Shown here: one piece after another, positions 1 through 64,000 of the stretch | Position numbering within the stretch: position 1 is the stretch's first letter | How the letters are laid out: every line of letters starts with the position of its first letter | IMG/VR virus record: IMGVR_UViG_3300025413_000002 | Coordinates: 3,044 to 67,043 of that record | Strand: one strand, 5' to 3' | Source of the DNA: a virus | DNA length: 64,000 bases | Made by a program: the position numbers and the translations under genes | The notes under the pieces: generated by a model | The model's input: only the letters and a program-made list of their open reading frames with translations | What the model was told of the DNA's origin: nothing | Database searches by the model: none

Positions 1-2346
1 GATGAAGGTGTTCTTCAAACTATTGCTAGTGACTTGATTGGATTAATTGATGCGGACGTTGCGGCTAGAAAAGACTGGGCGGATACGTATGTCGAAGGTC
101 TTAAGTTATTGGGACTTAAATACGAAGAGACGACTGAACCCTGGGCAGGGGCATGTGGCGTTTACCACCCAATGCTTGCTGAAGCTGTCGTTAAATTTCA
201 ATCAGAAGCTATTATGGAAACCTTCCCAGCGATGGGTCCGGTCAAGACAAAGATTGTTGGTAAAGAAACTCAGGATAAAAAAGAAGCAGCGGTTCGTGTC
301 TCGGAGGACATGAATTACAAACTTACGGAGCAGATGAGTGAATATCGTCCCGAGCAAGAGAAGTTGTTATGGAACCTCCCGTTAGCTGGTTCAGCATTTA
401 AGAAAGTCTACTATGACCCAAGCCTTGGCCGACAAGTTGCAATCTTTATTCCGGCTGAAGATTTAATCGTCCCTTATGGCGCTTCTAACTTAGAGAACGC
501 TGAGCGCATTACACACCAGATGCGTAAGACCAAGAATGACGTTAGAAAGTTACAAGCAGCAGGATTCTGGCGTGATATTGATTTGGGTGAACCAACCAAT
601 GTAATGGATGATATCGAAAAACGTAAGGCGGAGGAGCAAGGCTTCTCTGCAACTACGGACAACCGATTCAGAATTTTTGAAATTTGTGTGGACTATGACT
701 TACCTGGGTACGAAGATGAGGCAGGAATTGCACTACCTTACATCATTACCATCGAAAAGAGCACCGCAAAGGTGCTAGCCATCCGCCGTAACTGGTATGA
801 GGATGATATCTTGAAACTGAAGAGAAACCACTTTGTACATTATCAATATGTACCTGGGTTTGGTTTCTACGGTTATGGATTGATTCACCTTATCGGAGGC
901 TATGCTCGCAGTGCTACTACTATTGTTCGCCAACTCGTCGACGCTGGTACTTTATCTAATCTTCCCGGTGGGTTAAAAGCCCGCGGCTTACGGGTTAAGG
1001 GGGATGACACTCCTATTAGCCCAGGAGAGTTTAGAGATGTTGATGTACCAAGCGGTACTATTAAAGACAACATTATGTTGTTGCCATACAAAGAGCCTAG
1101 CCAGACTCTTATGTCTTTGTTCAACCAAATTGTTCAAGAAGGCCGTGCTTTCGTATCTGCTGGGGACCTCCAAGTGTCCGACATGGGTGGTAATGCGCCT
1201 GTTGGAACTACTCTGGCTATTCTCGAGCGCACTCTTAAGGTAATGTCCGCAATTCAAGCTCGTTTGCATTATTCGATGAAGCAAGAATTTAAACTACTTA
1301 AGACAATTATTGCCGACTACACACCAGAGGATTATGACTATGAACCTGAAGAAGGCAGTCGCGCAGCTAAGAAATCGGATTACGATGATGTTGAGGTTTT
1401 ACCGGTTAGCGACCCTAATGCGTCTACGATGGCGCAGAAAATCGTACAGTATCAAGCTGTGCTCCAATTGGCTGCACAAGCACCACAACTCTACAACCTC
1501 CCGCTCTTACACCGCCAAATGATTGAAGTGTTGGGCGTTAAGAATGCTCAAAAACTTGTACCGATTGCAGATGACCAGAAGCCACAAGACCCAGTAACTG
1601 AGAATCAAAATGCGTTGATGTTAAAACCTATAAAGGCTTTCGCAACACAAGACCACCAGGCACACATTGCGGTTCACATGGCTGCTATGCAAGACCCACA
1701 TATCAATCAGTTGTTACAAGGTAACCCACAAGCCCAACAAATTGCACAAGCTATGTATGCGCATATTAATGAACATATTGGCTTTGAGTATCGGGTTCAA
1801 ATCGGTCAACAAATGGGTATGCCAATGCCTCCACAAAGTATGGATGAGGCTGGTGAGGAAGAAGATACCAATATGACTCCAGAGATGGAAGCTCAGTTGG
1901 CTCCGCTAATGGCTCAAGCAGCACAAAAGCTATTAGCCCAAAACCAGACGCAAGCTAAGCAGGCACAAGCTCAACAACAAGCTCAAGACCCAATTATTCA
2001 GATGCAGATGCAAGAGTTGCAGATTAAGCAGCAAGAGCAACAACGCAAAGCACAGAAAGACCAACAGGACTTCCAGCTTAAGCAACAACAGTTGCAAATT
2101 GAACAGGCTCGTATCCAGACTCAAGCAGCCCTTTCTACACAACAGACTAAAGCCCAAGTGGTTATGAACCAGCAAAAGCTTAAGACCCAACGTGTAAGTA
2201 AGGGAGCTGACATTATGGCTAATGCTATGCATAAAGAGCACGATACACAGCACCAGAAAGAAACACAGGCAGCTAACCAGTTACATCAAATGATGACAGC
2301 TGGACAGCAAGCCACAAACCAACCCAAAAAGGAAACTAAAGAGTGA
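1..2346 (+). CDS. Portal protein, 5'-truncated (frame open from base 1)
   Basis: First gene of the head module, >770 aa, portal-like motifs (HPMLAEAVVKFQ, GSAFKKVYYD, GFYGYGLIH) and a Q-rich coiled-coil C-terminus as in P22-like portals. Confidence 0.85.
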   Translation, partial: DEGVLQTIASDLIGLIDADVAARKDWADTYVEGLKLLGLKYEETTEPWAGACGVYHPMLAEAVVKFQSEAIMETFPAMGPVKTKIVGKETQDKKEAAVRVSEDMNYKLTEQMSEYRPEQEKLLWNLPLAGSAFKKVYYDPSLGRQVAIFIPAEDLIVPYGASNLENAERITHQMRKTKNDVRKLQAAGFWRDIDLGEPTNVMDDIEKRKAEEQGFSATTDNRFRIFEICVDYDLPGYEDEAGIALPYIITIEKSTAKVLAIRRNWYEDDILKLKRNHFVHYQYVPGFGFYGYGLIHLIGGYARSATTIVRQLVDAGTLSNLPGGLKARGLRVKGDDTPISPGEFRDVDVPSGTIKDNIMLLPYKEPSQTLMSLFNQIVQEGRAFVSAGDLQVSDMGGNAPVGTTLAILERTLKVMSAIQARLHYSMKQEFKLLKTIIADYTPEDYDYEPEEGSRAAKKSDYDDVEVLPVSDPNASTMAQKIVQYQAVLQLAAQAPQLYNLPLLHRQMIEVLGVKNAQKLVPIADDQKPQDPVTENQNALMLKPIKAFATQDHQAHIAVHMAAMQDPHINQLLQGNPQAQQIAQAMYAHINEHIGFEYRVQIGQQMGMPMPPQSMDEAGEEEDTNMTPEMEAQLAPLMAQAAQKLLAQNQTQAKQAQAQQQAQDPIIQMQMQELQIKQQEQQRKAQKDQQDFQLKQQQLQIEQARIQTQAALSTQQTKAQVVMNQQKLKTQRVSKGADIMANAMHKEHDTQHQKETQAANQLHQMMTAGQQATNQPKKETKE

Positions 2347-2531
2347 CCGAGTATGACTACCTAGTCGGCGAGCTTGAAAAAGAAATCGAGGCTAGAGCAC
2401 AATCCGTTGCCGCAGGCAATTGCAAAAGTATTGAAGAGTATCGAAACACAACAGGGATTATCCGTGGTCTTGCCCTTGCTGTGGATTTAATCAAAGACCG
2501 CGTGCAAAAACTAGAGGACTCAGATGAGTGA
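2343..2531 (+). CDS. Small head-module protein
   Basis: 62 aa, overlaps both neighbours, helical. Confidence 0.7.
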   Translation: MTEYDYLVGELEKEIEARAQSVAAGNCKSIEEYRNTTGIIRGLALAVDLIKDRVQKLEDSDE

Positions 2532-2928
2532 ACTTATCATCAGTGACGCATTAGGCAATTTGTCTAAGCTACCTGAAAAACAAGAAGCAAAGGCAACACA
2601 ACTTCCTAAACCCCAAAGCTACCATATTCTATGTATGGTTCCAAAGGCAGAAGAAGAGTATTCAGAAAGTGGCATTATCAAGTCAGCATTGACTCAGCAG
2701 CACGAGGAAGTGTTAACCCCTGTTTTATTTGTTATGGCTTTAGGTCCAGATGCTTATGCTGATAAAGAGCGTTTCCCTAGTGGTCCTAGCTGTAAGGTAG
2801 GTGACTTTATTTTGATTCGTCCAAATTCAGGTTCACGAGTGAAAATTCATGGGCAAGAATTTAGAGTGATAAATGATGATTCTGTTGAATGTACAGTCGA
2901 TGACCCGAGAGGGATTAGCCGTGCGTAA
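2524..2928 (+). CDS. groES: Co-chaperonin GroES (Cpn10)
   Basis: SGII mobile-loop motif, V-MALGPDAY, CKVGDFIL, G-EFRVINDD match the GroES pattern. Confidence 0.85.
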   Translation: MSELIISDALGNLSKLPEKQEAKATQLPKPQSYHILCMVPKAEEEYSESGIIKSALTQQHEEVLTPVLFVMALGPDAYADKERFPSGPSCKVGDFILIRPNSGSRVKIHGQEFRVINDDSVECTVDDPRGISRA

Positions 2929-3337
2929 TGAAGCCCAAAAGTTAGCTAAACGAAAGTATGAGCAAAGCGAAAAGGGCAAAGCGGCCAAAAAACGTCATGA
3001 AGCAACTTATGTTGCATCTGGTGGTAGGGCGGAAGCTGAAAAACGTAGAAGTGCTAAACCACTTACCGAAGCAAAAAGAATTGCAAAACTTAAATACCAA
3101 TTAGTTAGACGTGGGTCAGAAAAAACCTTATCCATTTTTGATGAGTTTGTATTAAAAGAAGCTATTTCTCTTGCTAGGTTAAGGGAACAAATGCTTGGAA
3201 CTAAACGGCATGTTGACCATATTATTCCCGTCTCAAAAGGCGGTGCTAGTACATATGACAATATTCAAGTGGTGCCAGCATTATGGAATAGACGAAAGTC
3301 TAACAAACACACCGGGTTGTTTTTTACCCGTGCATAA
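2921..3337 (+). CDS. HNH endonuclease (free-standing, homing type)
   Basis: HVDHIIPVSKGG...NIQVVPALWNRRKSN; probable GTG start at 2921 overlapping the groES end. Confidence 0.85.
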   Translation: MRNEAQKLAKRKYEQSEKGKAAKKRHEATYVASGGRAEAEKRRSAKPLTEAKRIAKLKYQLVRRGSEKTLSIFDEFVLKEAISLARLREQMLGTKRHVDHIIPVSKGGASTYDNIQVVPALWNRRKSNKHTGLFFTRA

Positions 3338-3347
3338 GGAGATTTAA

Positions 3348-4415
3348 ATGGCAACAGAAGAATTCGGCGCAGTGACATTTGGAGAGGGCGGTAAAGTAAT
3401 TCCTTTAGGTGGGGAAAGCGATACCTATGAGTTTCCAGATGAGATTGAAGCTAAAGAAGAAAAACAGACTAAGGGTAAACCCGAAGTAAAGATTGAAGCA
3501 GATGCAAGTGATGTGGGTATTGAAATCGTTGACGATACCCCCGCTGAAGACAAAGGCCGTGAGCCAATGGAGACAGCACCGGAAGAAGTTGATGAGGATG
3601 AACTTAATGAGTACGATAAAAAAGTTCAGCGTAGGATAAAGAAGTTCAGCAAAGGCTACCATGACGAGCGCCGTGCTAAGGAAGAAGCTATTAAGATGCG
3701 TGAAGAAGCGCTTCGAGTAGCCCAATTCATGGCTGAAGAGAACAAAAAACTGCAAGCTCAGTTACATGAGGGCAGCAAAGTTCTTATTCAACAAGGCCAA
3801 ATTAGTGCGGAATCAGAGCTTCAAATGGCTAAAAAAGCCTATAAAGAAGCCTACGATATGGGTGATTCTGATGCGTTAGTAGAAGCACAGATGAAAATTG
3901 CCGAGGCCACTTTAAAGTTAGACAAGGTGCAAAACATGCGCCCTGTAGAAATTAAAGAAGACCAATATAAAGTACCACAGGCACAACCAGAAGCACCTGC
4001 TCAAGATTCAAAACTTACCAAATGGCTAGATGAAAACCCTTGGTATGGTGGCGAAACTCCAGAAGAAGATGAAATGACGGGCCTTGCCATCACAGTACAT
4101 AATCGACTCGCAAGAGAATTTGGTGAAAAATATGTTGGCACCGATGACTATTACGAAAAAATTAATGCTACAATGAAAAAAAGGTTCCCTGACCATTTTC
4201 AGGAGCAAGACGAGACACAAGAAGTAGAAGCAAAAACACCGGTTAAAACCCGTGCAATAAAACCCGCTGCAGCAGTTGTAGCTCCTGCTACCCGCTCAGT
4301 TGCCCCTAAGAAAGTACAATTAACGCCTACTCAGGTACAAATTGCGAAGCGCCTTGGCGTTCCGCTAGAGTTGTATGCTAAGAAGGTTGCCGAACAAATG
4401 AATGGAGATAGATAA
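3348..4415 (+). CDS. Putative capsid scaffolding protein
   Basis: Acidic N-terminus, long coiled coil, C-terminal LTPTQVQIAKRLGVPLELYAK, strong AGGAG SD, located between portal and capsid genes. Confidence 0.7.
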   Translation: MATEEFGAVTFGEGGKVIPLGGESDTYEFPDEIEAKEEKQTKGKPEVKIEADASDVGIEIVDDTPAEDKGREPMETAPEEVDEDELNEYDKKVQRRIKKFSKGYHDERRAKEEAIKMREEALRVAQFMAEENKKLQAQLHEGSKVLIQQGQISAESELQMAKKAYKEAYDMGDSDALVEAQMKIAEATLKLDKVQNMRPVEIKEDQYKVPQAQPEAPAQDSKLTKWLDENPWYGGETPEEDEMTGLAITVHNRLAREFGEKYVGTDDYYEKINATMKKRFPDHFQEQDETQEVEAKTPVKTRAIKPAAAVVAPATRSVAPKKVQLTPTQVQIAKRLGVPLELYAKKVAEQMNGDR

Positions 4416-4861
4416 TGAGTAAGATTACACGCGAACTTGAAACTCGTGAAACCGAGATGAAGCCAGTAGCAACATGGGCACCCCCAGAGTTACTGCCTCA
4501 ACCAAATGAGCGTCCAGGCTGGGTACACCGTTATGTACGGACATCCACACTTGGTACAGTCGACCCAATGAATGTCTCTTCAAAGCGTAGGGAAGGGTTT
4601 GAACCTGTTAAGGCAGAAGACTATCCTGAGCTTATGGCCCACGCGTCCTTAGATGGACAGTTTAAAGGCTCAATTGAAATTGGTGGTTTAGTTTTATGCC
4701 GTGCCCCAGCTGAATTTATGGAACAGCGCGCATCTCACTTTGAGAAGCTAGCTAACCAGCAGATGGAGTCGGTAGATAATACCTATATGCGTGAGAATGA
4801 CCCACGTATGCCGTTGTTTAAAGAACGGTCTACTAAGGTTACTTTCGGTAAAGGTAGTTAA
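4415..4861 (+). CDS. Hypothetical head-module protein
   Basis: 148 aa, TAATG coupling to the upstream gene. Confidence 0.7.
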   Translation: MSKITRELETRETEMKPVATWAPPELLPQPNERPGWVHRYVRTSTLGTVDPMNVSSKRREGFEPVKAEDYPELMAHASLDGQFKGSIEIGGLVLCRAPAEFMEQRASHFEKLANQQMESVDNTYMRENDPRMPLFKERSTKVTFGKGS

Positions 4862-4885
4862 TTTAATTAATCTAGGAGATTTAAT

Positions 4886-5536
4886 ATGGCAACAGTAGCA
4901 GGTCCTTATGGACTAAAGCCAATTAACCTCATCGGTGGTCAGTCGTTTAATGGTGGTGTAATCCGTGAATTTGCGGTTACAACTAATAACACTGCTCCTA
5001 TCGGTAATGGTGACTTGGTTCAAATCACAGCCGGTGTTCCAACCGTTGTGTCTTCTACGCCAGCAGCTGGTACCCAAAAGGGTCTGGTTGGTGTTTGCGT
5101 AGGTGTTCGTTATCAATTGGCTGGTCAACAGCTTGGTTACCCTTTGTATGCTCAGTATTTGCCAGCTAACGCTGTCACTGCTGGTTATACAAACATCTTT
5201 GTTCGTGTTATGGACGACCCAGATGCATTGTTCCAAGTTCAAGCAACTGGTTCAGTTACTGCCGCTAATATCGGTTCTAACGCCCAATTGACTGGCTTCA
5301 CAAATGGTACAGGTAGTACAACTGTTAACACTACTACTGGTAACTCAGTAATTAGCTTGTTGCAAAGCTCTATTTCTAATAACAATGCTACATACGCTGT
5401 ACGTATCGTTGACTTAGTAAACGAGTCTTCAACATTCGGTGGTAACTTCCCTTCGAACCCAGGCGACGCTTATACAGACTGTATCGTTAAGTTGAACTTT
5501 GGTGTTCATTCATACTATTCTGCACAATCTAACTAA
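4886..5536 (+). CDS. Putative capsid cement/decoration protein
   Basis: 216 aa, beta/Gly/Thr-rich, directly upstream of the capsid gene, strong SD. Confidence 0.6.
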   Translation: MATVAGPYGLKPINLIGGQSFNGGVIREFAVTTNNTAPIGNGDLVQITAGVPTVVSSTPAAGTQKGLVGVCVGVRYQLAGQQLGYPLYAQYLPANAVTAGYTNIFVRVMDDPDALFQVQATGSVTAANIGSNAQLTGFTNGTGSTTVNTTTGNSVISLLQSSISNNNATYAVRIVDLVNESSTFGGNFPSNPGDAYTDCIVKLNFGVHSYYSAQSN

Positions 5537-5547
5537 GGAGCTAAAAC

Positions 5548-6465
5548 ATGGCTATTTCACGTTCACAGCTCCTAAAAGAGCTATTACCAGGTCTTAATGC
5601 ATTGTTCGGATTAGAATATGCACGTTACGGCGAAGAGCACAAAGAGCTTTATGAAATTGAAGCCTCTGAGCGTTCATTCGAAGAAGAAACCAAACTTTCT
5701 GGTTTCTCTGCTGCCCCAGTTAAGTCTGAAGGCGCCGCAATTGCTTATGACAATGCGCAAGAAGCATGGACAACACGCTACTCACACGAAACTATTGCTT
5801 TAGGTTTCTCAATCACTGAAGAAGCGATTGAAGATAACTTGTACGACAGCTTGTCTGCTCGCTACACTAAAGCATTGGCTCGTGGTATGGCTTATACCAA
5901 GCAAGTTAAAGCTGCTTCTGTATTGAACAACGGTTTCAACACCGGCGGTTCTTACAACGGCGGTGACGGTGTTTCTTTGTTTAACACTGCACACCCATTG
6001 GTAGCTGGCACAACTAACAGCAACACTTTCTCTACTCAAGCCGACTTGAACGAGACTTCTTTGGAAGCCGCCGTTATTCAAATCGCTGCTTGGACAGACG
6101 AGCGTAGCTTGTTGATTGCTGCTAAGCCTAAGAAGTTGGTTGTTCCTCCTTCATTGATGTTCGTTGCTACTCGTTTATTGGAAACCAAACTCCGTGTTGG
6201 TACTAATAACAACGATATCAGCGCTATCAATAACAACGGTACAATCCCTGGAGGTTACATAGTTAACCACTTCTTGACCGACACAAACGCATGGTTCTTG
6301 TTGACCGACGTTCCAAACGGCTTGAAGCACTTCGTTCGTACACCACTCCAGAATTCTATGGACGGTGACTTCGATACAGGTAACGTACGTTACAAATCAC
6401 GCGAGCGTTACAGCTTCGGCTGGTCTGACCCACTCGGTGCATTTGGCTCCTCTGGCTCGTTCTAA
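5548..6465 (+). CDS. Major capsid protein (Mu gpT-like, HK97 fold)
   Basis: MAISRSQLLKELLPGLNALFGLEY start, PKKLVVPP, AWFLLTD, RERYSFGWSD; highly biased codons; followed by a terminator. Confidence 0.85.
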   Translation: MAISRSQLLKELLPGLNALFGLEYARYGEEHKELYEIEASERSFEEETKLSGFSAAPVKSEGAAIAYDNAQEAWTTRYSHETIALGFSITEEAIEDNLYDSLSARYTKALARGMAYTKQVKAASVLNNGFNTGGSYNGGDGVSLFNTAHPLVAGTTNSNTFSTQADLNETSLEAAVIQIAAWTDERSLLIAAKPKKLVVPPSLMFVATRLLETKLRVGTNNNDISAINNNGTIPGGYIVNHFLTDTNAWFLLTDVPNGLKHFVRTPLQNSMDGDFDTGNVRYKSRERYSFGWSDPLGAFGSSGSF

Positions 6466-6483
6466 TCAGGACTGCCTAATAAG

Positions 6484-6514
6484 AACCCCGCTCAAAAGGC
6501 GGGGTTTTTTCTTT
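6484..6514 (+). terminator. Rho-independent terminator after the capsid gene
   Basis: AACCCCGC-tcaaaag-GCGGGGTT followed by a T tract. Confidence 0.85.
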
Positions 6515-6559
6515 ATAAAATATGTTGCTTTTTTCAAAAAAGATGTATACTCACGGTAA

Positions 6560-6627
6560 CTGGGTGATTTACCGTACTTGACTGCCCCAGCAGACGATGC
6601 AACGATTTGTACGGTTAACTTTTGCAT
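6560..6627 (+). ncRNA. Pseudoknotted RNA downstream of the gpT-like capsid gene (candidate Mu-gpT-DE-type motif)
   Basis: Three crossing helices: CTGGG 6560-64/CCCAG 6586-90, ACCGTAC 6571-77/GTACGGT 6609-15, ATGCAA 6597-602/TTGCAT 6622-27. Confidence 0.55.
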
Positions 6628-6638
6628 AAGGAAATATT

Positions 6639-7316
6639 ATGTCTCGCGCAACATTTGAAGGCCCAATCCTATCGGGCAACAACCGTTTTGGCCCATTACG
6701 TAACGTAGGTTATGACCGTTTAACACAGTATGCTGGTTTAGATTTTTCTAATACCACTGCTAATACAGCTAACTATAGTGGTGCTTCTACCCAGTTTGTT
6801 GTTTCTAACACAATCCCTAACGGAAACGGTGTTGTTTATAGCCCATCCGCTACTGTTTACCCACCTGTAGCAGCGACTCCAACAGCTGACTCAGCAACTG
6901 CTATTTATCGTGGTGTAGTGTTCTATTTACCAATTAATAGCCGTATTACTGCTATTGACTTTGATATTGGTGTTTTCCCTACCCTAGCTTCCGGCACATT
7001 GACTTCTGTTCAATTATTGGTAGGTAATGCTTTTAACGGTGCACAATACGCACAGTCAGCTGCTCTTACTTCTGGTACTGGTCGTCAGACTGTTTCTTAC
7101 AGCGGTACTCAATTGGCTAACTGCCAAGCAACTTCTGCTGATATTACTAACGGCCAACAACCAAGCACATTGTCACAAGTTGTTTGCACTTTAGCTGTAG
7201 TTGGTACAACTATGACTACTTTGGCTACTGGCAAGTTCTATATTACTGTAAGCTATACACAAGCTGACCCACAAATTGGTTCTGCAACTGCTTACCCATA
7301 TGGTAACTTTGACTAA
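6639..7316 (+). CDS. Putative virion structural protein
   Basis: 225 aa, T/S/G-rich beta protein following the capsid gene. Confidence 0.6.
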   Translation: MSRATFEGPILSGNNRFGPLRNVGYDRLTQYAGLDFSNTTANTANYSGASTQFVVSNTIPNGNGVVYSPSATVYPPVAATPTADSATAIYRGVVFYLPINSRITAIDFDIGVFPTLASGTLTSVQLLVGNAFNGAQYAQSAALTSGTGRQTVSYSGTQLANCQATSADITNGQQPSTLSQVVCTLAVVGTTMTTLATGKFYITVSYTQADPQIGSATAYPYGNFD

Positions 7317-7325
7317 TTAATCCCG

Positions 7326-7346
7326 GGGGACTTCGGTCCCCTTTTT
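7326..7346 (+). terminator. Rho-independent terminator
   Basis: GGGGAC-TTCG-GTCCCC-TTTTT, C(UUCG)G tetraloop. Confidence 0.85.
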
Positions 7347-7365
7347 AAAATTTAGGAGATTAATT

Positions 7366-7875
7366 ATGACAATGCAATATGACGTAAAATCGGCCCATTT
7401 TAGTGGTAATGGTTTTGCTGTAAATGGTCGTGTACGCCTTAAAAACTTAATTTACTTAGGTACTGGTACAGCCGGCGGTATTGACGTATTTGATACCAGC
7501 ACAGCCCCAGTTAGTGCTACTTATGGGCGTTCAGGTTCTACAATTACAGTAACTTCAACAGCCCACGGGTTAACAACAGGGCAGTATGTAGGTATTACTT
7601 ATAACCCAGCTAGCGGCGTATCCTCAGTTGCAGGTAACTACCCAATTACTGTTGTAGATGCTAATACTTTTACAATTACTGATATTAACTCTGGCACAAT
7701 TGCTACTGGTACTGTTTGCGTATATTCTGGAACCGGTCGTTGGATGGCTGGATATAATACAGGCACTGCAGTTCAGCCATTCCAAGTTATTTTTTCTGGC
7801 GAAGGCGTGTTAGCGCGAAACGGTCTTTACGTAGTTCAAACTAACATTAACTTCCAGACTATTCAGTATGGCTAA
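7366..7875 (+). CDS. Putative virion protein with an inserted small beta domain
   Basis: ITVTSTAHGLTTG...TVVDANTFTI module; a similar module (DAGHGAQTGD) occurs in the 23817 protein. Confidence 0.6.
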   Translation: MTMQYDVKSAHFSGNGFAVNGRVRLKNLIYLGTGTAGGIDVFDTSTAPVSATYGRSGSTITVTSTAHGLTTGQYVGITYNPASGVSSVAGNYPITVVDANTFTITDINSGTIATGTVCVYSGTGRWMAGYNTGTAVQPFQVIFSGEGVLARNGLYVVQTNINFQTIQYG

Positions 7876-8125
7876 AAAGACTCCATCTCTCGCAGTGGGT
7901 CGTGGTGAGAAACTCCCAGTCTCGAAAGGGGCTGGTCTTACCGCTAAAGGGCGCGCTAAGTATAATGCTGCTACGGGTAGTAATTTAAAAGCCCCACAAC
8001 CTGAAGGCGGGCCACGCAAGAAGTCTTTTTGCGCCCGTATGTCTGGTATGCCGGGTCCGATGAAAGATGAAAACGGCAAGCCTACAAGGAAGGCCGCTAG
8101 TTTAAAACGGTGGAAATGCTCATGA
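7868..8125 (+). CDS. Small basic phage protein (DUF6321-like)
   Basis: GLTAKGRAKYN...RKKSFCARMSG...ASLKRWKC. Confidence 0.65.
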   Translation: MAKKTPSLAVGRGEKLPVSKGAGLTAKGRAKYNAATGSNLKAPQPEGGPRKKSFCARMSGMPGPMKDENGKPTRKAASLKRWKCS

Positions 8126-8367
8126 ACGATATTGACCCAATTTCAACGGCTAGAGAACTGGCTACCCATGCTAACGACATTTCACATTTGCAAGAAGACA
8201 TGGATAAAATGGTTAAGGAAATGCAGGAAATTAAAACTGCAATTCAGTCAATTGAAAAGACCTTGGCTACTGCTCATGGTGGATGGAAAATGTTTTTAGG
8301 TATTGGCGGCGCATTTGCTATGATTGGTGCGGCATTGGGTTGGATTATTGAAAAGGCTTTAAAGTAA
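8110..8367 (+). CDS. Coiled-coil protein with a C-terminal TM helix (XhlA/holin-like)
   Basis: Heptad N-terminus then GGWKMFLGIGGAFAMIGAALGWII. Confidence 0.6.
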   Translation: MEMLMNDIDPISTARELATHANDISHLQEDMDKMVKEMQEIKTAIQSIEKTLATAHGGWKMFLGIGGAFAMIGAALGWIIEKALK

Positions 8368-8870
8368 TGCCAAGTAAATCTCAAGCACAACACAACTTTA
8401 TGGAAATGGTTGCGCATAACCCCAAGATGGCTAAAAAAGTTGGCGTTCCCCAGTCTGTAGGTAAAGACTTTGCTGCCGCAGATAAAGGTAAGAAGTTTGC
8501 AGAAGGTGGCATGCCACAAGATATTAACAAACAAAAGACTCACCATACTTCTGGTGGAGTTCCCAATTTTAGTATTAAGAAATATGCAGGATTAAAAGGA
8601 GGCGGTATGGCCAAAGATATAGAATCAAAAGCAGAAATGCGCAAAGAAATGGCAGAAGACAAAAAGCAAGACGTCGCCATGATTAAGAAAGCTTTTAAAG
8701 AGCATGATGCTCAAGAACACAAAGGTGGTAAGGGTACTAAGATTACCCTTAAAAAAGGCGGTTCTATTAAAGAAGCTGCTATTGGCTCTGCTAAAATGGG
8801 TTCAGTAAAAACCAGTTCCAACCGCGATGGGATTGCTCAGCGTGGCCGTACTAAAGGTAAAGTCTGTTAA
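8367..8870 (+). CDS. Lys-rich small protein
   Basis: MPSKSQAQHNFM start, FAEGG and LKKGG motifs, RDGIAQRG C-terminus. Confidence 0.7.
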   Translation: MPSKSQAQHNFMEMVAHNPKMAKKVGVPQSVGKDFAAADKGKKFAEGGMPQDINKQKTHHTSGGVPNFSIKKYAGLKGGGMAKDIESKAEMRKEMAEDKKQDVAMIKKAFKEHDAQEHKGGKGTKITLKKGGSIKEAAIGSAKMGSVKTSSNRDGIAQRGRTKGKVC

Positions 8871-8886
8871 TTAAGGAGAAGTAAAA

Positions 8887-9105
8887 ATGACTATTAAAGA
8901 ACAAGCAATGGGTCCAGCAGGTATGGATGCAGATGTAGAAAAGTTTCCACAATTTGAAGCACACGATGCTGCAATGAAAAAACATGCTGGCGCACATAAG
9001 CCACAGCATGAAATGATTGCTGAACACAAAGCTGGTCATATGGCTCACCACGAAGCAGTTGCTAAGATGTGCGGCGGCGGTATGGCTAAAGCTAAGAAGA
9101 AGTAA
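8887..9105 (+). CDS. His/Ala-rich small protein
   Basis: 72 aa, AGGAG SD, MCGGG motif. Confidence 0.65.
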   Translation: MTIKEQAMGPAGMDADVEKFPQFEAHDAAMKKHAGAHKPQHEMIAEHKAGHMAHHEAVAKMCGGGMAKAKKK

Positions 9106-9107
9106 TC

Positions 9108-9374
9108 ATGGGCGAATTCTCTAAAGAAGAGCTATCTAAGATTAAGGTTAAGGAAGCCGATTGGAAAGCTAAAGCCGATGCTAAAGCAGCTGTTAAAGAT
9201 GCTGCTCTAGTAAATAAGGTTAGAAGCGCCATGGGTATGAACCAACCAGCTCCAGCTCCAGCTCCAGCACCTGTAGATACTATGGGTAATGTTGCGGGCG
9301 CAGCCACAGGCATGAAAAAGGGTGGTAAAGTCGCTGGCAAATTAGCTACTCGTGGATACGGTATTTCAAAATGA
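9108..9374 (+). CDS. Lys-rich small protein
   Basis: 88 aa, MKKGG and RGYG motifs. Confidence 0.65.
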   Translation: MGEFSKEELSKIKVKEADWKAKADAKAAVKDAALVNKVRSAMGMNQPAPAPAPAPVDTMGNVAGAATGMKKGGKVAGKLATRGYGISK

Positions 9375-9598
9375 AGTCCTCTAGGGGTATGGGCGCAGTG
9401 CGCCCCAGTAAACTTCCAAAGGCTTCTGAGTCTGCTGTATTAGCCAAAGGTGGTAAAATTGGGCTATATGAGAATATTCATAAAAAACAAGCACGTATTG
9501 CAGCTGGCTCTGGTGAAAAGATGCGTAAGCCTGGGTCTAAGGGTGCGCCTACTAAAGCGGACTTTGTTAAATCTGCTAAAACTGCAAGGAAAAAATAA
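9371..9598 (+). CDS. Lys-rich small protein
   Basis: RGMGA, LAKGG, GLYENIHKK...GSGEKMRKPGSKGAPT. Confidence 0.7.
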   Translation: MKSSRGMGAVRPSKLPKASESAVLAKGGKIGLYENIHKKQARIAAGSGEKMRKPGSKGAPTKADFVKSAKTARKK

Positions 9599-9777
9599 TG
9601 GCTACTAAGAATTGGATTGCTGGCGCTATTAAGAAGCCAGGCGCACTACGTAAAGAATTAGGTGCTAAAGAAGGTAAGACTATTCCAGCTAAGAAGTTAG
9701 CTGCAGCCGCTAAGAAGCCTGGTAAAATAGGCCAACGAGCACGTCTTGCTGAAACCCTAAAAGGAATGAAAAAGTGA
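9598..9777 (+). CDS. 59-aa basic protein (not in ORF track)
   Basis: MATKNWIAGAIKKPGALRKELG...RARLAETLKGMKK; TAATG and GTGA overlaps with neighbours. Confidence 0.75.
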   Translation: MATKNWIAGAIKKPGALRKELGAKEGKTIPAKKLAAAAKKPGKIGQRARLAETLKGMKK

Positions 9778-9992
9778 TTAAAAAATTCTTAACATGGGTA
9801 TTAGATTTATTTAAAAAGCCACAAGAGGAAATCAACCCTTGTACTGAAGTTTGGCCTTTTCCAGTACCAGCAGAAAAGAAGAAACCAGTATTAAAGAAAG
9901 CCACAACCCGTAAGGCTAAACCAGCAGCAAAAAAACCGGCAGTTGTTGCTAAAACTGCTGCTAAAAAGACCGCTAAAAAGAAAGTGAAGTAA
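9774..9992 (+). CDS. Small protein with an H1-like K/A-rich tail
   Basis: KKATTRKAKPAAKKPAVVAKTAAKK; coupled on both sides. Confidence 0.65.
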   Translation: MIKKFLTWVLDLFKKPQEEINPCTEVWPFPVPAEKKKPVLKKATTRKAKPAAKKPAVVAKTAAKKTAKKKVK

Positions 9993-10759
9993 TGACTACT
10001 TCTGGTACCTCGTCATTTAATCTAGATTTATCTGAGATAGTCGAAGAAGCTTTTGAGCGTTGTGGCTCAGAGCTTCGTACTGGTTATGACTTGCGTACTG
10101 CACGCCGTTCTTTAAACCTACTTACTATTGAGTGGGCAAACCGTGGCATTAACCTATGGACCATTGAACAGGGTGTAATACCCATGATTCAGGGAGTAAA
10201 CACATATGATTTACCCATTGACACAATTGACTTATTGGAACACCAAATCCGTACAAACGCTGGTCAGCAAAATAATCAGACCGATATCACCATCAGTCGC
10301 ATCAGTGTATCTACCTACTCTACAATTCCTAATAAGCTAGCCCAAGGGCGCCCTATTCAAGTTTGGATTAACCGCCAAAGCGGTGCACAATATCCATTAC
10401 CAGGACCTAATGGCACAGACCCAGTTACAGGTATTGATGCCCCTAAAATTGTTGTTTGGCCAACACCAGACCAAGGCACTGCTCAAGTCCCTTATTATCA
10501 ATTTGTTTATTGGCGTATGCGCCGTATTCAAGATGCAGGTGGTGGTGTGAATACCCAAGACATCCCTTTCCGCTTTGTTAATTGCATGGTAGCAGGCTTA
10601 GCTTGGTATTTGGCAGCTAAGATACCAACGGTTACTATGGACCGTGCACAAGCCCTAAAAGCTGAATATGAGCAACAGTTCCAATTGGCAGCAGAAGAGG
10701 ATAGAGAAAAGGCGCCGATTAGGTTTATCCCTCGTCAGACTTATTTAGGTAACGGCTAA
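9992..10759 (+). CDS. Putative head-tail adaptor/connector
   Basis: 255 aa, ARRSLNLL..EWANRG N-terminal helices and C-terminal helix typical of adaptors; position in module. Confidence 0.6.
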   Translation: MTTSGTSSFNLDLSEIVEEAFERCGSELRTGYDLRTARRSLNLLTIEWANRGINLWTIEQGVIPMIQGVNTYDLPIDTIDLLEHQIRTNAGQQNNQTDITISRISVSTYSTIPNKLAQGRPIQVWINRQSGAQYPLPGPNGTDPVTGIDAPKIVVWPTPDQGTAQVPYYQFVYWRMRRIQDAGGGVNTQDIPFRFVNCMVAGLAWYLAAKIPTVTMDRAQALKAEYEQQFQLAAEEDREKAPIRFIPRQTYLGNG

Positions 10760-11175
10760 TGACTACGATGTTCGCCTCCGGGCGTTTTGCCATTGCTGAA
10801 TGCGATAGATGTGGCTTTAGATTTAAGCTTAAGCAGTTGAAAAAACTGACTATTAAGACTAAGAATGTTAGTATAAAAGTATGCTCCGAGTGTTGGGAAA
10901 TGGACCAGCCTCAGTTACAATTAGGGATGTACCCCGTGAACGACCCACAGGCTGTACGGGAACCAAGACGAGATAATAGTTATTATCAATCTGGTAATAC
11001 TGGTTTAGATGTATTTGTTAATGGTGGTATAGGTGTTTTAGCCAATGGTACGCCTAGCGGTGGTAGTAGGGTAATTCAATGGTCTTGGAATCCTGTTGGG
11101 CAATCTTATGACTATGGGGAAACCCCAAATAGCTTAGTAGCAGTAACTGCGGTAGGGCAGGTAACAATTAATTAA
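10759..11175 (+). CDS. CxxC-CxxC zinc-binding neck-module protein
   Basis: CDRCG...CSECW, DPQAVREPR. Confidence 0.65.
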   Translation: MTTMFASGRFAIAECDRCGFRFKLKQLKKLTIKTKNVSIKVCSECWEMDQPQLQLGMYPVNDPQAVREPRRDNSYYQSGNTGLDVFVNGGIGVLANGTPSGGSRVIQWSWNPVGQSYDYGETPNSLVAVTAVGQVTIN

Positions 11176-11188
11176 TTAGGAGTAGGAC

Positions 11189-11386
11189 ATGGCAAGAGGC
11201 GATGGTATTGCAAAAAAGGGACACACAGTAGGTAAAAACCTAGGTGATGATGGCCCATCCGCAAAAATTATGAAAGCAAAGAAAAGTCTTGGCGTATCTA
11301 ATGAAGAACGCAAAGCTGACGGTATGAACCGTGCTAAGCTAGTTAATCAGTTTGGTTCTACTGGCCTAAAAGGTAAAGGACGTTAA
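11189..11386 (+). CDS. Small basic protein
   Basis: AGGAG SD, RGDGIAKKG motif. Confidence 0.65.
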   Translation: MARGDGIAKKGHTVGKNLGDDGPSAKIMKAKKSLGVSNEERKADGMNRAKLVNQFGSTGLKGKGR

Positions 11387-11388
11387 TC

Positions 11389-11685
11389 ATGGTTGCTCAA
11401 GTTAAACCTACAAAAAAGAACAGCCCTGCTGTTAAAGTTGGTAGAAACCCTGATAATTTGCCAGCAGATAGCTATGCTAAACCTCATACAATGAGCGGTA
11501 AAGCCGTTGGTAATCAGTTACCTGCTATATCTACAAAATCTGGTAAAGACTTTATGAATGAGTCTAATATTTCTGTTGGTAATGTAAGCAAAGGTAATTA
11601 CCCTGCTGAAAAAACTACAGGTGTTGAAACTCGCGGTAATGGCGCAGCTACTAAAGGCCGCAAAGCATATGGTCCTTTGGCCTAA
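11389..11685 (+). CDS. Small basic protein
   Basis: C-terminal RGNGAATKG motif. Confidence 0.65.
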   Translation: MVAQVKPTKKNSPAVKVGRNPDNLPADSYAKPHTMSGKAVGNQLPAISTKSGKDFMNESNISVGNVSKGNYPAEKTTGVETRGNGAATKGRKAYGPLA

Positions 11686-11697
11686 GGGTAAACCCGA

Positions 11698-12645
11698 ATG
11701 AACTATGTCCAGCTGTATCAAGCTATACAAGACTATAGTGAGAATACTGAACCGCTATTTGTAACAAATATCCCACGCTTTGTTCAAGAGGCAGAAGATA
11801 GGATTTACAACAGTGTTCAGATTCCATCGCTTCGTAAGAACGTTACAGGTAACTGCAGTGCGGGCAACCAATATTTGTCTTTACCAGCTGATTATCTATC
11901 TACCTATTCGATTGCCGTGGTTGATTCTGGTGGTAACTATAACTACCTACTTAACAAAGATGTTAACTTTCTACGAGAAGCCTATCCAGCTACAGTTTTA
12001 ACTAACGGCTCTTATCAGGGTACTCCACAGTCTATTCCTAAGTATTATGCGCTATTTGGTAATCAATATGGCAATCTAGATGCCTTGTCTTTGATTATGG
12101 CTCCTACACCTGATTCAAGCTACCCAGTAGAGATGCATTATTTTTATTATCCAGTTTCTATAGTTCAAGGCGTAATTGCTACAGTTACGATAGCTAACGC
12201 AGGTTCTGGATATACTAACGGCAACTACCAAGATATTGCCTTGACTGGTGGAAATGGGGTTGATGCTACAGCTACAATTACTGTTTCTGGTGGTGTTGTT
12301 ACTTCTGTAGTTCTGGGTAATGGCGGTAGCTTTTATATTGCTGGAGACACCCTAAGCGCAGCTACTAGCGACCTTGGAGGGACTGGTTCAGGTCTTTCTA
12401 TTAATGTAGCCACTGTAAATAACCCCAATGGTGTTAGCTGGCTTGGCGATAATTATGATGCCGTTCTGCTGTATGGTTCTCTACGTGAAGCTATTTTGTT
12501 CATGAAGGGTGAACAGGATATGGTTAGCTATTACGAGAAGATGTACGCAGAAGCTCTTGCGCAGCTTAAACGTCTTGGTGATTCGTTAGAAAGAAATGAC
12601 GCATACCGTAAAGGCCAGACCAGTTTGCCTTATAATCAAGCATGA
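11698..12645 (+). CDS. Putative adaptor (tail tubular protein A-like) with a Gly-rich insertion
   Basis: FVQEAEDRI, LPADYL, PKYYA, APTPD, WLGDNYDAVLLYGSL pattern of podovirus adaptors. Confidence 0.6.
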   Translation: MNYVQLYQAIQDYSENTEPLFVTNIPRFVQEAEDRIYNSVQIPSLRKNVTGNCSAGNQYLSLPADYLSTYSIAVVDSGGNYNYLLNKDVNFLREAYPATVLTNGSYQGTPQSIPKYYALFGNQYGNLDALSLIMAPTPDSSYPVEMHYFYYPVSIVQGVIATVTIANAGSGYTNGNYQDIALTGGNGVDATATITVSGGVVTSVVLGNGGSFYIAGDTLSAATSDLGGTGSGLSINVATVNNPNGVSWLGDNYDAVLLYGSLREAILFMKGEQDMVSYYEKMYAEALAQLKRLGDSLERNDAYRKGQTSLPYNQA

Positions 12646-13271
12646 TAAAAATTAATAGACAAGAAGCTAAAAAACAAGGGTTGCCTACTTGTTATGGTTC
12701 AGTGTGTCTTAAACATCCAGAATTAGAAGGGTTACGTAGGGTATCTGGTGCATGTATAGAGTGTGCTCGTCTAGCATTAAAACAGCGTAGAGTAAATAAA
12801 AAAGATTTAATGCGGGTATATAGTAAAACTGCATACGAAAAACAAAAAGCTGACCCGGTATTGTGGGCAAAAAAACTAGCTGCTGATAAAGAGTACCGAA
12901 AGGCTAATAGGGAAAAAGTGTATGCTATGCAGGCAGAATGGAGCAAACGCAACCCTGAAAAAGTTAAAGCTACAGCAAAACGTAACCGCCAAAATAACAA
13001 AGCTATGCGGAACGCTAATACCGTTAAAAGAAGGCTTTCTAAGCTAAATAGAACCCCAGCATGGCTTACAGATATCGACTATGAGCGTATTCAAAACGAA
13101 TACAAATTAGCCGTATTACTGACAAAAGTCGAGGGAGTACAATGGACGGTAGACCATATCATCCCACTACAAGGTGAATTAGTATCAGGGCTTCATGTGC
13201 CTAGTAATCTACAGGTTATGAGAGCTTCAGAAAATTACTCTAAACGTAATAAATTTGAGGTTACTCTATGA
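12642..13271 (+). CDS. HNH endonuclease (free-standing)
   Basis: RTPAWL...WTVDHIIPLQGELVSGLHVPSNLQVM..ENYSKRN; ATGA overlaps at both ends. Confidence 0.9.
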   Translation: MIKINRQEAKKQGLPTCYGSVCLKHPELEGLRRVSGACIECARLALKQRRVNKKDLMRVYSKTAYEKQKADPVLWAKKLAADKEYRKANREKVYAMQAEWSKRNPEKVKATAKRNRQNNKAMRNANTVKRRLSKLNRTPAWLTDIDYERIQNEYKLAVLLTKVEGVQWTVDHIIPLQGELVSGLHVPSNLQVMRASENYSKRNKFEVTL

Positions 13272-13702
13272 TTTCTCAAGGCCAGTGCAATATATTTAAA
13301 CAAAACTGCCTAAGCGGGTTGGAGAACTTTGCTGCTGGTACAAGCTATACCTATAAGATTGCCCTTTATACATCCTTAGCTAATCTAACCCCAGATACCG
13401 TTGCTTATACTACTACAGGCGAGATTACTGGGTCTGGATACACTGCTGGCGGTAAAGTTTTGACTATTAGCCAAGTACCCACTTATGATGCTTCAAATGA
13501 TACGGCTTATATTAATTTTTCTAACGTAATTTGGAACCCAGCTTCCTTTACTACTAGATGCGCTTTAATATATAATTCAACTACTGGAGCGGCTGTAGCG
13601 GTGTTGGATTTTGGTTCAGATAAGACAAATACAGCAGCAGGTACTTTTACTGTGACTTTTCCAACAGCAACATCAACAACTTCTATTTTAAGGATATCTT
13701 AA
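13268..13702 (+). CDS. Putative fibre/filament subunit
   Basis: KIALYTS...GYTAGGKVL...AVLDFGSDK, a recurring virion protein pattern. Confidence 0.55.
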   Translation: MISQGQCNIFKQNCLSGLENFAAGTSYTYKIALYTSLANLTPDTVAYTTTGEITGSGYTAGGKVLTISQVPTYDASNDTAYINFSNVIWNPASFTTRCALIYNSTTGAAVAVLDFGSDKTNTAAGTFTVTFPTATSTTSILRIS

Positions 13703-13703
13703 C

Positions 13704-14318
13704 ATGAGCATTGAACAATCAAACTTTGGTGACGCTTCTAGCGCATCAGTAACCCGTGGCACACAGCATGATGAGACTTTGGGAATCCAAGGTTGGTACG
13801 ATGTTAAGTGCTACGATGCAGACGGCAATCTAAAATGGGAAGATAAAGCTCCTAACTTAGTTACCGCTGTAGGTAAGCAAGCATTATTTGACTACTACTT
13901 TGGTGCTACTGGCACTGCTGGTGGTACAGCTTCTGGCGCTAACTACTTAGGTCTTTGCGGTGGTACAGCTACTTACACAGCTGCTGACACTATGGCTTCC
14001 CATACTTGGACTGAAGTTGGTGGCACAAATGCTCCAGCGTACACAGGTAACCGTCAATCAATTAACTGGACTGCAGCGACATCCTCTGGTACAACACCAT
14101 CAAACGTGACTACCAAAACAGGCGGCGCTATTACTTTTGCTATGACTAGCTCTGGTACAGTTAATGGCTGCTTTATTAACTCTGGCGCATCTGCTTCTGC
14201 TACTAAAGATACAACTACTGGCGTTTTGTATTCTGCTGGTAACTTTACTGGTGGCTCAAAAACTGTAGCAAACGGCGACTCTTTAGCAGTTACATACAGC
14301 ACTACAGCTACTAGTTAA
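13704..14318 (+). CDS. Putative fibre/filament subunit
   Basis: 204 aa T/G/S-rich; NLVTAVG, WTEV, GVLYSAG, GDSLAVTY. Confidence 0.55.
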   Translation: MSIEQSNFGDASSASVTRGTQHDETLGIQGWYDVKCYDADGNLKWEDKAPNLVTAVGKQALFDYYFGATGTAGGTASGANYLGLCGGTATYTAADTMASHTWTEVGGTNAPAYTGNRQSINWTAATSSGTTPSNVTTKTGGAITFAMTSSGTVNGCFINSGASASATKDTTTGVLYSAGNFTGGSKTVANGDSLAVTYSTTATS

Positions 14319-14331
14319 TTAGGAGCCTAAC

Positions 14332-14883
14332 ATGGCTCTGGCGCTATACGATAGAGTACAGCAAACTGGAACAGCCAATACAACCGTAAGTTTTACTTTA
14401 AGCGGCTCTGTAACTGGCTTCCAGTCTTTTGCCGTTGTTGGAAATACAAATACTACATACTACTCAGCGACTGACCAATCAGGTAATTGGGAAACTGGGC
14501 TAGGTACATACTCAACAACTGGCCCTACCTTAACCAGAACTACGGTATACCAGTCAAGCAATTCAAATGCCGCAGTTACTTTTAGCGGTACAGTTAACGT
14601 ATTTGTAACTTACCCATCTGGGCGGAGTGTGAATCTTGACGCTAGTGGAAATTCTACAGCTTTGGGTACTCCTGTTTCTGGTAACTTAACTAACTGTACA
14701 TTCCCAACGCTTAATCAAAACACTACAGGTACATCTGGTGGTATTGCCGTATCAGGTGGTTGGTCGGTATCTCCATCTGGAACAAAATTAAATTTTATCT
14801 ATAACGGCGTAACAGTAGCTTCTTTAGACTCGTCCGGTAACTTCATTGCTAAAGCAAACGTAACGGCATATGGAACACCGTAA
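14332..14883 (+). CDS. Fibre protein with an N-terminal anchor domain (paralogue of the 17334 N-terminus)
   Basis: MALALYDRVQQT...WETGLGTYSTTGPTLTRTTV...VFVTYPS. Confidence 0.65.
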   Translation: MALALYDRVQQTGTANTTVSFTLSGSVTGFQSFAVVGNTNTTYYSATDQSGNWETGLGTYSTTGPTLTRTTVYQSSNSNAAVTFSGTVNVFVTYPSGRSVNLDASGNSTALGTPVSGNLTNCTFPTLNQNTTGTSGGIAVSGGWSVSPSGTKLNFIYNGVTVASLDSSGNFIAKANVTAYGTP

Positions 14884-15992
14884 TGGCTACATATCTACCC
14901 GGGTCTGGTGCGCTTAGTTTAAACGACATAGATACATTGTTTAGTCTAGGCAAAAATTTAAACAGTTACCGTGGAACAACATACTACACTTCGAGTTCTG
15001 GGCCATTTACTTTTCCAAGTACTTCATCAGCTATTTCTATAAGTTCATTTTACGGAACGGGACCAACGGCAAATAGAGTAGCTATTAGTTATACTTTTGC
15101 TTCAAACACAGCAGACGCATCTTTAAACGTAACATCTATCAGTGGGTATTCTGCAGGTAATAGTGATATCACTATTTATGTTAATAGCGGCGTTTATCTT
15201 TGGGCAAGTTCAACCGGTAATGCTGGATTATCTTTATTGGGGGGTACTTCCGGGGACACGTTAACTTTAGTAAACAACGGTTACATTATAGGTTGCGGAG
15301 GAACAGGCGGAAACGCACTTCTTGTTTCACCGTCTGGGTCTGGTAATAATGGTGGAAACGCACTTTCTATAAGTTTCCCAATTATTATTAATAATACATA
15401 CGCTTCTGCTTATATTGCTGGCGGTGGAGGTGGCGGTGCTGCTGCTGGTCATAGTAGTGGTAAATTTGGAGATATTGCTGCCGGTGACGGTGGCGGCGGC
15501 GCTGGTGGCGGACAGGGGGGAGCTTATGCAAGCTCTGGCGTGACTGGCGGCGCTGGCGGCAGCGTAGGTTCAGTGGGTGGCGACGGTTCAGAAATAATTA
15601 GCGGTAATCTTACTGTAGGTAGCCCTAATTCAGGAAAAGGTGGTGGTGCTGGCGGGGGCGGCTCTGGTATTGGTGCAGCTTCTGGTGGTGGTGGTGGACG
15701 AGTGTTACCAGGTACAGGTGGGGAAGGTGGCCATAGCGGAGGTAATCCAATAGCTGCTGGTACTGGAGGTTCTGGAAATAGCGTTGGTGGAGACTATATT
15801 TCTAGTGGTGGCGGCGGTGGCGGAGGTTGGGGTGCTTCCGGAGGAAATGCTTCTAACGGAAGAAACCAAAGTGGTTCACAAACTTATTACGCAGGAACTC
15901 CGGGTTTGGGTGGAAAAGCGGTTGCGTTAAATGGAAATTCAGTAACATGGGTATCCGGAGATACATCTAGAGTATATGGGGCAATATCATGA
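14883..15992 (+). CDS. Glycine-rich adhesin-like receptor-binding protein
   Basis: Many GGGG runs, LVNNGYIIGCGG, IAGGGGGG, ends RVYGAIS; resembles gp38-like polyglycine adhesins. Confidence 0.65.
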   Translation: MATYLPGSGALSLNDIDTLFSLGKNLNSYRGTTYYTSSSGPFTFPSTSSAISISSFYGTGPTANRVAISYTFASNTADASLNVTSISGYSAGNSDITIYVNSGVYLWASSTGNAGLSLLGGTSGDTLTLVNNGYIIGCGGTGGNALLVSPSGSGNNGGNALSISFPIIINNTYASAYIAGGGGGGAAAGHSSGKFGDIAAGDGGGGAGGGQGGAYASSGVTGGAGGSVGSVGGDGSEIISGNLTVGSPNSGKGGGAGGGGSGIGAASGGGGGRVLPGTGGEGGHSGGNPIAAGTGGSGNSVGGDYISSGGGGGGGWGASGGNASNGRNQSGSQTYYAGTPGLGGKAVALNGNSVTWVSGDTSRVYGAIS

Positions 15993-16606
15993 TAACTATT
16001 ACAATACCTTTTTTACAAACTATGAATGCTTGCGAAGGTGGCATCGAATGGACTAAAAATTGGTTTATTTCTATTAATGTTACAGAGTGTACATATGAAT
16101 ACGGCAGAGAAAATTTAAACGCCTATTGTAAAAATAATCCTGATATTACAGTAGGTTGGATGACTTGGTATGATTCTTTACCAACGAACCCCAAAGCAAT
16201 AATGTATTTTCCAGATTGGAAATATTTAAGTGAATTTAAATTATTAAATATTTTTACTAACGTATACGACACTTTTACAAATTTATCTGATGCTCAAGCA
16301 CAATTAGAAAAAAATAAAACGGAATATATTGATAGTCAAAAAAACAAGTTTTCAGTAAACCAAGACGTTGATAACCCAGACGGTTCTACAACATGGATTC
16401 CTGTTGACCCTTTTACTTTTGACAAAGAAGACGATTACCAAGTATTTGACATTTTTTCTGGACAATATACAATGTGTTCTAATCTAGCAGAAGCGAAAGC
16501 AACACAACGCGCAATAGAAGAAAAACTTTGTAACGCAGTAATGCCACCTATCCAGCAACAAATAGCAAGTGCAGATGGCAACGAAACAGCTTGGATTGAT
16601 ATTTAA
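15989..16606 (+). CDS. Hypothetical protein, possible fibre chaperone
   Basis: 205 aa, AT-rich, coupled to the adhesin gene. Confidence 0.55.
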   Translation: MITITIPFLQTMNACEGGIEWTKNWFISINVTECTYEYGRENLNAYCKNNPDITVGWMTWYDSLPTNPKAIMYFPDWKYLSEFKLLNIFTNVYDTFTNLSDAQAQLEKNKTEYIDSQKNKFSVNQDVDNPDGSTTWIPVDPFTFDKEDDYQVFDIFSGQYTMCSNLAEAKATQRAIEEKLCNAVMPPIQQQIASADGNETAWIDI

Positions 16607-16608
16607 AA

Positions 16609-17325
16609 ATGTTCGGATATGCCGCTTTTGCTCAGCCTGCTTTTGCGGCATTAGGTAGTTCTAATTACGTTTTAAGTATTACAGAAGCGTTTACTGTTGG
16701 TGACGTCCAAGTTGGGGGTATTTTATTTACTGTAACTATAACTGAGCCTCAAACTTTAGCAAATACGCAAACGGTAATACCTACATATGTGGGTTTGGTT
16801 TCAGAAATTTTAACTGCAGCAGATTCAAGCACAGCTACCGTTGCATTTATAAGCACATTAACAGAGCCAATAACTAATTCAGATTCTAGTTTAGTTTTAG
16901 CTAGTTTTGTTTCTTCAGTTTCTGAAAATTTTGTATATGCGGATACGCCAACTGTAGTAAAAACCCAATACGTATCAATTACTGAACCACAAAGTATTGC
17001 GGACGCCGCTTTAGGATTAGCTAGATTTGTAGGGGCTGTTTCAGAGTCAATTTTATCAGATTATGATTCTGAAGCAATAGTAGCAACGTTTATTACATAT
17101 ATTACCGAGGCTTTAACCGTAGCAAACGCTCAAAGTGCTATTTTACAGTTTACTTCCACGGCAACAGAAAACCTTAATTTAGCAGATATAAACAATGCTA
17201 CAGCAGCCTATATTAAAACAACCACAGAAAACATCAATTTATTAGATTCCCCAATAGGCTTTGCTTGGGTTAAAATAGACAACACTGAGGGGACTACTTG
17301 GACCCTTATAGATAATAGACAGTAG
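16609..17325 (+). CDS. 20-aa repeat protein (about 10 repeats)
   Basis: Periodic [IV][TS]E-x4-AD units; Trp-containing C-terminus. Confidence 0.65.
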   Translation: MFGYAAFAQPAFAALGSSNYVLSITEAFTVGDVQVGGILFTVTITEPQTLANTQTVIPTYVGLVSEILTAADSSTATVAFISTLTEPITNSDSSLVLASFVSSVSENFVYADTPTVVKTQYVSITEPQSIADAALGLARFVGAVSESILSDYDSEAIVATFITYITEALTVANAQSAILQFTSTATENLNLADINNATAAYIKTTTENINLLDSPIGFAWVKIDNTEGTTWTLIDNRQ

Positions 17326-17333
17326 AGACCAAT

Positions 17334-19442
17334 ATGGCTTTAGTACTTTTAGACCGTGCGCAGGAAACCGCAACAGCAAATACGACTGTTAGCTTTACCT
17401 TGCTTGGCGCTACTACTGGCTATCAAACCCTAGCGGGCGTTGGCGATACAAACACGACCTATTATGGCGCTACAGACGGTACAAACTGGGAAGCGGGTAT
17501 TGGCACTTATTCCACGACAGGCCCAACCTTAACCCGTACTACAGTTTTATCTTCCTCTGCTGGTGGCACTACTCCTGCTACATTCTCTGGAACCGTTACA
17601 GTCTTTATTGACTACCCATCTAGCAAATCAGTTTATCAAGGCGGCGCATTTCAAGGCACAATCGACAACACAGTCATTGGCGCAACAACCCCAGCCGCTG
17701 GTAAATTTACTACTTTAGAATCAACTGGTACAGCAACATTAGGCGATGCTTCAACTACCTATATTCAAGTTATTGGTGATGCTTCTTATCCTGGCATTTA
17801 CGCTACTGGCGGTACAAATACCCCATTAGTCTTACAACCTTTAGGTACAGGCGCATTACAAGCACAAAAGACTACTTCATCAGCAACAGGCGGTAACGCT
17901 AGGGGTGCTAATGCGGTTGATTGGCAGACTGTTAGAACCAACGCTGGATATGTAGCAAGCGGAGCAAACTCTGTAATTGGTGGCGGGCAAAGTAACCAAA
18001 CAGCAGGAAATTCTGCTGTAGTTGCTGGAGGATTTAACAACACTATTGGCGGGCAAACTGCGGCTGTTATTGCTGGTGGTAGATTAAATTCTGTTAATGG
18101 TGTTTCGGATTATGGGGCTATTCTTGGCGGTTATCAAAATACATCAAGTGGATATTTTAATCTTATTGGTGGTGGCTATTTAAATTCAGGAACATCAGGT
18201 TCAACAGTAACAACTCAAACTACAACAATTGCTGTAAGTGCTGGAACAACACTTTATTTATCTAGCGCCAATGCAAACATTAAAGTTGGTCAGATAATTA
18301 TTGGTACTGGTATTACAAGTTTTTCCTACGCAACATCAACAGTAACTACTGGTACTGCCGCAGTAATGAACACTTCTACCATTAGCGGAACAACGCTTAC
18401 TGTAGGCTCTTTAGCATCAGGCACAATCATTGCTGGTCAGGTCTTAACTGGTACTGGTGTAACTGCTGGTACTTATATCGTTAGTGGTGCTGGTTCTACT
18501 TGGACAGTTTCTACATCACAGTCAGTAAGTTCTACAACAATTACTGGCACAGCTTATACATTCACAATCAGTCAAAATGCTACAACTGCCGCTGGTGTTA
18601 CTTTATCTTTCTACACACCTCATGGAGTAGTAGTCGGTGGTGGTAATAACCAAGCAACAGGCGCATATAGCTTTATTGGTGGCGGTGGTGATGCTGGTAC
18701 TGCATCTAAAAGAAATTTAGCTAGCGGTGACTGGAGTTTTATTGGGGGTGGGCAAGCTAATACTGCATCTGGTGGTGGGTCTAGTGTTTTGGGTGGCGGA
18801 TATGATTCAACTTCAAATGTCACATACCCAAATACAGCTTCTGGTTCTATGTCAACAATTGTTGGCGGTGGTCAAAACACTTCATCCGATTTTGCTTCTG
18901 CAACTATAGGGTCTTACGCTGGCACAGCAAATGCTAGGGTATCTGTAGTTGCTGGCGGATATTATGGAACATCAAGAAGTATTGTTGGTAACTTTGTTAT
19001 GTCAGCAAGTAGGCAGCCAGTATCAGGTTCTTCTGGTGTATCACAAGCCGCATTATTAATTCTTGGCAGACAAACCACAGACGCAACTGCTACAGTTTTA
19101 ACAAGCGATACATCAGCTGCATCAGGAACAAACCAAGTAATTCTACCTAACAACTCTGCTTATTACTTTAAAGCTAGAGTAATTGCTGGTGTAACTGGTG
19201 CAGGAAATACAAAGGCTTGGACACTAGAAGGTGCTATTAAGCGTGGTGCTGGTGTAGGTACAACTGCTATAGTTGGAACAGTAACGACTACAGTAGTGGC
19301 GGCAGACGCTGGCGCAAGTACTTGGACAGTCACAGCCACAGCCGACACAACCAATGGTGGATTAGCAATAACAGTAACAGGACAAGCGGCAACAACAATA
19401 AGATGGGTTGCCAAAGCTGAAACAGCAGAAATGACATTCTAA
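17334..19442 (+). CDS. Tail fibre / receptor-binding protein
   Basis: Anchor domain followed by repeated xIGGGxxN beta-roll units and a C-terminal IRWVA domain. Confidence 0.75.
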   Translation: MALVLLDRAQETATANTTVSFTLLGATTGYQTLAGVGDTNTTYYGATDGTNWEAGIGTYSTTGPTLTRTTVLSSSAGGTTPATFSGTVTVFIDYPSSKSVYQGGAFQGTIDNTVIGATTPAAGKFTTLESTGTATLGDASTTYIQVIGDASYPGIYATGGTNTPLVLQPLGTGALQAQKTTSSATGGNARGANAVDWQTVRTNAGYVASGANSVIGGGQSNQTAGNSAVVAGGFNNTIGGQTAAVIAGGRLNSVNGVSDYGAILGGYQNTSSGYFNLIGGGYLNSGTSGSTVTTQTTTIAVSAGTTLYLSSANANIKVGQIIIGTGITSFSYATSTVTTGTAAVMNTSTISGTTLTVGSLASGTIIAGQVLTGTGVTAGTYIVSGAGSTWTVSTSQSVSSTTITGTAYTFTISQNATTAAGVTLSFYTPHGVVVGGGNNQATGAYSFIGGGGDAGTASKRNLASGDWSFIGGGQANTASGGGSSVLGGGYDSTSNVTYPNTASGSMSTIVGGGQNTSSDFASATIGSYAGTANARVSVVAGGYYGTSRSIVGNFVMSASRQPVSGSSGVSQAALLILGRQTTDATATVLTSDTSAASGTNQVILPNNSAYYFKARVIAGVTGAGNTKAWTLEGAIKRGAGVGTTAIVGTVTTTVVAADAGASTWTVTATADTTNGGLAITVTGQAATTIRWVAKAETAEMTF

Positions 19443-19462
19443 TTTTTTAAGGAGCAAGAGAA

Positions 19463-19612
19463 ATGATTCCATACAAACAAGCACTACAAGAAATAGCCGA
19501 TGAGATTAACAAGTCTTTGGCAGAAATGCCTGATGATGAAACAAGACAATTAGTTTTAGATTCTTTTAGCAAACAAATGTTTTGCGACACAAGAAAAACA
19601 CAAGAGAAATGA
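19463..19612 (+). CDS. 49-aa hypothetical protein (not in ORF track)
   Basis: AAGGAG SD; MIPYKQALQEIADEINKS...; stop overlaps the next ATG. Confidence 0.55.
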   Translation: MIPYKQALQEIADEINKSLAEMPDDETRQLVLDSFSKQMFCDTRKTQEK

Positions 19613-19806
19613 ACGCAAATGAATTAGCCGATGCACTAGAAATACGGGCAAAAATCCGTAGGCAAGCAACCAGTCGTAAAAGCGTACAAGAAGGTGCTAA
19701 CGATAGACTTGCTGACCAACTAGAACAGGCGGCTTTTGTAATACGGAAACAAGTAAAAGAAATAGAAATACTTAAAAGATGTATAGGCATTGAACCACAG
19801 AAGTAA
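19609..19806 (+). CDS. Small hypothetical protein
   Basis: MNANELADALEIRAKIRRQ...; ATG at 19609 by ATGA overlap. Confidence 0.6.
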   Translation: MNANELADALEIRAKIRRQATSRKSVQEGANDRLADQLEQAAFVIRKQVKEIEILKRCIGIEPQK

Positions 19807-19869
19807 CTTATTGATTTATATAGCATTTACCAGTAAAACTTAATTTTCTAAAAATACAGGGAAAAAACC

Positions 19870-20136
19870 ATGGCACTACGATTATCAGTTGCAACTCAAT
19901 TTGGCGTACCAGCCCCACAAGCCTACGCTAGAATTACGAACTTCTACGGCACTAAGGACAATCTCCAAGTGCAAGTGGCAATTCACTACGACCAAGCGGC
20001 TAGAGAAGCAAATATGGCAACGGTTCGTGAAGATGCTCATTACATTGCAATCGAGGACTTAAAAGGCGACCTGATTCCAGCTATCTACGAAGTCCTCAAA
20101 ACCTTTGAGCAGTACAAGGGCGCAGAAGACTGCTAA
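19870..20136 (+). CDS. Small fibre-associated protein
   Basis: 88 aa, TQFGV..AYARI...YEVLKT...AEDC. Confidence 0.6.
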   Translation: MALRLSVATQFGVPAPQAYARITNFYGTKDNLQVQVAIHYDQAAREANMATVREDAHYIAIEDLKGDLIPAIYEVLKTFEQYKGAEDC

Positions 20137-20144
20137 GGTTATAG

Positions 20145-21353
20145 GTGTTCGCTAAGCAGCCAATTGCTTCTGGCTCTTTTGTAGCTAGAGGCTTTATTAA
20201 GTCTAGGGTTTCGGTAACTGAACCCTATACGGTTGCGGACTCAGAATCTGGACTGCCTACTTATGTTCAGGCTATTACCGAGATTTTAACCGTTGCGGAC
20301 TCTAATTCTGCGGCTGCGGCATTTTTAAGCTCTATTAGTGAGGCTTTTACTTCTGCTGATTCTGCATCGGTTGTTGCTAGTTTTTTAAGCAGTATTAGTG
20401 AAGACTTAAATGTTGCGGATGCTAGTTCTGTTCTAGCTAGTTTTTTAAGCAGTATTAGTGAAGACCTAAATTCCGCTGACTCCCAGTCAGTTGCTGCTAC
20501 ATTTATTTATTCTATTTCTGAAAGCCTAACCCTAGCCGATTCTAGTACTGTAGTTACAGCTTTCCTAAGCGCTATTACAGAAAACCTAGATGCTGCCGAT
20601 ACCGCATCTGTATTAGCTAGTTTTTTAAGTTCAATTTCTGAGGATATCCTTTCTGAGGCTGATGCCGAGTCGGTTATTGCTACGTTCTCAGTAGCCGTCG
20701 TTGAGTCAATCCTAGCGGAAGCCGATAGCGAATCGGTAATTGCAACATTTACTGCGGCTATTTCTGAAGCATTAAACATTGCGGATTCAGAGTCGGTTGT
20801 CCTAGCTTTTAACGCAGCAATCACAGAATCTACAACCCTAGATAATGCCCAAGCGGTACAGGCCGCCTTTGCTGCTGCAGTTCAAGAAGCCACAACCCTA
20901 GCAGAAACCGAGACTGCCGTAGCTAGCTTTACAGCCTTTGTTAGTGAGAATTCTACCTTTGCCGATGCCCCTGCAGCTATTGTTTCTTTTGTATCTAGTA
21001 TTGCCGAGGCGCTAGGCATAGCCGAATCTGAAGTAGTAGTTAAAATCTACAACTCTGCCATCACAGAAGCCTTGAGCGCAGCTGATGCAGCTACAGCCAT
21101 ACGTATTCAAAATGCCTTAATAGCAGAAAACATTAACCCCGCTGATGCTATAACCGTAATTGCCTCATTTAGTAGCCAGATAACCGAGAATTTGGTATTA
21201 TTGGATAGCCCATTCCCGCGTGGATGGTATGCTATTAACGATGGGCAGGCGGGTAATTGGGCTGCAGTAAATAACACAGAATCAAATACTTGGACAAGCA
21301 TTAACGACGGACAAACAGTAACTTGGGTACCAATTAATAATAACTACCCATAA
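20145..21353 (+). CDS. 20-aa repeat protein (about 17 repeats), paralogue of 16609
   Basis: ISExLxxAD units; 60-bp DNA period visible near 20376 and 20436; Trp-repeat C-terminus. Confidence 0.7.
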   Translation: MFAKQPIASGSFVARGFIKSRVSVTEPYTVADSESGLPTYVQAITEILTVADSNSAAAAFLSSISEAFTSADSASVVASFLSSISEDLNVADASSVLASFLSSISEDLNSADSQSVAATFIYSISESLTLADSSTVVTAFLSAITENLDAADTASVLASFLSSISEDILSEADAESVIATFSVAVVESILAEADSESVIATFTAAISEALNIADSESVVLAFNAAITESTTLDNAQAVQAAFAAAVQEATTLAETETAVASFTAFVSENSTFADAPAAIVSFVSSIAEALGIAESEVVVKIYNSAITEALSAADAATAIRIQNALIAENINPADAITVIASFSSQITENLVLLDSPFPRGWYAINDGQAGNWAAVNNTESNTWTSINDGQTVTWVPINNNYP

Positions 21354-21363
21354 AGGATAAAAC

Positions 21364-22587
21364 ATGTCAAGCACTTACTCACCCATATTACGGACCGAAC
21401 TAATCGGTTCTGGAGACCAAGCCGGTGCTTGGGGCGCAACTACAAACTCAAACTTCCAATATATCTTTGAATCAGCAATTGCTGGCTATGTAGCAGTTAC
21501 TGTTAGCCCAAGCTCAAATAATCAGGTTCTTACCTACGTAAATGGCCCATCTGCTTCCGCTGCATTAGACCAGTCTATCTATGCAATTATTAAATTAAAT
21601 GCAGGTACTTTGGGTGCTAATTTTAATATTTATGCACCACCAGTAAGTAAAACTTTTATTATTTGGAACAATACTAGCTATGCTGCTACGTTTTATAACT
21701 CTAGTGTTATCGGCAATACAACTGCAGCAGGTTCAGGCGTAACAGTCCCAGCAGGTTCTAAAGTATGGATTTGGTCAGACGGTACTAACTTCTGGGGTAA
21801 CGATACTATTGCTAATAACTTAACTGTTACAGGAAACTTAAGTATTGGTGGTAATGAAACTATTACAGGTACTTTAGGGGTTACTGGTATAGCAACATTT
21901 ACCGCCCAGCCTATCATGTCTAGCCTAACTGCTTCTCAAGCGGTATTTACAGATGGGTCTAAAGGATTAATAAGTGTAGCTAATACTGGTACAGGTTCAA
22001 ATGTTCTTGCAGTATCCCCAGCTTTAACTGGTACGCCAACAGCCCCAACACCATCTGGTAGCGATAACTCAACTACTATTGCTACAACAGCATTTGTCCA
22101 GTCTAAAGTTGGTACCCTTGGTACTATGGCTACTCAAAATGCTAATGCTGTAGCTATTACTGGTGGAACACTTAATGGTGTTACTGGTACATCATCTGGA
22201 TTAACTGTAGGAACTGCTGGTACTTGTACAGGTAATGCTGCAACTGCAACAGCCCCTGCTGGTGGTGGAACATTTTTAACTTCTAGTACTAAACTTGGTT
22301 TGGGCATTACAGGTGAGACTTGGCACAATTTAACTGGCACAAACGTAGCTAACCAAACCTATACAAATAGCCGTTCATACCCAATCATGGTAAATATTCA
22401 ATTGCACTCTGGTTCATCTGGAACTAACCCATCTTATCTATATGTTAACGGTAATGCAGTAGCAAACGTTAACGGGGGTGGTTGGACTGGCGGTATGGAT
22501 GCAGTATGTTCAGCAATTGTACCTCCTGGTGCTACATATTCTACAAATTCATCCTCCGCTGGAAGTAGTTGGTGGGAATTGTATTAA
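21364..22587 (+). CDS. Tail fibre/spike protein
   Basis: GAWGATTN N-terminus, SPALTGTPTAPT...IATTAFVQ fibre motif, C-terminal AIVPPGATY...WWEL. Confidence 0.75.
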   Translation: MSSTYSPILRTELIGSGDQAGAWGATTNSNFQYIFESAIAGYVAVTVSPSSNNQVLTYVNGPSASAALDQSIYAIIKLNAGTLGANFNIYAPPVSKTFIIWNNTSYAATFYNSSVIGNTTAAGSGVTVPAGSKVWIWSDGTNFWGNDTIANNLTVTGNLSIGGNETITGTLGVTGIATFTAQPIMSSLTASQAVFTDGSKGLISVANTGTGSNVLAVSPALTGTPTAPTPSGSDNSTTIATTAFVQSKVGTLGTMATQNANAVAITGGTLNGVTGTSSGLTVGTAGTCTGNAATATAPAGGGTFLTSSTKLGLGITGETWHNLTGTNVANQTYTNSRSYPIMVNIQLHSGSSGTNPSYLYVNGNAVANVNGGGWTGGMDAVCSAIVPPGATYSTNSSSAGSSWWELY

Positions 22588-22808
22588 TGAAAGAGTTTTT
22601 AAACCAACTTCTTACTGGTAAAGATAACCACACGCAGGATATTGCGCGGTGGAGTTGGATGATTTGCTTGCTTGCTATTATTGCCTTGGCTGGGTATGAA
22701 GTAATGCACGGTACAGTTAGCCTAAGAGAAGTTGCTGAAGCATTTGGTATTGTCGCTGGCGCTCATGGCGCCGCTGTTATGCTTAAAAAAGATACGGAAC
22801 CAGAATAA
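22587..22808 (+). CDS. Putative holin
   Basis: Two hydrophobic segments, charged C-terminus, start of the lysis cassette. Confidence 0.55.
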   Translation: MKEFLNQLLTGKDNHTQDIARWSWMICLLAIIALAGYEVMHGTVSLREVAEAFGIVAGAHGAAVMLKKDTEPE

Positions 22809-23227
22809 TGTGGGGACTATTAAGTGGGTACATTAATTACATCAAAGTTGGACTGGCTGTGGGTATTTGCGTTGGCCTTTTCACTTGGGGCTATAGCATT
22901 GGTCATAGCGGACTCGTGGAATACAAGGCAAGAGTCGAAGCCACCGCCAAAACACAAGAAGAAAAAATCCAATCAATCCAAGCACAACACGAATTAATCA
23001 ATAAAGGAATATCAGATGAGTATGAAGGCAAGCTTGCTGCTTTGCGTAATTATTATGGCAGGATGCAGCTCAACCCCAGTAGCAGTCCAATGTCCGGCAT
23101 TTCCCCAACCCCCAAAGGAACTGATGCAGCAACCGCCTACCCAGTACTTGTTGAACAATGCGCTGAAACAACCCTCCAAGTAAATTTATGGCAACAATGG
23201 GCTACAGAGCACGGATTAATTAAATGA
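22808..23227 (+). CDS. Rz-like spanin
   Basis: N-terminal TM helix, coiled coil, late Cys; adjacent to the endolysin. Confidence 0.6.
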   Translation: MWGLLSGYINYIKVGLAVGICVGLFTWGYSIGHSGLVEYKARVEATAKTQEEKIQSIQAQHELINKGISDEYEGKLAALRNYYGRMQLNPSSSPMSGISPTPKGTDAATAYPVLVEQCAETTLQVNLWQQWATEHGLIK

Positions 23228-23817
23228 GTCCTGAACAGTTAAAATCTCTTGGTATTGATGAAAAATGGTATGAACCATTAGTTGCTACTTTTGTAAAGTA
23301 TGGCATCTCTACTACTAAGCGACAAGCTGCTTTTTTGGGTCAGTGCATGCATGAATCTAATAATTTTAGAACCCTAGAAGAAGACTTAGACTATTCAGCT
23401 AATGCGCTTATGCGTGTTTGGCCTAGTCGTTTCCCTGACCACGATGTTGCTGATAAGTATGCACATAATCCTGAAAAGATAGCTAATAAAGTATATGCAG
23501 GTCGTATGGGTAATACCGAAGACGGCGAGGGGTTTAAGTACAGGGGAAGAGGGGTCATCCAGCTAACTGGTAAGGATGAATATTTATTTTGTGGTTCTAG
23601 CCTTGGGATTGATACAATTAGTAATCCAGATATTATTCTTGAGCCTAAATGGGCTTGTATGTCTGCTGGTTGGTTCTGGAACAAAAAAGATTTAAATTCC
23701 TGTGCAGATTCTGGGGATTACAAAGAGATGACCCGTAGAATTAACGGGGGTATGAATGGATATGACGAGCGCGTAGTAAAAATTGCTGCCGCACAAAAAA
23801 CACTGGATACCTACTAA
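23224..23817 (+). CDS. Endolysin, glycoside hydrolase family 19
   Basis: AAFLGQCMHES, YRGRGVIQLTG, SAGWFW, TRRINGG. Confidence 0.9.
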   Translation: MSPEQLKSLGIDEKWYEPLVATFVKYGISTTKRQAAFLGQCMHESNNFRTLEEDLDYSANALMRVWPSRFPDHDVADKYAHNPEKIANKVYAGRMGNTEDGEGFKYRGRGVIQLTGKDEYLFCGSSLGIDTISNPDIILEPKWACMSAGWFWNKKDLNSCADSGDYKEMTRRINGGMNGYDERVVKIAAAQKTLDTY

Positions 23818-25802
23818 TGCCATTACAAAAACTACAATTTAGACCTGGTATCAACCGAGAAGGCACAACACTTTCCAATGAAGGTGGCTGGTATGCGGGC
23901 GATAAGATTCGTTTTCGTTCGGGTCAGGTAGAAAAGATTGGTGGCTGGGTACTCGATGGTGGCACGGTATCTACAGGTGGAAACATGGTTGGGGTTATCC
24001 GTTCTTTGTGGAACTGGATTGGTCTTAACGGCTATAACTACATGGGTATTGGTACAAACCAAAAGTTCTATATTCAAAACGGTACAGGCGGCTATGAATA
24101 CGACGTTACACCTATTCGCTATGTGGCACCTTCTGGCAACACTACTTTTACTGCTACTAATGGCTCGTCTATAATTACTGTAACAGATGCAGGCCATGGT
24201 GCGCAGACTGGTGACTGGGTTACTTTTAGCGGTGCAGTTAGTCTTGGTGGTAACGTAACAGCTGCTGTTTTAAATGCAATTACTGGCTATCAAATTACTT
24301 ATGTCTCCTCTTCACAATTTACAATTACTGTACCTGTAACAGCTAACTCAAGCGATTCAGGTAATGGTGGTGGCTCTGTTGTAGCTACATACCAGATTAC
24401 TACTGGTAGCGATATCTATACTACCAACGTAGGTTGGGGTGCAGGTGGTTGGAGCGGTGTAACTACTGGGTATACATCTACAGGCTGGGGTGCAGCAGCA
24501 CCTGCTGGTCTTGGTATTGGCGTGCAGTTGCGTTTATGGAGTCAGTCTAACTTTGGCCAAAACTTGCTATTTAACCCACGTGGTGGTCCTATCTATTACT
24601 GGGTTGTAGATGGTGCAAACTCCAACGTATACAACGTAGCTCAAGTTATATCTGCTTCAAATACTAATACCCAAAATGGTACAGCTTGGTGGTATGGAGA
24701 TACTAATACTCCTCAAATGGCTAACTATATATTGGTGTCTGATGCTAGCCGCTTTACTATTGCATTTGGTACTAATGACTATGGCTCATCTACACAAAAT
24801 CCAATGCTTATTCGTTGGTCTGACCAAGAAAGCGTATTAACTTGGACCCCCTCAATTACTAACCAAGCTGGTAGTTATCTTCTTAGCCATGGTTCAACTA
24901 TTGTTAGTGCACTCCAATCTCGCCAAGAGATTCTAGTATTTACTGACGCTGCTATCTACTCTATGCAATATTTAGGTGCCCCTTATGTTTGGGGTTTCCA
25001 ATTACTTGCTGATAATATCTCTATTATTGCCCCTAATGCTGCATCTACAGTAAATAACGTTACTTACTGGATGGGTCAAGATAAGTTCTATATGTATTCA
25101 GGTCGTGTAGAAACATTACCTTGTACCTTGCGTGAGTATGTATATCAGAACATTAATATGGTTCAGTCTCAACAGTTCTTCTCTGGAACTAACGAGGGCT
25201 TTAATGAAGTATGGTGGTACTATTGTTCTGCCAATTCAAACTACATTGACCGTTATGTAATCTATAACCACTTAGAGCGTATTTGGTACTACGGTAATTT
25301 ACAACGTACTGCTTGGCTAGATAGTGCATTGCGCTCAACACCTACTGCAGCTAATTATGTTGTAGGAAGCACAACCTATTCTACTTTGCTGTACCATGAA
25401 AATGGAGTTAATAATGGTGAAACAAACCCTCCATCGGCTATTGACTCTTATATACAATCTTCTGATTTTGATATTGGTGATGGGCATAATTTTGGGTTTG
25501 TGTGGCGTATCATTCCAGACGTTTCTTTTAATGGTTCAACAAACAATAATCCGTCGTTAAACTTCACTGTATTACCACGGCAAAACCCTGGCGCTCCTTA
25601 TGGGCAGGATGATAACCCTGCAGTAGTTAGTACACAAAACTACCAGAACCAACGTACCTATGAAGTACAACAGTTTAGCGAATATGCTTATGTGCGGATG
25701 CGTGGTCGTCAGATGGCATTTAAAATTGAGTCAAACCAACTTGGAACCCAATGGCAGCTAGGTGTACCCCGTATTGATATTAGGCCTGATGGAAGAAGAT
25801 AA
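23817..25802 (+). CDS. Tail nozzle / packaged-DNA stabilisation protein
   Basis: 661 aa beta-rich; IRWSDQE, EVWWYY, RGRQ motifs typical of podovirus nozzles. Confidence 0.65.
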   Translation: MPLQKLQFRPGINREGTTLSNEGGWYAGDKIRFRSGQVEKIGGWVLDGGTVSTGGNMVGVIRSLWNWIGLNGYNYMGIGTNQKFYIQNGTGGYEYDVTPIRYVAPSGNTTFTATNGSSIITVTDAGHGAQTGDWVTFSGAVSLGGNVTAAVLNAITGYQITYVSSSQFTITVPVTANSSDSGNGGGSVVATYQITTGSDIYTTNVGWGAGGWSGVTTGYTSTGWGAAAPAGLGIGVQLRLWSQSNFGQNLLFNPRGGPIYYWVVDGANSNVYNVAQVISASNTNTQNGTAWWYGDTNTPQMANYILVSDASRFTIAFGTNDYGSSTQNPMLIRWSDQESVLTWTPSITNQAGSYLLSHGSTIVSALQSRQEILVFTDAAIYSMQYLGAPYVWGFQLLADNISIIAPNAASTVNNVTYWMGQDKFYMYSGRVETLPCTLREYVYQNINMVQSQQFFSGTNEGFNEVWWYYCSANSNYIDRYVIYNHLERIWYYGNLQRTAWLDSALRSTPTAANYVVGSTTYSTLLYHENGVNNGETNPPSAIDSYIQSSDFDIGDGHNFGFVWRIIPDVSFNGSTNNNPSLNFTVLPRQNPGAPYGQDDNPAVVSTQNYQNQRTYEVQQFSEYAYVRMRGRQMAFKIESNQLGTQWQLGVPRIDIRPDGRR

Positions 25803-26080
25803 TGTCTACCCCAAATACCATAGCCCCCCGATTACCCGTTGCGCCCATTGAATATGACCAGCGCTTCATGGAAGAGTTTCTTCGTATATTACGTCTTTAT
25901 TTTGCTCAGCTAGATAATAATGGCCCAATTCAAGGAACTACGTTAAATTTAAGCACAATTAATCAAACGACTGGGGTACCCGCAGTATCCATACCAACCC
26001 AAACTAGCCTAGCAACCTTACGTACTGGTGATGTGTACTACGATACAACGGCTGGGAATGTGCTAAAGATTAAGACATAA
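25802..26080 (+). CDS. Small tail protein
   Basis: LPVAPIEYD...LRLYF. Confidence 0.6.
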   Translation: MSTPNTIAPRLPVAPIEYDQRFMEEFLRILRLYFAQLDNNGPIQGTTLNLSTINQTTGVPAVSIPTQTSLATLRTGDVYYDTTAGNVLKIKT

Positions 26081-26126
26081 CAACGACATATTAATGATAA
26101 AATTGGACAAATTCAAGGAATAGGCC

Positions 26127-26594
26127 ATGGCAGGAATATTAGGAAACGATAGCAGTTTGACTAGCAAAGCAGCTCAGCTTGCTGCTGCTATTACTGGTGA
26201 CGCACCCCAACAAGGTAACCCTGAAGAAGGTAAACAAGTTGTAGCTATTCTATTACATGATTTTAAACTTCGTGGTTTAAACCCTAAACTAGGTATTGCT
26301 GGACTTTTAAAAGGGGTCCAACAAGGGGTTGTTAAGCTTATAAAAAAAGATAACACGGTTATGGCAGTTCAGAAACTAAACCCTATTACTGCTAAAGTGC
26401 ACTTTTTTACCCTAGACCCAGAAGCCCAATTTCAGCAAATAGTCAAAGGCTTTATAGACACCCTTAGGCAAAATGGCTGTAAAGTAATTTATGATGTTGT
26501 AGCAGACCCACATAATGTTCGTGCGATAGCTGCAGCAGGGGGGCATTTACAACCACCAGATATACCTGGTATGAAATTTAAGGCTTTACTATGA
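26127..26594 (+). CDS. Hypothetical protein
   Basis: 155 aa, AAGGA SD; extended -10-like TGATAAAAT at 26095-26103. Confidence 0.6.
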   Translation: MAGILGNDSSLTSKAAQLAAAITGDAPQQGNPEEGKQVVAILLHDFKLRGLNPKLGIAGLLKGVQQGVVKLIKKDNTVMAVQKLNPITAKVHFFTLDPEAQFQQIVKGFIDTLRQNGCKVIYDVVADPHNVRAIAAAGGHLQPPDIPGMKFKALL

Positions 26595-26992
26595 GTCAAG
26601 TAGTATTAAATACTACCCAAAAAGTTGAGGCTTTGCTACCTGAACTTCGAACTTTACCGCAAGTAGATTGTGATACCCAGCATTATTTTGGTCCTAATAT
26701 GTACATTAGGCAAGTGACTATGCCAGCAGGCTCTGTTATTATTGGTAAATCTCATAAAGCAGAGCATATGTGCATTATGTTACAAGGGCATATGCTGATT
26801 GTAAATGAAGATGGCTCAAAAACTGAGCTAGTAGCCCCTAAAACTTTTGTTGGAACCCCAGGACGCAAAGTTGCGTACATACTGGAGACGACCGTTTTTC
26901 AAAACATTTTTGTAACTGATGAGACAGACATAGAGAAACTAGAGAATATGCTCGTCGGTAATACCCAGCCATTGCTGGAACAGGGAGATTGA
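26591..26992 (+). CDS. Cupin-fold protein
   Basis: HYFGPNMYIRQVTMPAGSVIIGKSHKAEHMCIMLQG. Confidence 0.65.
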   Translation: MSQVVLNTTQKVEALLPELRTLPQVDCDTQHYFGPNMYIRQVTMPAGSVIIGKSHKAEHMCIMLQGHMLIVNEDGSKTELVAPKTFVGTPGRKVAYILETTVFQNIFVTDETDIEKLENMLVGNTQPLLEQGD

Positions 26993-26993
26993 T

Positions 26994-28580
26994 ATGGCTG
27001 TAATTGACTGCGCAGTTGCAGTAGGTTCATTCGTTGGGGCAGATGCTCTTGGTGCTGGTGCTGCGGCTGTAGCTGGCGGTGCGATTATGGGTGCTGGTGC
27101 TGGTGCTCTTTATAGTGGCATTACTGGTGATGGTAATATTTTAAATAGTGCTCTTAATGGTGCTCTTATTGGCGGCGGTATTGGCGGTATCGGTGGTGCT
27201 GTTGGACTTACTGGTGCATCTGGTAGTTTATTTGGCGCCCCACAAGCTGGTGCGTTAAGCGGTGTAGGTAGTTCTCTTTTCCCAGCGGCTACTGGTGCCG
27301 TTACTCCAACAGTTGCTGCCCCTATTGCTGCCAGTAGCATTGGTAGTTCCGCTGCTCCTGCTATTGTAGATACTACTATACCTTCTGTAGGTGCAACAAA
27401 TGCTGTAACACCTTCTATGGTGGCTGCGGCTAATGCAACTACAGACCCTATAGGTGCCATGGGGTATATGACTAGTGCAACACCTTCAGAACTTGCTGCT
27501 GCTACTGGCCCAGGCGCACAACTTGCTGCTCCTAGCTTTTGGGACTCTGGTATGGGTACCGCAGCTAAATGGGGCGCTGGCTTAATGGCTGCTAATGCAA
27601 TTATGAATAACGATGGTAAAAAATATGGCACATTATCTCAAAGCCAAGTTCAATCTTTACCACTACAGTACCAATCTAACTTCGGTACATACAAACCTTT
27701 AGATACTTCTGTTATGCGCCCTATGGGTCCTGCAATTGGATATACTGGAACTCCTTATGGCGCTCCTGGTTATGTTGGTAGTCGTATTGGTTATGCAGCT
27801 GGTGGCGCTATTGATGGTGGTCTCTCTGATGCTAACCCTACACAAAATCCAAGTGTTGGTCCTGTAGAACAAATGTCTCGTGATAATGCACTTGGCCAAA
27901 ACCAAATGTTCCCACAAGCCAATATTAATAGCCCAGCTTTTTCAAGTGCAACTAATACCCCAATGGGTACAAATATGATTGCCGCCGCTGGCGATACTAA
28001 TGTCGACCCTTATACTGGCGCTGAACGATTTGCTGATGGTGGTTTGCTAGAAAACATAGCTACTATGCCAATTCGTCAGTTAGAAGCAGCTGCTAATAAT
28101 CCTGAGCAAGCATTGCTTGGAGCCAATACTCCATTTGAAACTTCTATGTGGAATGGCTTGCTTGGTACAAATTACACACCAACAACTAATATGTGGGGCA
28201 CTCCTACTGATGCAGCAGTTGCAGGGGATGTTTCTCATCGTCCACAATATGCAGCCCAAGGCGGTATTATGCAAGGGTATGCTCAAGGTGGAGTTCCTAA
28301 TTTAGGTGGCTATGCAGCTGGTGGAAACCCAAGATTATTAAAAGGACCAGGCGATGGTATGTCAGATAATATTCCAGCGGTTATTGGACAAAAACAACCT
28401 GCAAGGTTGGCTGATGGTGAGTTTGTTGTACCTGCTGATGTTGTCTCGCATCTCGGTAACGGCTCTACTGATGCTGGTGCAAAGAAATTACATAGCATGA
28501 TGGACAATGTTCGTAAGGCTAGAACTGGACGTAAGGCACAAGGCAAACAGATTAAAGCAGATAAATTTATTCCAAAATGA
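26994..28580 (+). CDS. Putative internal/ejection protein
   Basis: Gly/Ala hydrophobic N-terminus, repeated [YF]AxGG, C-terminal GPGDGMSDNIPA...LADGEFVVPADVV. Confidence 0.65.
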   Translation: MAVIDCAVAVGSFVGADALGAGAAAVAGGAIMGAGAGALYSGITGDGNILNSALNGALIGGGIGGIGGAVGLTGASGSLFGAPQAGALSGVGSSLFPAATGAVTPTVAAPIAASSIGSSAAPAIVDTTIPSVGATNAVTPSMVAAANATTDPIGAMGYMTSATPSELAAATGPGAQLAAPSFWDSGMGTAAKWGAGLMAANAIMNNDGKKYGTLSQSQVQSLPLQYQSNFGTYKPLDTSVMRPMGPAIGYTGTPYGAPGYVGSRIGYAAGGAIDGGLSDANPTQNPSVGPVEQMSRDNALGQNQMFPQANINSPAFSSATNTPMGTNMIAAAGDTNVDPYTGAERFADGGLLENIATMPIRQLEAAANNPEQALLGANTPFETSMWNGLLGTNYTPTTNMWGTPTDAAVAGDVSHRPQYAAQGGIMQGYAQGGVPNLGGYAAGGNPRLLKGPGDGMSDNIPAVIGQKQPARLADGEFVVPADVVSHLGNGSTDAGAKKLHSMMDNVRKARTGRKAQGKQIKADKFIPK

Positions 28581-28996
28581 CCCTAACTGTCCGCCAAATT
28601 GGTCCTAAATGCATGCCCAGGGCTTTCCCTGAGTTTAGGTCTTTTATTGCGGAAGGGCTAAAAGATACGGATGACTGCACTGCAGATGATGCAAAAGAGT
28701 ATTTAGAAAGAGGAGATTGGTTATTATTTTCTGTTTATGATGACCAAAACGTAGTTAAAGGTGCTTATGTTGTTACCTATAACCATGCTCCTGCTGGTAA
28801 AATTGCGATAATTATATCTGCTGCAGGTAAGGGGTTGGCTAGCACTGAAGTGTTTGGTCAGCTATGTGAAATTGTTAAAGCATCAGGCGCTACAAAATTC
28901 CAGGCATTAGCCAAAGAATCAGCAGCTAGATTATATAAACGTGTTGGCTTTGAGAATAAAGCTATATTAGTGGAGAAGACATTATGGGTGGCATAG
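28577..28996 (+). CDS. GNAT-like protein of the ejection module
   Basis: 139 aa, AARLYKRVGF resembles the GNAT C-terminal motif; lies between ejection genes. Confidence 0.5.
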   Translation: MTLTVRQIGPKCMPRAFPEFRSFIAEGLKDTDDCTADDAKEYLERGDWLLFSVYDDQNVVKGAYVVTYNHAPAGKIAIIISAAGKGLASTEVFGQLCEIVKASGATKFQALAKESAARLYKRVGFENKAILVEKTLWVA

Positions 28997-31767
28997 TAAG
29001 TTCAATTTTTGGTGGCGGCGGTGGCGGTGGAAGTTCTCCAGCCCCTTCTCCTACTTCTCAAAATATTACTACATCTAATATTGCTCCATGGGCACAATCG
29101 GGTGTATCTGACCTTATTAATGCTGGTATGGGTCAAGTATTTCAAACTAATCCAGATGGTTCAATTAATACAAATGCAATTAAAGGCTATACACCGTTTA
29201 ATGCTAATACTCCTGCAGGGCAAGAATGGGTACAGGGTGCGGCGGGTAGCGTAGCTGGGTTCTCTCCACTTCAGCAACAAGCTCAACAAAACATTGCTAA
29301 CATGCAAGTGCCTGGTCAGTATGGTCAAGCTATGGATATGTCCACTATGTCTGGTCTTGGTTCTTTAGGCACTACTGGACAAGCTGCTGGCTATGGTGGT
29401 CTTGGTGCTATTGCTGGTCGTCAAGGGGAAATGGCTGGTATGTCTTATGGACAAAACGCTACAGACCCTAATGCCGTTGCTGCATATATGAACCCATACT
29501 TGCAAGCTACTTTAAACCCAGCGTTGCAGTTACAAGCACAACAGTTTGGCCAGATTAATGCGCAGAATCAAGGTCAAGCCACGCAACAGGGCGCATTTGG
29601 TGGTGGCCGCCAAGCCATTATGCAAGGATTAAACCAACAGAATCAAATGCTTGCACAGAATCAATTAGTTGGTAATGCTTATAACCAAGCGTACAACACA
29701 GCCAATCAAAATATGCAAAATGCAGCCAGTCTCGGTATGCAAGGTGCTGGTCTTGGTATTTCTGGTGCTCAAGCTGGTCTTGCTGGTGTTGGTGCACAAC
29801 AAGCTGGTTATGGTCAATTAGGTGCTCAAGGTACTAACCTTGCAAATATTGCTGGTGCTCAGACTCAACAAGGTCTTAATATCAATGCGGCTCAACAAGC
29901 TGCTGGTGCAACACAACAACAAAACCAACAGAATATTCTCAATCAAGCAATGGCCAACTACAATACGGCTCAGACTTACCCAATGACACAGTTGGCACAG
30001 TTAGAGTCTATGTACACTGGTGCTCCACAAAACATTACTTCATCTACATACTCTGCTGCTCCTAGCACTACATCTCAGTTAGCTGGTCTTGGTACCGCTG
30101 CTATTGGTGCATCTAAACTTATGTCCGCTGCTAAAAAAGGCGGATTACCAAAAGAGTTTGAGGTTAAGAAGTTTAAAGAAGGTAAAGAAGTTAAAGATGA
30201 CAATACGCAGGAATGGCTTGACATGCTTAATTTTTCTGCTAACGCCCCATCAGCTAAATATGTAGAAGGTTTAGGAATGCAAAACCCACCTCCTATGGTT
30301 AATGGCCGTGTAGGTGCAAACGTCGATGCTTTAGGTGGAAATATTCGTGCTGGTTTATCTGGCACAGCAATGATGACCCCCGATAAACGAATTGTAACTA
30401 AACCAGGGGCAGTAGATGTTGGGTATAGAACTGCACAAAATTCTGAATATGACCCATATCTAGACATGAATGCGTATAGGTCTATTAATGCAATTCCAGG
30501 AAAAGGATATGCTCAAGGTGTAAACGCTAAATATACAATACCCTTTGTTTCTGGTGGGATTGCAAGCGGTGTACCTGCAGCAAAATTAGATTATATGCTT
30601 GGTAGCTTAGATGACCAGCAGTTAGCTATGAAAGCCGACCCAAAACAAAATGACCCACAGACTTCACAGGCTGCACAAAGTGAACAAGCTTTCCGTGCAC
30701 AAATGCGCCCAGCAGGAATTGGTCAAAACTATAACTTTAATGCCGCTGGTGGTGGCATAGTTGCGTTTGCTGAAGGTGACCAAGTAAAAGGTGATAGTTC
30801 CGACATTAAGTCTTTGTTGCTACAAGAGTACAAAACTCCAATCGAAGAACAAATTGCTAAGAACAAAGCACTACTACCTAACACAGACTTTGCTACTAAA
30901 TATGGCGACATGTTAAGTAAAGTAGGTTATGACTTTGATGCTGATAAAAAGCAAGCTCAGGGTTTACGCTTACTCCAAGCTGGCTTAGGCATTATGGGTG
31001 GTACATCTCCATTTGCTGCAGCTAATATTGGACAAGGTTCACAAGCTGCATTACAAGGCTACGGTGAAGATATCAAGGGTATGAAGCAACAACAGATGGA
31101 CTTGGCCAAACAACAATTTGAACTTGGTAAGTTCGGTTACAATTCTGCTGCTGACCTTGTTAAAGCTGCTCAGACAGATAGAAAAGGCGTTCTTGCTGAC
31201 CTTACTAAAATTTACGGCGACGAGAAATCAGCTGAGGCTCACCTTAAAGCAGCTGAAATTTCTGCAGGTGCTACCGTACAGGCTGCAACAATTGGTGCCG
31301 AGAAAGCTAATGCTAAAGAGAAAGCCGGTATTCAGACTGAGTTTGATGCATTGGTTGCACAAGGCTACGACAAAGATAGCCCAATTACTAAGCAAATTGC
31401 ACAACAGAATTACTTTGCTGCAACCCGTCCTTATGGTGCCTCATCTATGGTTAGCGCTATTGGTCAACGTATTGCACAAGATGGACAAATTAAATCACTT
31501 AATACTCAGCTCCAAATTGCACAAATGAGTAACGATGCTGATAAAATTAAAACTATACAAGCACAGATTGCTGCTAGAACCCAGGCTATTCAACAGGAAG
31601 TTCAAAGTAATGCTGGAGCGGTTAAAGCGGGTAGTCCTACACCAGTAGTTACCCCTACTCCAATTCCTCCACCAGCCCCAGCTAAACCTGCTATACCTCC
31701 AGGTACTTTAAAACGAAACCCAGATGGTTCATTTAATTACGAACTAACTCCGCAAAATCCCCAATAG
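28984..31767 (+). CDS. Putative ejection (DNA pilot) protein
   Basis: MGG..GGGGG start, Q/G-rich, YMNPY and GAFGGGR motifs. Confidence 0.65.
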   Translation: MGGIVSSIFGGGGGGGSSPAPSPTSQNITTSNIAPWAQSGVSDLINAGMGQVFQTNPDGSINTNAIKGYTPFNANTPAGQEWVQGAAGSVAGFSPLQQQAQQNIANMQVPGQYGQAMDMSTMSGLGSLGTTGQAAGYGGLGAIAGRQGEMAGMSYGQNATDPNAVAAYMNPYLQATLNPALQLQAQQFGQINAQNQGQATQQGAFGGGRQAIMQGLNQQNQMLAQNQLVGNAYNQAYNTANQNMQNAASLGMQGAGLGISGAQAGLAGVGAQQAGYGQLGAQGTNLANIAGAQTQQGLNINAAQQAAGATQQQNQQNILNQAMANYNTAQTYPMTQLAQLESMYTGAPQNITSSTYSAAPSTTSQLAGLGTAAIGASKLMSAAKKGGLPKEFEVKKFKEGKEVKDDNTQEWLDMLNFSANAPSAKYVEGLGMQNPPPMVNGRVGANVDALGGNIRAGLSGTAMMTPDKRIVTKPGAVDVGYRTAQNSEYDPYLDMNAYRSINAIPGKGYAQGVNAKYTIPFVSGGIASGVPAAKLDYMLGSLDDQQLAMKADPKQNDPQTSQAAQSEQAFRAQMRPAGIGQNYNFNAAGGGIVAFAEGDQVKGDSSDIKSLLLQEYKTPIEEQIAKNKALLPNTDFATKYGDMLSKVGYDFDADKKQAQGLRLLQAGLGIMGGTSPFAAANIGQGSQAALQGYGEDIKGMKQQQMDLAKQQFELGKFGYNSAADLVKAAQTDRKGVLADLTKIYGDEKSAEAHLKAAEISAGATVQAATIGAEKANAKEKAGIQTEFDALVAQGYDKDSPITKQIAQQNYFAATRPYGASSMVSAIGQRIAQDGQIKSLNTQLQIAQMSNDADKIKTIQAQIAARTQAIQQEVQSNAGAVKAGSPTPVVTPTPIPPPAPAKPAIPPGTLKRNPDGSFNYELTPQNPQ

Positions 31768-31784
31768 TTAGGTAAAATACAACG

Positions 31785-34700
31785 ATGCCAGTCGTAAATA
31801 TACCTAATGTTGGGGCGGTAAACTTTCCTGATTCCATGTCCCAGGCGGATATTCTTTCCGCTATTCAAAATGACATACTGCCTAATTACGTTAATAAGCA
31901 AGCGCAGGAAGAACAACAGACTCAAGCACCTGCACAGCAAGCACCTACTGAAGGATATGGCTTAGCAAGCGCATTTAAAGATGTAATTAGCGCCCCTGGC
32001 GATGTGCTCTCCCCAAGCCAAGCAACTTTGGGCGCTGGTGAAAAAGGTATAGTTAATGCAAAACAAGCGGTATCTAACGCACAGCTTGCACAACTCATAA
32101 ACAACCAAGCTGCCGATAAAGAACAATACGGCGAATATTATGAGCGTGCTCCTAAAAGTGAACTAGAAAAAATTAGTGCCCGCGATAAAACTATAGAAGA
32201 TAAAATTCAAAACCTTGCTGAGTTTGGTTTAGAACGTAAAGCTATTGAAGAAAAACGTGGAGTAAACCCTTTAACTAAAACGTTAGGTAATCTACGAGGT
32301 AGTGAAGAATATAAAGCCGCAGATAGCTTTGACCAATTAAAAATGATTGGTAACGCAATGTGGGATAAAAGAGGCGACTTACCTGGATATGTGGGTGGGG
32401 TTGCTTTAGAATCTTTACCTGCTACAGTACCAACAATAGTAGCTGCTATGGCCGCAAGATTTGGTGGTTTTGGTCCTAAGGGCGCCGCAATTATGGGTGG
32501 TAGTGGTTCAGCGTTAACTGAATTTGGTAATCAATATGCTGAACTACGTGCAGAAGGTATGGACCATAAAGAAGCTTGGGAAAAAGCTGGAGTTAAATCT
32601 GCTGTTATCGGTTTGTTTGATGCGGCTTCTTTTAAATCCGCTGGTAATTCAGCAGGTGAGCTACTTAAAAATGTTGAAAAAGGTTTTATAAAAGAAGCGG
32701 CTAAAGAAACAGGTAAAGAAGTTGGCGTACAAGCACTATATGGTATGGCTGGTGAAGCTTTAGGTTCTGTAGCTATTAATCAAAAAATAGACCCGCTTGA
32801 TGTTCTTGAAGAAGGTATTGGTGAGATTGCTGGTGCTCCGCTTGAGGCTACTAGTACATTTAAATTTAAACAACAAGAAGCTGTTGAAGCTGCTAATAAA
32901 CCAACGCCACCTCCAGTAGTTAACCCCCCTGCACCACCAGCCGGCCCACAAATTACTACTGCAGTAGGTACGCCTATTGTTGCAGCACCGTTAGATACTG
33001 CGGAAAAACAAATAGCTGCTAAAGCAGCTGCACCTATTACACCAACAACTACACCAGATGTTGAAGAACAAGCTAAAGCAAAATCAGTTGAACTTGGAAT
33101 ACCTTTAGAAGATGCACGTAAATTAGTTGGCGCACCAGCAGTTGCGGCTCCAGTATCTACAGTTAACGCAATCAACACCGGCAACCCAGAATTAGATACA
33201 ATAGCTAATAAGCTCAAGGCAAAATATAACTTGTCTAACGAAAGAGCAATTAAGCAGGCTACGGAAGTAGTACGCCAACAGAATATAGTAAATCAAGGAG
33301 TCCAAAATGGACGAACACAGCCGAGTACTGGAGTTGACGCCGGAATTAATCAGCCAAGCGTTTCTGTGCCTCAAGCTGGACTTCAGCCCACCGGAGGAGT
33401 TACGACATCTCAACCTGCAGGATTGGCAAGCACTATCGGAACTACTGGAGTCCCTGGAGTACGAGCAGAAGCTGTGCAAGCGGCTGAACCAAGTGCATTA
33501 AGTACCGTACCCCAAAACATAATTGATTTACATGCTAAATCAGTTGCAGCAGATGAAGCAAATAAAGTATCTTCTACTCCAGCTAATAAACGAAATGCTA
33601 CTATGGCGGCTAGGCGTCTTGGTGAAGCTAAAGCAGCCCAGTTAGGATTAACTTATGAAGATTATTTAAAAGAATCAAACCCACAAGCAATCCGTGCTTT
33701 AGATGATGCAGTAGCCAGCCAATATAATCAGTTACAAGAAACTCCAGCTGCTGTAGCCCCAGAAGTAATACCTGCACCAACCGCAACTAAAGGTAAACGT
33801 ACTGGCCGACCACGTGTAGAGTTAACTTATGAACAACAAGCTGAAAAGAAACAAGCTAAAGCCGCTCAGACTAAAGATTGGAAAGCAGCTACTAAAACTG
33901 TACAAGCAGCTATAGAAACTCTTGATACACCTGAGCCTATTAGAGATAACTTTGCAACTCAAGATGCTTATTTAGATGCAGGTGTTCAGCATAGAGCAAG
34001 ACGCAACCAGGCCCTAGATACTTTGCATGAGATTTCTAAAGGTCAACAACGAGATAGCAAACCAGGTAAGGCTGCTAAAGAAGCTTTGTCTCATCCGTCT
34101 GTTACTACTCAAGAACAAGCTAACCTTCAACAGCGTATAGAAATTAAAAAGAAAGCTGCAGCCACAGCGGGTAAACCATCTAAGTCTGAAACTTCTGGTA
34201 CACCAGATTCTAAATATTATTCATTTGATAATGCTAGCCAAGCTATTAACTACATAGCTAATAATGGTACTTTATTTGAACGATTCTTGGCTAAGCGTTT
34301 AAGACCTTTCCTTAAGGGTGTAAACCTTATAGTAGTAAATGCAGCCAATGAAGTGCCTGAGAGTCTTCGCACTAACTTTAAAGGTGCTAACGGTCTTTAT
34401 GCAGCAACAGAATTAAATGGTAAGTCGTATAGAACTATTTACCTACGTGGCGAATCCTTTGGCAACTCTACAGATTTTCAAGGCGTAAACAACACAGTAT
34501 TCCTACACGAAGCTCTGCATGCTGCAGTCAATGCTCGTATTGACGAGTGGAGAAGCCTGTTAGAAGAAGGCAAAGAAATACCACAAAAGCTTGGCGATGC
34601 TATCAATGGTTTGATGGATGTAATGCGTAATGCAAGTCGTGAGTATGCTTACCAAACCTTAACAGGCACAATTAATGTTGACCCACGTGTTGCACAGCTA

Positions 34701-37700
34701 TTTACCAGCGAAGCTGAAGGTGGTATTCAGATTTATGACGACCTTAAAGAGTTTGTAGCGTATGGTCTAACTGAAGACTCTATGCAGCAGTTCTTGTTCC
34801 AAATCAAAGGCGAGATTGTTCCTAATCAGCCTGGTAGATTTAGGTCTTTATTTAATCGCTTTGTACGTTCAATCCGTGATTTGTTTGACATGGATGACTC
34901 ACACCAGTCTGCGTTGCAGGATTTAATTGTACTTACAGAAGGTTTGCTTAAATACGATACCGAACTGCAAGAAGCACCGCAAGTAAGTGCTGCACGACAA
35001 AAGAAAGCTAAGGCTCAAAAGCTAGACCAAGATACTAAAAAGGTTATGCGTAGTCAAAATATTCACGATATTGCTGAAGGCTTTGGCGGTTGGGTAAAAG
35101 ATGGTCATGACTTTGGTGATTTAGTTGATTTATTAAAAGCTAGATTTAAAGGCATGACTGAGGATGCTATTAAAACTACGCTTATGACTTTACGTACATC
35201 TGACATTATTCGTTGGATGGGGGATAAAATTGCTGGCCTAAAAGAAATTGATGAGTTTACTCAAAAAATGGCTGCGATGAGAACTAATATGCTTGAAGCA
35301 TATGCAGCTAAAGCTGACCAGCTAGCTAAGTTTATTGTAAGTAACAAAGGTAGTGACAAGATTCTTGGTAACGCTATGCACCTTGCACGCCTTAAAGGTG
35401 TTACACCAGATGCGCATGCTACCGCTATCGAAGCCGCTAACAATGACCCCAAAGTTATTGAATTAACAAAGTTAATAGAAGACCCAGCTACTCCTGCAGA
35501 AAAGATATCTAATCTAACAGGGCAAAGAACCCGTCGTAAAAATGATATTCAAATTGTTTATGACGCTTGGACACAGCTAGGTAAGATTGAAGGCGGCCAC
35601 GAGATGTATAAAATGGTACGTCAGTTCTACAAAGATAACTTTAACTTGCAACGCCACTACTTAGACGAGCGCATTGAACGCCTACAAGAGTTGCCTGGTG
35701 ATGTTAAAGATGAAAAGACTCCTAAAGGCCAGCTCATGGCTGAGATTCGCAAGATGCAGGAGAAGGATGCTATACAAGAATACTTCCCATTAATGCGTCA
35801 TGGTCCAGCTTGGTTCCGTGAATCTGGTACAGATGGTGGTTTTATTTTATTTGATGAACCATGGCAGCGTGAGTTGTATGCAATCAAACGTGCTAAAGAA
35901 TTAGGTAAGCCTGTTGAAGAGTTGTTTAAAGACTTAACCTTTACTTCTGGTAATGATATAGCTTCTCTAAGAAATACTAATCAAAGAGAAAGCACCATGT
36001 TGAAAAACATGTTTGAAATCATTGATAAGGCTAACTTAGATGAAATTTCTTCTGAAGATTTAAAAGACTCGTTATATCAAACTTGGTTAACAACTCTGCC
36101 AGAAGCAAGTATTCGCAAGCAGTTTATGCATGCAGAAAATGTATCTGGTTTTAGTGCCGATATCTTCCGCAACTTTACTGAATCTGCTAACCGTATGGCT
36201 AGCCAGACCCCACGCCTCAAGTATGCAGACCAAATGCAAACTGAGATTACTCGTGCTAGAGATAGTCTTGCAGGTGACCCGGACCAAGCCAAGTTAGGTT
36301 TGTTTATTGATACTGTTGGTGGCCGTGCAATGGAGCAGCTAAACCCACCAAGCCCTAATCAACTAGCTTCTATAGCTACAAGATACGCATACTATATGTT
36401 ATTGACTGGTGCTGGTTCTGCTGCTGTACAGTTAGTTGCTGTTCCAGTTATGATTTACCCAGTATTGGGTGCACGTTATGGCTATGCTAGAGCCTCACTT
36501 AAGTTTGCTGCTTATTCAAACATTCTAGGTAGCATGGGTGTCAACATTAAAGAGACACCAGAAACAATTCGTGGGTACCACATACCTAGCGTAACTGTAT
36601 CTGTAGCTGATTCTTCACGTATTAAAAACAGCAAGACTTTATCTGCAGCATATCAAGCACTTAAAGAGCGTGGCTTGTTTGCCTTTACTGAAAACAATCT
36701 TCTTTCCCAGCGGGGTCGTACCCCATTAAATGCAACTCTTAGCGGGCCTAAGAAAGCATTACGTATGACTGCCAATATTATGTCTGGTTTGTTTAGTGGT
36801 GCAGAACGTGTTAGTCGTGAGATTGCTGCGATGATGGCGTTTGAAATGCACTACGATAAGACTAAGAACTTTGAAGAGTCTGTTGAAAAAGCTATTGCTG
36901 CTGTGCAAGATAACATGGGTCGCTACGATGCTATGGAAAGACCAGAGTTATTTAAGAAGTTACCAGTTATTTCCCAGTTCAAAATGTACGCAGCAAACAT
37001 GACTTCTTTCTTTGTTCGCCATGCGTATAACTCAACTAAAGTAATTAGTGACCCTAAGTTAGCCTTTGAAAGCATGAAGATTTTAACCGGCGTTTTGATG
37101 ATGGGCGCTATGTTCCATGGATTAAAAGGTATGCCACTCTATAGCGTTGTAGGTGCAGTTGTTGAAGCGCTTAGCGACTTGGGTGATGACGACGAAGAGA
37201 AGCGTAGAAAACGTGCTAGAAATCCGCTAGTTGCACAGAATGCTGACTTGCGTTTCCGTGAGTTTTTAAATGATAACTTTGGTCCTGTTATGGGAGACGT
37301 ACTTTACAGCGGCCCTATATCTTCTCTTACCGATATTAATATTGGTGCTAAGACTTCGTTTGATAACTTGTGGTTCCGTGGCGGCAAACCAGCTAAGACT
37401 AACCAGGAAGCATTTAATAACTTTGTATTAGCCAATATTGGCCCAGCAGTATCAGGTATTCTTGGTCAGACTGGTGCATTAGACGACTTTGAAAATGGGC
37501 ATATTGAACGTGGCCTAGAGAAGATGTTACCTGCGTTCTTCAAAAACCCACTAGTAGCTGGACGTCTTGCAACTGAAGGCGCTAAGACTAAGGGTGGCGA
37601 TACCATTATTAAGAAAGAAGATGTAACTGCGGCTAACGTAATCGCACAAGCTGCGGGCTTTGCTCCTACTAAGTTGGCTCGTCAACAAGAAGTTGGCTTT

Positions 37701-38003
37701 GAGTTAAAAGGTGAATATGTCAAAGCTGAGCAAGAAAGAACTCAGATTCTGCAGCGCCTAACCGACTCTGTCTTAAACAAAGATTTTGGTGGTGGTCAGA
37801 AAGATGTACAGCCTGTTATCAATCAAATCCGTCAGTTTAACAAACGCTACCCAATGGATAAGGTAATGATTGACGGCGATGCTATCCAAAATACTTTGGA
37901 TTCAGCATTAGAAGCTAGGGCACGCACATATAAGGGCGTACGTATTCCAACCGAAGCTATGATTCCTTACTTTGTTCCTGTCTTAAATCAGGGCAAGAAA
38001 TAA
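31785..38003 (+). CDS. Very large internal virion / polyvalent protein with a zincin motif
   Basis: 2072 aa, last late gene, FLHEALH followed by EFVAYG, helical C-terminal half with YFPLMRHG. Confidence 0.7.
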   Translation: MPVVNIPNVGAVNFPDSMSQADILSAIQNDILPNYVNKQAQEEQQTQAPAQQAPTEGYGLASAFKDVISAPGDVLSPSQATLGAGEKGIVNAKQAVSNAQLAQLINNQAADKEQYGEYYERAPKSELEKISARDKTIEDKIQNLAEFGLERKAIEEKRGVNPLTKTLGNLRGSEEYKAADSFDQLKMIGNAMWDKRGDLPGYVGGVALESLPATVPTIVAAMAARFGGFGPKGAAIMGGSGSALTEFGNQYAELRAEGMDHKEAWEKAGVKSAVIGLFDAASFKSAGNSAGELLKNVEKGFIKEAAKETGKEVGVQALYGMAGEALGSVAINQKIDPLDVLEEGIGEIAGAPLEATSTFKFKQQEAVEAANKPTPPPVVNPPAPPAGPQITTAVGTPIVAAPLDTAEKQIAAKAAAPITPTTTPDVEEQAKAKSVELGIPLEDARKLVGAPAVAAPVSTVNAINTGNPELDTIANKLKAKYNLSNERAIKQATEVVRQQNIVNQGVQNGRTQPSTGVDAGINQPSVSVPQAGLQPTGGVTTSQPAGLASTIGTTGVPGVRAEAVQAAEPSALSTVPQNIIDLHAKSVAADEANKVSSTPANKRNATMAARRLGEAKAAQLGLTYEDYLKESNPQAIRALDDAVASQYNQLQETPAAVAPEVIPAPTATKGKRTGRPRVELTYEQQAEKKQAKAAQTKDWKAATKTVQAAIETLDTPEPIRDNFATQDAYLDAGVQHRARRNQALDTLHEISKGQQRDSKPGKAAKEALSHPSVTTQEQANLQQRIEIKKKAAATAGKPSKSETSGTPDSKYYSFDNASQAINYIANNGTLFERFLAKRLRPFLKGVNLIVVNAANEVPESLRTNFKGANGLYAATELNGKSYRTIYLRGESFGNSTDFQGVNNTVFLHEALHAAVNARIDEWRSLLEEGKEIPQKLGDAINGLMDVMRNASREYAYQTLTGTINVDPRVAQLFTSEAEGGIQIYDDLKEFVAYGLTEDSMQQFLFQIKGEIVPNQPGRFRSLFNRFVRSIRDLFDMDDSHQSALQDLIVLTEGLLKYDTELQEAPQVSAARQKKAKAQKLDQDTKKVMRSQNIHDIAEGFGGWVKDGHDFGDLVDLLKARFKGMTEDAIKTTLMTLRTSDIIRWMGDKIAGLKEIDEFTQKMAAMRTNMLEAYAAKADQLAKFIVSNKGSDKILGNAMHLARLKGVTPDAHATAIEAANNDPKVIELTKLIEDPATPAEKISNLTGQRTRRKNDIQIVYDAWTQLGKIEGGHEMYKMVRQFYKDNFNLQRHYLDERIERLQELPGDVKDEKTPKGQLMAEIRKMQEKDAIQEYFPLMRHGPAWFRESGTDGGFILFDEPWQRELYAIKRAKELGKPVEELFKDLTFTSGNDIASLRNTNQRESTMLKNMFEIIDKANLDEISSEDLKDSLYQTWLTTLPEASIRKQFMHAENVSGFSADIFRNFTESANRMASQTPRLKYADQMQTEITRARDSLAGDPDQAKLGLFIDTVGGRAMEQLNPPSPNQLASIATRYAYYMLLTGAGSAAVQLVAVPVMIYPVLGARYGYARASLKFAAYSNILGSMGVNIKETPETIRGYHIPSVTVSVADSSRIKNSKTLSAAYQALKERGLFAFTENNLLSQRGRTPLNATLSGPKKALRMTANIMSGLFSGAERVSREIAAMMAFEMHYDKTKNFEESVEKAIAAVQDNMGRYDAMERPELFKKLPVISQFKMYAANMTSFFVRHAYNSTKVISDPKLAFESMKILTGVLMMGAMFHGLKGMPLYSVVGAVVEALSDLGDDDEEKRRKRARNPLVAQNADLRFREFLNDNFGPVMGDVLYSGPISSLTDINIGAKTSFDNLWFRGGKPAKTNQEAFNNFVLANIGPAVSGILGQTGALDDFENGHIERGLEKMLPAFFKNPLVAGRLATEGAKTKGGDTIIKKEDVTAANVIAQAAGFAPTKLARQQEVGFELKGEYVKAEQERTQILQRLTDSVLNKDFGGGQKDVQPVINQIRQFNKRYPMDKVMIDGDAIQNTLDSALEARARTYKGVRIPTEAMIPYFVPVLNQGKK

Positions 38004-38030
38004 AAAATCCCCGCACTAGGCGGGGACAAA
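38002..38030 (-). terminator. Terminator between convergent units
   Basis: TCCCCGC-actag-GCGGGGA with an A run on the left, giving a U tract on the minus strand. Confidence 0.75.
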
Positions 38031-38091
38031 GAGGGGAGGAAGGAGCTTTCTTCCAAGGAAAAGCAGACGTGGTCTGCCCTTGCAGTATAAC

Positions 38092-38286
38092 TCAAATCCT
38101 CCAGACACGAATACCTCTGATGCTATCTTCGATGCTAACCTTCATCAAAACTGGCATCTGCAATCTTTTTGCGGTGCGAGCTATATCCTGCTTAGCTTGC
38201 ATGCAATTCAAGCAAGGAACAAAGAAAGACGTCCCCGGCTTGAAGTTTTTCCAATTAATGTTGTAGCTCAGTTTCCCTACTAGCAT
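38092..38286 (-). CDS. Small protein downstream of the primase gene
   Basis: INWKNFKPGTSFFVPC...GIRVWRI. Confidence 0.65.
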   Translation of the reverse strand: MLVGKLSYNINWKNFKPGTSFFVPCLNCMQAKQDIARTAKRLQMPVLMKVSIEDSIRGIRVWRI

Positions 38287-41101
38287 GCTCAATCTCCGGT
38301 GCAATTAATCCATCTATATCTAGTAACCCAGTAGAGCAATCAAATATCAATGCTGTTACTCCAGGGGAGGTAATTTTCATACCTTTAGACATACGCTTAT
38401 TCATGTAGCCTTTGTAGAATCCTTTAAGTTCTAATTCTCTTAGGGTGTCCTTGTAGTTAGTCTGGCGTTCTACACAGTCGTGCTTAAACTCACGAGTTAC
38501 AAAGAACATCAACTTAGTATCAGGCTCATAGCGGATAAGCAATTCGCCCTTAGGTTCTAAAGTAGGCAAAGAATGGGCTGCAGTACGTTTATCTACGTCA
38601 GCTTTTACTACCAAGATGTTTTGCATGTGGCGGTTAATATAGTCACCCACTACGGCTACGGCGCTTTCTGTAGGAGGTTTAATCTCTTCACGCATGCCTT
38701 GGATAGTCTTGCAAGTCCATTTATAAATCTCGGCCATGTCATAGTCATGCAAACCAATACGCTTAGCAATAAGGCCACCAGCTATGTTACAAGCCGCCAC
38801 AGCTGACCAAAAGCGTTCAGGAGGGGTTAGCCTTAACTCGGTATCAATACGGCGTTGTACATCCAAAATAGCCTGTACTGCTTCTTCTAAGTTATCTACC
38901 AGCCACTTGATGTATATATCCCCAGCATGCCCGTAATTCTCCTTTAGCTGGCGGTCAAATAGGCGCTTACCATCTTCGGTAGAAATAACATTGTTAGGTG
39001 GGATTGTGTACTCAAAAAGACGTAGCATCTCAGCATTAGCCCCAGCCTTAGCAGAACCTAACTTTTCATAGAAAGACGCATTGGCGCTAGCCAAAGACAT
39101 AGTCTGCCAAGTAGTGTTGTTTTCACGCAACTCATTGGTAGCCCCTTTCATGCGGTCCTTAGCCCTACCTTGAGACATTCCATAAGCCAAATCTGAGAAG
39201 TCTGCAGGGGTTATATTGGTTATTTCGTCAATGGTATAGGGTAAGTTATTCATTACCCCCAAACGCTGCATCTTGGCGTTGTTTGTGTCCTTCCAGACCG
39301 ATGACAAAGACTCGGGGTGACCATACACACTGTTGCACATAAACAACGTTGTTGACTTACCAGTACCGCCAAACTTATAGATGACGTTAATGATTGCACC
39401 CTTAAGTCCAGTGAACTTAAATAGTGGTGCGCCAAAGGCAGTCAGGGCAGCAAACGCATGTGGTTCTAGGCCCGGTAGGGAATACATATTAAATACTTCT
39501 CGCCAGTCTTCATACGTACCACATGGCACCATGTACTGTGCAATGGCTCGGGTCTCGGTTGATGCTGGACTTCCATAAGTACCATCCTTGCTAATCTCCC
39601 TATCCCCAATAATGAACTTGCTGTCTTTATCAGCCCATCCAAATTGTGTTCTCATAATTTCTGATTTCCTTTTGTATTGCAGATTTTTTACAAATGACAT
39701 AACAAAGTTAGATAAGTATTTCATTTGCGTTGGTGTGCAAGCTACACCCTTTGTTGCCAGCTCTTTTTTTAATTCGTCTGGTGATGCTATGATTGACAAA
39801 GGCACTACAAATTCCTTTATGCCATCATGAGGCAGATGCAGTTTCATTAATGCAACGGCTCCCGCAGTTGGGTCGGTCATTAACTTAACTACATATAAAT
39901 CATGCTCATATACGCAGATTGGTTCGGCTTCCTCTGTTGTTGGGGGCATAAAGATTCCACCCGCAGCACCACGTAAAAACGGCTTAGGATACTCAGGGAT
40001 AACTTCTACCACACCCTCTTTCACTTCTACCTTGTTATCTTCTAACTTCGCTTCATTAATCTCAGAACTAAGTGCGACTGGTCCTGTAATTTTGCCTTTC
40101 CATTTGCAGCCATCGCAACCACCAGGATTGTGTTTCTCAAATGTTGCACAGGTATGAGGGCCGCCTTTACCTTCTTTTTGTTGGGTAGCTTTAGCCTCGG
40201 TAGCAATCGCATCATAGTCAGGGTGCTGACTAGACATCATATGAATAGCAACCTCTCTATCCACGCATACATTAGCTACGGTTAGTGCCGACCACCATAA
40301 TGGCTCGCTGATTGAGTCTTGATTTTCATAAGCATAATTAAGCTGTTGGCAACCGTTATCACCACGAATCATGATGTTCTTAAAGCGTTGAATCTTGTTG
40401 CCTAACAAAGACTTAGTAAATTCGTTAAGCTCACCTTTACTAGGTGCAAACTCTATGGGTGCTACCTCAGTAACACCTAGTATTTCCTTGAACTTCCCAA
40501 ACTCTATAGGCGCACCTTCTACTATGATTGATACTGGTAGGGCTGGTATTTCTTTAAAGTTAAATGTTCCAGGTATCCGCAAGACTCTAGCGGTTTCAAA
40601 CACGGATGGGTCTACATAAAAGTTTTGTTTAATGCAAAGGTCTCTAAAGCGTTTAGCTACTGGTTCCCAAGCGTTCCGTGAAACAGATTCTGTTAAGGGC
40701 CAATACACATGTAAGCCTCTGCCTGAGTCAACAATAATTGGTGTTGGTAAGCCAATTAAATCGCAGAACTTTTTGAGTTCTTGCATACCTGTTGCTTGGT
40801 CAATATAACCATCAGGTCTTCCAGTTTTTGGGTTTACTTCTGCTTTAGCTTCGCCGCAATCTATATCCAGCCAGAATGCTTTAAGCGCTTTCACGTTATC
40901 TTGTTCTCTGCTCTCGCCAGTTTCAAACTTAGCAAGCCCAAAGAATACGTTGCGTTCTTCTGCAACAAACTTTTCTGTTATTTTATTTACTTCTTCTCGT
41001 GTCTGTACTAGCTTTTGTCTTACAGATTTCCCTTTAATTCCAAGTACAGCAAACCATCCCTCTTGGGGAAGTACTGTATCTAAAAGGTCAATTGTTGTCA
41101 T
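38255..41101 (-). CDS. Primase-helicase (AEP/RepB-like primase, Cys cluster, DUF927 P-loop)
   Basis: FWLDIDCG, DSGRGLHVYW, RVLRIPGT, CxxC, GTGKST Walker A, IDE Walker B. Confidence 0.85.
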   Translation of the reverse strand: MTTIDLLDTVLPQEGWFAVLGIKGKSVRQKLVQTREEVNKITEKFVAEERNVFFGLAKFETGESREQDNVKALKAFWLDIDCGEAKAEVNPKTGRPDGYIDQATGMQELKKFCDLIGLPTPIIVDSGRGLHVYWPLTESVSRNAWEPVAKRFRDLCIKQNFYVDPSVFETARVLRIPGTFNFKEIPALPVSIIVEGAPIEFGKFKEILGVTEVAPIEFAPSKGELNEFTKSLLGNKIQRFKNIMIRGDNGCQQLNYAYENQDSISEPLWWSALTVANVCVDREVAIHMMSSQHPDYDAIATEAKATQQKEGKGGPHTCATFEKHNPGGCDGCKWKGKITGPVALSSEINEAKLEDNKVEVKEGVVEVIPEYPKPFLRGAAGGIFMPPTTEEAEPICVYEHDLYVVKLMTDPTAGAVALMKLHLPHDGIKEFVVPLSIIASPDELKKELATKGVACTPTQMKYLSNFVMSFVKNLQYKRKSEIMRTQFGWADKDSKFIIGDREISKDGTYGSPASTETRAIAQYMVPCGTYEDWREVFNMYSLPGLEPHAFAALTAFGAPLFKFTGLKGAIINVIYKFGGTGKSTTLFMCNSVYGHPESLSSVWKDTNNAKMQRLGVMNNLPYTIDEITNITPADFSDLAYGMSQGRAKDRMKGATNELRENNTTWQTMSLASANASFYEKLGSAKAGANAEMLRLFEYTIPPNNVISTEDGKRLFDRQLKENYGHAGDIYIKWLVDNLEEAVQAILDVQRRIDTELRLTPPERFWSAVAACNIAGGLIAKRIGLHDYDMAEIYKWTCKTIQGMREEIKPPTESAVAVVGDYINRHMQNILVVKADVDKRTAAHSLPTLEPKGELLIRYEPDTKLMFFVTREFKHDCVERQTNYKDTLRELELKGFYKGYMNKRMSKGMKITSPGVTALIFDCSTGLLDIDGLIAPEIEHASRETELQH

Positions 41102-41170
41102 ATATCTTCCAAAGAAACACAATCGGAGAGGGTTTGGCGTCCTCTCGTCCTGTGTATAAAAAACAATTAA

Positions 41171-41398
41171 TTAAAGCTGGTCTAATAAACCTTGTATGGC
41201 AGGCTCGTATACTTCTTGTGGGTCGTGCAGACCCGTAAACCAATTATATACAGTCATCCGGCTAACTCCGATAATCCCAGCAACTTGTGCTACGGAAATG
41301 CTACACCGTATGCACTCCTTGCCGAGCATTACCCCAAGCTTTTTCTTATCGGCTTGTTTGTTTAACTGGACCAGCTTTACGCTGTAGCCGTGGCTCAT
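41171..41398 (-). CDS. XRE/Cro-like HTH protein
   Basis: SVAQVAGIIGVSRMTVYNWFTG. Confidence 0.75.
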   Translation of the reverse strand: MSHGYSVKLVQLNKQADKKKLGVMLGKECIRCSISVAQVAGIIGVSRMTVYNWFTGLHDPQEVYEPAIQGLLDQL

Positions 41399-42288
41399 TA
41401 GTCTACCGCACTCCACGCATTGATTACGTCGCCTAAACTCTTCTTACTAGCTGGCGCAACCTCAACTTTTTTAGTAGCACGTTTTACTGGTTCAGATACT
41501 TCTTCGTCCGGTTCCATTTGTGTTACAGGTTTCTTAACTGCAGGTGCAGCCAATGTAGGCTTTTTAACACCATCAGTTTGAGCTACGGTTAAAGTAATGG
41601 CATTCTTAGCTTCGATAGAATCACCAGCTTCTGCAGCTAAATGCCATTCATCTTCAGTGATGTGACGTGCTGGAGAGAACAACAACTTAGGTGTATCACT
41701 ATCTGTATCCAAACTAATTTGGGTTACGATTTGGTTAATGTTACGACCATTACCAGCTACGTATTTGATATAGCTTTCGAATGGATGCACATTACCTTCA
41801 CCCTTACCAAAGATAGAAGTAGATGGAAGTTGTAGCTGATACACATCACCGCTTGTGTCGCCTTCCAAAAGGACTGCAATCTTACGGGTGTAACGACATG
41901 CACGAGAGTTGCCATTGCCTGAACCAGCTACGTTTTGTGGACAAGTAGCGCATGAATCGCTTTGACGTCCTTCATCTTTAGTGTCCGCATGAACACCATC
42001 ATTAGATACACAAGTAGGGGGAACGATTGCATTTGGGTCGTACTTACCAGCATAGTAAATACGAGATACGCCCTTAGCTGCATTAACAATGATTACGTTT
42101 AATTCACGGCTAGTAATCTTACCAACTTCTTCGCCGCCTACAATCTTACGGAATACACCACCACGGATTGAAATGCGTTTACCACCGCCGCTAATCTTAC
42201 CAGCAAGAGATTTAGTTAAATCATTAAGGCCGTTAGCGCCTTGTAAGAATGCTGGTACTTCTTGATTAAAAATAGTTACGTTACTCAT
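41398..42288 (-). CDS. Putative ssDNA-binding/replication protein
   Basis: 296 aa, RISIRGGVFR, Cys cluster, flexible charged tail ending in W; within the replication module. Confidence 0.55.
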   Translation of the reverse strand: MSNVTIFNQEVPAFLQGANGLNDLTKSLAGKISGGGKRISIRGGVFRKIVGGEEVGKITSRELNVIIVNAAKGVSRIYYAGKYDPNAIVPPTCVSNDGVHADTKDEGRQSDSCATCPQNVAGSGNGNSRACRYTRKIAVLLEGDTSGDVYQLQLPSTSIFGKGEGNVHPFESYIKYVAGNGRNINQIVTQISLDTDSDTPKLLFSPARHITEDEWHLAAEAGDSIEAKNAITLTVAQTDGVKKPTLAAPAVKKPVTQMEPDEEVSEPVKRATKKVEVAPASKKSLGDVINAWSAVD

Positions 42289-42290
42289 TA

Positions 42291-42542
42291 TTACTCCTTG
42301 TGCACGGCTTCGCCGGTTTTTAAAAATTTTAAAAATACTTCTGCAGACTCAGTAATTGCTACTGCACCGAATCCTTCCTTCTTCGCTTTTACTGCTTCAG
42401 ACAACGCAATACTACGCATCTGTATTTCAATCTGTGCATTCTGTTGTACATCTTGCATAGCTCGTTGTTGTGCTTCTTGGATTGCGACTTCCATTTCCAT
42501 ACGGGCTTGTTGCTCTGGTGTCGCTTGTTGTGCTTCTGACAT
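42291..42542 (-). CDS. Small Q-rich hypothetical protein
   Basis: 83 aa, AGGAG SD. Confidence 0.6.
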   Translation of the reverse strand: MSEAQQATPEQQARMEMEVAIQEAQQRAMQDVQQNAQIEIQMRSIALSEAVKAKKEGFGAVAITESAEVFLKFLKTGEAVHKE

Positions 42543-42543
42543 A

Positions 42544-42936
42544 TTAGCTCCTTCTAACTACCACGGTATATTTTCTATCGACCTGAACTCCCGGTGGCAT
42601 CAGCTCAGGATTTTCTTCTAAAAACTGCTTCATGTTTGCTTGATGAATACGTTGCTCTAACAAACCTAAAGCATCATGCTCTTTAATAAATTGATGCATA
42701 GACTCCCAATCGGTAGACCAATAGCGGGTAGATATTTTACGGATGATTGTGCCTGACTCGGTCTTAATGCTTGTGGCATTTTGGTCCTTACATAGCTCCA
42801 ACAACTGCTCCGATATCATATCTAGTTGCTCTTGAAATTCTGCCAACTTAGACTTCATCTTTTCCTCTTCGGCGTGCTTAGCATCTCTTATTTTTATATA
42901 GATGTTTGCAAGCTTTTCTGCTGACATTTGCTCCAT
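42544..42936 (-). CDS. Replication-module coiled-coil protein
   Basis: YIKIRD...SIKTESGT...DWE...PPGV; start at 42936 downstream of the promoter. Confidence 0.65.
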   Translation of the reverse strand: MEQMSAEKLANIYIKIRDAKHAEEEKMKSKLAEFQEQLDMISEQLLELCKDQNATSIKTESGTIIRKISTRYWSTDWESMHQFIKEHDALGLLEQRIHQANMKQFLEENPELMPPGVQVDRKYTVVVRRS

Positions 42937-42960
42937 TACATGCTCCTTTTTAGAGCTGTT

Positions 42961-42988
42961 AGTATACCACATTTCTTTACTGTGTCAA
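42961..42988 (-). promoter_or_regulatory. Sigma70-type promoter TTGACA-16-TATACT
   Basis: Near-consensus boxes; spacer shares AGTAAAGAA with the 51540 promoter. Confidence 0.75.
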
Positions 42989-42992
42989 ACTA

Positions 42993-44369
42993 TTATTCTA
43001 TTTCTTGGCGGTACAAATCAATCAACCTTGTGTGGTTATCAATGTTGTTATTTAGCATCTTGTACAACTTGCTTTCCACTTCGCTACCCTTGATATGCAC
43101 GATAGTCATAGGGTTCTTTTGGCCGGGCCTATTAATACGGGCGTTGGCTTGTAGATATGTTTCTACACTCATTACAGGAGCGTACCAAATGATGACATTA
43201 GCCGCAGTTAGGGTTAACCCGTGCGATGCAGCTTGGGGTTGAATAATTAGAACTTGAATGTTATCAGTATCTTGGAAGTCTTGAATAATTGTATTACGTC
43301 TTGCTACTGGAACCTGCCCATTAATTGTGTCATTACTAATACCATTCTTAGTTAAGTAAGCCCGCAGTAACTCTATGGTATGCGTGAAAGGTACAAACAC
43401 TAGCACCTTGTGGGATGCCTCATCAATAACTTCCTTAACAACTTGTAGCCTGTTGGATACATCAAACTCCACAACTTCTTTAGTATCGGTATAGACCGCA
43501 CCACCTGAAATTTGTAACAGCTTATTAATACTTGTTGCCGCATTTGCTGAACTGATTTCTTCTCCAGCCGCTTGAATAATCATGTCTTGTTTAAGCTTTT
43601 GGTAATACTTCTTTTGCTGAGGAGTAAGGGGTGCTTCACGTTCTACAAAAGTTACATCGGGTAAGTCTAAGCATTGACTCTTTTCAAAACGAATCGCTGG
43701 TTGTAAGGCTTGATGTACTACATCTTGTGCGTTGGATTTAGGAACCCAACGATACATACCAACTTTGTACATGACTTGGTCACGGAAAGAACCAAAGAAT
43801 TTAGGAACTCCATCTGGGTTAATTAGCTTGGCTAAACCATAGGCATCAATTGGTGACTGTGCGGCGGGTGTTCCTGTGAGCATCCACAGACCCTTAATAT
43901 CTTTGCACAGGTCACGCAATATCTTCCAGCGCTCTGTAGTTACATTCTTATAAGCACTTGCTTCATCCACTACGATTAAGTCAAACCCGCCAGCCGCTAT
44001 TACATCTTGCACAATAGCTAATCCATCAAAGTTAATGATGACAAACTCTGCACCACCTTCGATAATTTTAGCGCGCTTCTTTTTATCACCGTAAGCTATG
44101 TCACAAGAACGGTGGCATGCAAATTTAAACAAGTCGTTCTGCCATGCGGATTTCATAATAGATAGTGGGCATACGATTAATACACGCTTGACTAGTCCTA
44201 GATTCATTAGGTAGTCTGCTGCCCAAATAACAGATGCAGTCTTTCCCGTACCTTGCTCGTTAAAACAAAATGCTCTTGGGCGTTCTGTAAGAAATGCTGC
44301 TGTTACTTTTTGATGATTAAACGGTTTGTATTGTCCTGGCCAATCGTAGTCAGTTTCAATTTGCGCCAT
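42993..44369 (-). CDS. SNF2-family helicase
   Basis: EQGTGKT, VVDEA, LTGTP, GLTLTAA, QANARINRPGQ; likely start 44369. Confidence 0.9.
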   Translation of the reverse strand: MAQIETDYDWPGQYKPFNHQKVTAAFLTERPRAFCFNEQGTGKTASVIWAADYLMNLGLVKRVLIVCPLSIMKSAWQNDLFKFACHRSCDIAYGDKKKRAKIIEGGAEFVIINFDGLAIVQDVIAAGGFDLIVVDEASAYKNVTTERWKILRDLCKDIKGLWMLTGTPAAQSPIDAYGLAKLINPDGVPKFFGSFRDQVMYKVGMYRWVPKSNAQDVVHQALQPAIRFEKSQCLDLPDVTFVEREAPLTPQQKKYYQKLKQDMIIQAAGEEISSANAATSINKLLQISGGAVYTDTKEVVEFDVSNRLQVVKEVIDEASHKVLVFVPFTHTIELLRAYLTKNGISNDTINGQVPVARRNTIIQDFQDTDNIQVLIIQPQAASHGLTLTAANVIIWYAPVMSVETYLQANARINRPGQKNPMTIVHIKGSEVESKLYKMLNNNIDNHTRLIDLYRQEIE

Positions 44370-44649
44370 TTTTTGGTTTGTTTTTCTTGATTGTGTGGTC
44401 TGAGTTTCTACTGAATGAGCGGTTTGCACTTGCGGATTTAACCCGCAAATTGCCTTCAGTATTTGCGCCCCCTTTGCTAAGGGGCTTAATGTGGTCAACA
44501 TCTTTTCCATCGCCTTTAGTTACTTTCCCTTTTTTAGCTAGCTCTGCACGTGCCTTGTTACGAGCTTCCCTGTTTTTAACTTGCTCAGGAGAATCCTCGT
44601 ATTTAGCGGCATTCTTATATTTGCGGTCTGCTTTGTTCTTGTATGGCAT
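44356..44649 (-). CDS. Small HNH protein
   Basis: DVDHIKPLSKGG..NLRVKSASANRS. Confidence 0.85.
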   Translation of the reverse strand: MPYKNKADRKYKNAAKYEDSPEQVKNREARNKARAELAKKGKVTKGDGKDVDHIKPLSKGGANTEGNLRVKSASANRSFSRNSDHTIKKNKPKNGAN

Positions 44650-44956
44650 TTTCCATTCCTACTATTTCAATTGGTTCACCCTCACCATTTACTGGTATAA
44701 AATCGGGTATATTGGTAGCAAAAGGGTTAGTTTCCCATAAAGGCACCCGACCATCTTTCTCTATAGATTGTAAAGCTTTTCCTATAGAAAGTGTAATTTC
44801 CGTCATCATAGCTTGTTTTTCACGTTCTATGGCAGCATGAATTTCTCTACCAATTACATTGACCACTACCGATTGCAGAACTGCTTTTACTCGTTCCTTT
44901 AGCTTCTCTTCTAAAATTAATGCAGCATCTAATGATTGATTATCTAGCTCTTCCAC
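44615..44956 (-). CDS. Hypothetical protein
   Basis: 113 aa, fills the operon gap. Confidence 0.55.
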   Translation of the reverse strand: MEELDNQSLDAALILEEKLKERVKAVLQSVVVNVIGREIHAAIEREKQAMMTEITLSIGKALQSIEKDGRVPLWETNPFATNIPDFIPVNGEGEPIEIVGMENAIQEQSRPQI

Positions 44957-45636
44957 GATTGTTTTTCCTTGTTATGTACGCATGTTTTGACTGGGCACCA
45001 GCCACAAAGTGGGCCTGTAACTGGGTTCCAAATGCCACTATCCATAGCCATTTCTAGCCTCTTTAAGTCGGGTTCAACTGACGTAAGGTAGGCATACTTG
45101 TGCATGGAATTGTGTTCCTTCTTTACAAACTCCTTACTTACTACAAATATCAGGGCAGACTTAATGGTCAGCACCTCAGGAAAACGTAGGAAAACTGCGG
45201 ATGCCATGTAATCTAGCTGTTTAGTATCGGCATACTTTGCATTTTTACTAGTCTTGTAGTCAACCAAATAGGCTTCATCCCCGTTAACAATAAGTAGGTC
45301 GGCGATACCATGCCACCAATACTTAGGGTCATCAAATTCGCATGCAACATATTTGTTGTCTGAAGTCTTTTTAATCCCTAGTTCAATCTCGCAATACTTT
45401 TCTCCCGGGATTTTATTTAAAGCATCTAAAGTGTCTAGTACATACGAATACTTCTCAGGTACGGGTTTACCCTCCTTGATGTAATCTTCTGCCGCTTTGT
45501 GAACTTCCTTGCCGTAGATGGTATGCACCGTATCTTCTTGCTTAATATCCTTAGCAATCTTTAGGTGGTAATACTTCTTTGGGCATTGTTGAAAGGTCTT
45601 TAAGCTACTGTAAGACCAAGTTACTTTACTGGGCAT
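44944..45636 (-). CDS. PD-(D/E)XK Cas4-like exonuclease
   Basis: SYSSL..FQQCP, G.EVH, ADLL, DYKT, QL.Y, C-terminal CGWCPVKTC. Confidence 0.85.
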   Translation of the reverse strand: MPSKVTWSYSSLKTFQQCPKKYYHLKIAKDIKQEDTVHTIYGKEVHKAAEDYIKEGKPVPEKYSYVLDTLDALNKIPGEKYCEIELGIKKTSDNKYVACEFDDPKYWWHGIADLLIVNGDEAYLVDYKTSKNAKYADTKQLDYMASAVFLRFPEVLTIKSALIFVVSKEFVKKEHNSMHKYAYLTSVEPDLKRLEMAMDSGIWNPVTGPLCGWCPVKTCVHNKEKQSWKS

Positions 45637-46800
45637 TTGGACTCCAGATTGGTGGGTTTGGTTGGGTAGGTGACATAGTTACGGCTTGCCCTACATATTG
45701 TCCATTAGCGCCTGTATAAATAGTTACTTGCTGAGCAAATGCTTTTGGTGGAAAAGCCATAAATACCATACTACCTATTACTATCGCTGCTATTACTATC
45801 CATTTCATTTTGCTTCTCCTCTTTCATTTGGGGTTGGGGCAACTTAGTTTTTTTACCAAATATTGCTTCAAAGTTTGTATCAAACTTATCCATAGGTACA
45901 CTTAATGGGCGTGGTGCAATCCCTTTACCACCATCTCTAGGCATGTCTAAGTTTCTCCACATATTGTTTTAACTCCTCTGTCGGCATGTAATGAAATAAA
46001 ACAGAGCCATCAGGTAGTATTTCATAGTCGGGGGCATTACCGCCCATAAGCTTAAATGCTTGTAGTCCTTGCTCAAGAATCTCTATGAGTTCTTGGTGTT
46101 CTGTTGTGCTCATCTTGCCTCCATATATAAACCTACATTACCCAAAGCGTAGCCTAAAAATGCAATAGATAAGCCCACTTGACCTTTACGAAATAAATCA
46201 ACTGCCACAACTAAATACACTACGCCTATAACTGCAATTAACCAGCTACTCATTTTGCTTTCACTTTCCTTTTAGCTTTAAATATTGTTGGTTTAAGTCC
46301 AAAGTTTGTTATCTTTTTAAATTCAGGTACTTCGGGAGGTAGCATACGCAACACATCTAAAACAACATCTTCTAATACTTTACGCATCCCCTTCTTCATT
46401 CTTTTTTCTTCCACGTTTAACTGCAACAATCCCTGTTTCTTCTTTTGGTTTGCGTGCTTCGAGCATGTGGTCTGCTAGTTTATAGGCGTTTGTGGCGACT
46501 AAGCTCAAATCAGTTTGGTCAGTTAAACCTCGAGTCACAATTCCATTTATCACAAACATAGCAAAACAATCTCTTAAATCGTTGTCATTCATGGTAAACC
46601 CCACCTTCTGCAGTTCGTATTGCATTAGCCATTAGCTTAATCTCTACATGCAAGTTATAAAGAGCCATAAACGCTTCTTCTGTACGTCTGTCGTTCATTA
46701 GTATTTCAATATCGTGTATCAATCGCTTGGCACGCAATAAGTATTCTGTGTAGTCCACCATTTCTTCTCCTATATATCTAAATAATCTATTAACTGACAA
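45626..46800 (-). other. Run of small coupled ORFs (45626-45808, 45771-45944, 45937-46113, 46110-46253 membrane protein, 46380-, 46585-)
   Basis: Overlapping start/stop codons; 45937-46113 and 46110-46253 translated by hand. Confidence 0.55.
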
Positions 46801-47198
46801 GTTCTACTGTAATGCCGCATTTTACGTAAAGCTCTAGCTTCTAGCTGACGTATGCGTTCTCTTGATAAATCCATAATCTTGCCAACTTCTTCTAACGAAT
46901 GGTCATGATTCATATTGATACCAAAACGCAACCGTAATACTTTTCTTTCCCTGCGTGTTAATGAATCCAAAACATCTTTCATTACTTCTTTAAACTCAGC
47001 TACTTCATACGCATTCTCGGCTGTACTGCGTTCAATCAGCAATTCAATTGTTTCGGGATTAACTGTTTCATATGTAACATCATCTTCAATATAGTGCTTC
47101 GGAATCAAATGCCCAGTTATAGGCGCTCTATCCAAAGCACTAAGAATGTTCTGCTCCGTATAGTCGTTGTAGTGTTTATAAAGCTTACCCACTAACAA
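46770..47198 (-). CDS. Sigma70 region 4 domain protein
   Basis: LDSLTRRERKVLRLRFGI..DHSLEEVGKIMDLSRERIRQLEARALRKMRH, close to RpoD region 4; no region 2. Confidence 0.9.
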   Translation of the reverse strand: MLVGKLYKHYNDYTEQNILSALDRAPITGHLIPKHYIEDDVTYETVNPETIELLIERSTAENAYEVAEFKEVMKDVLDSLTRRERKVLRLRFGINMNHDHSLEEVGKIMDLSRERIRQLEARALRKMRHYSRTCQLIDYLDI

Positions 47199-49015
47199 TC
47201 TCCATAAGTTTTACCAATACCGCTTTCACAATTTAATGGCAAATCTAATGCCCATTTAGGTCGCATCCTCATGCACATCTCAACAAACTCTTGTCCAGCT
47301 TGGGCTTCGCTATCGGGTACGATACAAGCAACCGCATCATGCACAGTCATTACAACCTTGTACTTCCTAGAAATCATAAGCATTTGCTCACCCACAATGA
47401 TTCGGGCTAAGGCTTGACACACATTCTCAACAACTTTCCCGCCGTATATTCTATTAGGGATAGTGGTTTTGCCACGCTTGGTGTCGTACACATATTCATC
47501 TTTCCCGTCGTCATTGGTCTGTTTGCGTAGATTAGGATACTTAATATACAGACCATTAGGAAGCCTAATACCTTTCCTACCTTCAACATACAACACTCCT
47601 TCTCTACCAAAACTACAAGTACCATCCTCAACGATTGCATCTAATACCTTACCCGCTTCTTTCCAAAGTGCAGGTATGCAAGGATATGTTTGTCGATAGA
47701 CCGAGATAATACGACTGGCTTCCTCCTCTTCCACCTCCACGCCAAAAGTCTTGAGTTGCACCCCGAATTTCTTGCTCCCCATGCCGTAGCCAGCCCCGAG
47801 GATGGTGGTTTTCCCCACGAAGCGTTCATCTTTCGTAATGTCTTTCTCTTCCTTGACGTAGATAGCCGACGCCATGATTTTATAAACATCCTCGCCGTTT
47901 TCAAATGCCTCAATTAAATCCTCCTGTCCAGCTAACCAAGCTAGGGTTCGTGCTTCAATTTGTGATGAGTCGCAGTCAATAATTTGATAGCCTTTAGGGG
48001 CACGGATTGCATGCTTTAAACGAGAGCCACGACCCAAGTTCTGCATATTGATTTTGTCATCGCCACCCCAGCGCCCTGTATGAGCCGCATAGTAACGTAG
48101 TGGAATAGGCATAACACCACGCTCTGCGATACCAATAAATCGTTCTGTCCTTGTCTCCTCAAGGGTAGATTTAACACCCAGCCGAGCAGATGCTAATGCT
48201 TGTACCCCGGGTAACGGATGCTCAAGTAGCGCTTTAAACCCTTCATCTGTCTTAGCAAATGCCCATGTTTCCTTACCTGTTGTTGGGCTAATCTTACGTG
48301 GAGGTTCAACCTTACATAGCTCTAGTAATGCGGCAAACTTATCATTACTCATTATTTGGTCACGGTCTACCTCAACCAACTTCATTAAGTCTTCTTTTGT
48401 TTTTTGAATATCGCTTAAGTGTGCTAGCAACACATTAACATCCAACTCCAGCACAGGTTCGCTAAACATCTTAATGGTCAAGTCAATCAGCTTTAACTCA
48501 AATGTCGGGAACTCTTGCATCAATTCCTGAAAGAGTGCATAAGTAAGTTCTACGTCGTTCTTGCAGTATTCACCATATTTCGAAAGTTCATCTGGGGTGA
48601 AATCTAATCGGTGTTTACCCTTAGCGTCTAAGACTTCTGTGCCTTTAACTCCAAGCCCATAATATTTAGTTAAGGCATCCAAGCTACCACCGACTTCGAT
48701 AGTATGTATTGCACGAGCCATTGAAAGAGTGTCCAACCAAGCAGTAGGCTTAATACCAAAAGTCCAAGTAAGTATGCTAGCGTCAAACATTGCATTGTGA
48801 GCAAGCGCCAAAGAATTTCCCCAATCAAATCCTTCAAGAAATTGGCGTGTCTTTTCTTTTGTTCCTGAGAACCATTGTGTTTCTTCATCATTTACCTTTA
48901 CGGCTACGCCGATAACTTCAAACTCATCACCACGCACATACTCCTCTATAGTTTTTTTACTTAAACTGTATGTTTGTGAGTAAAATGATTCAAAATCGAC
49001 TGTAATAATATTCAT
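47192..49015 (-). CDS. DNA polymerase, family A, with 3'-5' exonuclease
   Basis: DFES, AHNAMFD, YCKND exo motifs; HTGRWGG, DSSQIEAR (A), KTTILGAGYG (B), TVHD (C). Confidence 0.92.
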   Translation of the reverse strand: MNIITVDFESFYSQTYSLSKKTIEEYVRGDEFEVIGVAVKVNDEETQWFSGTKEKTRQFLEGFDWGNSLALAHNAMFDASILTWTFGIKPTAWLDTLSMARAIHTIEVGGSLDALTKYYGLGVKGTEVLDAKGKHRLDFTPDELSKYGEYCKNDVELTYALFQELMQEFPTFELKLIDLTIKMFSEPVLELDVNVLLAHLSDIQKTKEDLMKLVEVDRDQIMSNDKFAALLELCKVEPPRKISPTTGKETWAFAKTDEGFKALLEHPLPGVQALASARLGVKSTLEETRTERFIGIAERGVMPIPLRYYAAHTGRWGGDDKINMQNLGRGSRLKHAIRAPKGYQIIDCDSSQIEARTLAWLAGQEDLIEAFENGEDVYKIMASAIYVKEEKDITKDERFVGKTTILGAGYGMGSKKFGVQLKTFGVEVEEEEASRIISVYRQTYPCIPALWKEAGKVLDAIVEDGTCSFGREGVLYVEGRKGIRLPNGLYIKYPNLRKQTNDDGKDEYVYDTKRGKTTIPNRIYGGKVVENVCQALARIIVGEQMLMISRKYKVVMTVHDAVACIVPDSEAQAGQEFVEMCMRMRPKWALDLPLNCESGIGKTYGDC

Positions 49016-49614
49016 TACTTTCCTTGTAAAACCCAATTAGCAAATTCAATTAGCTCTGCTTTACTAGCATCTCTTTTCATACAGTTAGCAAACATACTTA
49101 TTACTTGGATGTTGCCCCTCACATAGCCTTTTTTAGGGTCAATTTTATCTATACTGGGCGACCACTTACTAAATCCAACCCCCCTATCAGCAAACTTTTT
49201 ATTAAAAACAGGACATCTAGAAGGGGCTATTTCTTTTACATATGTTGCTAATTCTGCTACGTTTTTGAAGCCTAAAGGTATGCCTTTCTTTTTCGCCGAA
49301 TAAAAAACTCCTGAAGCTCGTTTGTACCAAATACTATTAGAGGGCACATGCACGCCGTTATTTACTTTAATACTCTGCTTTGCTCTAGGGTTTTTAGCAC
49401 CTGTAAAATCTCTTTTGCTTGCTAGTGTCGGTCTAATTTCTTCTCGTAAACAACCACATGAAGCGGAATGTCCTGAAGTTAAATTAGAACCCGCCACAGT
49501 ACGAACCCTTCCGCAATCACAAACACACTTCCACATTGTTTGATATGTTCTAGGTGCAGTATCAACTACACGCCATCTACCAAACCGTTTACCTTCTAAA
49601 TCAAGTCTTTTCAT
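49015..49614 (-). CDS. HNH-type homing endonuclease
   Basis: GKRFGRW..WKCVCDCG..SCGC N-domain and SPSIDKIDPKKGYVRGNIQVIS..AN..K. Confidence 0.8.
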   Translation of the reverse strand: MKRLDLEGKRFGRWRVVDTAPRTYQTMWKCVCDCGRVRTVAGSNLTSGHSASCGCLREEIRPTLASKRDFTGAKNPRAKQSIKVNNGVHVPSNSIWYKRASGVFYSAKKKGIPLGFKNVAELATYVKEIAPSRCPVFNKKFADRGVGFSKWSPSIDKIDPKKGYVRGNIQVISMFANCMKRDASKAELIEFANWVLQGK

Positions 49615-49646
49615 GTATTCCTCCGTAGCTTACTACGTATTATACA

Positions 49647-49919
49647 TTACTTCTCTAAGCCCTTCATGGTCAGAATGATTCCAACTGCTTCGCTTAGCTT
49701 TTGGTCAGGGTCTACTGCATAGAACTCATATGTCCAATCGGGGCCTCGTTGATTTGGCACATAAGTCCCAATCTCCAAGATGTAACGACTGTTCATAGTC
49801 TTAATAAGACCGATACGATGGTTTACAGTCATACCACGCTCATCATCAGGGATTACTGTTCTAATATCCCCAAACATATTTGTTTCCAACCCTAACCACT
49901 TTAAAATTAACTTTCTCAT
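49647..49919 (-). CDS. Hypothetical protein
   Basis: Likely start MRKLILKWLG at 49919. Confidence 0.55.
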   Translation of the reverse strand: MRKLILKWLGLETNMFGDIRTVIPDDERGMTVNHRIGLIKTMNSRYILEIGTYVPNQRGPDWTYEFYAVDPDQKLSEAVGIILTMKGLEK

Positions 49920-49920
49920 G

Positions 49921-50301
49921 CTATAACCCCCTTGCTTTCTTTTCTGCGTGTTCATACCAAAAACGGATGAAGTTTTTAAGTGCTTCTTTACTTGTGCCGA
50001 TGTGAATAAGCGTGCCATCTTTTTGTATTGCCTCAATGTTTGTAACCTCCATGCCATCGTCGGTATCCCCTTCAATCAGCAATACAACAATGTCTTCTTT
50101 AGTGGCTAGGCGTTTAAGGAGAATCTCTTGCCCCATGCTAATCTTTTCACTTGGTCGCTTCCACTCACCAATAAGAAAATGCCCAAAACGCTCAATCACC
50201 ATATCCAAGTTGGATGGCAACAACTTTGGATTACTAGGGATAACCCCAATAAGGTCGGTGAAGTCCGTATGCTTTGCATCAGGGTTACGCATGGCGGTCA
50301 T
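49921..50301 (-). CDS. Putative PD-(D/E)XK-like small protein
   Basis: PSNLD..IER.G.FLIGEWK...GQ. Confidence 0.5.
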   Translation of the reverse strand: MTAMRNPDAKHTDFTDLIGVIPSNPKLLPSNLDMVIERFGHFLIGEWKRPSEKISMGQEILLKRLATKEDIVVLLIEGDTDDGMEVTNIEAIQKDGTLIHIGTSKEALKNFIRFWYEHAEKKARGL

Positions 50302-50753
50302 TTACTTTGACCCCCTAATAAGTTTCCCAAACTGCTCAAGCCCCCTAATGATGCTTGTTGATATGGGTTCTGTGCTTGTTGAGCCTTTATTCGTTGCTGA
50401 GCCTGATGCGCCTCGTAAGCCATTTGCATTGATTGCATTTGTAGTGCTTGTTGATGGAGAGCCATGTGTTGAGCGTGGGTCTGACCACCCGAAAGCATAG
50501 CGCTCTTTAGCTCTATATCGGATGGTGTCTGTGACTTTGGGTCGAGGAGTTCCTCCATTACTCGTGCATGGAATCTGTTTAAACTTATTTTCTTTTTACC
50601 TTCTTGGTAAGCCGTTTTATCTTCTTCACTTAAATGGTGTTCAAAATCCTCATAGATTGCATCCCATTTACTACGTCCTAAATTAAGGCTGTAGTTAAAC
50701 TCATCAGGGTTGCTTTCCATGCGCTTTAATAGAATCTCTATGGTTGGGTTCAT
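50298..50753 (-). CDS. RMESNP-family protein, paralogue 1
   Basis: ILLKRMESNPDEF. Confidence 0.65.
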   Translation of the reverse strand: MNPTIEILLKRMESNPDEFNYSLNLGRSKWDAIYEDFEHHLSEEDKTAYQEGKKKISLNRFHARVMEELLDPKSQTPSDIELKSAMLSGGQTHAQHMALHQQALQMQSMQMAYEAHQAQQRIKAQQAQNPYQQASLGGLSSLGNLLGGQSK

Positions 50754-51241
50754 AGCACTCTCCTCTTAATCGTTTCTAGTTCTTCTTCGCTGATGCTTGT
50801 GTTTCCTATGTTTAAAGTGACTGCATAAGACGTGTTTGGAAAAGAAGCCCATGTCGTTCCTGTTCCAGCACCACTACTAACTAATGCAGACCCCCCCAAG
50901 CCCGAATTCCCCAAAACCACGTTTGGGGCTGACGTCATAGGAGATGATAGTTCCCTTGCCTCAGCAAGAATTTCTCGCATTACATAGTCATCAAAGCGTT
51001 TGCGTAGGAATTTGCAATAGCCGTCATAGATTGCATTTTGTTCGGCAGCCGTAAGTCCACTTAAATGATTTGGGAAAGGTAATTTATCGCTGCCAGCTTC
51101 TTTTGCAATAACTAATTGCTCGAGTATGCGCCCCCACTTGCCGTAGTTACCACTACTGACATTGAACTCCTCAGGGTTACTTTCCATGCGTTTGAGAATA
51201 ATCTGCACGCCTGTGCAGAACTCAGGGTTTTGTTCTTTCAT
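50750..51241 (-). CDS. RMESNP-family protein, paralogue 2
   Basis: GVQIILKRMESNPEEF. Confidence 0.65.
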   Translation of the reverse strand: MKEQNPEFCTGVQIILKRMESNPEEFNVSSGNYGKWGRILEQLVIAKEAGSDKLPFPNHLSGLTAAEQNAIYDGYCKFLRKRFDDYVMREILAEARELSSPMTSAPNVVLGNSGLGGSALVSSGAGTGTTWASFPNTSYAVTLNIGNTSISEEELETIKRRVL

Positions 51242-51533
51242 GCGTTAATCCTTTTAGTATCTCATCTAACATTGTTAGGTTCGTTTCATTGATAACCAAT
51301 GTAACGCCTCCAGCCTCATTTATTTTTTGTAGTTCTCGTTCTTGTAGAGCCGTTGGCTTGTTGTCGCCAGCTTTGCACTCTATGGCTAGGAATTTACCGC
51401 GCACGCAACATATGATGTCGGGGATTCCTGAACGCCCAAACCCAGTCATAACTGGGTAGAAATAATATGCGCCGTATTGCTTGAGCAACTTAACGCAATT
51501 CTCTTTTACTTTCTTTTCGGGTGTGCTTGCCAT
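51222..51533 (-). CDS. VRR-NUC domain nuclease (resolvase-like)
   Basis: PEKKVK, GIPDII, FLAIECKA..KPTALQ, AGG. Confidence 0.88.
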   Translation of the reverse strand: MASTPEKKVKENCVKLLKQYGAYYFYPVMTGFGRSGIPDIICCVRGKFLAIECKAGDNKPTALQERELQKINEAGGVTLVINETNLTMLDEILKGLTHERTKP

Positions 51534-51539
51534 GCCACG

Positions 51540-51567
51540 ATTATAACATGGTTCTTTACTCTGTCAA
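51540..51567 (-). promoter_or_regulatory. Sigma70-type promoter TTGACA-16-TATAAT
   Basis: Perfect consensus boxes just upstream of the VRR-NUC ATG, so the transcript is probably leaderless or nearly so. Confidence 0.8.
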
Positions 51568-51604
51568 AGAGTTTATTATATTTATTTTATGGGGGTTAAT
51601 ACTA

Positions 51605-51769
51605 GGTGGGAATGAGGGGTTAGTATATTAGCACGCCCCTCGTCGTGTTCGTGAAAGGTGGGTAGTGAGGAATCAACCTTTGTGCCTAGACCCCAGCTAC
51701 CACGACAACTCGCTTACCGCATATACAAGACATCATAAGCTATTGTCTTTTACGAAATGCTCTAGGCAC
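51605..51769 (+). ncRNA. Candidate multi-pseudoknot structured element
   Basis: At least seven complementary segment pairs in an intergenic gap; G-U wobbles favour the + strand. Confidence 0.55.
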
Positions 51770-51777
51770 TTAGTTCT

Positions 51778-52170
51778 TTACTTCCTACGCTCAAGTATAG
51801 GTAGGTTTGCTTCTGTCGGAATGTAGATAACTTGGTTTTGAGTATGTTCCAAATTGTTTACAAACAGATAACGCAAATAATCTTCGTTGTTCTTTAAGCT
51901 ATCGCCAATAATCTGATTCGCTTTGGCTACGCCCTTAGCACGCTCTACTTCAGCATTAGCTAGCATTGTAGCGGAATCCATCTTAGCTTGCGCTTCTTGC
52001 ACCATCACTTGCTTACTGAAATTGGCTTTCGCCAACTCAGCTTCGCCCTCCATCTTTTGGTGGTAAACATTATACATAGGCATACCATACATACAACTAC
52101 CTACACCCGATGCAATAACAAACACAACCAATGCACCTAACTTGATAAGTGATTTTAAATCATCATTCAT
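51778..52170 (-). CDS. Membrane-anchored SPFH-like coiled-coil protein
   Basis: TM helix, EAELAKA/EAQAK repeats, YLRYL, VIYIPTEANLPILE. Confidence 0.65.
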   Translation of the reverse strand: MNDDLKSLIKLGALVVFVIASGVGSCMYGMPMYNVYHQKMEGEAELAKANFSKQVMVQEAQAKMDSATMLANAEVERAKGVAKANQIIGDSLKNNEDYLRYLFVNNLEHTQNQVIYIPTEANLPILERRK

Positions 52171-52637
52171 TTTACTTTCTCCATGTTAGCAATCTCACGC
52201 TTTAGATACCACTCGGCTTTCTTTAAGTCCTCAATCTTCATGCCTTTGTAGTGCGCACGAGATACATACTTCACAACATTACCCAAGTTATAACCCAACT
52301 GCTTAGCTTCGATAAAATCAATCGTTTCAATACCACCAGTTTTGTAGTGGCTTGGGCTATTCACATTGTCCACGCTAAAGTCCATGACTTTATATTGATT
52401 ACCGCTAACGCCTTGGAATACTCCAGCACCCACCGCCTTAACTGTTTCACTACCAATTCTAGCTTTCGGTTTCTTTTTAACTGCAACATCACCAGCCTTA
52501 AACAATTTGTGCTTGACTACATACACATAGTTCACATCTACACCTGTTGCCTTGGCAATCTCGGTAGGCTTTGCACCTTGGTTACGCTTTAAGAAAGCCT
52601 CGACCTTTTGTGCTTTTGTATACGCTTTACGACCCAT
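52167..52637 (-). CDS. HTH fused to a DUF3310 (SaV-like) domain
   Basis: KPTEIAKATGV N-terminus; VNSPSHY..GGIETIDFI..NVVKY..RA..EDLKKAEWYL. Confidence 0.8.
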   Translation of the reverse strand: MGRKAYTKAQKVEAFLKRNQGAKPTEIAKATGVDVNYVYVVKHKLFKAGDVAVKKKPKARIGSETVKAVGAGVFQGVSGNQYKVMDFSVDNVNSPSHYKTGGIETIDFIEAKQLGYNLGNVVKYVSRAHYKGMKIEDLKKAEWYLKREIANMEKVK

Positions 52638-52638
52638 C

Positions 52639-52809
52639 TCACTTCTCCTTGTTGATAAAATTAACTAACACTTTTCGCATCTCGGCTTGCCATTTATGCG
52701 AATACTTCCCCTTAAAAAACTCTACTATCTCTGTGGATAGTCTGATACTGGTGCTGATAAGTGGGGGGTTCTTTCCTTTCCCCCTCGTTCTCTTTTTAAC
52801 TTCTTCCAT
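52639..52809 (-). CDS. BrnA antitoxin-like ribbon-helix-helix protein
   Basis: RGKGKNP..TSIRLSTEIVEFFK...WQAEMRKVL. Confidence 0.7.
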   Translation of the reverse strand: MEEVKKRTRGKGKNPPLISTSIRLSTEIVEFFKGKYSHKWQAEMRKVLVNFINKEK

Positions 52810-52810
52810 A

Positions 52811-52999
52811 TCAATCCTTCTTTCCAAACTCGTAATCGGTTCGGTATTCAGATGGTGGAATCCAACCATACTTACGCCAAACCTTTTGCACATCTGCACC
52901 GCCCTGATATACAAACTTTGAATTTGTATCAATAGCCAATGGTAGTTCTGCTTTTGGCTTTTCTAGTTCCTGTTTGAATATATTTTTTAAACCTAACAT
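52811..52999 (-). CDS. Small early protein
   Basis: GGGAG SD; ATG lies within the palindrome; WRKYGWIPPS. Confidence 0.7.
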   Translation of the reverse strand: MLGLKNIFKQELEKPKAELPLAIDTNSKFVYQGGADVQKVWRKYGWIPPSEYRTDYEFGKKD

Positions 53000-53015
53000 T
53001 GTTAGTTCTCCCTAG

Positions 53016-53879
53016 TTAAACAACCACATATGAATCTTCGGTAGCACGATAACCCATACCCTCAACTACTGTATTTACTGCAACCAACTTCAACATACCT
53101 AACTTCAACTTCAACTCTTGAGGCAACTGCTCAGTAGGGCACATAGTAGTCCCGCCCTTGTTTCTAATGATGTATTCAGTATCCCTAATTAGAATGGTAG
53201 ATGCCTCGCCAGCATGAAATGCCTTCTTGAGGGCTTCATTTATTTGTAGCTTCTCATGGGCTTCCATATACTTAGCGCAACAATCTTTACCCTCTTGGTT
53301 TAGAGTAGCTACAAAGTTATCCCAATTATCCCTAACATACTGAGCCATCGTAGATTGCAAACCGTTGTAATAACCCCTTGTATCTTGGTTAGCCTTACCC
53401 ACTAAGCGATTCAGATTATCACTTACCTCGCTTAGGGCTTTCTCAAAATACTCATCAGTAGTCTTAGGACTGAAATGCTTTTTAACCAAACGCAAAGCCA
53501 CATCTAACTTAGTAGTCTTGGTGCATGACTGTCTGTCTTTCGTTGCTGAGATTCGGTCATTACCCACTACCCATTGGTCGCCCCGACTATAACTTCGGTC
53601 ATAGGCAATATAGCCAAGCATCTCACGCTTTTCATAAACGCCAAATGTTGTGGCTAAACGAACTCGAGTCCCATCAGCCAATCTTTCATGATAGTTTCCT
53701 CTTGTTGCAACAAAAGTCCAATGGGGATTGCGATTGATTAGTTCGGTCAGCAAGGTAGCCAAGTGGGGAATAACACCGCCCAACTGTTCACCCCTGTTGT
53801 TCTCCGCATACTTATCAAAGTCTACGCTAGGAAATTTATCCTTCGGGATACACTTCATCTCATCACTCATTTTCTGCAT
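53016..53879 (-). CDS. Hypothetical early protein
   Basis: 287 aa, C-terminal LP.ELKLKLGMLKL..VEGMG. Confidence 0.7.
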   Translation of the reverse strand: MQKMSDEMKCIPKDKFPSVDFDKYAENNRGEQLGGVIPHLATLLTELINRNPHWTFVATRGNYHERLADGTRVRLATTFGVYEKREMLGYIAYDRSYSRGDQWVVGNDRISATKDRQSCTKTTKLDVALRLVKKHFSPKTTDEYFEKALSEVSDNLNRLVGKANQDTRGYYNGLQSTMAQYVRDNWDNFVATLNQEGKDCCAKYMEAHEKLQINEALKKAFHAGEASTILIRDTEYIIRNKGGTTMCPTEQLPQELKLKLGMLKLVAVNTVVEGMGYRATEDSYVVV

Positions 53880-54132
53880 TACCTTTCAATAGTTTAATTA
53901 ACGCCAACGCTTCTTTCCTGTGTTTAATCCTATCTGCTACTAAGTCCATACCTTGCCATACTTGATACCGCCCTCGTCTTGGCATTATTAGTCTTGGTGC
54001 ATTAAATATGTTTTGGTATGTGTTTTCAAACAAGCTATTGATTAGTTGCATCTTAGTAGTGCCCATAGATTGTGCCAATGCTTGCGTATAGGATTTACCC
54101 ATCTGCACAAACACCTCATCGCTTACGCCCAT
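53863..54132 (-). CDS. Hypothetical early protein
   Basis: 89 aa, coupled to neighbours. Confidence 0.55.
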   Translation of the reverse strand: MGVSDEVFVQMGKSYTQALAQSMGTTKMQLINSLFENTYQNIFNAPRLIMPRRGRYQVWQGMDLVADRIKHRKEALALIKLLKGNAENE

Positions 54133-54482
54133 TATCTTTTCCTCACTTTCGGCTTAGGCGCACCCAACAACTTACGCATTACCGCTTGCTCATACTCTTG
54201 TCGATACAAACTATGTAACTTTTCTTGCAACAATTTTTTCTCATACTCAGTTAGATAAAACTCGGGTATGGCTAAACTTAATTCTTCACCATCTTCTACT
54301 AACTGGCTCATTGGTCTAGTAGGTAGAAAGTGATACCACTTGCTGTCGCTAATTGAATCTCCGTAGTTCTCTATATCACCAAACACAAACTCAAGCGGGT
54401 TAGAATCCATACGCTGAAGCAACAACTCAACACCCTTACTTACTGTATCTTCTTTCATTTCTCTCCCACCTTTCTGATACAT
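54132..54482 (-). CDS. RMESNP-family protein, paralogue 3
   Basis: GVELLLQRMDSNPLEF. Confidence 0.65.
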   Translation of the reverse strand: MYQKGGREMKEDTVSKGVELLLQRMDSNPLEFVFGDIENYGDSISDSKWYHFLPTRPMSQLVEDGEELSLAIPEFYLTEYEKKLLQEKLHSLYRQEYEQAVMRKLLGAPKPKVRKR

Positions 54483-55234
54483 ACTTGGTCGCCATCGTGA
54501 TACAACTCCGCTTTACCTTCATGCAACGCTTCAAATACTTTCATGGTTATCAGCTTATGAAAGCGCAACTCTAATACTGCTTTAACCCACAAACCTAACA
54601 ATGTTAGGATTACCGCAAATAAAAACATATCTGAATAAGTTAGTTCAATCATTTAATTCTCCTGTAATAACTTCGCATACCCTCTAGCTTCCTTAGCCGT
54701 TAGGTATTGTTTAATAATCGCAACTGGATAAGTGTTTCTATAAGTTCCCACATAAGTTTGAGCCTTGACCACCGCCCAGTTCCCCTTCTTAATCATATGC
54801 GCCATGTATACATAGTTTGGTCTAGGTTCATCTGTGTTATCCCACATCACTTCCTCTCCTCAGGTTTACCAGCTAGCTTGCCAATGCGATAGATAGAGTC
54901 AGGCAATATGGTTATGGTGAATTTGCCCGCATCGTCTTGCTCCCACACATGGAATGTATTAGGTGCATTAGAGTTATATTTCTCATCAAACATCTCAGCT
55001 TTAGTTAGCATCTCACCTAGCCTTAGGGCATCCTCAGTATCTACAATGTAGCTTTTGTAGCCGAGGTTAATCACACACTTACTCATAGTCGAAATCTCCT
55101 GTGTCGATTTTGTCTTGCAATAGGACAATCGCTTGCATCCAACCCGCCCTAAAATACTGACGAGCCATGTTTCCAAACGAGCCAGCTTCCACCTCAGGGA
55201 ATAAATCATCAAACTCTTCCTCCCATCTTTCCAT
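54455..55234 (-). other. Small early ORFs 54455-54652 (TM), 54653-54850, 54847-55086, 55079-55234
   Basis: Coupled ORFs with SDs; 55079-55234 (MERWEEEFDD...) translated by hand. Confidence 0.55.
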
Positions 55235-55245
55235 TTCATATCCTC

Positions 55246-56451
55246 CTAGTTCACATAGATAGTCTTACCAACGGGAGCAACCGCATTACCCCCACCAACA
55301 ATCGCCCACAACATCGGCACATCTTGCCACTCCTCAGGTGTTCCCCAATCACCGATATATCCATCAGTTAGATTGATGATGCACTCAGGCTTGATACTTT
55401 GTTCCTTCAAGTGGTGCGCCATACATCTTGGGTCTGTGCCACCACCGCCCATTACTTTAGTCTCACTAACAATGTTAGATACTGCTGAACCCTCATACTG
55501 CTCATGGTTTGCTACTGACGCATCCCAATACACTAGGTCAATCTTCTGTGGCGATACCTCATTCACAATGCCTTGCACTTCACTCAAACAATCAGCAATC
55601 TCCCTAGCACCTTGACTACCGCTAGTGTCAATGCCAATCGCAATATGTCCAATCTTCTCACTCACCATGCTAGGCATATAACAATCCATCGCTAAGTATC
55701 TGCGATTAGGTCTGCGCCATGATGATGAATCACGACCAGCGCATACAGTCTTAACAAACTCACGCAACTGTTCACGCCAATCCACCTTAGGGTTTAACAA
55801 TTCATCTAGCTCACGATTCATACCCATACCGCCCTTGCCTTGCATTTTGGTTTGAGCTATCTGTCCTGAGCGCAACGCTTGGTCAATGTCCTTCTCGAGT
55901 TCCTTCTTGACTGCATCGGTTAGGTCTTGCGCCCCTTCCCAATCATGGTCATCGAACCCATCGCCACCGCTAAACCCTTCCTCTTTGAGAATGTCATACA
56001 CTTGCTTAGTATTCATACCCTCGAACCGCTTATCAACCAAGCCTATTACCTTGCCATCCTTCATTGGCATAGCAATCACATCTTGGTTAGGGTCTAGCTT
56101 TACTAACTGCAAATTGATTACATAATCACAAGCGGCATTAGTTAATTCCTTGTCTTGCTCTGCTAGCTTGCGCCATGTAAACAAATGACGATACGCTTTG
56201 TGCAACGCCTCATGCAATACAACGAACGCTAACTCCTTATCGTCTAACATCTTGACGAACTCACGCCCATATATCTCATCACGACCATTGGTGCAAGCAC
56301 TAGGAATATCATCACGCACATAAGTCTTACCGACCATGAGGATACCTGACCACAATGCAAACCTAGCATTACGCATCAAGGCAATCTTCACCTTCTTGAG
56401 TCTGCGTTCTTCCTTGCCATCGCTTACAACTTCGTTTGTCTTATCTAACAT
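55246..56451 (-). CDS. Metallopeptidase-like (DUF2201) plus VWA domain protein
   Basis: TNG, HEALH, NAACDYVIN; MIDAS DTSGS, GGGTD, LTDG. Confidence 0.88.
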   Translation of the reverse strand: MLDKTNEVVSDGKEERRLKKVKIALMRNARFALWSGILMVGKTYVRDDIPSACTNGRDEIYGREFVKMLDDKELAFVVLHEALHKAYRHLFTWRKLAEQDKELTNAACDYVINLQLVKLDPNQDVIAMPMKDGKVIGLVDKRFEGMNTKQVYDILKEEGFSGGDGFDDHDWEGAQDLTDAVKKELEKDIDQALRSGQIAQTKMQGKGGMGMNRELDELLNPKVDWREQLREFVKTVCAGRDSSSWRRPNRRYLAMDCYMPSMVSEKIGHIAIGIDTSGSQGAREIADCLSEVQGIVNEVSPQKIDLVYWDASVANHEQYEGSAVSNIVSETKVMGGGGTDPRCMAHHLKEQSIKPECIINLTDGYIGDWGTPEEWQDVPMLWAIVGGGNAVAPVGKTIYVN

Positions 56452-56461
56452 TGTTAGTTCC

Positions 56462-56614
56462 CTATATCAAATCACTCATCTTAGAAATACCTCGTTCATA
56501 AAGTAGCTTACGCAACTTACCCATAGCATGGTATTGAATCTGCCTGACTCGCTCTCTGCTTATGGTGTCCCGCTTAACTACCTTACGCTTTTTGGGCTTG
56601 GCTTCTTCGCTCAT
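56462..56614 (-). CDS. 50-aa peptide resembling sigma70 region 4.2 (not in ORF track)
   Basis: MSEEAKPKKRKVVKRDTISRERVRQIQYHAMGKLRKLLYERGISKMSDLI; ATG overlaps the ATPase stop. Confidence 0.7.
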   Translation of the reverse strand: MSEEAKPKKRKVVKRDTISRERVRQIQYHAMGKLRKLLYERGISKMSDLI

Positions 56615-57678
56615 AGCAAATCTTCATTCTTGGCAACCCACTCAGTAAACTTCTTAGAGCTAAATGCAATCGCTTGCTTAGTCGGGGCTTTAGCTACATT
56701 GATTGCAAAGCACGCTTGCCACTCGCTTTCAAATCTCTCCATGTATTGCATGAAGGTATCAATAGAGTTCTTATCAATCTTAGCAATCGCACCGAATACA
56801 GTAATCGCACAAGCACCAGCACTCTCAGGCACATGAGACTTTTTAGGGTCATTGAGGGTGTCCTCCCATGTAGGCAACTGGTCTGCATACTCGATATACG
56901 CTTGCATATCACGACTTGCTGACTCACCGACTGCGCCTGTCATCGCTGAAATCATAGTGTCTTGGTTCAACTTATCACGCTTTCTAACAATGTTAGATAC
57001 AGTCTCAAGTGAACGAGGCGATACAAATGCCGTTTGCACTTTCTTAGGGTTATAGATATACGGGTTATCATTCTGCCCTTCTTCGGTATAGCTAGCCATA
57101 GAGTGAGGGAATTGGCGAACCCATGCACATACCTCAGGTGCAATATCATTATTGATAGCCCATGCCAACCATTCCTCAGCGTTAGGTTTGCGAACTGTAA
57201 CTGGCACGATACGATTGCGAGTATGCGCTTTAAGACTATCGCCTACACCATCACTACCTAGATTGCCCGTCATGAAGATGATTGAATCAGGGTTTACTTC
57301 CACATCACCCAATCGTGGGTTTGCTTTCTCGAGTAATGGATGGAGCATATTCTTAACTGGCTCAGCACCCTTAGTGAACTCATCTAACATTGTTATAACT
57401 GGCTTACCTGTGTGCATCTTGAATCTGCGATTAGGGTAATAAGCCGTTGTGCGAGTTTCATGGTCTACTACTGGCATAGCAATATCGCCCAAGTCCATGT
57501 TCGGCACATCAATGTAGGCAATCTCATGAGATGGTAGCTTTGCGCCCAAAGCCTTAAGCAAAGATGATTTACCAATTCCTGGCTCGCCTTGTAATAGATA
57601 GCGATTCTCAGGGGTGGCGAGTAATAACTCAGATGCCTCAGCCAATGTAATTGTCTTACCAAAATGTAATTCAGCCAT
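56611..57678 (-). CDS. AAA+ ATPase (MoxR-like)
   Basis: GEPGIGKS Walker A, MLDEF Walker B, TGN sensor 1, RNR finger, SPRS sensor 2. Confidence 0.9.
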   Translation of the reverse strand: MAELHFGKTITLAEASELLLATPENRYLLQGEPGIGKSSLLKALGAKLPSHEIAYIDVPNMDLGDIAMPVVDHETRTTAYYPNRRFKMHTGKPVITMLDEFTKGAEPVKNMLHPLLEKANPRLGDVEVNPDSIIFMTGNLGSDGVGDSLKAHTRNRIVPVTVRKPNAEEWLAWAINNDIAPEVCAWVRQFPHSMASYTEEGQNDNPYIYNPKKVQTAFVSPRSLETVSNIVRKRDKLNQDTMISAMTGAVGESASRDMQAYIEYADQLPTWEDTLNDPKKSHVPESAGACAITVFGAIAKIDKNSIDTFMQYMERFESEWQACFAINVAKAPTKQAIAFSSKKFTEWVAKNEDLL

Positions 57679-57769
57679 TTCTACTTTTCCTTTTGTGTTT
57701 ATCTAACATTGTTATATTTACTGCGCTCTTTACTACAACTACTTACTACTTTATTATTTTTATACATCT

Positions 57770-57798
57770 ATTATATCAAACCGCACCACGAAATACAA
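57770..57798 (-). promoter_or_regulatory. Early promoter TTGTAT-17-TATAAT
   Basis: Shares CTTGTATTTCGTGGTGC with the 61301 promoter. Confidence 0.85.
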
Positions 57799-58039
57799 GT
57801 TATCTAGTCAGTCTTGGACTAGAGATAAATATGCTCTCGCTCTTTTTAAACTCATAAATCTTTTAACCTTTATCGCTTCCTTTATTGGATTACCACTAGA
57901 GTATGTTGTTATCCTATTGCTTCGAACCAATACCAAGTCAAATAACAAATAGGGGAATCTCGGGAAGCTAGGTAGCACCCAATAAGACTCACGCCAACTA
58001 CTTTCCCATTGAACTCCGCTTGCACCCATGCCTCTCCCC

Positions 58040-58927
58040 TTAAAATAAATGCGCCCAAGAATCTTTTTTGATAGTTCCCAACGGCAACTCGACCACATCA
58101 AAGACTGTATCTTTATGGCGAGCAAAGATTAGATTGTTCATCGCATACTTCACACTTTCAGGTGTTATCGAGTAGCCCATGTTCTTCCAATAGTGGCGTT
58201 TGCCAAACTGTTTAATAATAAGTAGGCACGCCTTGTATCGCATCTCGTGGTCATCTGACCCAATCATGGCAAACATACTCTCAACCTGTTCTTTGTTGCG
58301 TAGTGCAATATCGTTTGGTAGCTTGGGTCTAACCTCATTACCATATCTATCGCCCTCACCAAACACACGAACGAACTCAGCATCACTTATTGGTTCACTA
58401 TCGGTCAGCTTAACCATACCCATAAAGAACTTAGTAAACTCTGCATAGTGCTTTCTAACATTGTTAGCTTCTTTGCGATTCACACGATATACATGGTCAG
58501 GCTCTACATTTAAAGGCAACAAGCGACCATTGACCCAGCCAAGCATCAGCCCACTTCCTTGAAAGCGATACTCGCCACCATTGACACCGACTACTAAGTT
58601 TGACTGATTGACCCTACATCTAACTGGCAACACATCTTCAATAAACTGTGCCGTAGTTGAACTGCTCCAACCGCCTGACTTGAGTTCAATATTTCCATCT
58701 GGATGAAAAGTAACAACTGGCGTGCGATAGCATATGCACTCAATCGCTCCGCTTGTTAAGTTCTTAGCCATATAAAACTCGCTAGCCCGATGCCGATGTC
58801 CCAAGGCAATACGCCCACCATTTGCACCACCTCCACGAATAGGCTTAGTGCTTTCGAACTTGGCTAGTGCCTCGTTGTAATTGCGTAGGAATGGTATCCC
58901 TGTGTTTCTTGCGCTTCCGTATCCCAT
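58040..58927 (-). CDS. Hypothetical early protein
   Basis: 295 aa, AGGAG SD, YRTPVVTFHPDG. Confidence 0.75.
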   Translation of the reverse strand: MGYGSARNTGIPFLRNYNEALAKFESTKPIRGGGANGGRIALGHRHRASEFYMAKNLTSGAIECICYRTPVVTFHPDGNIELKSGGWSSSTTAQFIEDVLPVRCRVNQSNLVVGVNGGEYRFQGSGLMLGWVNGRLLPLNVEPDHVYRVNRKEANNVRKHYAEFTKFFMGMVKLTDSEPISDAEFVRVFGEGDRYGNEVRPKLPNDIALRNKEQVESMFAMIGSDDHEMRYKACLLIIKQFGKRHYWKNMGYSITPESVKYAMNNLIFARHKDTVFDVVELPLGTIKKDSWAHLF

Positions 58928-58942
58928 CTCGTTTCTCCTTAG

Positions 58943-59407
58943 TTATCTAACAATGTTAGTTTCGTCTGTCTTAACTTCTATCTCTGTGTTGCGTCTACCC
59001 AATAACCCGCTTGCCTCAAAGCACAATAGCGAACGGCAATAAAACATATCAAAGTCCACATCCTCACCAAAGTTATCCTCCTCGATATCGTCTGTTTCCT
59101 CACCGACTCGATTAAATAACCCTGATATACCCTCGACCCCTTGCATCTGCTCCCATAGCTCGTTCCACGCCATGACCGCATCATAGTCGGGATACCATTT
59201 CCATTGTTGTGCATGGAATACAAACCGCCCACAATCCCACCCAATGCACTTTTGGTCTTGTTCGTTTGACATCATCAACTCATAGAACTTGGATAGCTTG
59301 ATAAGCCCAATCATTTCCTTGAACTTGGCAACACCCTCCTCCCGAGTAGATGGGTAATTAAACGCATCCACGCTAAACCCTCCAGCCACATCACTTCGAT
59401 AGCCCAT
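58943..59407 (-). CDS. Hypothetical early protein
   Basis: MGYRSDV...WKWY...RVGEETDDIE. Confidence 0.75.
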   Translation of the reverse strand: MGYRSDVAGGFSVDAFNYPSTREEGVAKFKEMIGLIKLSKFYELMMSNEQDQKCIGWDCGRFVFHAQQWKWYPDYDAVMAWNELWEQMQGVEGISGLFNRVGEETDDIEEDNFGEDVDFDMFYCRSLLCFEASGLLGRRNTEIEVKTDETNIVR

Positions 59408-61224
59408 TACTGACCCCCTAACTTAGTCGTAAACCCAGCATAAAACGCATCCACATAAGCAATCTCAATAGTCATAAACCCATCCATCTTAAAAGGATTC
59501 CATTCCTTGCCTTCTGCATATCTGACCCATGACTTGAGTGCCTTTTCGTGGATTGTTAATTGTTCATTGGTTAGTTCGCCTTCTTCATAGCTAAGCGTTA
59601 CACCCCAACTACCCCTACTGTTTGCTTTTATATGTTGTTCTTTCGGTATCTTTCTTAGCTCCCAACCCCATAACTTCATATCACTCTCCCTTCGTATTCT
59701 CGTAAACTCGCCTACTCACCCGTAATTAGCTTCTCTTTGCCTTTGAAATACCCCGCAAGAAATGCACCTTGCACAAGATAGCGCCATTGGTGGTAGTCCT
59801 CGCTTATTACTTTCGGGTTATCTGCTGGTGCTTTCATCCACAAGTTCTTATACATATCAGCATTGTTCTGCTCTAGCTGGTTTATAAACTCACGCCACTT
59901 TTGCCCAGCATCATCTTTGATTGTCATTCTCATCTTCCTTTCCCATTTAGCTTCTAGTCGTTTTGTTTTAGTTAGTCCCATTACTCCCCCGCTTTTTCTA
60001 ACATTGTTAGGTTATGTTGTGCGAGCAACTGCCACGCATCTTTACTGACTAGGGAATTACCCCAGTCGCTATCGTCTTGTATCACTTGTAGTGAGTAAGA
60101 TTGAATAGCCGTAATCAGGAACGCTTCTCCCAACGGGTCTAACTTGGCACTCTTTACTATTTTGTCTATCGTTTTCATGCAAACTCCCTTATCCAATCTA
60201 TGTAAACTTCATTCAAACTAAGCCACCTAGCACTACGCTTCCTATCAGGCTTATCTAATGGGTAATTCAATAGCATCTCATCACCCTTGCACCGCACCAA
60301 TACAAAAAACTCAGGCTTATCAGGTTTTCTATATAGTTTTACTACCCTCATGTTGTCCTCTGTTCCTAGCTTAGCTAGTCCGTTTCGGGTTTAACTGCTT
60401 TAACTGGGATAAGTCTGTAATCATCATGTAGTTCGATTTGTTTATGGGTGCAATAGTGAACTTGCGCTTCTTAGCTTCCACATCACCGCACCGCAAACAA
60501 GTCTGATAGCCTAGCACTACACGCCTTGCATCTACTTCCTCACCACACTCACACTCAAAGCCATATAACATTGTTAGTTCCTTTCACTCGTCTGCCTTCG
60601 TAAATTTCAAATAAAACCCAGCCATAAATGCTTCTTGGTAGGCTTTGTTTATGGCTATTTCTACATGACCAGTAAAGCCTTTACCCCACACATTTTCTTT
60701 TTTCCATATGTCCCACTCTCTAGCCATAACCCTACTCATTACTAAATAGTCGTCTGCCATAGTTAATCTCCATAGTTAGTCATAGCTAACTTAAATGCTT
60801 CTAACTCATCATCTGCATAGAGCATCATGTAGTCCCTCATGGTCATACCGCCAAACTTGGCTTGCCACTCGACCCTGTATCTACCCTCACCCTGTTGCAT
60901 AGCTTTGACCTCTAGCACTTTGAAATTGGTATGTAATCTAGGTGTCAAGTTAAGGTCTTTGTTCGGGTTGGGTGTTCGTAGTCGCATATAGGCTCGGGGA
61001 TAAGTAAGGGTTAGTGTTATGTAGTGTGACGAAATAATGTCTGCTATCTAAGCTACGCAATATGGTTGTGGATTCTCCTCTTTCCCATATCTCGTAGGTC
61101 TTACCCTTAATTTTTAGTATGTCCCCAGTTTGCCACTTTATACTCATATCGCACCTCGAATTAAGTTTGCTATAAAAGCTAGTAGGAGTAGCACTAGCAT
61201 GAAATCAAAGAATTTATCTAACAT
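59407..61224 (-). other. Array of small early ORFs (59407-59679, 59712-59981, 59981-60178, 60175-60351, 60371-60571 Zn-finger, 60584-60760, 60763-60987, 60950-61147, 61144-61224)
   Basis: Contiguous coupled ORFs with SDs; CECG...CLRC in the 60371 ORF. Confidence 0.6.
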
Positions 61225-61300
61225 TGTTAGGTTCTCCCTTTCGTTTTGGTTGGTTAGTATTGTTAGGAACTGAATATGTAATGCTCTATCTAATATAACC

Positions 61301-61329
61301 AGTATAGCATAGTGCACCACGAAATACAA
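61301..61329 (-). promoter_or_regulatory. Early promoter TTGTAT-17-TATACT with extended TG
   Basis: Conserved with the 57770 and 62431 promoters. Confidence 0.85.
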
Positions 61330-61363
61330 GTAATCTAGTCATGGTGTGATTAGAGAAAATAGG

Positions 61364-61690
61364 TAATGTTAGGAAAAATGAGGGTAATGTTAGGAGTAAT
61401 GTTAGCAGAAAGTTAGGAATTTGCTAACAATATAAAACCCAATAAACATAAGGCTTTGGTAGGAATGTTAGGAGTAATGTTAGATTGTTAGTAAAATTTA
61501 TATATATATGGCTTCCCCTAGCTTTCTAGCATATGCTTTTCTTCTTTGCACTTGCTGAGAACCTCTGCCAAACTTTTACCCCCATTCATAGGTCAAAAAA
61601 AAGCTAACATTCTAACAATACGCCAAGTCCTTGATTTTAAACGCAAAAAACAAAACGCACCACTAACATTACAAAATATTTCCTAACAAT
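61364..61690. repeat. Array of palindrome half-sites around an AT-rich core (origin-like)
   Basis: AWTGTTAG-type units at about 61364, 61385, 61397, 61463, 61475, 61484; inverted CTAACAWT at 61424, 61604, 61612, 61663, 61683; TA run near 61499-61509; IHF consensus at 61624-61636. Confidence 0.75.
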
Positions 61691-61784
61691 ACAAAATCTA
61701 GGGCTATCAGCACTTCCGTTCTTCCTTTCGGAACTATCACAAAACTATCATAAAATTATTTTTATGGAATCAAAAAGTAAATTG

Positions 61785-61817
61785 GAAAAAGAAAAACCCC
61801 CCAAAGGCGGGGGGTTT
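61785..61817 (-). terminator. Terminator after the first early gene
   Basis: AAACCCCCC...GGGGGGTTT hairpin with an A-rich left flank (U tract on the minus strand). Confidence 0.7.
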
Positions 61818-61850
61818 GAGGAAAACCTAACAGTGTTAGGTTTTTACTTC

Positions 61851-62366
61851 TTACAACATATTTAAATCAACTCCCAACGCTTGCAACGCTTCGCTGATTT
61901 TCTGTTGAGCCTTGACAATCTTAGGGTCTAAGCCTGTCTGTTTGCCATTGAATTTCCACAGGGCGGTCAATTCCTCAATGTTGCGTAGCATTGGACTGCG
62001 GGCATGGATAGCACCTGAACCCTCACCCTCACCCTCTGAACTCTCACCCTCAACGCTTGGAACTTCACCAAACAAACCCAATGCCTTAGCGTTTTCCTTA
62101 CCATCAGCTTGCACCCTTGCCCATACTGTTGAGGGGTTAGAATGTCCCGCTTGCTTCATTGGCTTGTAAAACTCTTGCTTCTCAGCTTTGACTACCTTGC
62201 CCGCTTCGCTAGCGTCTGACCTGTCAATGTCATACCACTTGGCGGGGAACTTACCCTCTACTGCTAGCTGATTGAGTGCTTCAGCATACTTCTTAACTGC
62301 GCCATACTGTCTGCCTACTGCTTCAGCTACTTGGTTGCGTAATGCTACTAGATTGATTGTTGTCAT
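61851..62366 (-). CDS. First early gene, 171-aa hypothetical protein
   Basis: AAGGTG SD, own promoter and terminator. Confidence 0.8.
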   Translation of the reverse strand: MTTINLVALRNQVAEAVGRQYGAVKKYAEALNQLAVEGKFPAKWYDIDRSDASEAGKVVKAEKQEFYKPMKQAGHSNPSTVWARVQADGKENAKALGLFGEVPSVEGESSEGEGEGSGAIHARSPMLRNIEELTALWKFNGKQTGLDPKIVKAQQKISEALQALGVDLNML

Positions 62367-62430
62367 GATGTATTCACCTTATAAACTATTATCTAATTGG
62401 GTAGATAACTAACCCTTACTGCATGATTCA

Positions 62431-62459
62431 AATATAGCAAATCGCACCGCAAAATACAA
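62431..62459 (-). promoter_or_regulatory. Early promoter TTGTAT-17-TATATT with extended TG
   Basis: Third copy of the CTTGTATTT.G.GGTGC promoter. Confidence 0.8.
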
Positions 62460-63058
62460 GTTTGTAGGAAACTAAAAGTAAAAAGTAAAATCTAACATTG
62501 TTAGGTATATCCACGAACCCCCACCCCCAAAAAATAAAACAAGGAATCCTACATCAGCCCATACTCTATAATCCGCGCAACCGATGCCGGTACTTAAGAA
62601 TACCCCCCACCCCCTATTCATTTTGCACCACAAGATACACATCGTGTGTATAGAAACACCCCCCTTGCTCTTTTTGGGTCCCCCGAAAACCCCACCCCCA
62701 TATGTATAAAAAATTGAGAAAAGTGTACATATTAAAAAAACATGTATAAAAAAGTTTCCCGAACGGGAAGAATTGATGAAAAAGTGTGCAAATTTAGGAA
62801 AATATTCCCGAACGGGGTATTTTGTAATAAAAAGTAAGTCGATAGAAACCCTACATAAAGTTAGGGTTCAGTGCTACTAGACAAACTAAATGACTCATTA
62901 ATGAGTCCGTATGTGGGTTAAAGCCTTATTTATGAGTCAACCAAACTGCTAATAGCCCGCACAATATGCATAAAATGTCGACAAAAATGTACATATCCCA
63001 ACAATATGTATACAAAACTGCAAATACTAGACATATTAAAAACCGTCTAGTAACAATA

Positions 63059-63087
63059 TTGCACTGCAACAAAATGTAGCGTATACT
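63059..63087 (+). promoter_or_regulatory. Promoter TTGCAC-17-TATACT overlapped by the TTGCA-C-TGCAA palindrome
   Basis: Boxes at 63059-64 and 63082-87, upstream of an AGGAG SD and ORF. Confidence 0.65.
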
Positions 63088-63139
63088 ACACAAAACCCCA
63101 GAAATGTATAGTATGGGAAACAAAACACAGGAGAAAACC

Positions 63140-63268
63140 ATGTACGACTTTTTTAAACCCCTTGAACTAAACAAAACCTACCAACAAGTAGAAGGCGCCA
63201 TCAAATCTGGATATAACTTTTGGCTAGACGTAGTAGCTGATGCTATCAAGATGTACAAAACTAAGTAA
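63140..63268 (+). CDS. 42-aa amphipathic protein (not in ORF track)
   Basis: AGGAG SD; MYDFFKPLELNKTYQQVEGAIKSGYNFWLDVVADAIKMYKTK. Confidence 0.7.
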   Translation: MYDFFKPLELNKTYQQVEGAIKSGYNFWLDVVADAIKMYKTK

Positions 63269-63276
63269 ACTACACA

Positions 63277-63368
63277 GGGGGCAGTTAAGCCGACACAGAA
63301 GGATGTAGCAAGCTAGGGTTTTTTCGGCTTTCCACTTAGCGTGCAGCAGCTACCAAATTCTTGCCCCC
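63277..63368 (+). ncRNA. Candidate pseudoknotted RNA
   Basis: GGGGGCAG/TTGCCCCC closing stem, GTAGC/GCTAC, GCTAGG/CTTAGC, pseudoknot AAGCCGA/TCGGCTT. Confidence 0.55.
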
Positions 63369-63506
63369 ACACTATTAACTTAAAAATCCCCACTATTAAC
63401 TTATACCTATAGGTAGGAAAACCCCTACCAAATTGATACTTCCAGGTATCAAAAACCCTGCTAAACTAGAAGCTAATCTACTCCCTGAACCGCTGGATGG
63501 AGCTTC

Positions 63507-64000
63507 ATGAACACAATTCAAGTTGACCTAAATAAGTTGCCACCTGACGTTAGGGAGTGGGTTAACTTCGAAATCACGGCATCAAACGCATCTGATATAG
63601 CCGTCAAGTTACTCAATAAAACGCATGTAGTTATGGACGGCATTCGCGTGCATGGGTATTTCTGCAGTGAAACTGAGTCTTTAGTTGTGTCCGGCAAGGC
63701 ACCGGACTGGTTGCAGATAATGGTTCATGAGTCCTGCCACCGTGACCAATACATAGAAAAGGTTCCTTTATGGAACCGAAAAGTCGAGTTAGACGGCGAG
63801 AACTACGACCCACTTAATCTATTTTGGGATTGGCTCAATGGCGCCAGAGAACTAAAACCTCGCAAGCTCAGAGAGGCTATGCTGCATGCGATGCGTCTGG
63901 AGCTAGACTGCGAGATGCGAGCTGCTGCGAAGATTGATACTTTCTATTTGCCGATAAATACAAAAGAATACATCCAGAAGGCCAACGCCTACGTGTACCT
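63507..64000 (+). CDS. HExxH zincin-like protein, 3'-truncated
   Basis: GGAG SD; MNTIQVDL...GYF...MVHESCHRDQ...LELDCE; frame open to the window end. Confidence 0.7.
   Translation, partial: MNTIQVDLNKLPPDVREWVNFEITASNASDIAVKLLNKTHVVMDGIRVHGYFCSETESLVVSGKAPDWLQIMVHESCHRDQYIEKVPLWNRKVELDGENYDPLNLFWDWLNGARELKPRKLREAMLHAMRLELDCEMRAAAKIDTFYLPINTKEYIQKANAYVY

Follow-up and report, generated by a model that had tools for sequence, protein, structure and literature searches.

In an uncultured freshwater phage, and in hundreds of its relatives, one short palindrome recurs at regular intervals along the putative early genes. The window analyzed here is the whole 64,000-nt stretch, bases 3044-67043 of a 67,043-bp record. 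It contains 12 exact copies of CTAACANTGTTAG, all within positions 51266-62504, against an expectation of 0.01, and none of 100 shuffles reached 12; no further exact copy was found in the rest of the record. With up to one mismatch there are 17 matches in the window (0.24 expected), 15 of them in the same 11.2-kb domain. The three imperfect copies of the domain differ at an end: those at 57384 and 57703 (last G to T) and that at 60565 (first C to A). These counts bear out an earlier sequence-only reading of this DNA, which had described 12 exact and three end-mismatched copies in 11.2 kb, far less than one copy being expected by chance, with a spacing of 0.3-1.7 kb (measured, 319-1727 bp). That reading had noticed a single near-copy elsewhere; however, there are two, one at 38985-38997 (end mismatch), inside the DUF927 primase-helicase gene, and one at 10859 (internal mismatch). 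We call the domain early, or first-injected, as its gene order and promoter-like elements suggest.

The domain is headed by a gene for a 171-aa protein of a new family (61851-62366, minus strand; hereafter the first gene), with two helical domains separated by an acidic Gly/Glu linker. An intrinsic-terminator-like hairpin with a T-run (61794-61817, minus strand) closes the module. Two of the 15 sites are intergenic and flank this gene: site 1 (62492-62504; exact, CTAACAATGTTAG on the minus strand), and an exact copy with C/G at its centre (61827-61839), found immediately past the stop codon and beside the terminator hairpin. Between site 1 and the gene lies P_E1 (62431-62460, minus strand), the first copy of a conserved 30-nt promoter-like element (CTTGTATTT..GGTGC..TGCTATAnT) with a -35 box TTGTAT and an extended -10. 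The element is repeated in sequence at P_E2 (61301-61330) and, with 1 mismatch, at P_E3 (57770-57799), both also on the minus strand (three copies, 0 expected). Relative to the three inferred starts, the nearby sites are centred at about -75 (site 1), +69 and +53, clear of the -35 and -10 boxes, so that a roadblock or an action on the whole domain fits better than classical occlusion. The non-coding stretch 61261-61690 also contains 12 lone half-sites, CTAACAWTAC, five in one orientation and seven in the other. Just upstream of site 1, a non-coding box (GTGCAAA..TAGTGTGTA..GGACTCC..GGGGTGGGGG) is strongly conserved in all genomes inspected, and could mark a genome end. The 127-bp terminal repeat of the record is probably an assembly overlap, and would therefore not mark the physical genome ends. 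In its architecture the genome is podovirus-like, encoding large internal virion proteins and showing a distant kinship with KPP25 and the N4-like phages; no lysogeny genes were found among the open reading frames (ORFs) scanned.

The other 13 sites are distributed among coding sequences and their borders. Four provide an ATG start codon with a Shine-Dalgarno sequence just upstream: the exact sites at 61218-61230 (preceded by AGGGAGAA; the +69 site of P_E2), 56445-56457 (start of the DUF2201 metallopeptidase/VWA gene, as in relatives) and 52993-53005 (again after AGGGAGAA, starting a 62-aa ORF), and the mismatched site at 60565-60577, whose ATG starts a 66-aa Zn-ribbon gene (60371-60571) with a product that we take, by its motif, to be TraR/DksA-like. 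Four more are located shortly before a Shine-Dalgarno sequence or gene start: 59998-60010 (exact; at an ORF 3' end, with the next gene's Shine-Dalgarno 5 nt downstream), 58947-58959 (exact; 3' end of a 154-aa ORF, shortly before the Shine-Dalgarno of a 295-aa gene), 57703-57715 (mismatched; upstream of the AAA gene Shine-Dalgarno, the +53 site of P_E3) and the last exact site, 51266-51278 (within the Hjc-like gene, at its 3' end; a promoter with a perfect sigma-70 consensus precedes the site by ~260 nt). The remaining five are deep inside genes: 58455-58467 (exact; 295-aa gene, peptide ANNVR), 57384-57396 (mismatched; AAA gene, ITMLD), 56984-56996 (exact; AAA gene, SNIVR), 55466-55478 (exact; DUF2201, SNIVS) and 54595-54607 (exact; 65-aa ORF, LTLLG). 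Elsewhere the sites are read as LTML(D/E) (61218, 59998 and 51266) or TNIV (58947). The copies are translated in two reading frames, in line with the earlier claim of different frames. That claim went on to invoke selection on the nucleotide sequence, and the AAA gene gave a concordant result: among 62 distinct relatives, 53 retain the SNIVR site, and identity at its third codon positions was 0.84-0.97, where the gene as a whole averages 0.60, which shows that the site is under selection at the DNA level. The ITMLD position is occupied in ~38-40 of the 62, and the orthologous position of the DUF2201 site in 6/6 genomes first compared.

A comparison with relatives, which the earlier reading had proposed, found the same array and, in some lineages, variant palindromes differing in spacing or half-site. 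Ten further near-complete relatives have 14-27 copies each, confined to one domain of 7-13 kb that begins at the divergent early promoter region; counted by the 11-bp core, G001-G005 have 15-27 copies apiece in a single domain, and G006-G010 have 14-19. The GC content of array-bearing genomes ranges from 42.5 % to 55.5 %. The sites are more evenly spaced than random in five of six genomes (coefficient of variation 0.40-0.67; null ~0.94), the value for the sixth (G002, 0.87) being non-significant. From these genome comparisons, the array is a conserved system.

A symmetric logo, a(C)CTAACAWTGTTAG(G)t, emerged from 115 oriented sites, with a centre of A (54), T (51), G (7) or C (3) and with no asymmetric flank or strand bias. 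Half-sites decay independently, and no covariation was found at positions +-6, +-7 or +-8. By these three properties, the site behaves like double-stranded DNA that would be read by a protein dimer. We considered whether the motif could instead act as a nucleic-acid hairpin, whether as a terminator cap, as an RNA element where translation starts, or as a single-stranded hairpin promoter like those of N4. A stem of 5 bp closed by a 3-nt loop can be drawn for CTAAC-AWT-GTTAG, several copies lengthen terminator stems behind the first gene, and 12 of 146 gap-1 sites (11 genomes) include a start codon that immediately follows a Shine-Dalgarno sequence. However, the lack of compensatory change largely refutes this explanation: 28 of the 30 sites that deviate at +-6 do so on one side, and pairing at +-7/8 is at chance. 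Furthermore, the sequence itself is conserved beyond pairing, the centre is about as often A as T, the gap-0 and gap-1 forms have no room for a viable loop once the full 6-bp arms are paired, and start sites lack a conserved flank. The 2072-aa protein matches only DarB-like/LPD families, and a virion RNA polymerase was not recognised. We consider a hairpin function highly improbable.

Lineages differ in the spacing and the sequence of the half-sites. Among loci with at least four sites (not de-duplicated), the half-sites are separated by 1 bp in 91 loci, by 2 bp in 29 and by 0 bp in 6; a gap of 3 bp was found in 4 loci, with 6-16 copies each. Three contigs have the half-site CTGACA (9, 10 and 10 copies), and one locus, L584, has CTTATA (5 copies, 0 expected). 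The spacing classes (0-3 bp) and half-site switches occur among relatives with AAA proteins at least 80 % identical, and such differences point to a phage-encoded, co-evolving binder rather than to a host factor. A global regulator or nucleoid protein of the host, recruited or titrated by the phage, would fit with the same 13-mer being common to phages of 38-59 % GC. It would also fit with the 11-bp core TAACATTGTTA, which is identical to the operator core of MtvA, a MazE-like antitoxin of the Pseudomonas aeruginosa plasmid pPAD8, a core that MtvA needs for binding according to EMSA (PMC11826091). The MtvA operator, however, is a single autoregulatory site, the phage ORFs scanned gave no domain of the MazE/AbrB type, and the match may be a coincidence. 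KPP25 has no such array, and a scan of 185,579 species' genomes, which counts weakly against a host protein, gave single scattered matches among the ~80 listed of at least 120 stretches. A host protein was among the binders that the sequence-only reading had put forward; the lineage-specific variants and the range of host GC disfavour it, and we regard it as very unlikely.

The first gene always heads the array, and most loci have one site 20-300 nt upstream of it and another 12-100 nt downstream. It was detected upstream in 62 of 64 distinct loci having at least 7 kb of upstream sequence, and the 80 loci that encode a homologue have gap-1 arrays in 77 cases and gap-0 or gap-2 arrays in the other three. 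It has two subfamilies, A and B, found to be homologous by hhalign (probability 94.6 %, E 7e-8), and jointly they are present in 11/11 complete genomes. The base flanking CTAACA also differs between them: C at 0.63-0.88 in subfamily-A genomes, and C at 0.34-0.44 with T at 0.35-0.43 in subfamily-B genomes. A homodimer model of the protein scored 0.74 (best control 0.00); by the calibration of the tool, 20/30 solved homo-pairs and 1/23 single chains reach its mark. The runs share at least 77 % of contacts, with a partner pLDDT of at least 79. The two folded domains are weakly basic (net charge ~+1.4 and ~+1.6). A DNA-binding fold was not recognised in the protein, which had no match in Pfam (searched with 28 and with 84 members) or in PDB sequence profiles and none at E <= 0.001 with Foldseek in PDB and BFVD. 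Among 50,697 deposited phage records, it had no homologue. In one genome (G011) an unrelated ORF replaces the first-gene module, and 3 palindromes are left in an early arm of ~10 kb, whereas its sister G012, 92-95 % identical, has 8 in ~7.4 kb; G011 keeps 3 of the 5 non-module sites of G012, as neutral change at 92 % identity would also allow. Although it has no first-gene homologue, G011 still carries a cluster of 17 half-sites. One locus with a dense array, L487, had no first gene detected in 7.5 kb of upstream sequence. The genes for the AAA, DUF2201, Zn-ribbon, 287-aa, Hjc-like, BrnA-like and 81-aa HTH proteins are equally universal, so the association of the first gene with the array is confounded by shared ancestry. 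Bracketed by sites and with its homodimer model, the 171-aa product is nevertheless the best-supported candidate for the binder, and it was on the list given by the sequence-only reading.

Two other proteins from that list fared worse. The BrnA-like ribbon-helix-helix protein (52639-52932, minus strand) is present in 11/11 genomes, but the DNA-facing outward residues of its beta-strand vary among genomes that share the same site. The protein matching HTH_23 and DUF3310 (52167-52637, minus strand) is missing from an array-bearing genome, G006. Both are disfavoured.

We propose, with about an even chance of being right, that the array consists of binding sites for a phage-encoded dimer, most likely the first-gene product, which would silence the early arm. 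Each subunit of this two-fold symmetric protein would read one (C)CTAACA half-site, leaving the A/T centre between them. The sites form a single regular array along the ~11-kb arm, with one site every 0.5-0.8 kb or so, starting at a small autonomous module (promoter, first gene and terminator) that is bracketed by sites and adjoined by the dense half-site cluster. The first-gene product, made first, would autoregulate its module before occupying the entire arm, and would most likely silence early transcription across the domain through roadblocks or bridging, not through promoter coverage. An incoming related phage would be silenced likewise, resulting in homotypic exclusion; early shut-off or exclusion is the proposed function. 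The earlier claim of a sequence-specific protein-binding feature in the early domain is supported by the arrays and variants of relatives, with binding by a protein as the probable cause. As possible actions of the binder, that reading had listed protection, pulling-in, a roadblock and parS/matS-like organisation. Silencing by the first protein made would need a delay, for which the proposal offers no account.

A natural timer would be provided if the binder were the 81-aa HTH protein of the replication module (41171-41416, minus strand), our runner-up, made after the early genes and shutting off their arm in an early-to-middle switch. It has a canonical tri-helical HTH fold, with weak Pfam matches below curated cut-offs (HTH_23 at 1.2e-4, HTH_7, HTH_3), and its recognition helix, GVSR[MQ]T[IV]YNWF, is almost invariant, as would suit an invariant half-site. 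The protein is present in 11/11 complete genomes and in gap-3 and CTGACA-class genomes; like the first gene, it lacks a homologue among those 50,697 phage records. In a CTGACA-class genome (G015), the single variable residue of the helix is A (VSRATIYNWF), but this position already varies between M and Q within the CTAACA class, making the variant weak evidence. The gene is unlinked to the array, 10 kb past the last site, and adjoins the DUF927 primase-helicase, so that a replication role could apply instead. Evidence of dimerisation is absent, and the spacing variants are not traceable to this protein with the present data. We consider this switch unlikely, though quite conceivable.

The layout could also reflect a phage protein that, instead of controlling transcription, handles the first-entering DNA, by ratchet or condensation pull-in, by protection, or as a parS/matS-like centre, with the half-site cluster as a nucleation point. 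DNA entry is stepwise in N4 and T7, and the podovirus-like architecture, the N4-like kinship and the internal virion proteins are in keeping with this, as are the even, orientation-free spacing across one contiguous domain, the dense cluster of half-sites or palindromes adjoining the first gene, the avoidance of core promoters, and the conserved box if it marks a genome end. Against it, the physical ends are not fixed, given the probable overlap nature of the terminal repeat; the ORFs scanned yielded no ParA/ParB, MatP or motor protein; and a specificity that switches fast between close relatives is a trait seen more often in regulatory or immunity pairs. We judge this role unlikely.

Silencing by the first-gene product can be compared with known systems. 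Stoperators occur as dozens of ~13-bp sites along transcription units, halting elongation beyond promoters; they are asymmetric, orientation-dependent, read by a monomer, genome-wide and mostly intergenic, in temperate phages. As with the stoperators that Cluster A mycobacteriophages have for an immunity repressor of the L5 gp71 type (PMC9283540 and PMC6550527), the phage array has many ~13-bp sites along transcription units; in both, site specificity diversifies among relatives, as does that of the stoperator repressor. Unlike stoperators, its sites are palindromic, orientation-free, restricted to one arm and more than half intragenic, and, as noted, lysogeny genes were not found among the ORFs scanned. 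KorB O_B is likewise a repeated 13-bp palindrome, in about a dozen copies over a ~60-kb replicon. Through these operators of plasmid RK2, genes are silenced from positions remote from their promoters (PMC11790492). However, KorB is a ParB-family CTPase sliding clamp partnered with KorA, the phage ORFs scanned have no ParB/KorB-like domain, and the phage sites are denser and limited to one domain. Repressor c of phiC31 also binds many palindromic repeats (CIRs) dispersed through an early region; unlike this phage, phiC31 is a siphovirus of Streptomyces, temperate and with repeats of 17 bp, and the sole link to it was a language-model lead of 0.80 to PF25746, at chance level, with no Pfam match found. 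Finally, matS, bound by MatP, whose fold is known, is a 13-bp palindrome with a degenerate centre that marks one chromosomal domain, the Ter macrodomain of E. coli, where 23 sites are spread over 800 kb of host chromosome. By that count the phage sites are ~35-fold denser, and a MatP-like protein was not found among the phage ORFs scanned.

The palindrome CTAACANTGTTAG, in which two CTAACA half-sites face each other across 1 bp (gap 1), occurs in twelve exact copies in the window, all within 51266-62504 (0.01 expected; none of 100 shuffles reached 12). With up to one mismatch we found 17 matches vs 0.24 expected, and 15 of the 17 lie inside this 11.2-kb stretch of one arm, consistent with the sequence-only reading, which had the copies confined to one domain. 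Its count of 15 copies in the early domain holds; its single near-copy elsewhere does not, as there are two one-mismatch copies outside the domain (10859 and 38985). The window covers bases 3044-67043 of its IMG/VR record, and the 3 kb outside it contain no exact copy.

The array spans exactly the first block of the minus-strand genes. Structural genes (portal, virion proteins, a 927-aa ejection-like protein and a 2072-aa DarB-like/LPD polyvalent protein) occupy 1-38003 on the plus strand, and the remaining genes run on the minus strand from ~62.4 kb down to 38.2 kb. Their first block contains small ORFs without known function, a Zn-ribbon protein, an AAA ATPase and a DUF2201 metallopeptidase/VWA protein; the second block contains a BrnA-like RHH, an HTH_23-DUF3310 protein and an Hjc-like protein; the last is the replication block, with PolA, a sigma-70 region-4 protein, a PD-(D/E)XK nuclease, a SNF2 helicase and a DUF927 primase-helicase. 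The 67,043-bp record carries a terminal repeat of 127 bp; since this is a common assembler k-mer size, we treated the record as circularly assembled, its physical ends not being fixed by the repeat. From gene order and promoter-like elements, we infer that the array block holds the early genes. These elements are three copies of a 30-nt sequence, CTTGTATTTyGyGGTGC....TG(C/A)TATAnT (-35 TTGTAT, extended -10 TGnTATAnT; 0 expected), at 62431-62460 (P_E1), 61301-61330 (P_E2) and 57770-57799 (P_E3), all on the minus strand and all inside the array, and they are probably the early promoters. Relative to their inferred starts, P_E1, P_E2 and P_E3 have palindromes at about -75, +69 and +53, respectively, and no -35 or -10 is overlapped. 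At the distal array edge, directly ahead of the Hjc-like gene, a perfect sigma-70 consensus on the minus strand (TTGACA-16-TGnTATAAT, 12/12; 51540-51567) may drive transcription of the replication block. The sigma-70 region-4 protein (142 aa; 46770-47198, minus) consists of region 4 only (Pfam E 1.7e-19), adjoins PolA and was detected by HMM in 2-3 of 11 relatives; a 50-aa ORF at 56462-56614 also showed a weak match to sigma-70 region 4.

Within the array, four palindromes (61218, 60565, 56445 and 52993) supply the start codon of a gene on the coding strand, directly after the Shine-Dalgarno, and four others (59998, 58947, 57703 and 51266) are followed shortly by a Shine-Dalgarno or gene start. 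The first gene of the array has one palindrome on either side, at 62492 and at 61827, the latter adjoining its terminator, and five (58455, 57384, 56984, 55466 and 54595) are deep within genes. Across six genomes, 33 of 107 in-domain sites were 50 nt or less from a stop codon, vs 19 % at random positions (binomial p = 0.003); thus gene junctions are mildly preferred, and the majority of sites are intragenic. Coupling to start codons as a function was rejected: only 12 of 146 gap-1 sites in 11 genomes form a Shine-Dalgarno plus ATG start, which points to accommodation instead. The sites have a median spacing of 567 bp and are more evenly placed than random in five genomes (spacing CV 0.52, 0.67, 0.65, 0.56 and 0.40, vs a null of ~0.94), a sixth (G002, CV 0.87) being not different from the null. 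Lone half-sites are likewise enriched in the domain, the density of CCTAACA in this window being 0.51 per kb there and 0.09 per kb elsewhere. The non-coding segment 61261-61690, from the first gene's terminator to P_E2, is filled by twelve CTAACAWTAC half-sites that form two opposed groups. The Zn-ribbon protein (66 aa, C4; 60371-60571, minus), whose start codon is inside a palindrome, is universal in the clade and has no Pfam match; we take its motif to be TraR/DksA-like.

The array is conserved among relatives. A 14-mer scan of IMG/VR identified ~20 contigs with 5-22 copies each. The near-complete relatives G001-G005 (GC 42.8-54.2 %) contain 19, 16, 4, 21 and 13 exact 13-mers, and the 11-bp core TAACANTGTTA is present 21, 19, 15, 27 and 17 times; the copies of each genome fall within one domain of 8.6-12.8 kb, which begins where the same gene block starts divergently. 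Five further genomes (G006-G010) showed the same pattern. In the AAA and DUF2201 genes several sites occupy orthologous codons across relatives. One AAA site, encoding S-N-I-V-R, is intact in 53 of 62 distinct genes in the codon alignment, with third codon positions 0.84-0.97 identical vs 0.60 gene-wide (21st of 1053 alignment windows), and a second AAA site is retained in about two thirds of the 62. The raised third-position identity at an intragenic site bears out the proposal that selection acts on the DNA sequence itself. Among the early genes, conservation is highest (63-71 % identity) in AAA and DUF2201 (56611-57678 and 55246-56451, minus), a MoxR-like ATPase and metallopeptidase/VWA pair with a distant resemblance to N4 gp24.

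We next considered what kind of site this is. Oriented by local gene strand, 115 sites gave the logo a(C)CTAACAWTGTTAG(G)t, which is fully symmetric; the centre is A in 54, T in 51, G in 7 and C in 3, with no strand bias, and the flanks carry no asymmetric signal. Thirty sites with a perfect core deviate at ±6, and in 28 of them the deviation is one-sided; the frequency of pairing at ±6, ±7 and ±8 is that predicted by multiplying the column frequencies (permutation p 0.48-0.65). Half-sites thus decay independently and without compensation, which argues for duplex DNA read by a symmetric dimer and against an RNA or DNA hairpin, a reading rejected on this covariation test. The palindrome was also rejected as a promoter, its flank not being conserved and the promoter-like elements forming a separate 30-nt repeat, and specifically as a hairpin promoter of the N4 type, given the absence of strand bias, covariation and a conserved flank. 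Promoters of that type have a stem of 5-7 bp, a 3-nt loop with strand-specific bases and a conserved start region. As to the giant virion RNA polymerase that they serve, the 2072-aa virion-arm protein (31785-38003, plus) matches DarB-like antirestriction and LPD families over its C-terminal 660 residues, and its first ~1100 residues are outside assigned families.

Site specificity differs among close relatives. Of 80 loci found via the first gene, three lacked the 13-mer and had the same half-site at another spacing, either CTAACA-NN-TGTTAG (14 copies) or CTAACATGTTAG (7-8 copies). Among 516 loci, those with at least four sites belong to gap 1 (91), gap 2 (29) or gap 0 (6), some being mixed; these loci were not de-duplicated, include many related fragments and do not represent independent events. 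A gap-3 class, CTAACA-AAA/AAT-TGTTAG, has 16, 14, 10 and 6 copies in four loci, and site centres are A/T-rich in all spacing classes. The half-site itself is changed in three contigs with 9, 10 and 10 copies of CTGACA-NN-TGTCAG (in one of them, G015, all nine sites are in the last 9 kb of 28.8 kb) and in locus L584, with 5 copies of CTTATA-NN-TRTAAG vs 0 expected; a scan of viral contigs for this last class gave only single AT-rich matches among the matches listed. The AAA proteins of the contigs with changed half-sites are at least 80 % identical to those of CTAACA-class phages. Relatives therefore do carry other palindromes, as had been asked of them, with four spacings (0-3 bp) and the additional half-sites CTGACA and CTTATA. 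Such switching among close relatives is expected of a phage-encoded binder co-evolving with its sites. A host factor, in turn, is hard to reconcile with it, and a 14-mer scan of genome contigs for a host gave only scattered, chance-like single matches among the matches listed.

The leading candidate for the binder is the 171-aa product of the first gene (61851-62366, minus). A word-indexed search gave more than 200 homologues, and an exhaustive search 226 representative clusters, all of 46-250 aa and stand-alone, with no fusions. The protein had no match in Pfam, in PDB, or by Foldseek in PDB and BFVD, and the ESM Atlas returned its own family only, plus chance-level leads; this candidate belongs to an undescribed family. 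It has two conserved motifs, HSNPSxxWxRV and RSPMLRNxEEL, and its AF2 model (pLDDT 81) shows two helical domains and an acidic Gly/Glu linker. A diverged subfamily B is found at the same position in other genomes, is homologous by hhalign (probability 94.6 %, E 7e-8) and retains W-x-R-V-K and R-N-L. All 11 of 11 complete genomes encode a member of subfamily A or B, and the gene is found in 62 of 64 distinct loci with at least 7 kb upstream of AAA, always as the array's first gene. The order of the module is a conserved G-rich box, site 1 (62492-62504), a promoter (TTGCTT-17-TGnTATAAT), in many cases a second site immediately ahead of the Shine-Dalgarno, the gene, and a site in or beside the terminator. 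Tandem first-gene pairs, each bracketed by sites, were observed in G004 (57558-58070 and 59011-59538), L528, L530, L536, L558 and L563-L565.

A homodimer model of the first-gene protein scored 0.74 vs 0.00 for the best of three controls, passing a mark that, in the tool's calibration, 20 of 30 solved homo-pairs and 1 of 23 single chains attain. Runs agreed in at least 77 % of contacts, with partner pLDDT of at least 79, and the modelled interface consists of the long N-terminal helix and the entire C-terminal domain. The model supports a symmetric dimer, and concerns the dimer rather than DNA. At the base flanking CTAACA on the outside, subfamily-A genomes mostly have C and those of subfamily B either C or T; this difference is confounded by ancestry. 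In genome G011 (L611) an unrelated 201-aa ORF (10866-11468, minus; no Pfam match above threshold) replaces the first-gene module; three palindromes are left, vs eight in its sister G012 (92-95 % identical), and a 17-copy half-site cluster is retained despite the replacement, the divergence being too recent for the comparison to be decisive. Locus L487 has a dense gap-2 array (12 sites), and in the 7.5 kb upstream of its AAA neither a first-gene homologue nor a Zn-ribbon gene was detected.

A serious rival as binder is an 81-aa HTH protein (41171-41416) with weak HTH Pfam matches, present in 11 of 11 genomes with a nearly invariant helix, GVSR[MQ]T[IV]YNWF. It is also found in gap-3 and CTGACA genomes, the CTGACA version reading VSRATIYNWF. 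In the CTGACA class both the first gene and this HTH differ. Two candidates named earlier from the sequence are disfavoured: the BrnA-like RHH is universal, but its outward, DNA-facing beta-strand residues vary (S/S, H/N, Y/P, T/A and others) among genomes sharing CTAACA, and the HTH-DUF3310 protein is missing from G006, a genome with a gap-0 array. Neither of these, nor the Hjc-like protein, was tied to any site class.

To our knowledge, multi-site operator arrays over whole transcription domains occur in few systems only (mycobacteriophage stoperators, RK2 KorB and phiC31 CIRs), all of them temperate phages or plasmids. As in L5-type stoperators, many copies are distributed along transcription units beyond the promoters (here 15 in 11.2 kb, none over the three promoter-like cores). 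Stoperators, however, are asymmetric with a fixed orientation to transcription, whereas these sites are symmetric (centre A 54, T 51), and unlike the spread of stoperators, the copies are confined to one arm. Site and repressor co-vary in L5-type systems; here spacing (0-3 bp) and half-site (CTGACA, CTTATA) vary, and for the binder there are candidates only. L5-type systems also belong to temperate phages with an immunity repressor and an integration or partition system; no integrase or partition domain or lysogeny gene was found in the subset of ORFs scanned here. The array resembles the KorB network in form (a short palindrome, ~10-20 repeats, in KorB acting at a distance). KorB/ParB networks, though, use a ParB-family CTPase with an HTH as binder; no ParB/KorB family member was found in Pfam scans of early and replication ORFs, and the first-gene family has no Pfam match. 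By analogy, the array would work like stoperators, KorB O_B sites or phiC31 CIRs, yet it departs from what defines each of them, having symmetric sites, no ParB-family protein found and no lysogeny genes seen. The 11-bp core is identical to the MtvA operator of a Pseudomonas plasmid (PMC11826091). An operator of this MazE/AbrB type needs a protein of the SpoVT-AbrB/MazE fold, and no such Pfam match appeared in any ORF scan here, so that the identity may be a coincidence. PMC11826091 was the sole relevant match in the literature searched (motif strings and early-region palindromes, subscription papers being outside the scope), in which no description of this array was found.

The best fit to these observations would be a domain-wide repressor array, given that promoter cores are avoided, several sites are downstream of inferred starts, cover is even, an autoregulatory-looking module stands at the start and specificity switches. 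Acting via roadblock or bridging, such an array would bring early expression to an end and silence a co-infecting relative just as well. A physical role instead, as an entry ratchet or in protection or organisation of the DNA, appears unlikely. This lytic-type clade might also run a programmable pair, the first-gene protein and its site array, with which one phage excludes another, and this use would be why close relatives have diversified in half-site and spacing. Any incoming genome with the same sites would then have its early arm clamped by the resident copy, through a DNA-binding fold yet undescribed. We regard this as possible, if rather doubtful. If entry is transcription-driven, clamping of the incoming early arm would stall it, and if the exclusion or the entry reading is true, this would be a new kind of phage-phage interference.

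The same array logic is found here in an abundant, uncultured clade with podovirus-like architecture, detected in metagenome runs labelled as freshwater. Its AAA marker is encoded by at least 366 IMG/VR contigs, and the sequencing runs examined are freshwater metagenomes, with no RNA run among those listed. The nearest deposited phages are Pseudomonas KPP25/phiR18 and the Rhizobium RHph_TM phages (PolA identity 36-37 %, maximum 37 %), and the AAA ATPase is N4 gp24-like at 22-24 % identity (deposited-phage maximum 24 %). When the early arm was searched by megablast in 50,697 phage records, nothing matched, so that neither this search nor the PolA and AAA identities revealed a close cultured relative. 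KPP25 lacks a palindrome array. The contigs from four freshwater DNA runs represented either identical pieces or distant relatives, with no usable polymorphism or end information. Useful features of the system are a palindromic, largely intragenic site, four spacings with three half-sites, and a candidate binder without recognisable fold or cultured representative. The natural variants are a ready covariation set for the binder and its recognition code, and the array shows cleanly how selection on nucleotides can be superimposed on a coding sequence.

Upstream of site 1, at ~62505-62660, every genome inspected has a strongly conserved non-coding box, GTGCAAA..TAGTGTGTA..GGACTCC..GGGGTGGGGG (same place in G001-G010). 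This region may represent one end of the genome or act as a signal for packaging or ejection. In four metagenome runs, contig depth at 62629-63000 was several-fold above the rest. In the divergent intergenic region at 62700-63057, an AT-rich repeat of 54 nt (ATATGTATA...TGTACATAT...) is present three times and a CCCGTTCGGGAA hairpin twice.

Follow-up and report, generated by a model that had tools for sequence, protein, structure and literature searches.

Restriction avoidance in described phages

Rusinov et al. are said to have described, in 2018, the avoidance of restriction sites throughout phage genomes. Type I and Type II systems restrict T5-like phages only if their sites fall within the first-step-transfer region. 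In T5 and BF23 (Tequintavirus), this first-expressed region of ~10 kb is site-sensitive and many sites elsewhere are tolerated; how second-step DNA withstands Type I, II, and III systems is presented as still open (PMC10644984). Among Autographiviridae, where T7 gene 0.3 (Ocr) illustrates the same logic, restriction selection is focused on the first-injected DNA, and Marinomonas murciaviruses evade a Type I system when its motif is missing from their leading region. Natural relatives differ in the presence of this motif in the leading region, which is hypervariable and thought to carry anti-defence genes. The 2025 Murciavirus study argues that restriction selects at a sub-genomic scale and shows it for one Type I motif (PMC12455610).

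The phage analyzed here, an uncultured lytic freshwater phage of which a stretch of 64,000 nucleotides (the window) was studied, harbors an 11-kb early segment that probably meets host restriction enzymes before the rest of the genome does and has been shaped by restriction-driven selection. It recalls T5 and BF23 in possessing a first-expressed region of roughly 10 kb set apart from a remainder in which many sites are tolerated. However, it is unrelated to them, measures about 67 kb, is devoid of T5-like genes by PHROG annotation, and displays a divergent early/late layout with a graded distal recovery of sites; at least seven site types are fully purged, as known from sequence alone. The murciavirus case concerns a single Type I motif and is experimental, whereas here many Type II-like palindromes are involved and the selection is inferred. 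Furthermore, unlike in T7 and the murciaviruses, our searches detected no Ocr-like protein and no phage RNA polymerase, only a sigma-70 region 4 protein, and the late genes point against the proposed direction of entry. As in genome-wide avoidance, the eliminated sites are the short palindromes typical of Type II enzymes, and GATC follows that classical pattern; most of the avoidance, in contrast, is polar and limited to a sixth of the genome.

A segment devoid of restriction-type palindromes

The site-free segment (51402-62573, unstranded, 11,172 bp) was noticed in the initial annotation as lacking six palindromes, and counting confirms every one of them: GTAC (0 of 208 copies in the window), ACGT (0/134), GGCC (0/69), CCGG (0/47), CGCG (0/21), and GCWGC (0/174). 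The limits then given are exact, the last CGCG on the left being at 51398, and CGCG, CCGG, and GTAC reappearing on the right at 62574, 62587, and 62590. GGWCC is absent as well, CCWGG and GCSGC are reduced to one copy each, and CCAGA, ACAGC, CCTGC, ACCGT, ATTAAT, and CTGCAG are also depleted. The G+C content is 0.422 within the segment and 0.423 outside. Control palindromes are present in numbers: of the window totals, the segment holds 51/397 AGCT, 50/203 CATG, 50/220 CTAG, 60/391 TGCA, 22/149 GCGC, and 22/70 TCGA.

The observed/expected k-mer comparison that had been proposed as a check does reveal a regional depletion. Among 2,689 k-mer classes (k = 4-6), the most depleted are GTAC (p 4.7e-18), GCAGC/GCTGC (3e-15), and ACGT (7e-12). 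Synonymous-codon shuffling of 25 early ORFs (500 shuffles, 9,783 nt) predicts 25.3 GTAC (minimum 12), 23.5 ACGT (12), 15.9 GGCC (7), 11.7 CCGG (3), 20.4 CGCG (10), and 6.2 GCWGC (0), and none of the six is observed. For seven pooled sites, these shuffles predict 92.6 copies in the early ORFs, which contain a single one, a CCWGG. GTAC, ACGT, and GGCC are near expectation in middle and late ORFs. The sites missing from the early segment are common elsewhere, and their loss exceeds what composition explains.

The claim that all six sites are frequent in the late region is wrong for CGCG, which is scarce genome-wide: the late ORFs contain 8 copies for 31.8 expected, and the CGCG gap alone is not significant (p about 0.23). 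GATC is absent from the whole 66.9-kb genome. Since CGCG is rare everywhere and GATC is missing throughout, their shortage is not regional. The hole itself is real, regional, and restriction-like.

The early operon

The site-free segment is the leftward early operon of the phage. Its ORFs all occupy the minus strand, and their reading starts from a conserved, promoter-like 35-nt element (62428-62462, TTGTAT-17-TATATT), further minus-strand copies of the same conserved family being found at 61298-61332 and 57767-57801. These three TTGTAT-17-TATAAT-like elements were examined with regard to a leading-end promoter of the T7 type; to call them promoter-like is our own reading, as a consensus scan lists none of the three. 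At the distal hole edge, a perfect sigma-70 consensus (TTGACA-16-TGnTATAAT, 12/12) lies on the minus strand at 51540-51567, 6 nt upstream of the ATG of a resolvase gene, and is not conserved in the relative G001.

The 13-bp palindrome CTAACANTGTTAG occurs 15 times, 12 exact and 3 with one mismatch, in an unstranded array that extends over 51266-62504. No exact copy exists elsewhere in the genome, so that the proposed match between the limits of the hole and the palindrome span holds. Nine copies are located 0-132 nt upstream of a start codon and five lie more than 50 nt inside an ORF; the copies are operator-like sites that mark the early region.

The first early gene (61851-62366, minus strand) codes for a 171-residue protein with an all-helical model without fold match and 202 unannotated metagenomic homologues. 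A terminator-like hairpin comes after the gene at 61794-61817; by position only, the gene may be considered an analogue of T7 gene 0.3. A 154-residue acidic protein (58943-59407, minus strand; pI 4.3, 30 D+E for 15 K+R) has 130 homologues and an α/β model without significant fold match; it is a speculative DNA-mimic candidate. The core early gene pair (55246-57678, minus strand) comprises a MoxR-type AAA+ ATPase (56611-57678) and a DUF2201 metallopeptidase/VWA protein (55246-56451), with a 50-residue ORF in between. A relative of the DUF2201 protein is found in 28 of 28 relative sequences and, at 23% identity, in the distant phage Pag-Yong1.

Anti-restriction genes had been expected among these early ORFs, and the screen returned no known one. 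In PHROGs, 0 of the 27 early ORFs match a known anti-restriction family at E<=0.01, Pfam yields no known anti-restriction domain among them, and Foldseek gives no match at E<=0.001 for the models of the 171- and 154-residue proteins. Neither in sequence nor in fold do the early ORFs match Ocr, ArdA, SAM lyase, or Dar proteins in these searches.

Polarity of the depletion

The depletion is polar. Pooled sites amount to 21, 18, 25, and 12 per kb upstream of the proximal edge, fall to 0 over 11 kb past it save one CCWGG, then return at 6, 2, 3, 7, 8, 4, 10, 9, and 12 per kb beyond the hole, eventually reaching about 20. Observed/expected ratios are 0.01 in the early, 0.45 in the proximal middle, 0.79 in the distal middle, and 0.87 in the late region. 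The proximal edge is abrupt and coincides with a conserved element that precedes the first promoter-like one. This G+C-rich 23-nt element (62573-62595, minus strand) contains the first CGCG, GCGC, CCGG, and GTAC, and 19 of its 23 positions are identical in G001, where it holds the last GCGC before the hole. It is flanked by three C5-N-C5/6 tracts at 62518, 62603, and 62690 (62518-62699, minus strand), G-rich on the early sense strand. Of 14 relative sequences searched, 11 have a G5-N-G5/6 tract upstream of their first palindrome, and in a twelfth, Pag-Yong1, the tract stands beside the palindrome array with the strand out of register. The 23-nt element is a candidate packaging or terminus site.

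On the distal side, GCWGC reappears at 51089, ACGT at 50932, GGCC at 49742, and GTAC at 49499. The 4-kb transition zone just past the hole (47192-51401, minus strand) encodes a Hjc-like resolvase, two paralogous proteins of unknown function, an HNH endonuclease, and the DNA polymerase, and here the seven avoided sites still reach 0.45 of the expected number, as counted in ORFs spanning 47192-51241. The recovery extends into conserved replication genes and displays no step-like boundary of the T5 injection-stop type.

Staged injection had been inferred from the hole. In its strict T5 form, about 11 kb would enter, transfer would pause, early proteins would act, and the protected remainder would follow. 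The size of the hole lends itself to this scheme, being ~11 kb in this genome and in the relative G005 (a GATC gap of 11,081 bp), and between 8 and 11 kb in G001; the first-step-transfer region given for T5 and BF23 is of similar length, ~9.7-10 kb (PMC10644984). The abrupt proximal edge lends itself to it too. We nevertheless consider it unlikely: the distal side is a gradient, the next 4 kb remain depleted, none of the 27 early ORFs matches a T5 pre-early protein (A1, A2, dmp), as judged by PHROG family names, and the assembly, which holds the region in a single copy, shows no long terminal repeat, although such a repeat could be collapsed in it. The gradual recovery suits a kinetic gradient better than staged entry with a pause.

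Late genes and genome layout

The genes are not all oriented with entry as in T7: the late ones are on the strand opposite to the early ones. The divergent late operon starts in the window with a 216-residue ORF (63507-64000, plus strand), followed beyond the window end by an HNH endonuclease, a 212-residue ORF, and the terminase large subunit (TerL); the portal gene overlaps window positions 1-2346. A 0.9-kb intergenic region separates the edge from this module, which comprises the HNH gene, a putative small terminase, TerL, and the portal gene. TerL matches only Pfam Terminase_6C, and cos-type packaging is therefore only putative. The contig ends in a 127-bp repeat that falls within an ORF and resembles an assembly overlap, and Logan contigs of four runs break at repeats at 62.62-62.9 kb.

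The last late gene (31785-38003, plus strand) codes for a large polyvalent protein of 2,072 residues with a weak LPD39 match and no RNA polymerase signal. A match at its C-terminus (E 4.8e-45) is to a PHROG family with the annotation "DarB-like antirestriction", and no other hit carries a Dar-like annotation; the protein is possibly a co-injected counter-defence protein. Such a shield, or a base modification, might protect a genome that enters at once, the early region alone being left bare for the host RNA polymerase and thus alone requiring site loss; P1 DarA and DarB are indeed reported to protect DNA in cis (PMC12455610). This explanation is very improbable, as no methyltransferase or base-modification gene was found among the ORFs searched, which cover the small late ORFs in part. 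Dar proteins, moreover, are known to act against Type I systems and not against 4-bp Type II enzymes, and we know of no precedent for a shield that leaves exactly one operon uncovered and sets in by degrees.

Site sets in related phages

The freshwater phage family is abundant. Three of the six genome-scale records compared pass the regional test, and G002, G003, and G004 show no hole by this test. G001 is collinear with the window genome at 65-88% nucleotide identity and has holes at the same place for ACGT, GCGC, GCWGC, CCWGG, and CCGG; its CGCG, GGCC, and GGWCC holes are weaker and below the threshold used. It retains 290 GTAC genome-wide. The hole of G005 concerns GATC, which is regional in this genome only. 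GTAC is retained in G001, L005, and L007, whereas G001 has lost GCGC. Where early blocks can be aligned, 0 of 8 GTAC of G001 are conserved in the window genome, for 74 of 194 outside, and reciprocally 0 of 13 GCGC of the window genome are conserved in G001, for 41 of 100 outside. Site purging is lineage-specific, and related phages differ in the sites missing from their early, or leading, region. Any regional hit was found in 3 of 14 short relative loci tested, one of them for AATT, most of these loci being underpowered. CCWGG and GGWCC follow the classical genome-wide pattern in relatives.

An early module acquired from a lineage avoiding these sites genome-wide, the hole reflecting ancestry and not position-specific selection, would fit the mosaicism of early regions, only 5.5 kb of the 11 kb here being alignable to G001, the patchy distribution of many promoter-proximal early ORFs among relatives, and an early tetranucleotide signature that is the least similar (r 0.34-0.45 with the rest, for 0.67 between middle and late), yet this mosaic origin is highly improbable given the identical G+C inside and outside the hole, the GATC avoidance common to the whole genome, an edge that falls right on the operon head in two genomes avoiding different sites, the lineage-specific loss in aligned orthologous blocks, the graded recovery running on into replication genes, and the fact that no relative examined avoids GTAC, ACGT, or GGCC genome-wide, save Pag-Yong1, which is devoid of GTAC throughout.

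Probable selection on first-exposed DNA

Selection on the DNA first exposed to restriction is favored over these explanations. It predicts a hole coinciding with the early operon, with an abrupt head, a polarity, and a recurrence in relatives with different site sets, and is supported by these features, which agree with the published T5-like and murciavirus results (PMC10644984, PMC12455610). The position of the edge, ahead of the first promoter-like element and on a conserved element with flanking G-tracts, also speaks for it, and an abrupt edge next to the terminase module lends indirect support to early entry. The interpretation in the initial annotation is partly supported: first exposure keeps this support, the distal gradient does not suit a paused entry, and the searches show no known anti-restriction gene. 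Against the selection reading itself stand this lack of a known anti-restriction match, the less similar early tetranucleotide signature, and the small number of short relative loci with a regional hit.

Most likely, a fixed end of the packaged DNA is located near window 62.57-62.60 kb, and entry would proceed from it the way the early genes are transcribed. Sites within these first 11 kb would be cut while nothing yet protects them, and lineages facing a given Type II system would lose every copy. As products of the early genes build up, DNA arriving or becoming accessible later would be safer, and sites would be progressively tolerated. If packaging starts at the terminase module, the early head would be the last DNA packaged; in phage lambda, the last-packaged end enters first. 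Headful packaging would contradict the fixed-end model. The late genes are transcribed toward the proposed leading end, which means that entry driven by transcription, as in T7, could not bring in the complete genome.

It is conceivable, although we hold it only tentatively, that a broad early-acting mechanism in this freshwater phage family shields more than 50 kb of apparently unmodified DNA from many Type II enzymes. Candidate protective agents are the pair formed by the MoxR-type AAA+ ATPase and the VWA/metallopeptidase, the first early gene, and a nucleoprotein assembled on the lineage-specific 13-bp palindrome array.

Biological significance

The sub-genomic logic of restriction is unusually clear in this phage, in which at least seven site types are gone from a single 11-kb operon. 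The sharp start, the graded end, and the different sites purged in close relatives display the same logic in one genome. This provides a sequence-only means of predicting, for uncultured phages, which end leads and with what polarity the DNA enters, as well as a natural comparative panel for finding protective early genes, and the purged site sets are a read-out of the restriction repertoire of unknown hosts. If protection is indeed broad, the family would present the same unsolved phenomenon as the restriction insensitivity of T5, in an unrelated lineage, and the graded return of sites would be a record of the speed of protection along the entering genome.

Absence of restriction-type sites from the early operon

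The segment at 51402-62573 contains no GTAC, ACGT, GGCC, CCGG, CGCG or GCWGC, as the initial annotation had read it; elsewhere in the window there are 208, 134, 69, 47, 21 and 174 of these sites, respectively. The flanking sites lie exactly where they had been placed, with CGCG at 51398 on the left, and CGCG, CCGG and GTAC at 62574, 62587 and 62590 on the right. G+C content is 0.422 in the segment versus 0.423 in the remainder, and control 4-bp palindromes occur in the segment at normal rates (51 AGCT, 50 CATG, 50 CTAG, 60 TGCA). When 2,689 k-mer classes were ranked by their depletion in the segment relative to the remainder, GTAC, GCWGC and ACGT came first, which confirms the proposed regional depletion. 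The null model consisted of 500 synonymous-codon shuffles of 25 early ORFs, in which proteins and codon usage are retained. Its expectations are 25.3 GTAC, 23.5 ACGT, 15.9 GGCC, 11.7 CCGG, 20.4 CGCG and 6.2 GCWGC; the lowest counts in any shuffle are 12, 12, 7, 3 and 10 for the first five.

The six sites had been described as all frequent in the late region. This does not hold for CGCG, which is scarce genome-wide (8 in late ORFs versus 31.8 expected) and whose gap alone is not significant. The purge also extends beyond this list: GGWCC, CCTGC, ATTAAT and CTGCAG are also absent from the segment, and CCWGG, GCSGC, CCAGA, ACAGC and ACCGT occur once each. GATC is missing from all 66.9 kb of the genome and from its collinear relative G001. 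TCGA displays the opposite trend, with 9 sites versus 25.1 expected from shuffles in middle ORFs, 18 versus 36.5 in late ORFs, and 21 versus 23.0 in early ORFs (2873-51241 compared with 51402-62366).

Gene organization

Every plausible ORF of the segment is on the minus strand, and together these ORFs are the early operon. The replication genes follow on the same strand down to 38.2 kb (Hjc-like resolvase, HNH endonuclease, DNA polymerase, exonuclease, helicase, primase-helicase). The late genes occupy the plus strand and include terminase, portal, capsid and tail genes, a 927-aa ejection-type protein, and a 2,072-aa large polyvalent protein. Most early ORFs have no recognisable family. The exceptions are a MoxR-type AAA+ ATPase, a DUF2201 metallopeptidase/VWA protein, an HTH-DUF3310 protein, a BrnA-antitoxin-like protein, and a small ORF resembling a PHROG "protease" family. 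Three paralogous ORFs (50298-50753, 50750-51241, and 54132-54482) have in common an N-terminal LKRMESNPEEF-like motif, and a family search with them returned no match. Neither tRNA genes nor Rfam families were found.

A conserved 35-nt promoter-like element (TTGTAT-17-TATAAT or similar) is present in three copies, the first at 62428-62462. The first early gene, of 171 aa, is followed by a terminator-like hairpin. Between this terminator and the second promoter-like element, ~520 bp (61330-61850) are devoid of a convincing ORF and hold tandem half-site repeats, AATGTTAGGAGTAATGTTAG, at 61386 and 61464. A perfect extended sigma-70 consensus at 51540-51567 lies 6 nt upstream of the resolvase ATG, a spacing that would imply a leaderless transcript at the early/middle junction. 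This promoter is not conserved in G001 and was therefore rejected as the definer of the distal boundary. Among the replication genes, a 142-aa sigma-70 region 4 protein (46770-47198, E 1.7e-19) is likely to be a phage factor steering the host RNA polymerase to late genes.

Polarity of the depletion

When seven avoided sites, including CCWGG, are pooled in 1-kb bins, their densities on the terminase side of the abrupt right edge, near 62.57 kb, are 21, 18, 25, and 12 per kb. Past the edge, the density is 0 over 11 kb save for one CCWGG. Beyond the hole, it recovers as 6, 2, 3, 7, 8, 4, 10, 9, 12, and 13, reaching ~20 by 23-29 kb. Relative to synonymous shuffles, 1 site is observed for 92.6 expected in the early ORFs (ratio 0.01), 20 for 44.0 in the next 4 kb of proximal middle genes (0.45), 79 for 99.8 in the distal replication genes (0.79), and 440 for 507.7, summed over sites, in the late ORFs (0.87). 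The depletion is therefore a one-sided gradient that sets in sharply where the early operon begins and follows the direction of early transcription.

Depletion in related genomes

A megablast search with the segment as query found no near-identical phage among 50,697 phage records. By tblastn, even the closest cultured relatives are remote: Pseudomonas phage Rollin has a primase-helicase that is 29.7% identical, and phage DSL-LC04, Pelagibacter phages HTVC027P and HTVC023P, and Planktothrix phage Pag-Yong1 have terminases that are 47-59% identical. DSL-LC04 was set aside as a comparison genome, its gene layout being different. Using the DUF2201 protein, 31 loci were retrieved from viral contigs, and five whole records (G001-G005) were compared. 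G001 (66.6 kb) is collinear with the window genome at 65-88% nucleotide identity. At the corresponding position, it has holes for ACGT (11.4 kb), GCGC (8.2 kb), GCWGC, CCWGG, and CCGG, and weaker ones, below threshold, for CGCG, GGCC, and GGWCC. GTAC is retained there (290 sites over the genome, 16 of them inside the domain). In G005 (G+C 51%), GATC is missing over 11,081 bp, and ACGT and GCWGC show partial holes. No regional hole was found in G002, G003, or G004. Region-confined depletion is thus observed by a binomial test in three of the six genome-scale records, the window genome included. Over their whole genomes, G002-G005 have no CCWGG or just one (one in G003), and G003 and G004 have few GGWCC sites or none. 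GATC, CCWGG, and GGWCC, where avoided genome-wide, seem to fall outside whatever protects the rest of the genome.

Twelve of the 26 shorter loci have too few exact palindromes to delimit the domain, and depletion of any kind is detected in three of the other 14, one case being AATT; with such short flanks, these loci gave little power. Simple inspection of the gaps in 18 loci revealed a GTAC-free stretch of 11.8 kb in L004, ACGT-free stretches of 11.0 and 9.7 kb in L005 and L007, both of which carry 48-52 GTAC, and an AGCT-free stretch of 11.5 kb in L008. In aligned early blocks, none of eight G001 GTAC sites is kept in the window genome, versus 74 of 194 outside the early region; conversely, none of 13 window GCGC sites is kept in G001, versus 41 of 100 outside. 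Such lineage-specific loss at one place is not expected from composition or shared ancestry. The purging of different words by different lineages is the mark of selection under shifting restriction repertoires in the hosts.

An early region acquired as a foreign module, its hole simply inherited, is disfavoured and survives at a low level. The tetranucleotide signature of the early region is indeed more deviant, and the region is mosaic. However, G+C content is equal inside and outside, GATC avoidance is common to the whole genome, and the gradient extends into conserved replication genes. Furthermore, the edges fall at the same functional landmark in genomes with differing avoided sets, and orthologous blocks show lineage-specific loss. 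Shielding of the DNA by a co-delivered protein or by base modification would leave it hard to see why precisely this operon should be the bare one, and no modification gene was seen. Composition or chance is excluded by the equal G+C, the zero counts, and the synonymous-codon shuffles.

Pag-Yong1 (OL906435.1, 65,014 bp, G+C 68.9%) has a layout like that of the window phage, with a polyvalent protein, a VWA and ATPase pair, and divergent early and late operons, yet no regional hole was found in it, and GTAC is absent from its 65 kb. A gene annotated as SAM lyase, a known anti-restriction type, lies near the head of its early operon.

The palindrome array

The 13-bp palindrome CTAACANTGTTAG is present in 12 exact and three one-mismatch copies at 51266-62504, with no exact copy elsewhere, which bears out the reported match between its span and the site-free segment. 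This 6-N-6 palindrome differs by lineage, and is always located in the early region: CTAACANTGTTAG in the window genome, G001, G002, and G005, TCATATNATATGA in G003 and L028, TCCCACNGTGGGA in G004 and L032, CTCACANTGTGAG in L023, and GTTCAGNCTGAAC, in 21 copies, in Pag-Yong1. The arrays look like operator sites that evolve together with a dimeric protein binding them. An N4-like role as hairpin promoters for a virion RNA polymerase is less likely: a sequence search of the PDB returned nothing for the 2,072-aa protein, which is similar to LPD39-type polyvalent proteins over its N-terminal 1,400 residues.

The edge and the genome ends

The final sites ahead of the hole belong, in the window genome as in G001, to a conserved 23-nt G+C-rich element (62573-62595); a scan of viral contigs for this element matched G001 alone. 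The element is flanked by G5-N-G5/6 tracts (62518-62699, C-rich on the plus strand). Of 14 relative sequences searched, 11 have such a tract immediately upstream of their first palindrome, among them lineages whose marker protein is only 42-45% identical, and none was found in L004, L007, or L011. The Pag-Yong1 tract is next to the array, with its strand out of register. A role in packaging or terminase recognition, or as an origin, is a guess. The late operon begins ~0.9 kb beyond the edge with a 216-aa ORF, an HNH endonuclease, a 212-aa ORF, the terminase large subunit (Terminase_6C being its only Pfam match), and the portal.

The 67,043-bp record, of which the window is positions 3044-67043, has a 127-bp terminal repeat situated within an ORF, so that it is most likely an assembly overlap. 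All 24 runs found were in the form of Logan contigs, and four of them, from freshwater metagenomes, were examined (X1, X3, X4, and X5). In these four, contigs break at repeats at 62619-62906, and word depth rises to 5-10x that of the flanks at 62680-62813, with many divergent loose ends. This peak evidently reflects an element common to several co-occurring relatives, and was rejected as a terminus.

In phage lambda, the last-packaged DNA enters first. By analogy, if packaging began in the intergenic region and ran on across the late genes, the start of the early operon would be packaged last and injected first. The arrangement at the edge would be consistent with a genome end near 62.5 kb.

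Mode of DNA entry and significance

We read the segment as the probable first-exposed DNA because published precedents fit. T5-like phages, as described in PMC10644984, resist Type I and Type II systems unless sites occur in the first-step-transfer region; for second-step DNA, the same paper states that the mode of protection "remains to be determined". Murciaviruses that lack the motif of a Type I system in their leading region escape that system, and the authors of PMC12455610 propose sub-genomic selection by restriction systems on first-injected DNA. The window phage differs from T7 in that no phage RNA polymerase was found, only the sigma-70 region 4 protein, and in that its late genes face the opposite way. 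It differs from T5 in that no T5-like pre-early families were found and site recovery shows no step. For the staged injection put forward in the initial annotation, the graded recovery suggests a kinetic process rather than a strict pause. Entry may be slow or transcription-assisted while a protective function accumulates.

The anti-restriction genes anticipated among the early ORFs did not emerge, as searches of PHROGs (30 ORFs) and Pfam (37 ORFs) matched no early ORF to a known anti-restriction family. The 171-aa first gene and an acidic 154-aa protein have 202 and 130 unannotated metagenomic homologues, respectively. Their AlphaFold2 models (pLDDT 81.3 and 85.8) have no Foldseek match in the PDB at E<=0.001, nor does the former in BFVD. 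The host might, as a guess from the freshwater source, the G+C of 42%, and passages of PMC8262939, be a bloom-forming cyanobacterium rich in restriction systems.

Overall, the observation holds and its interpretation is partly supported. The underlying principle is already known, and the window genome is a new and unusually clean natural instance of it. This instance comes from an unrelated, uncultured, and apparently abundant freshwater phage family, and combines many Type II-like specificities, lineage-to-lineage turnover, and measurable polarity.
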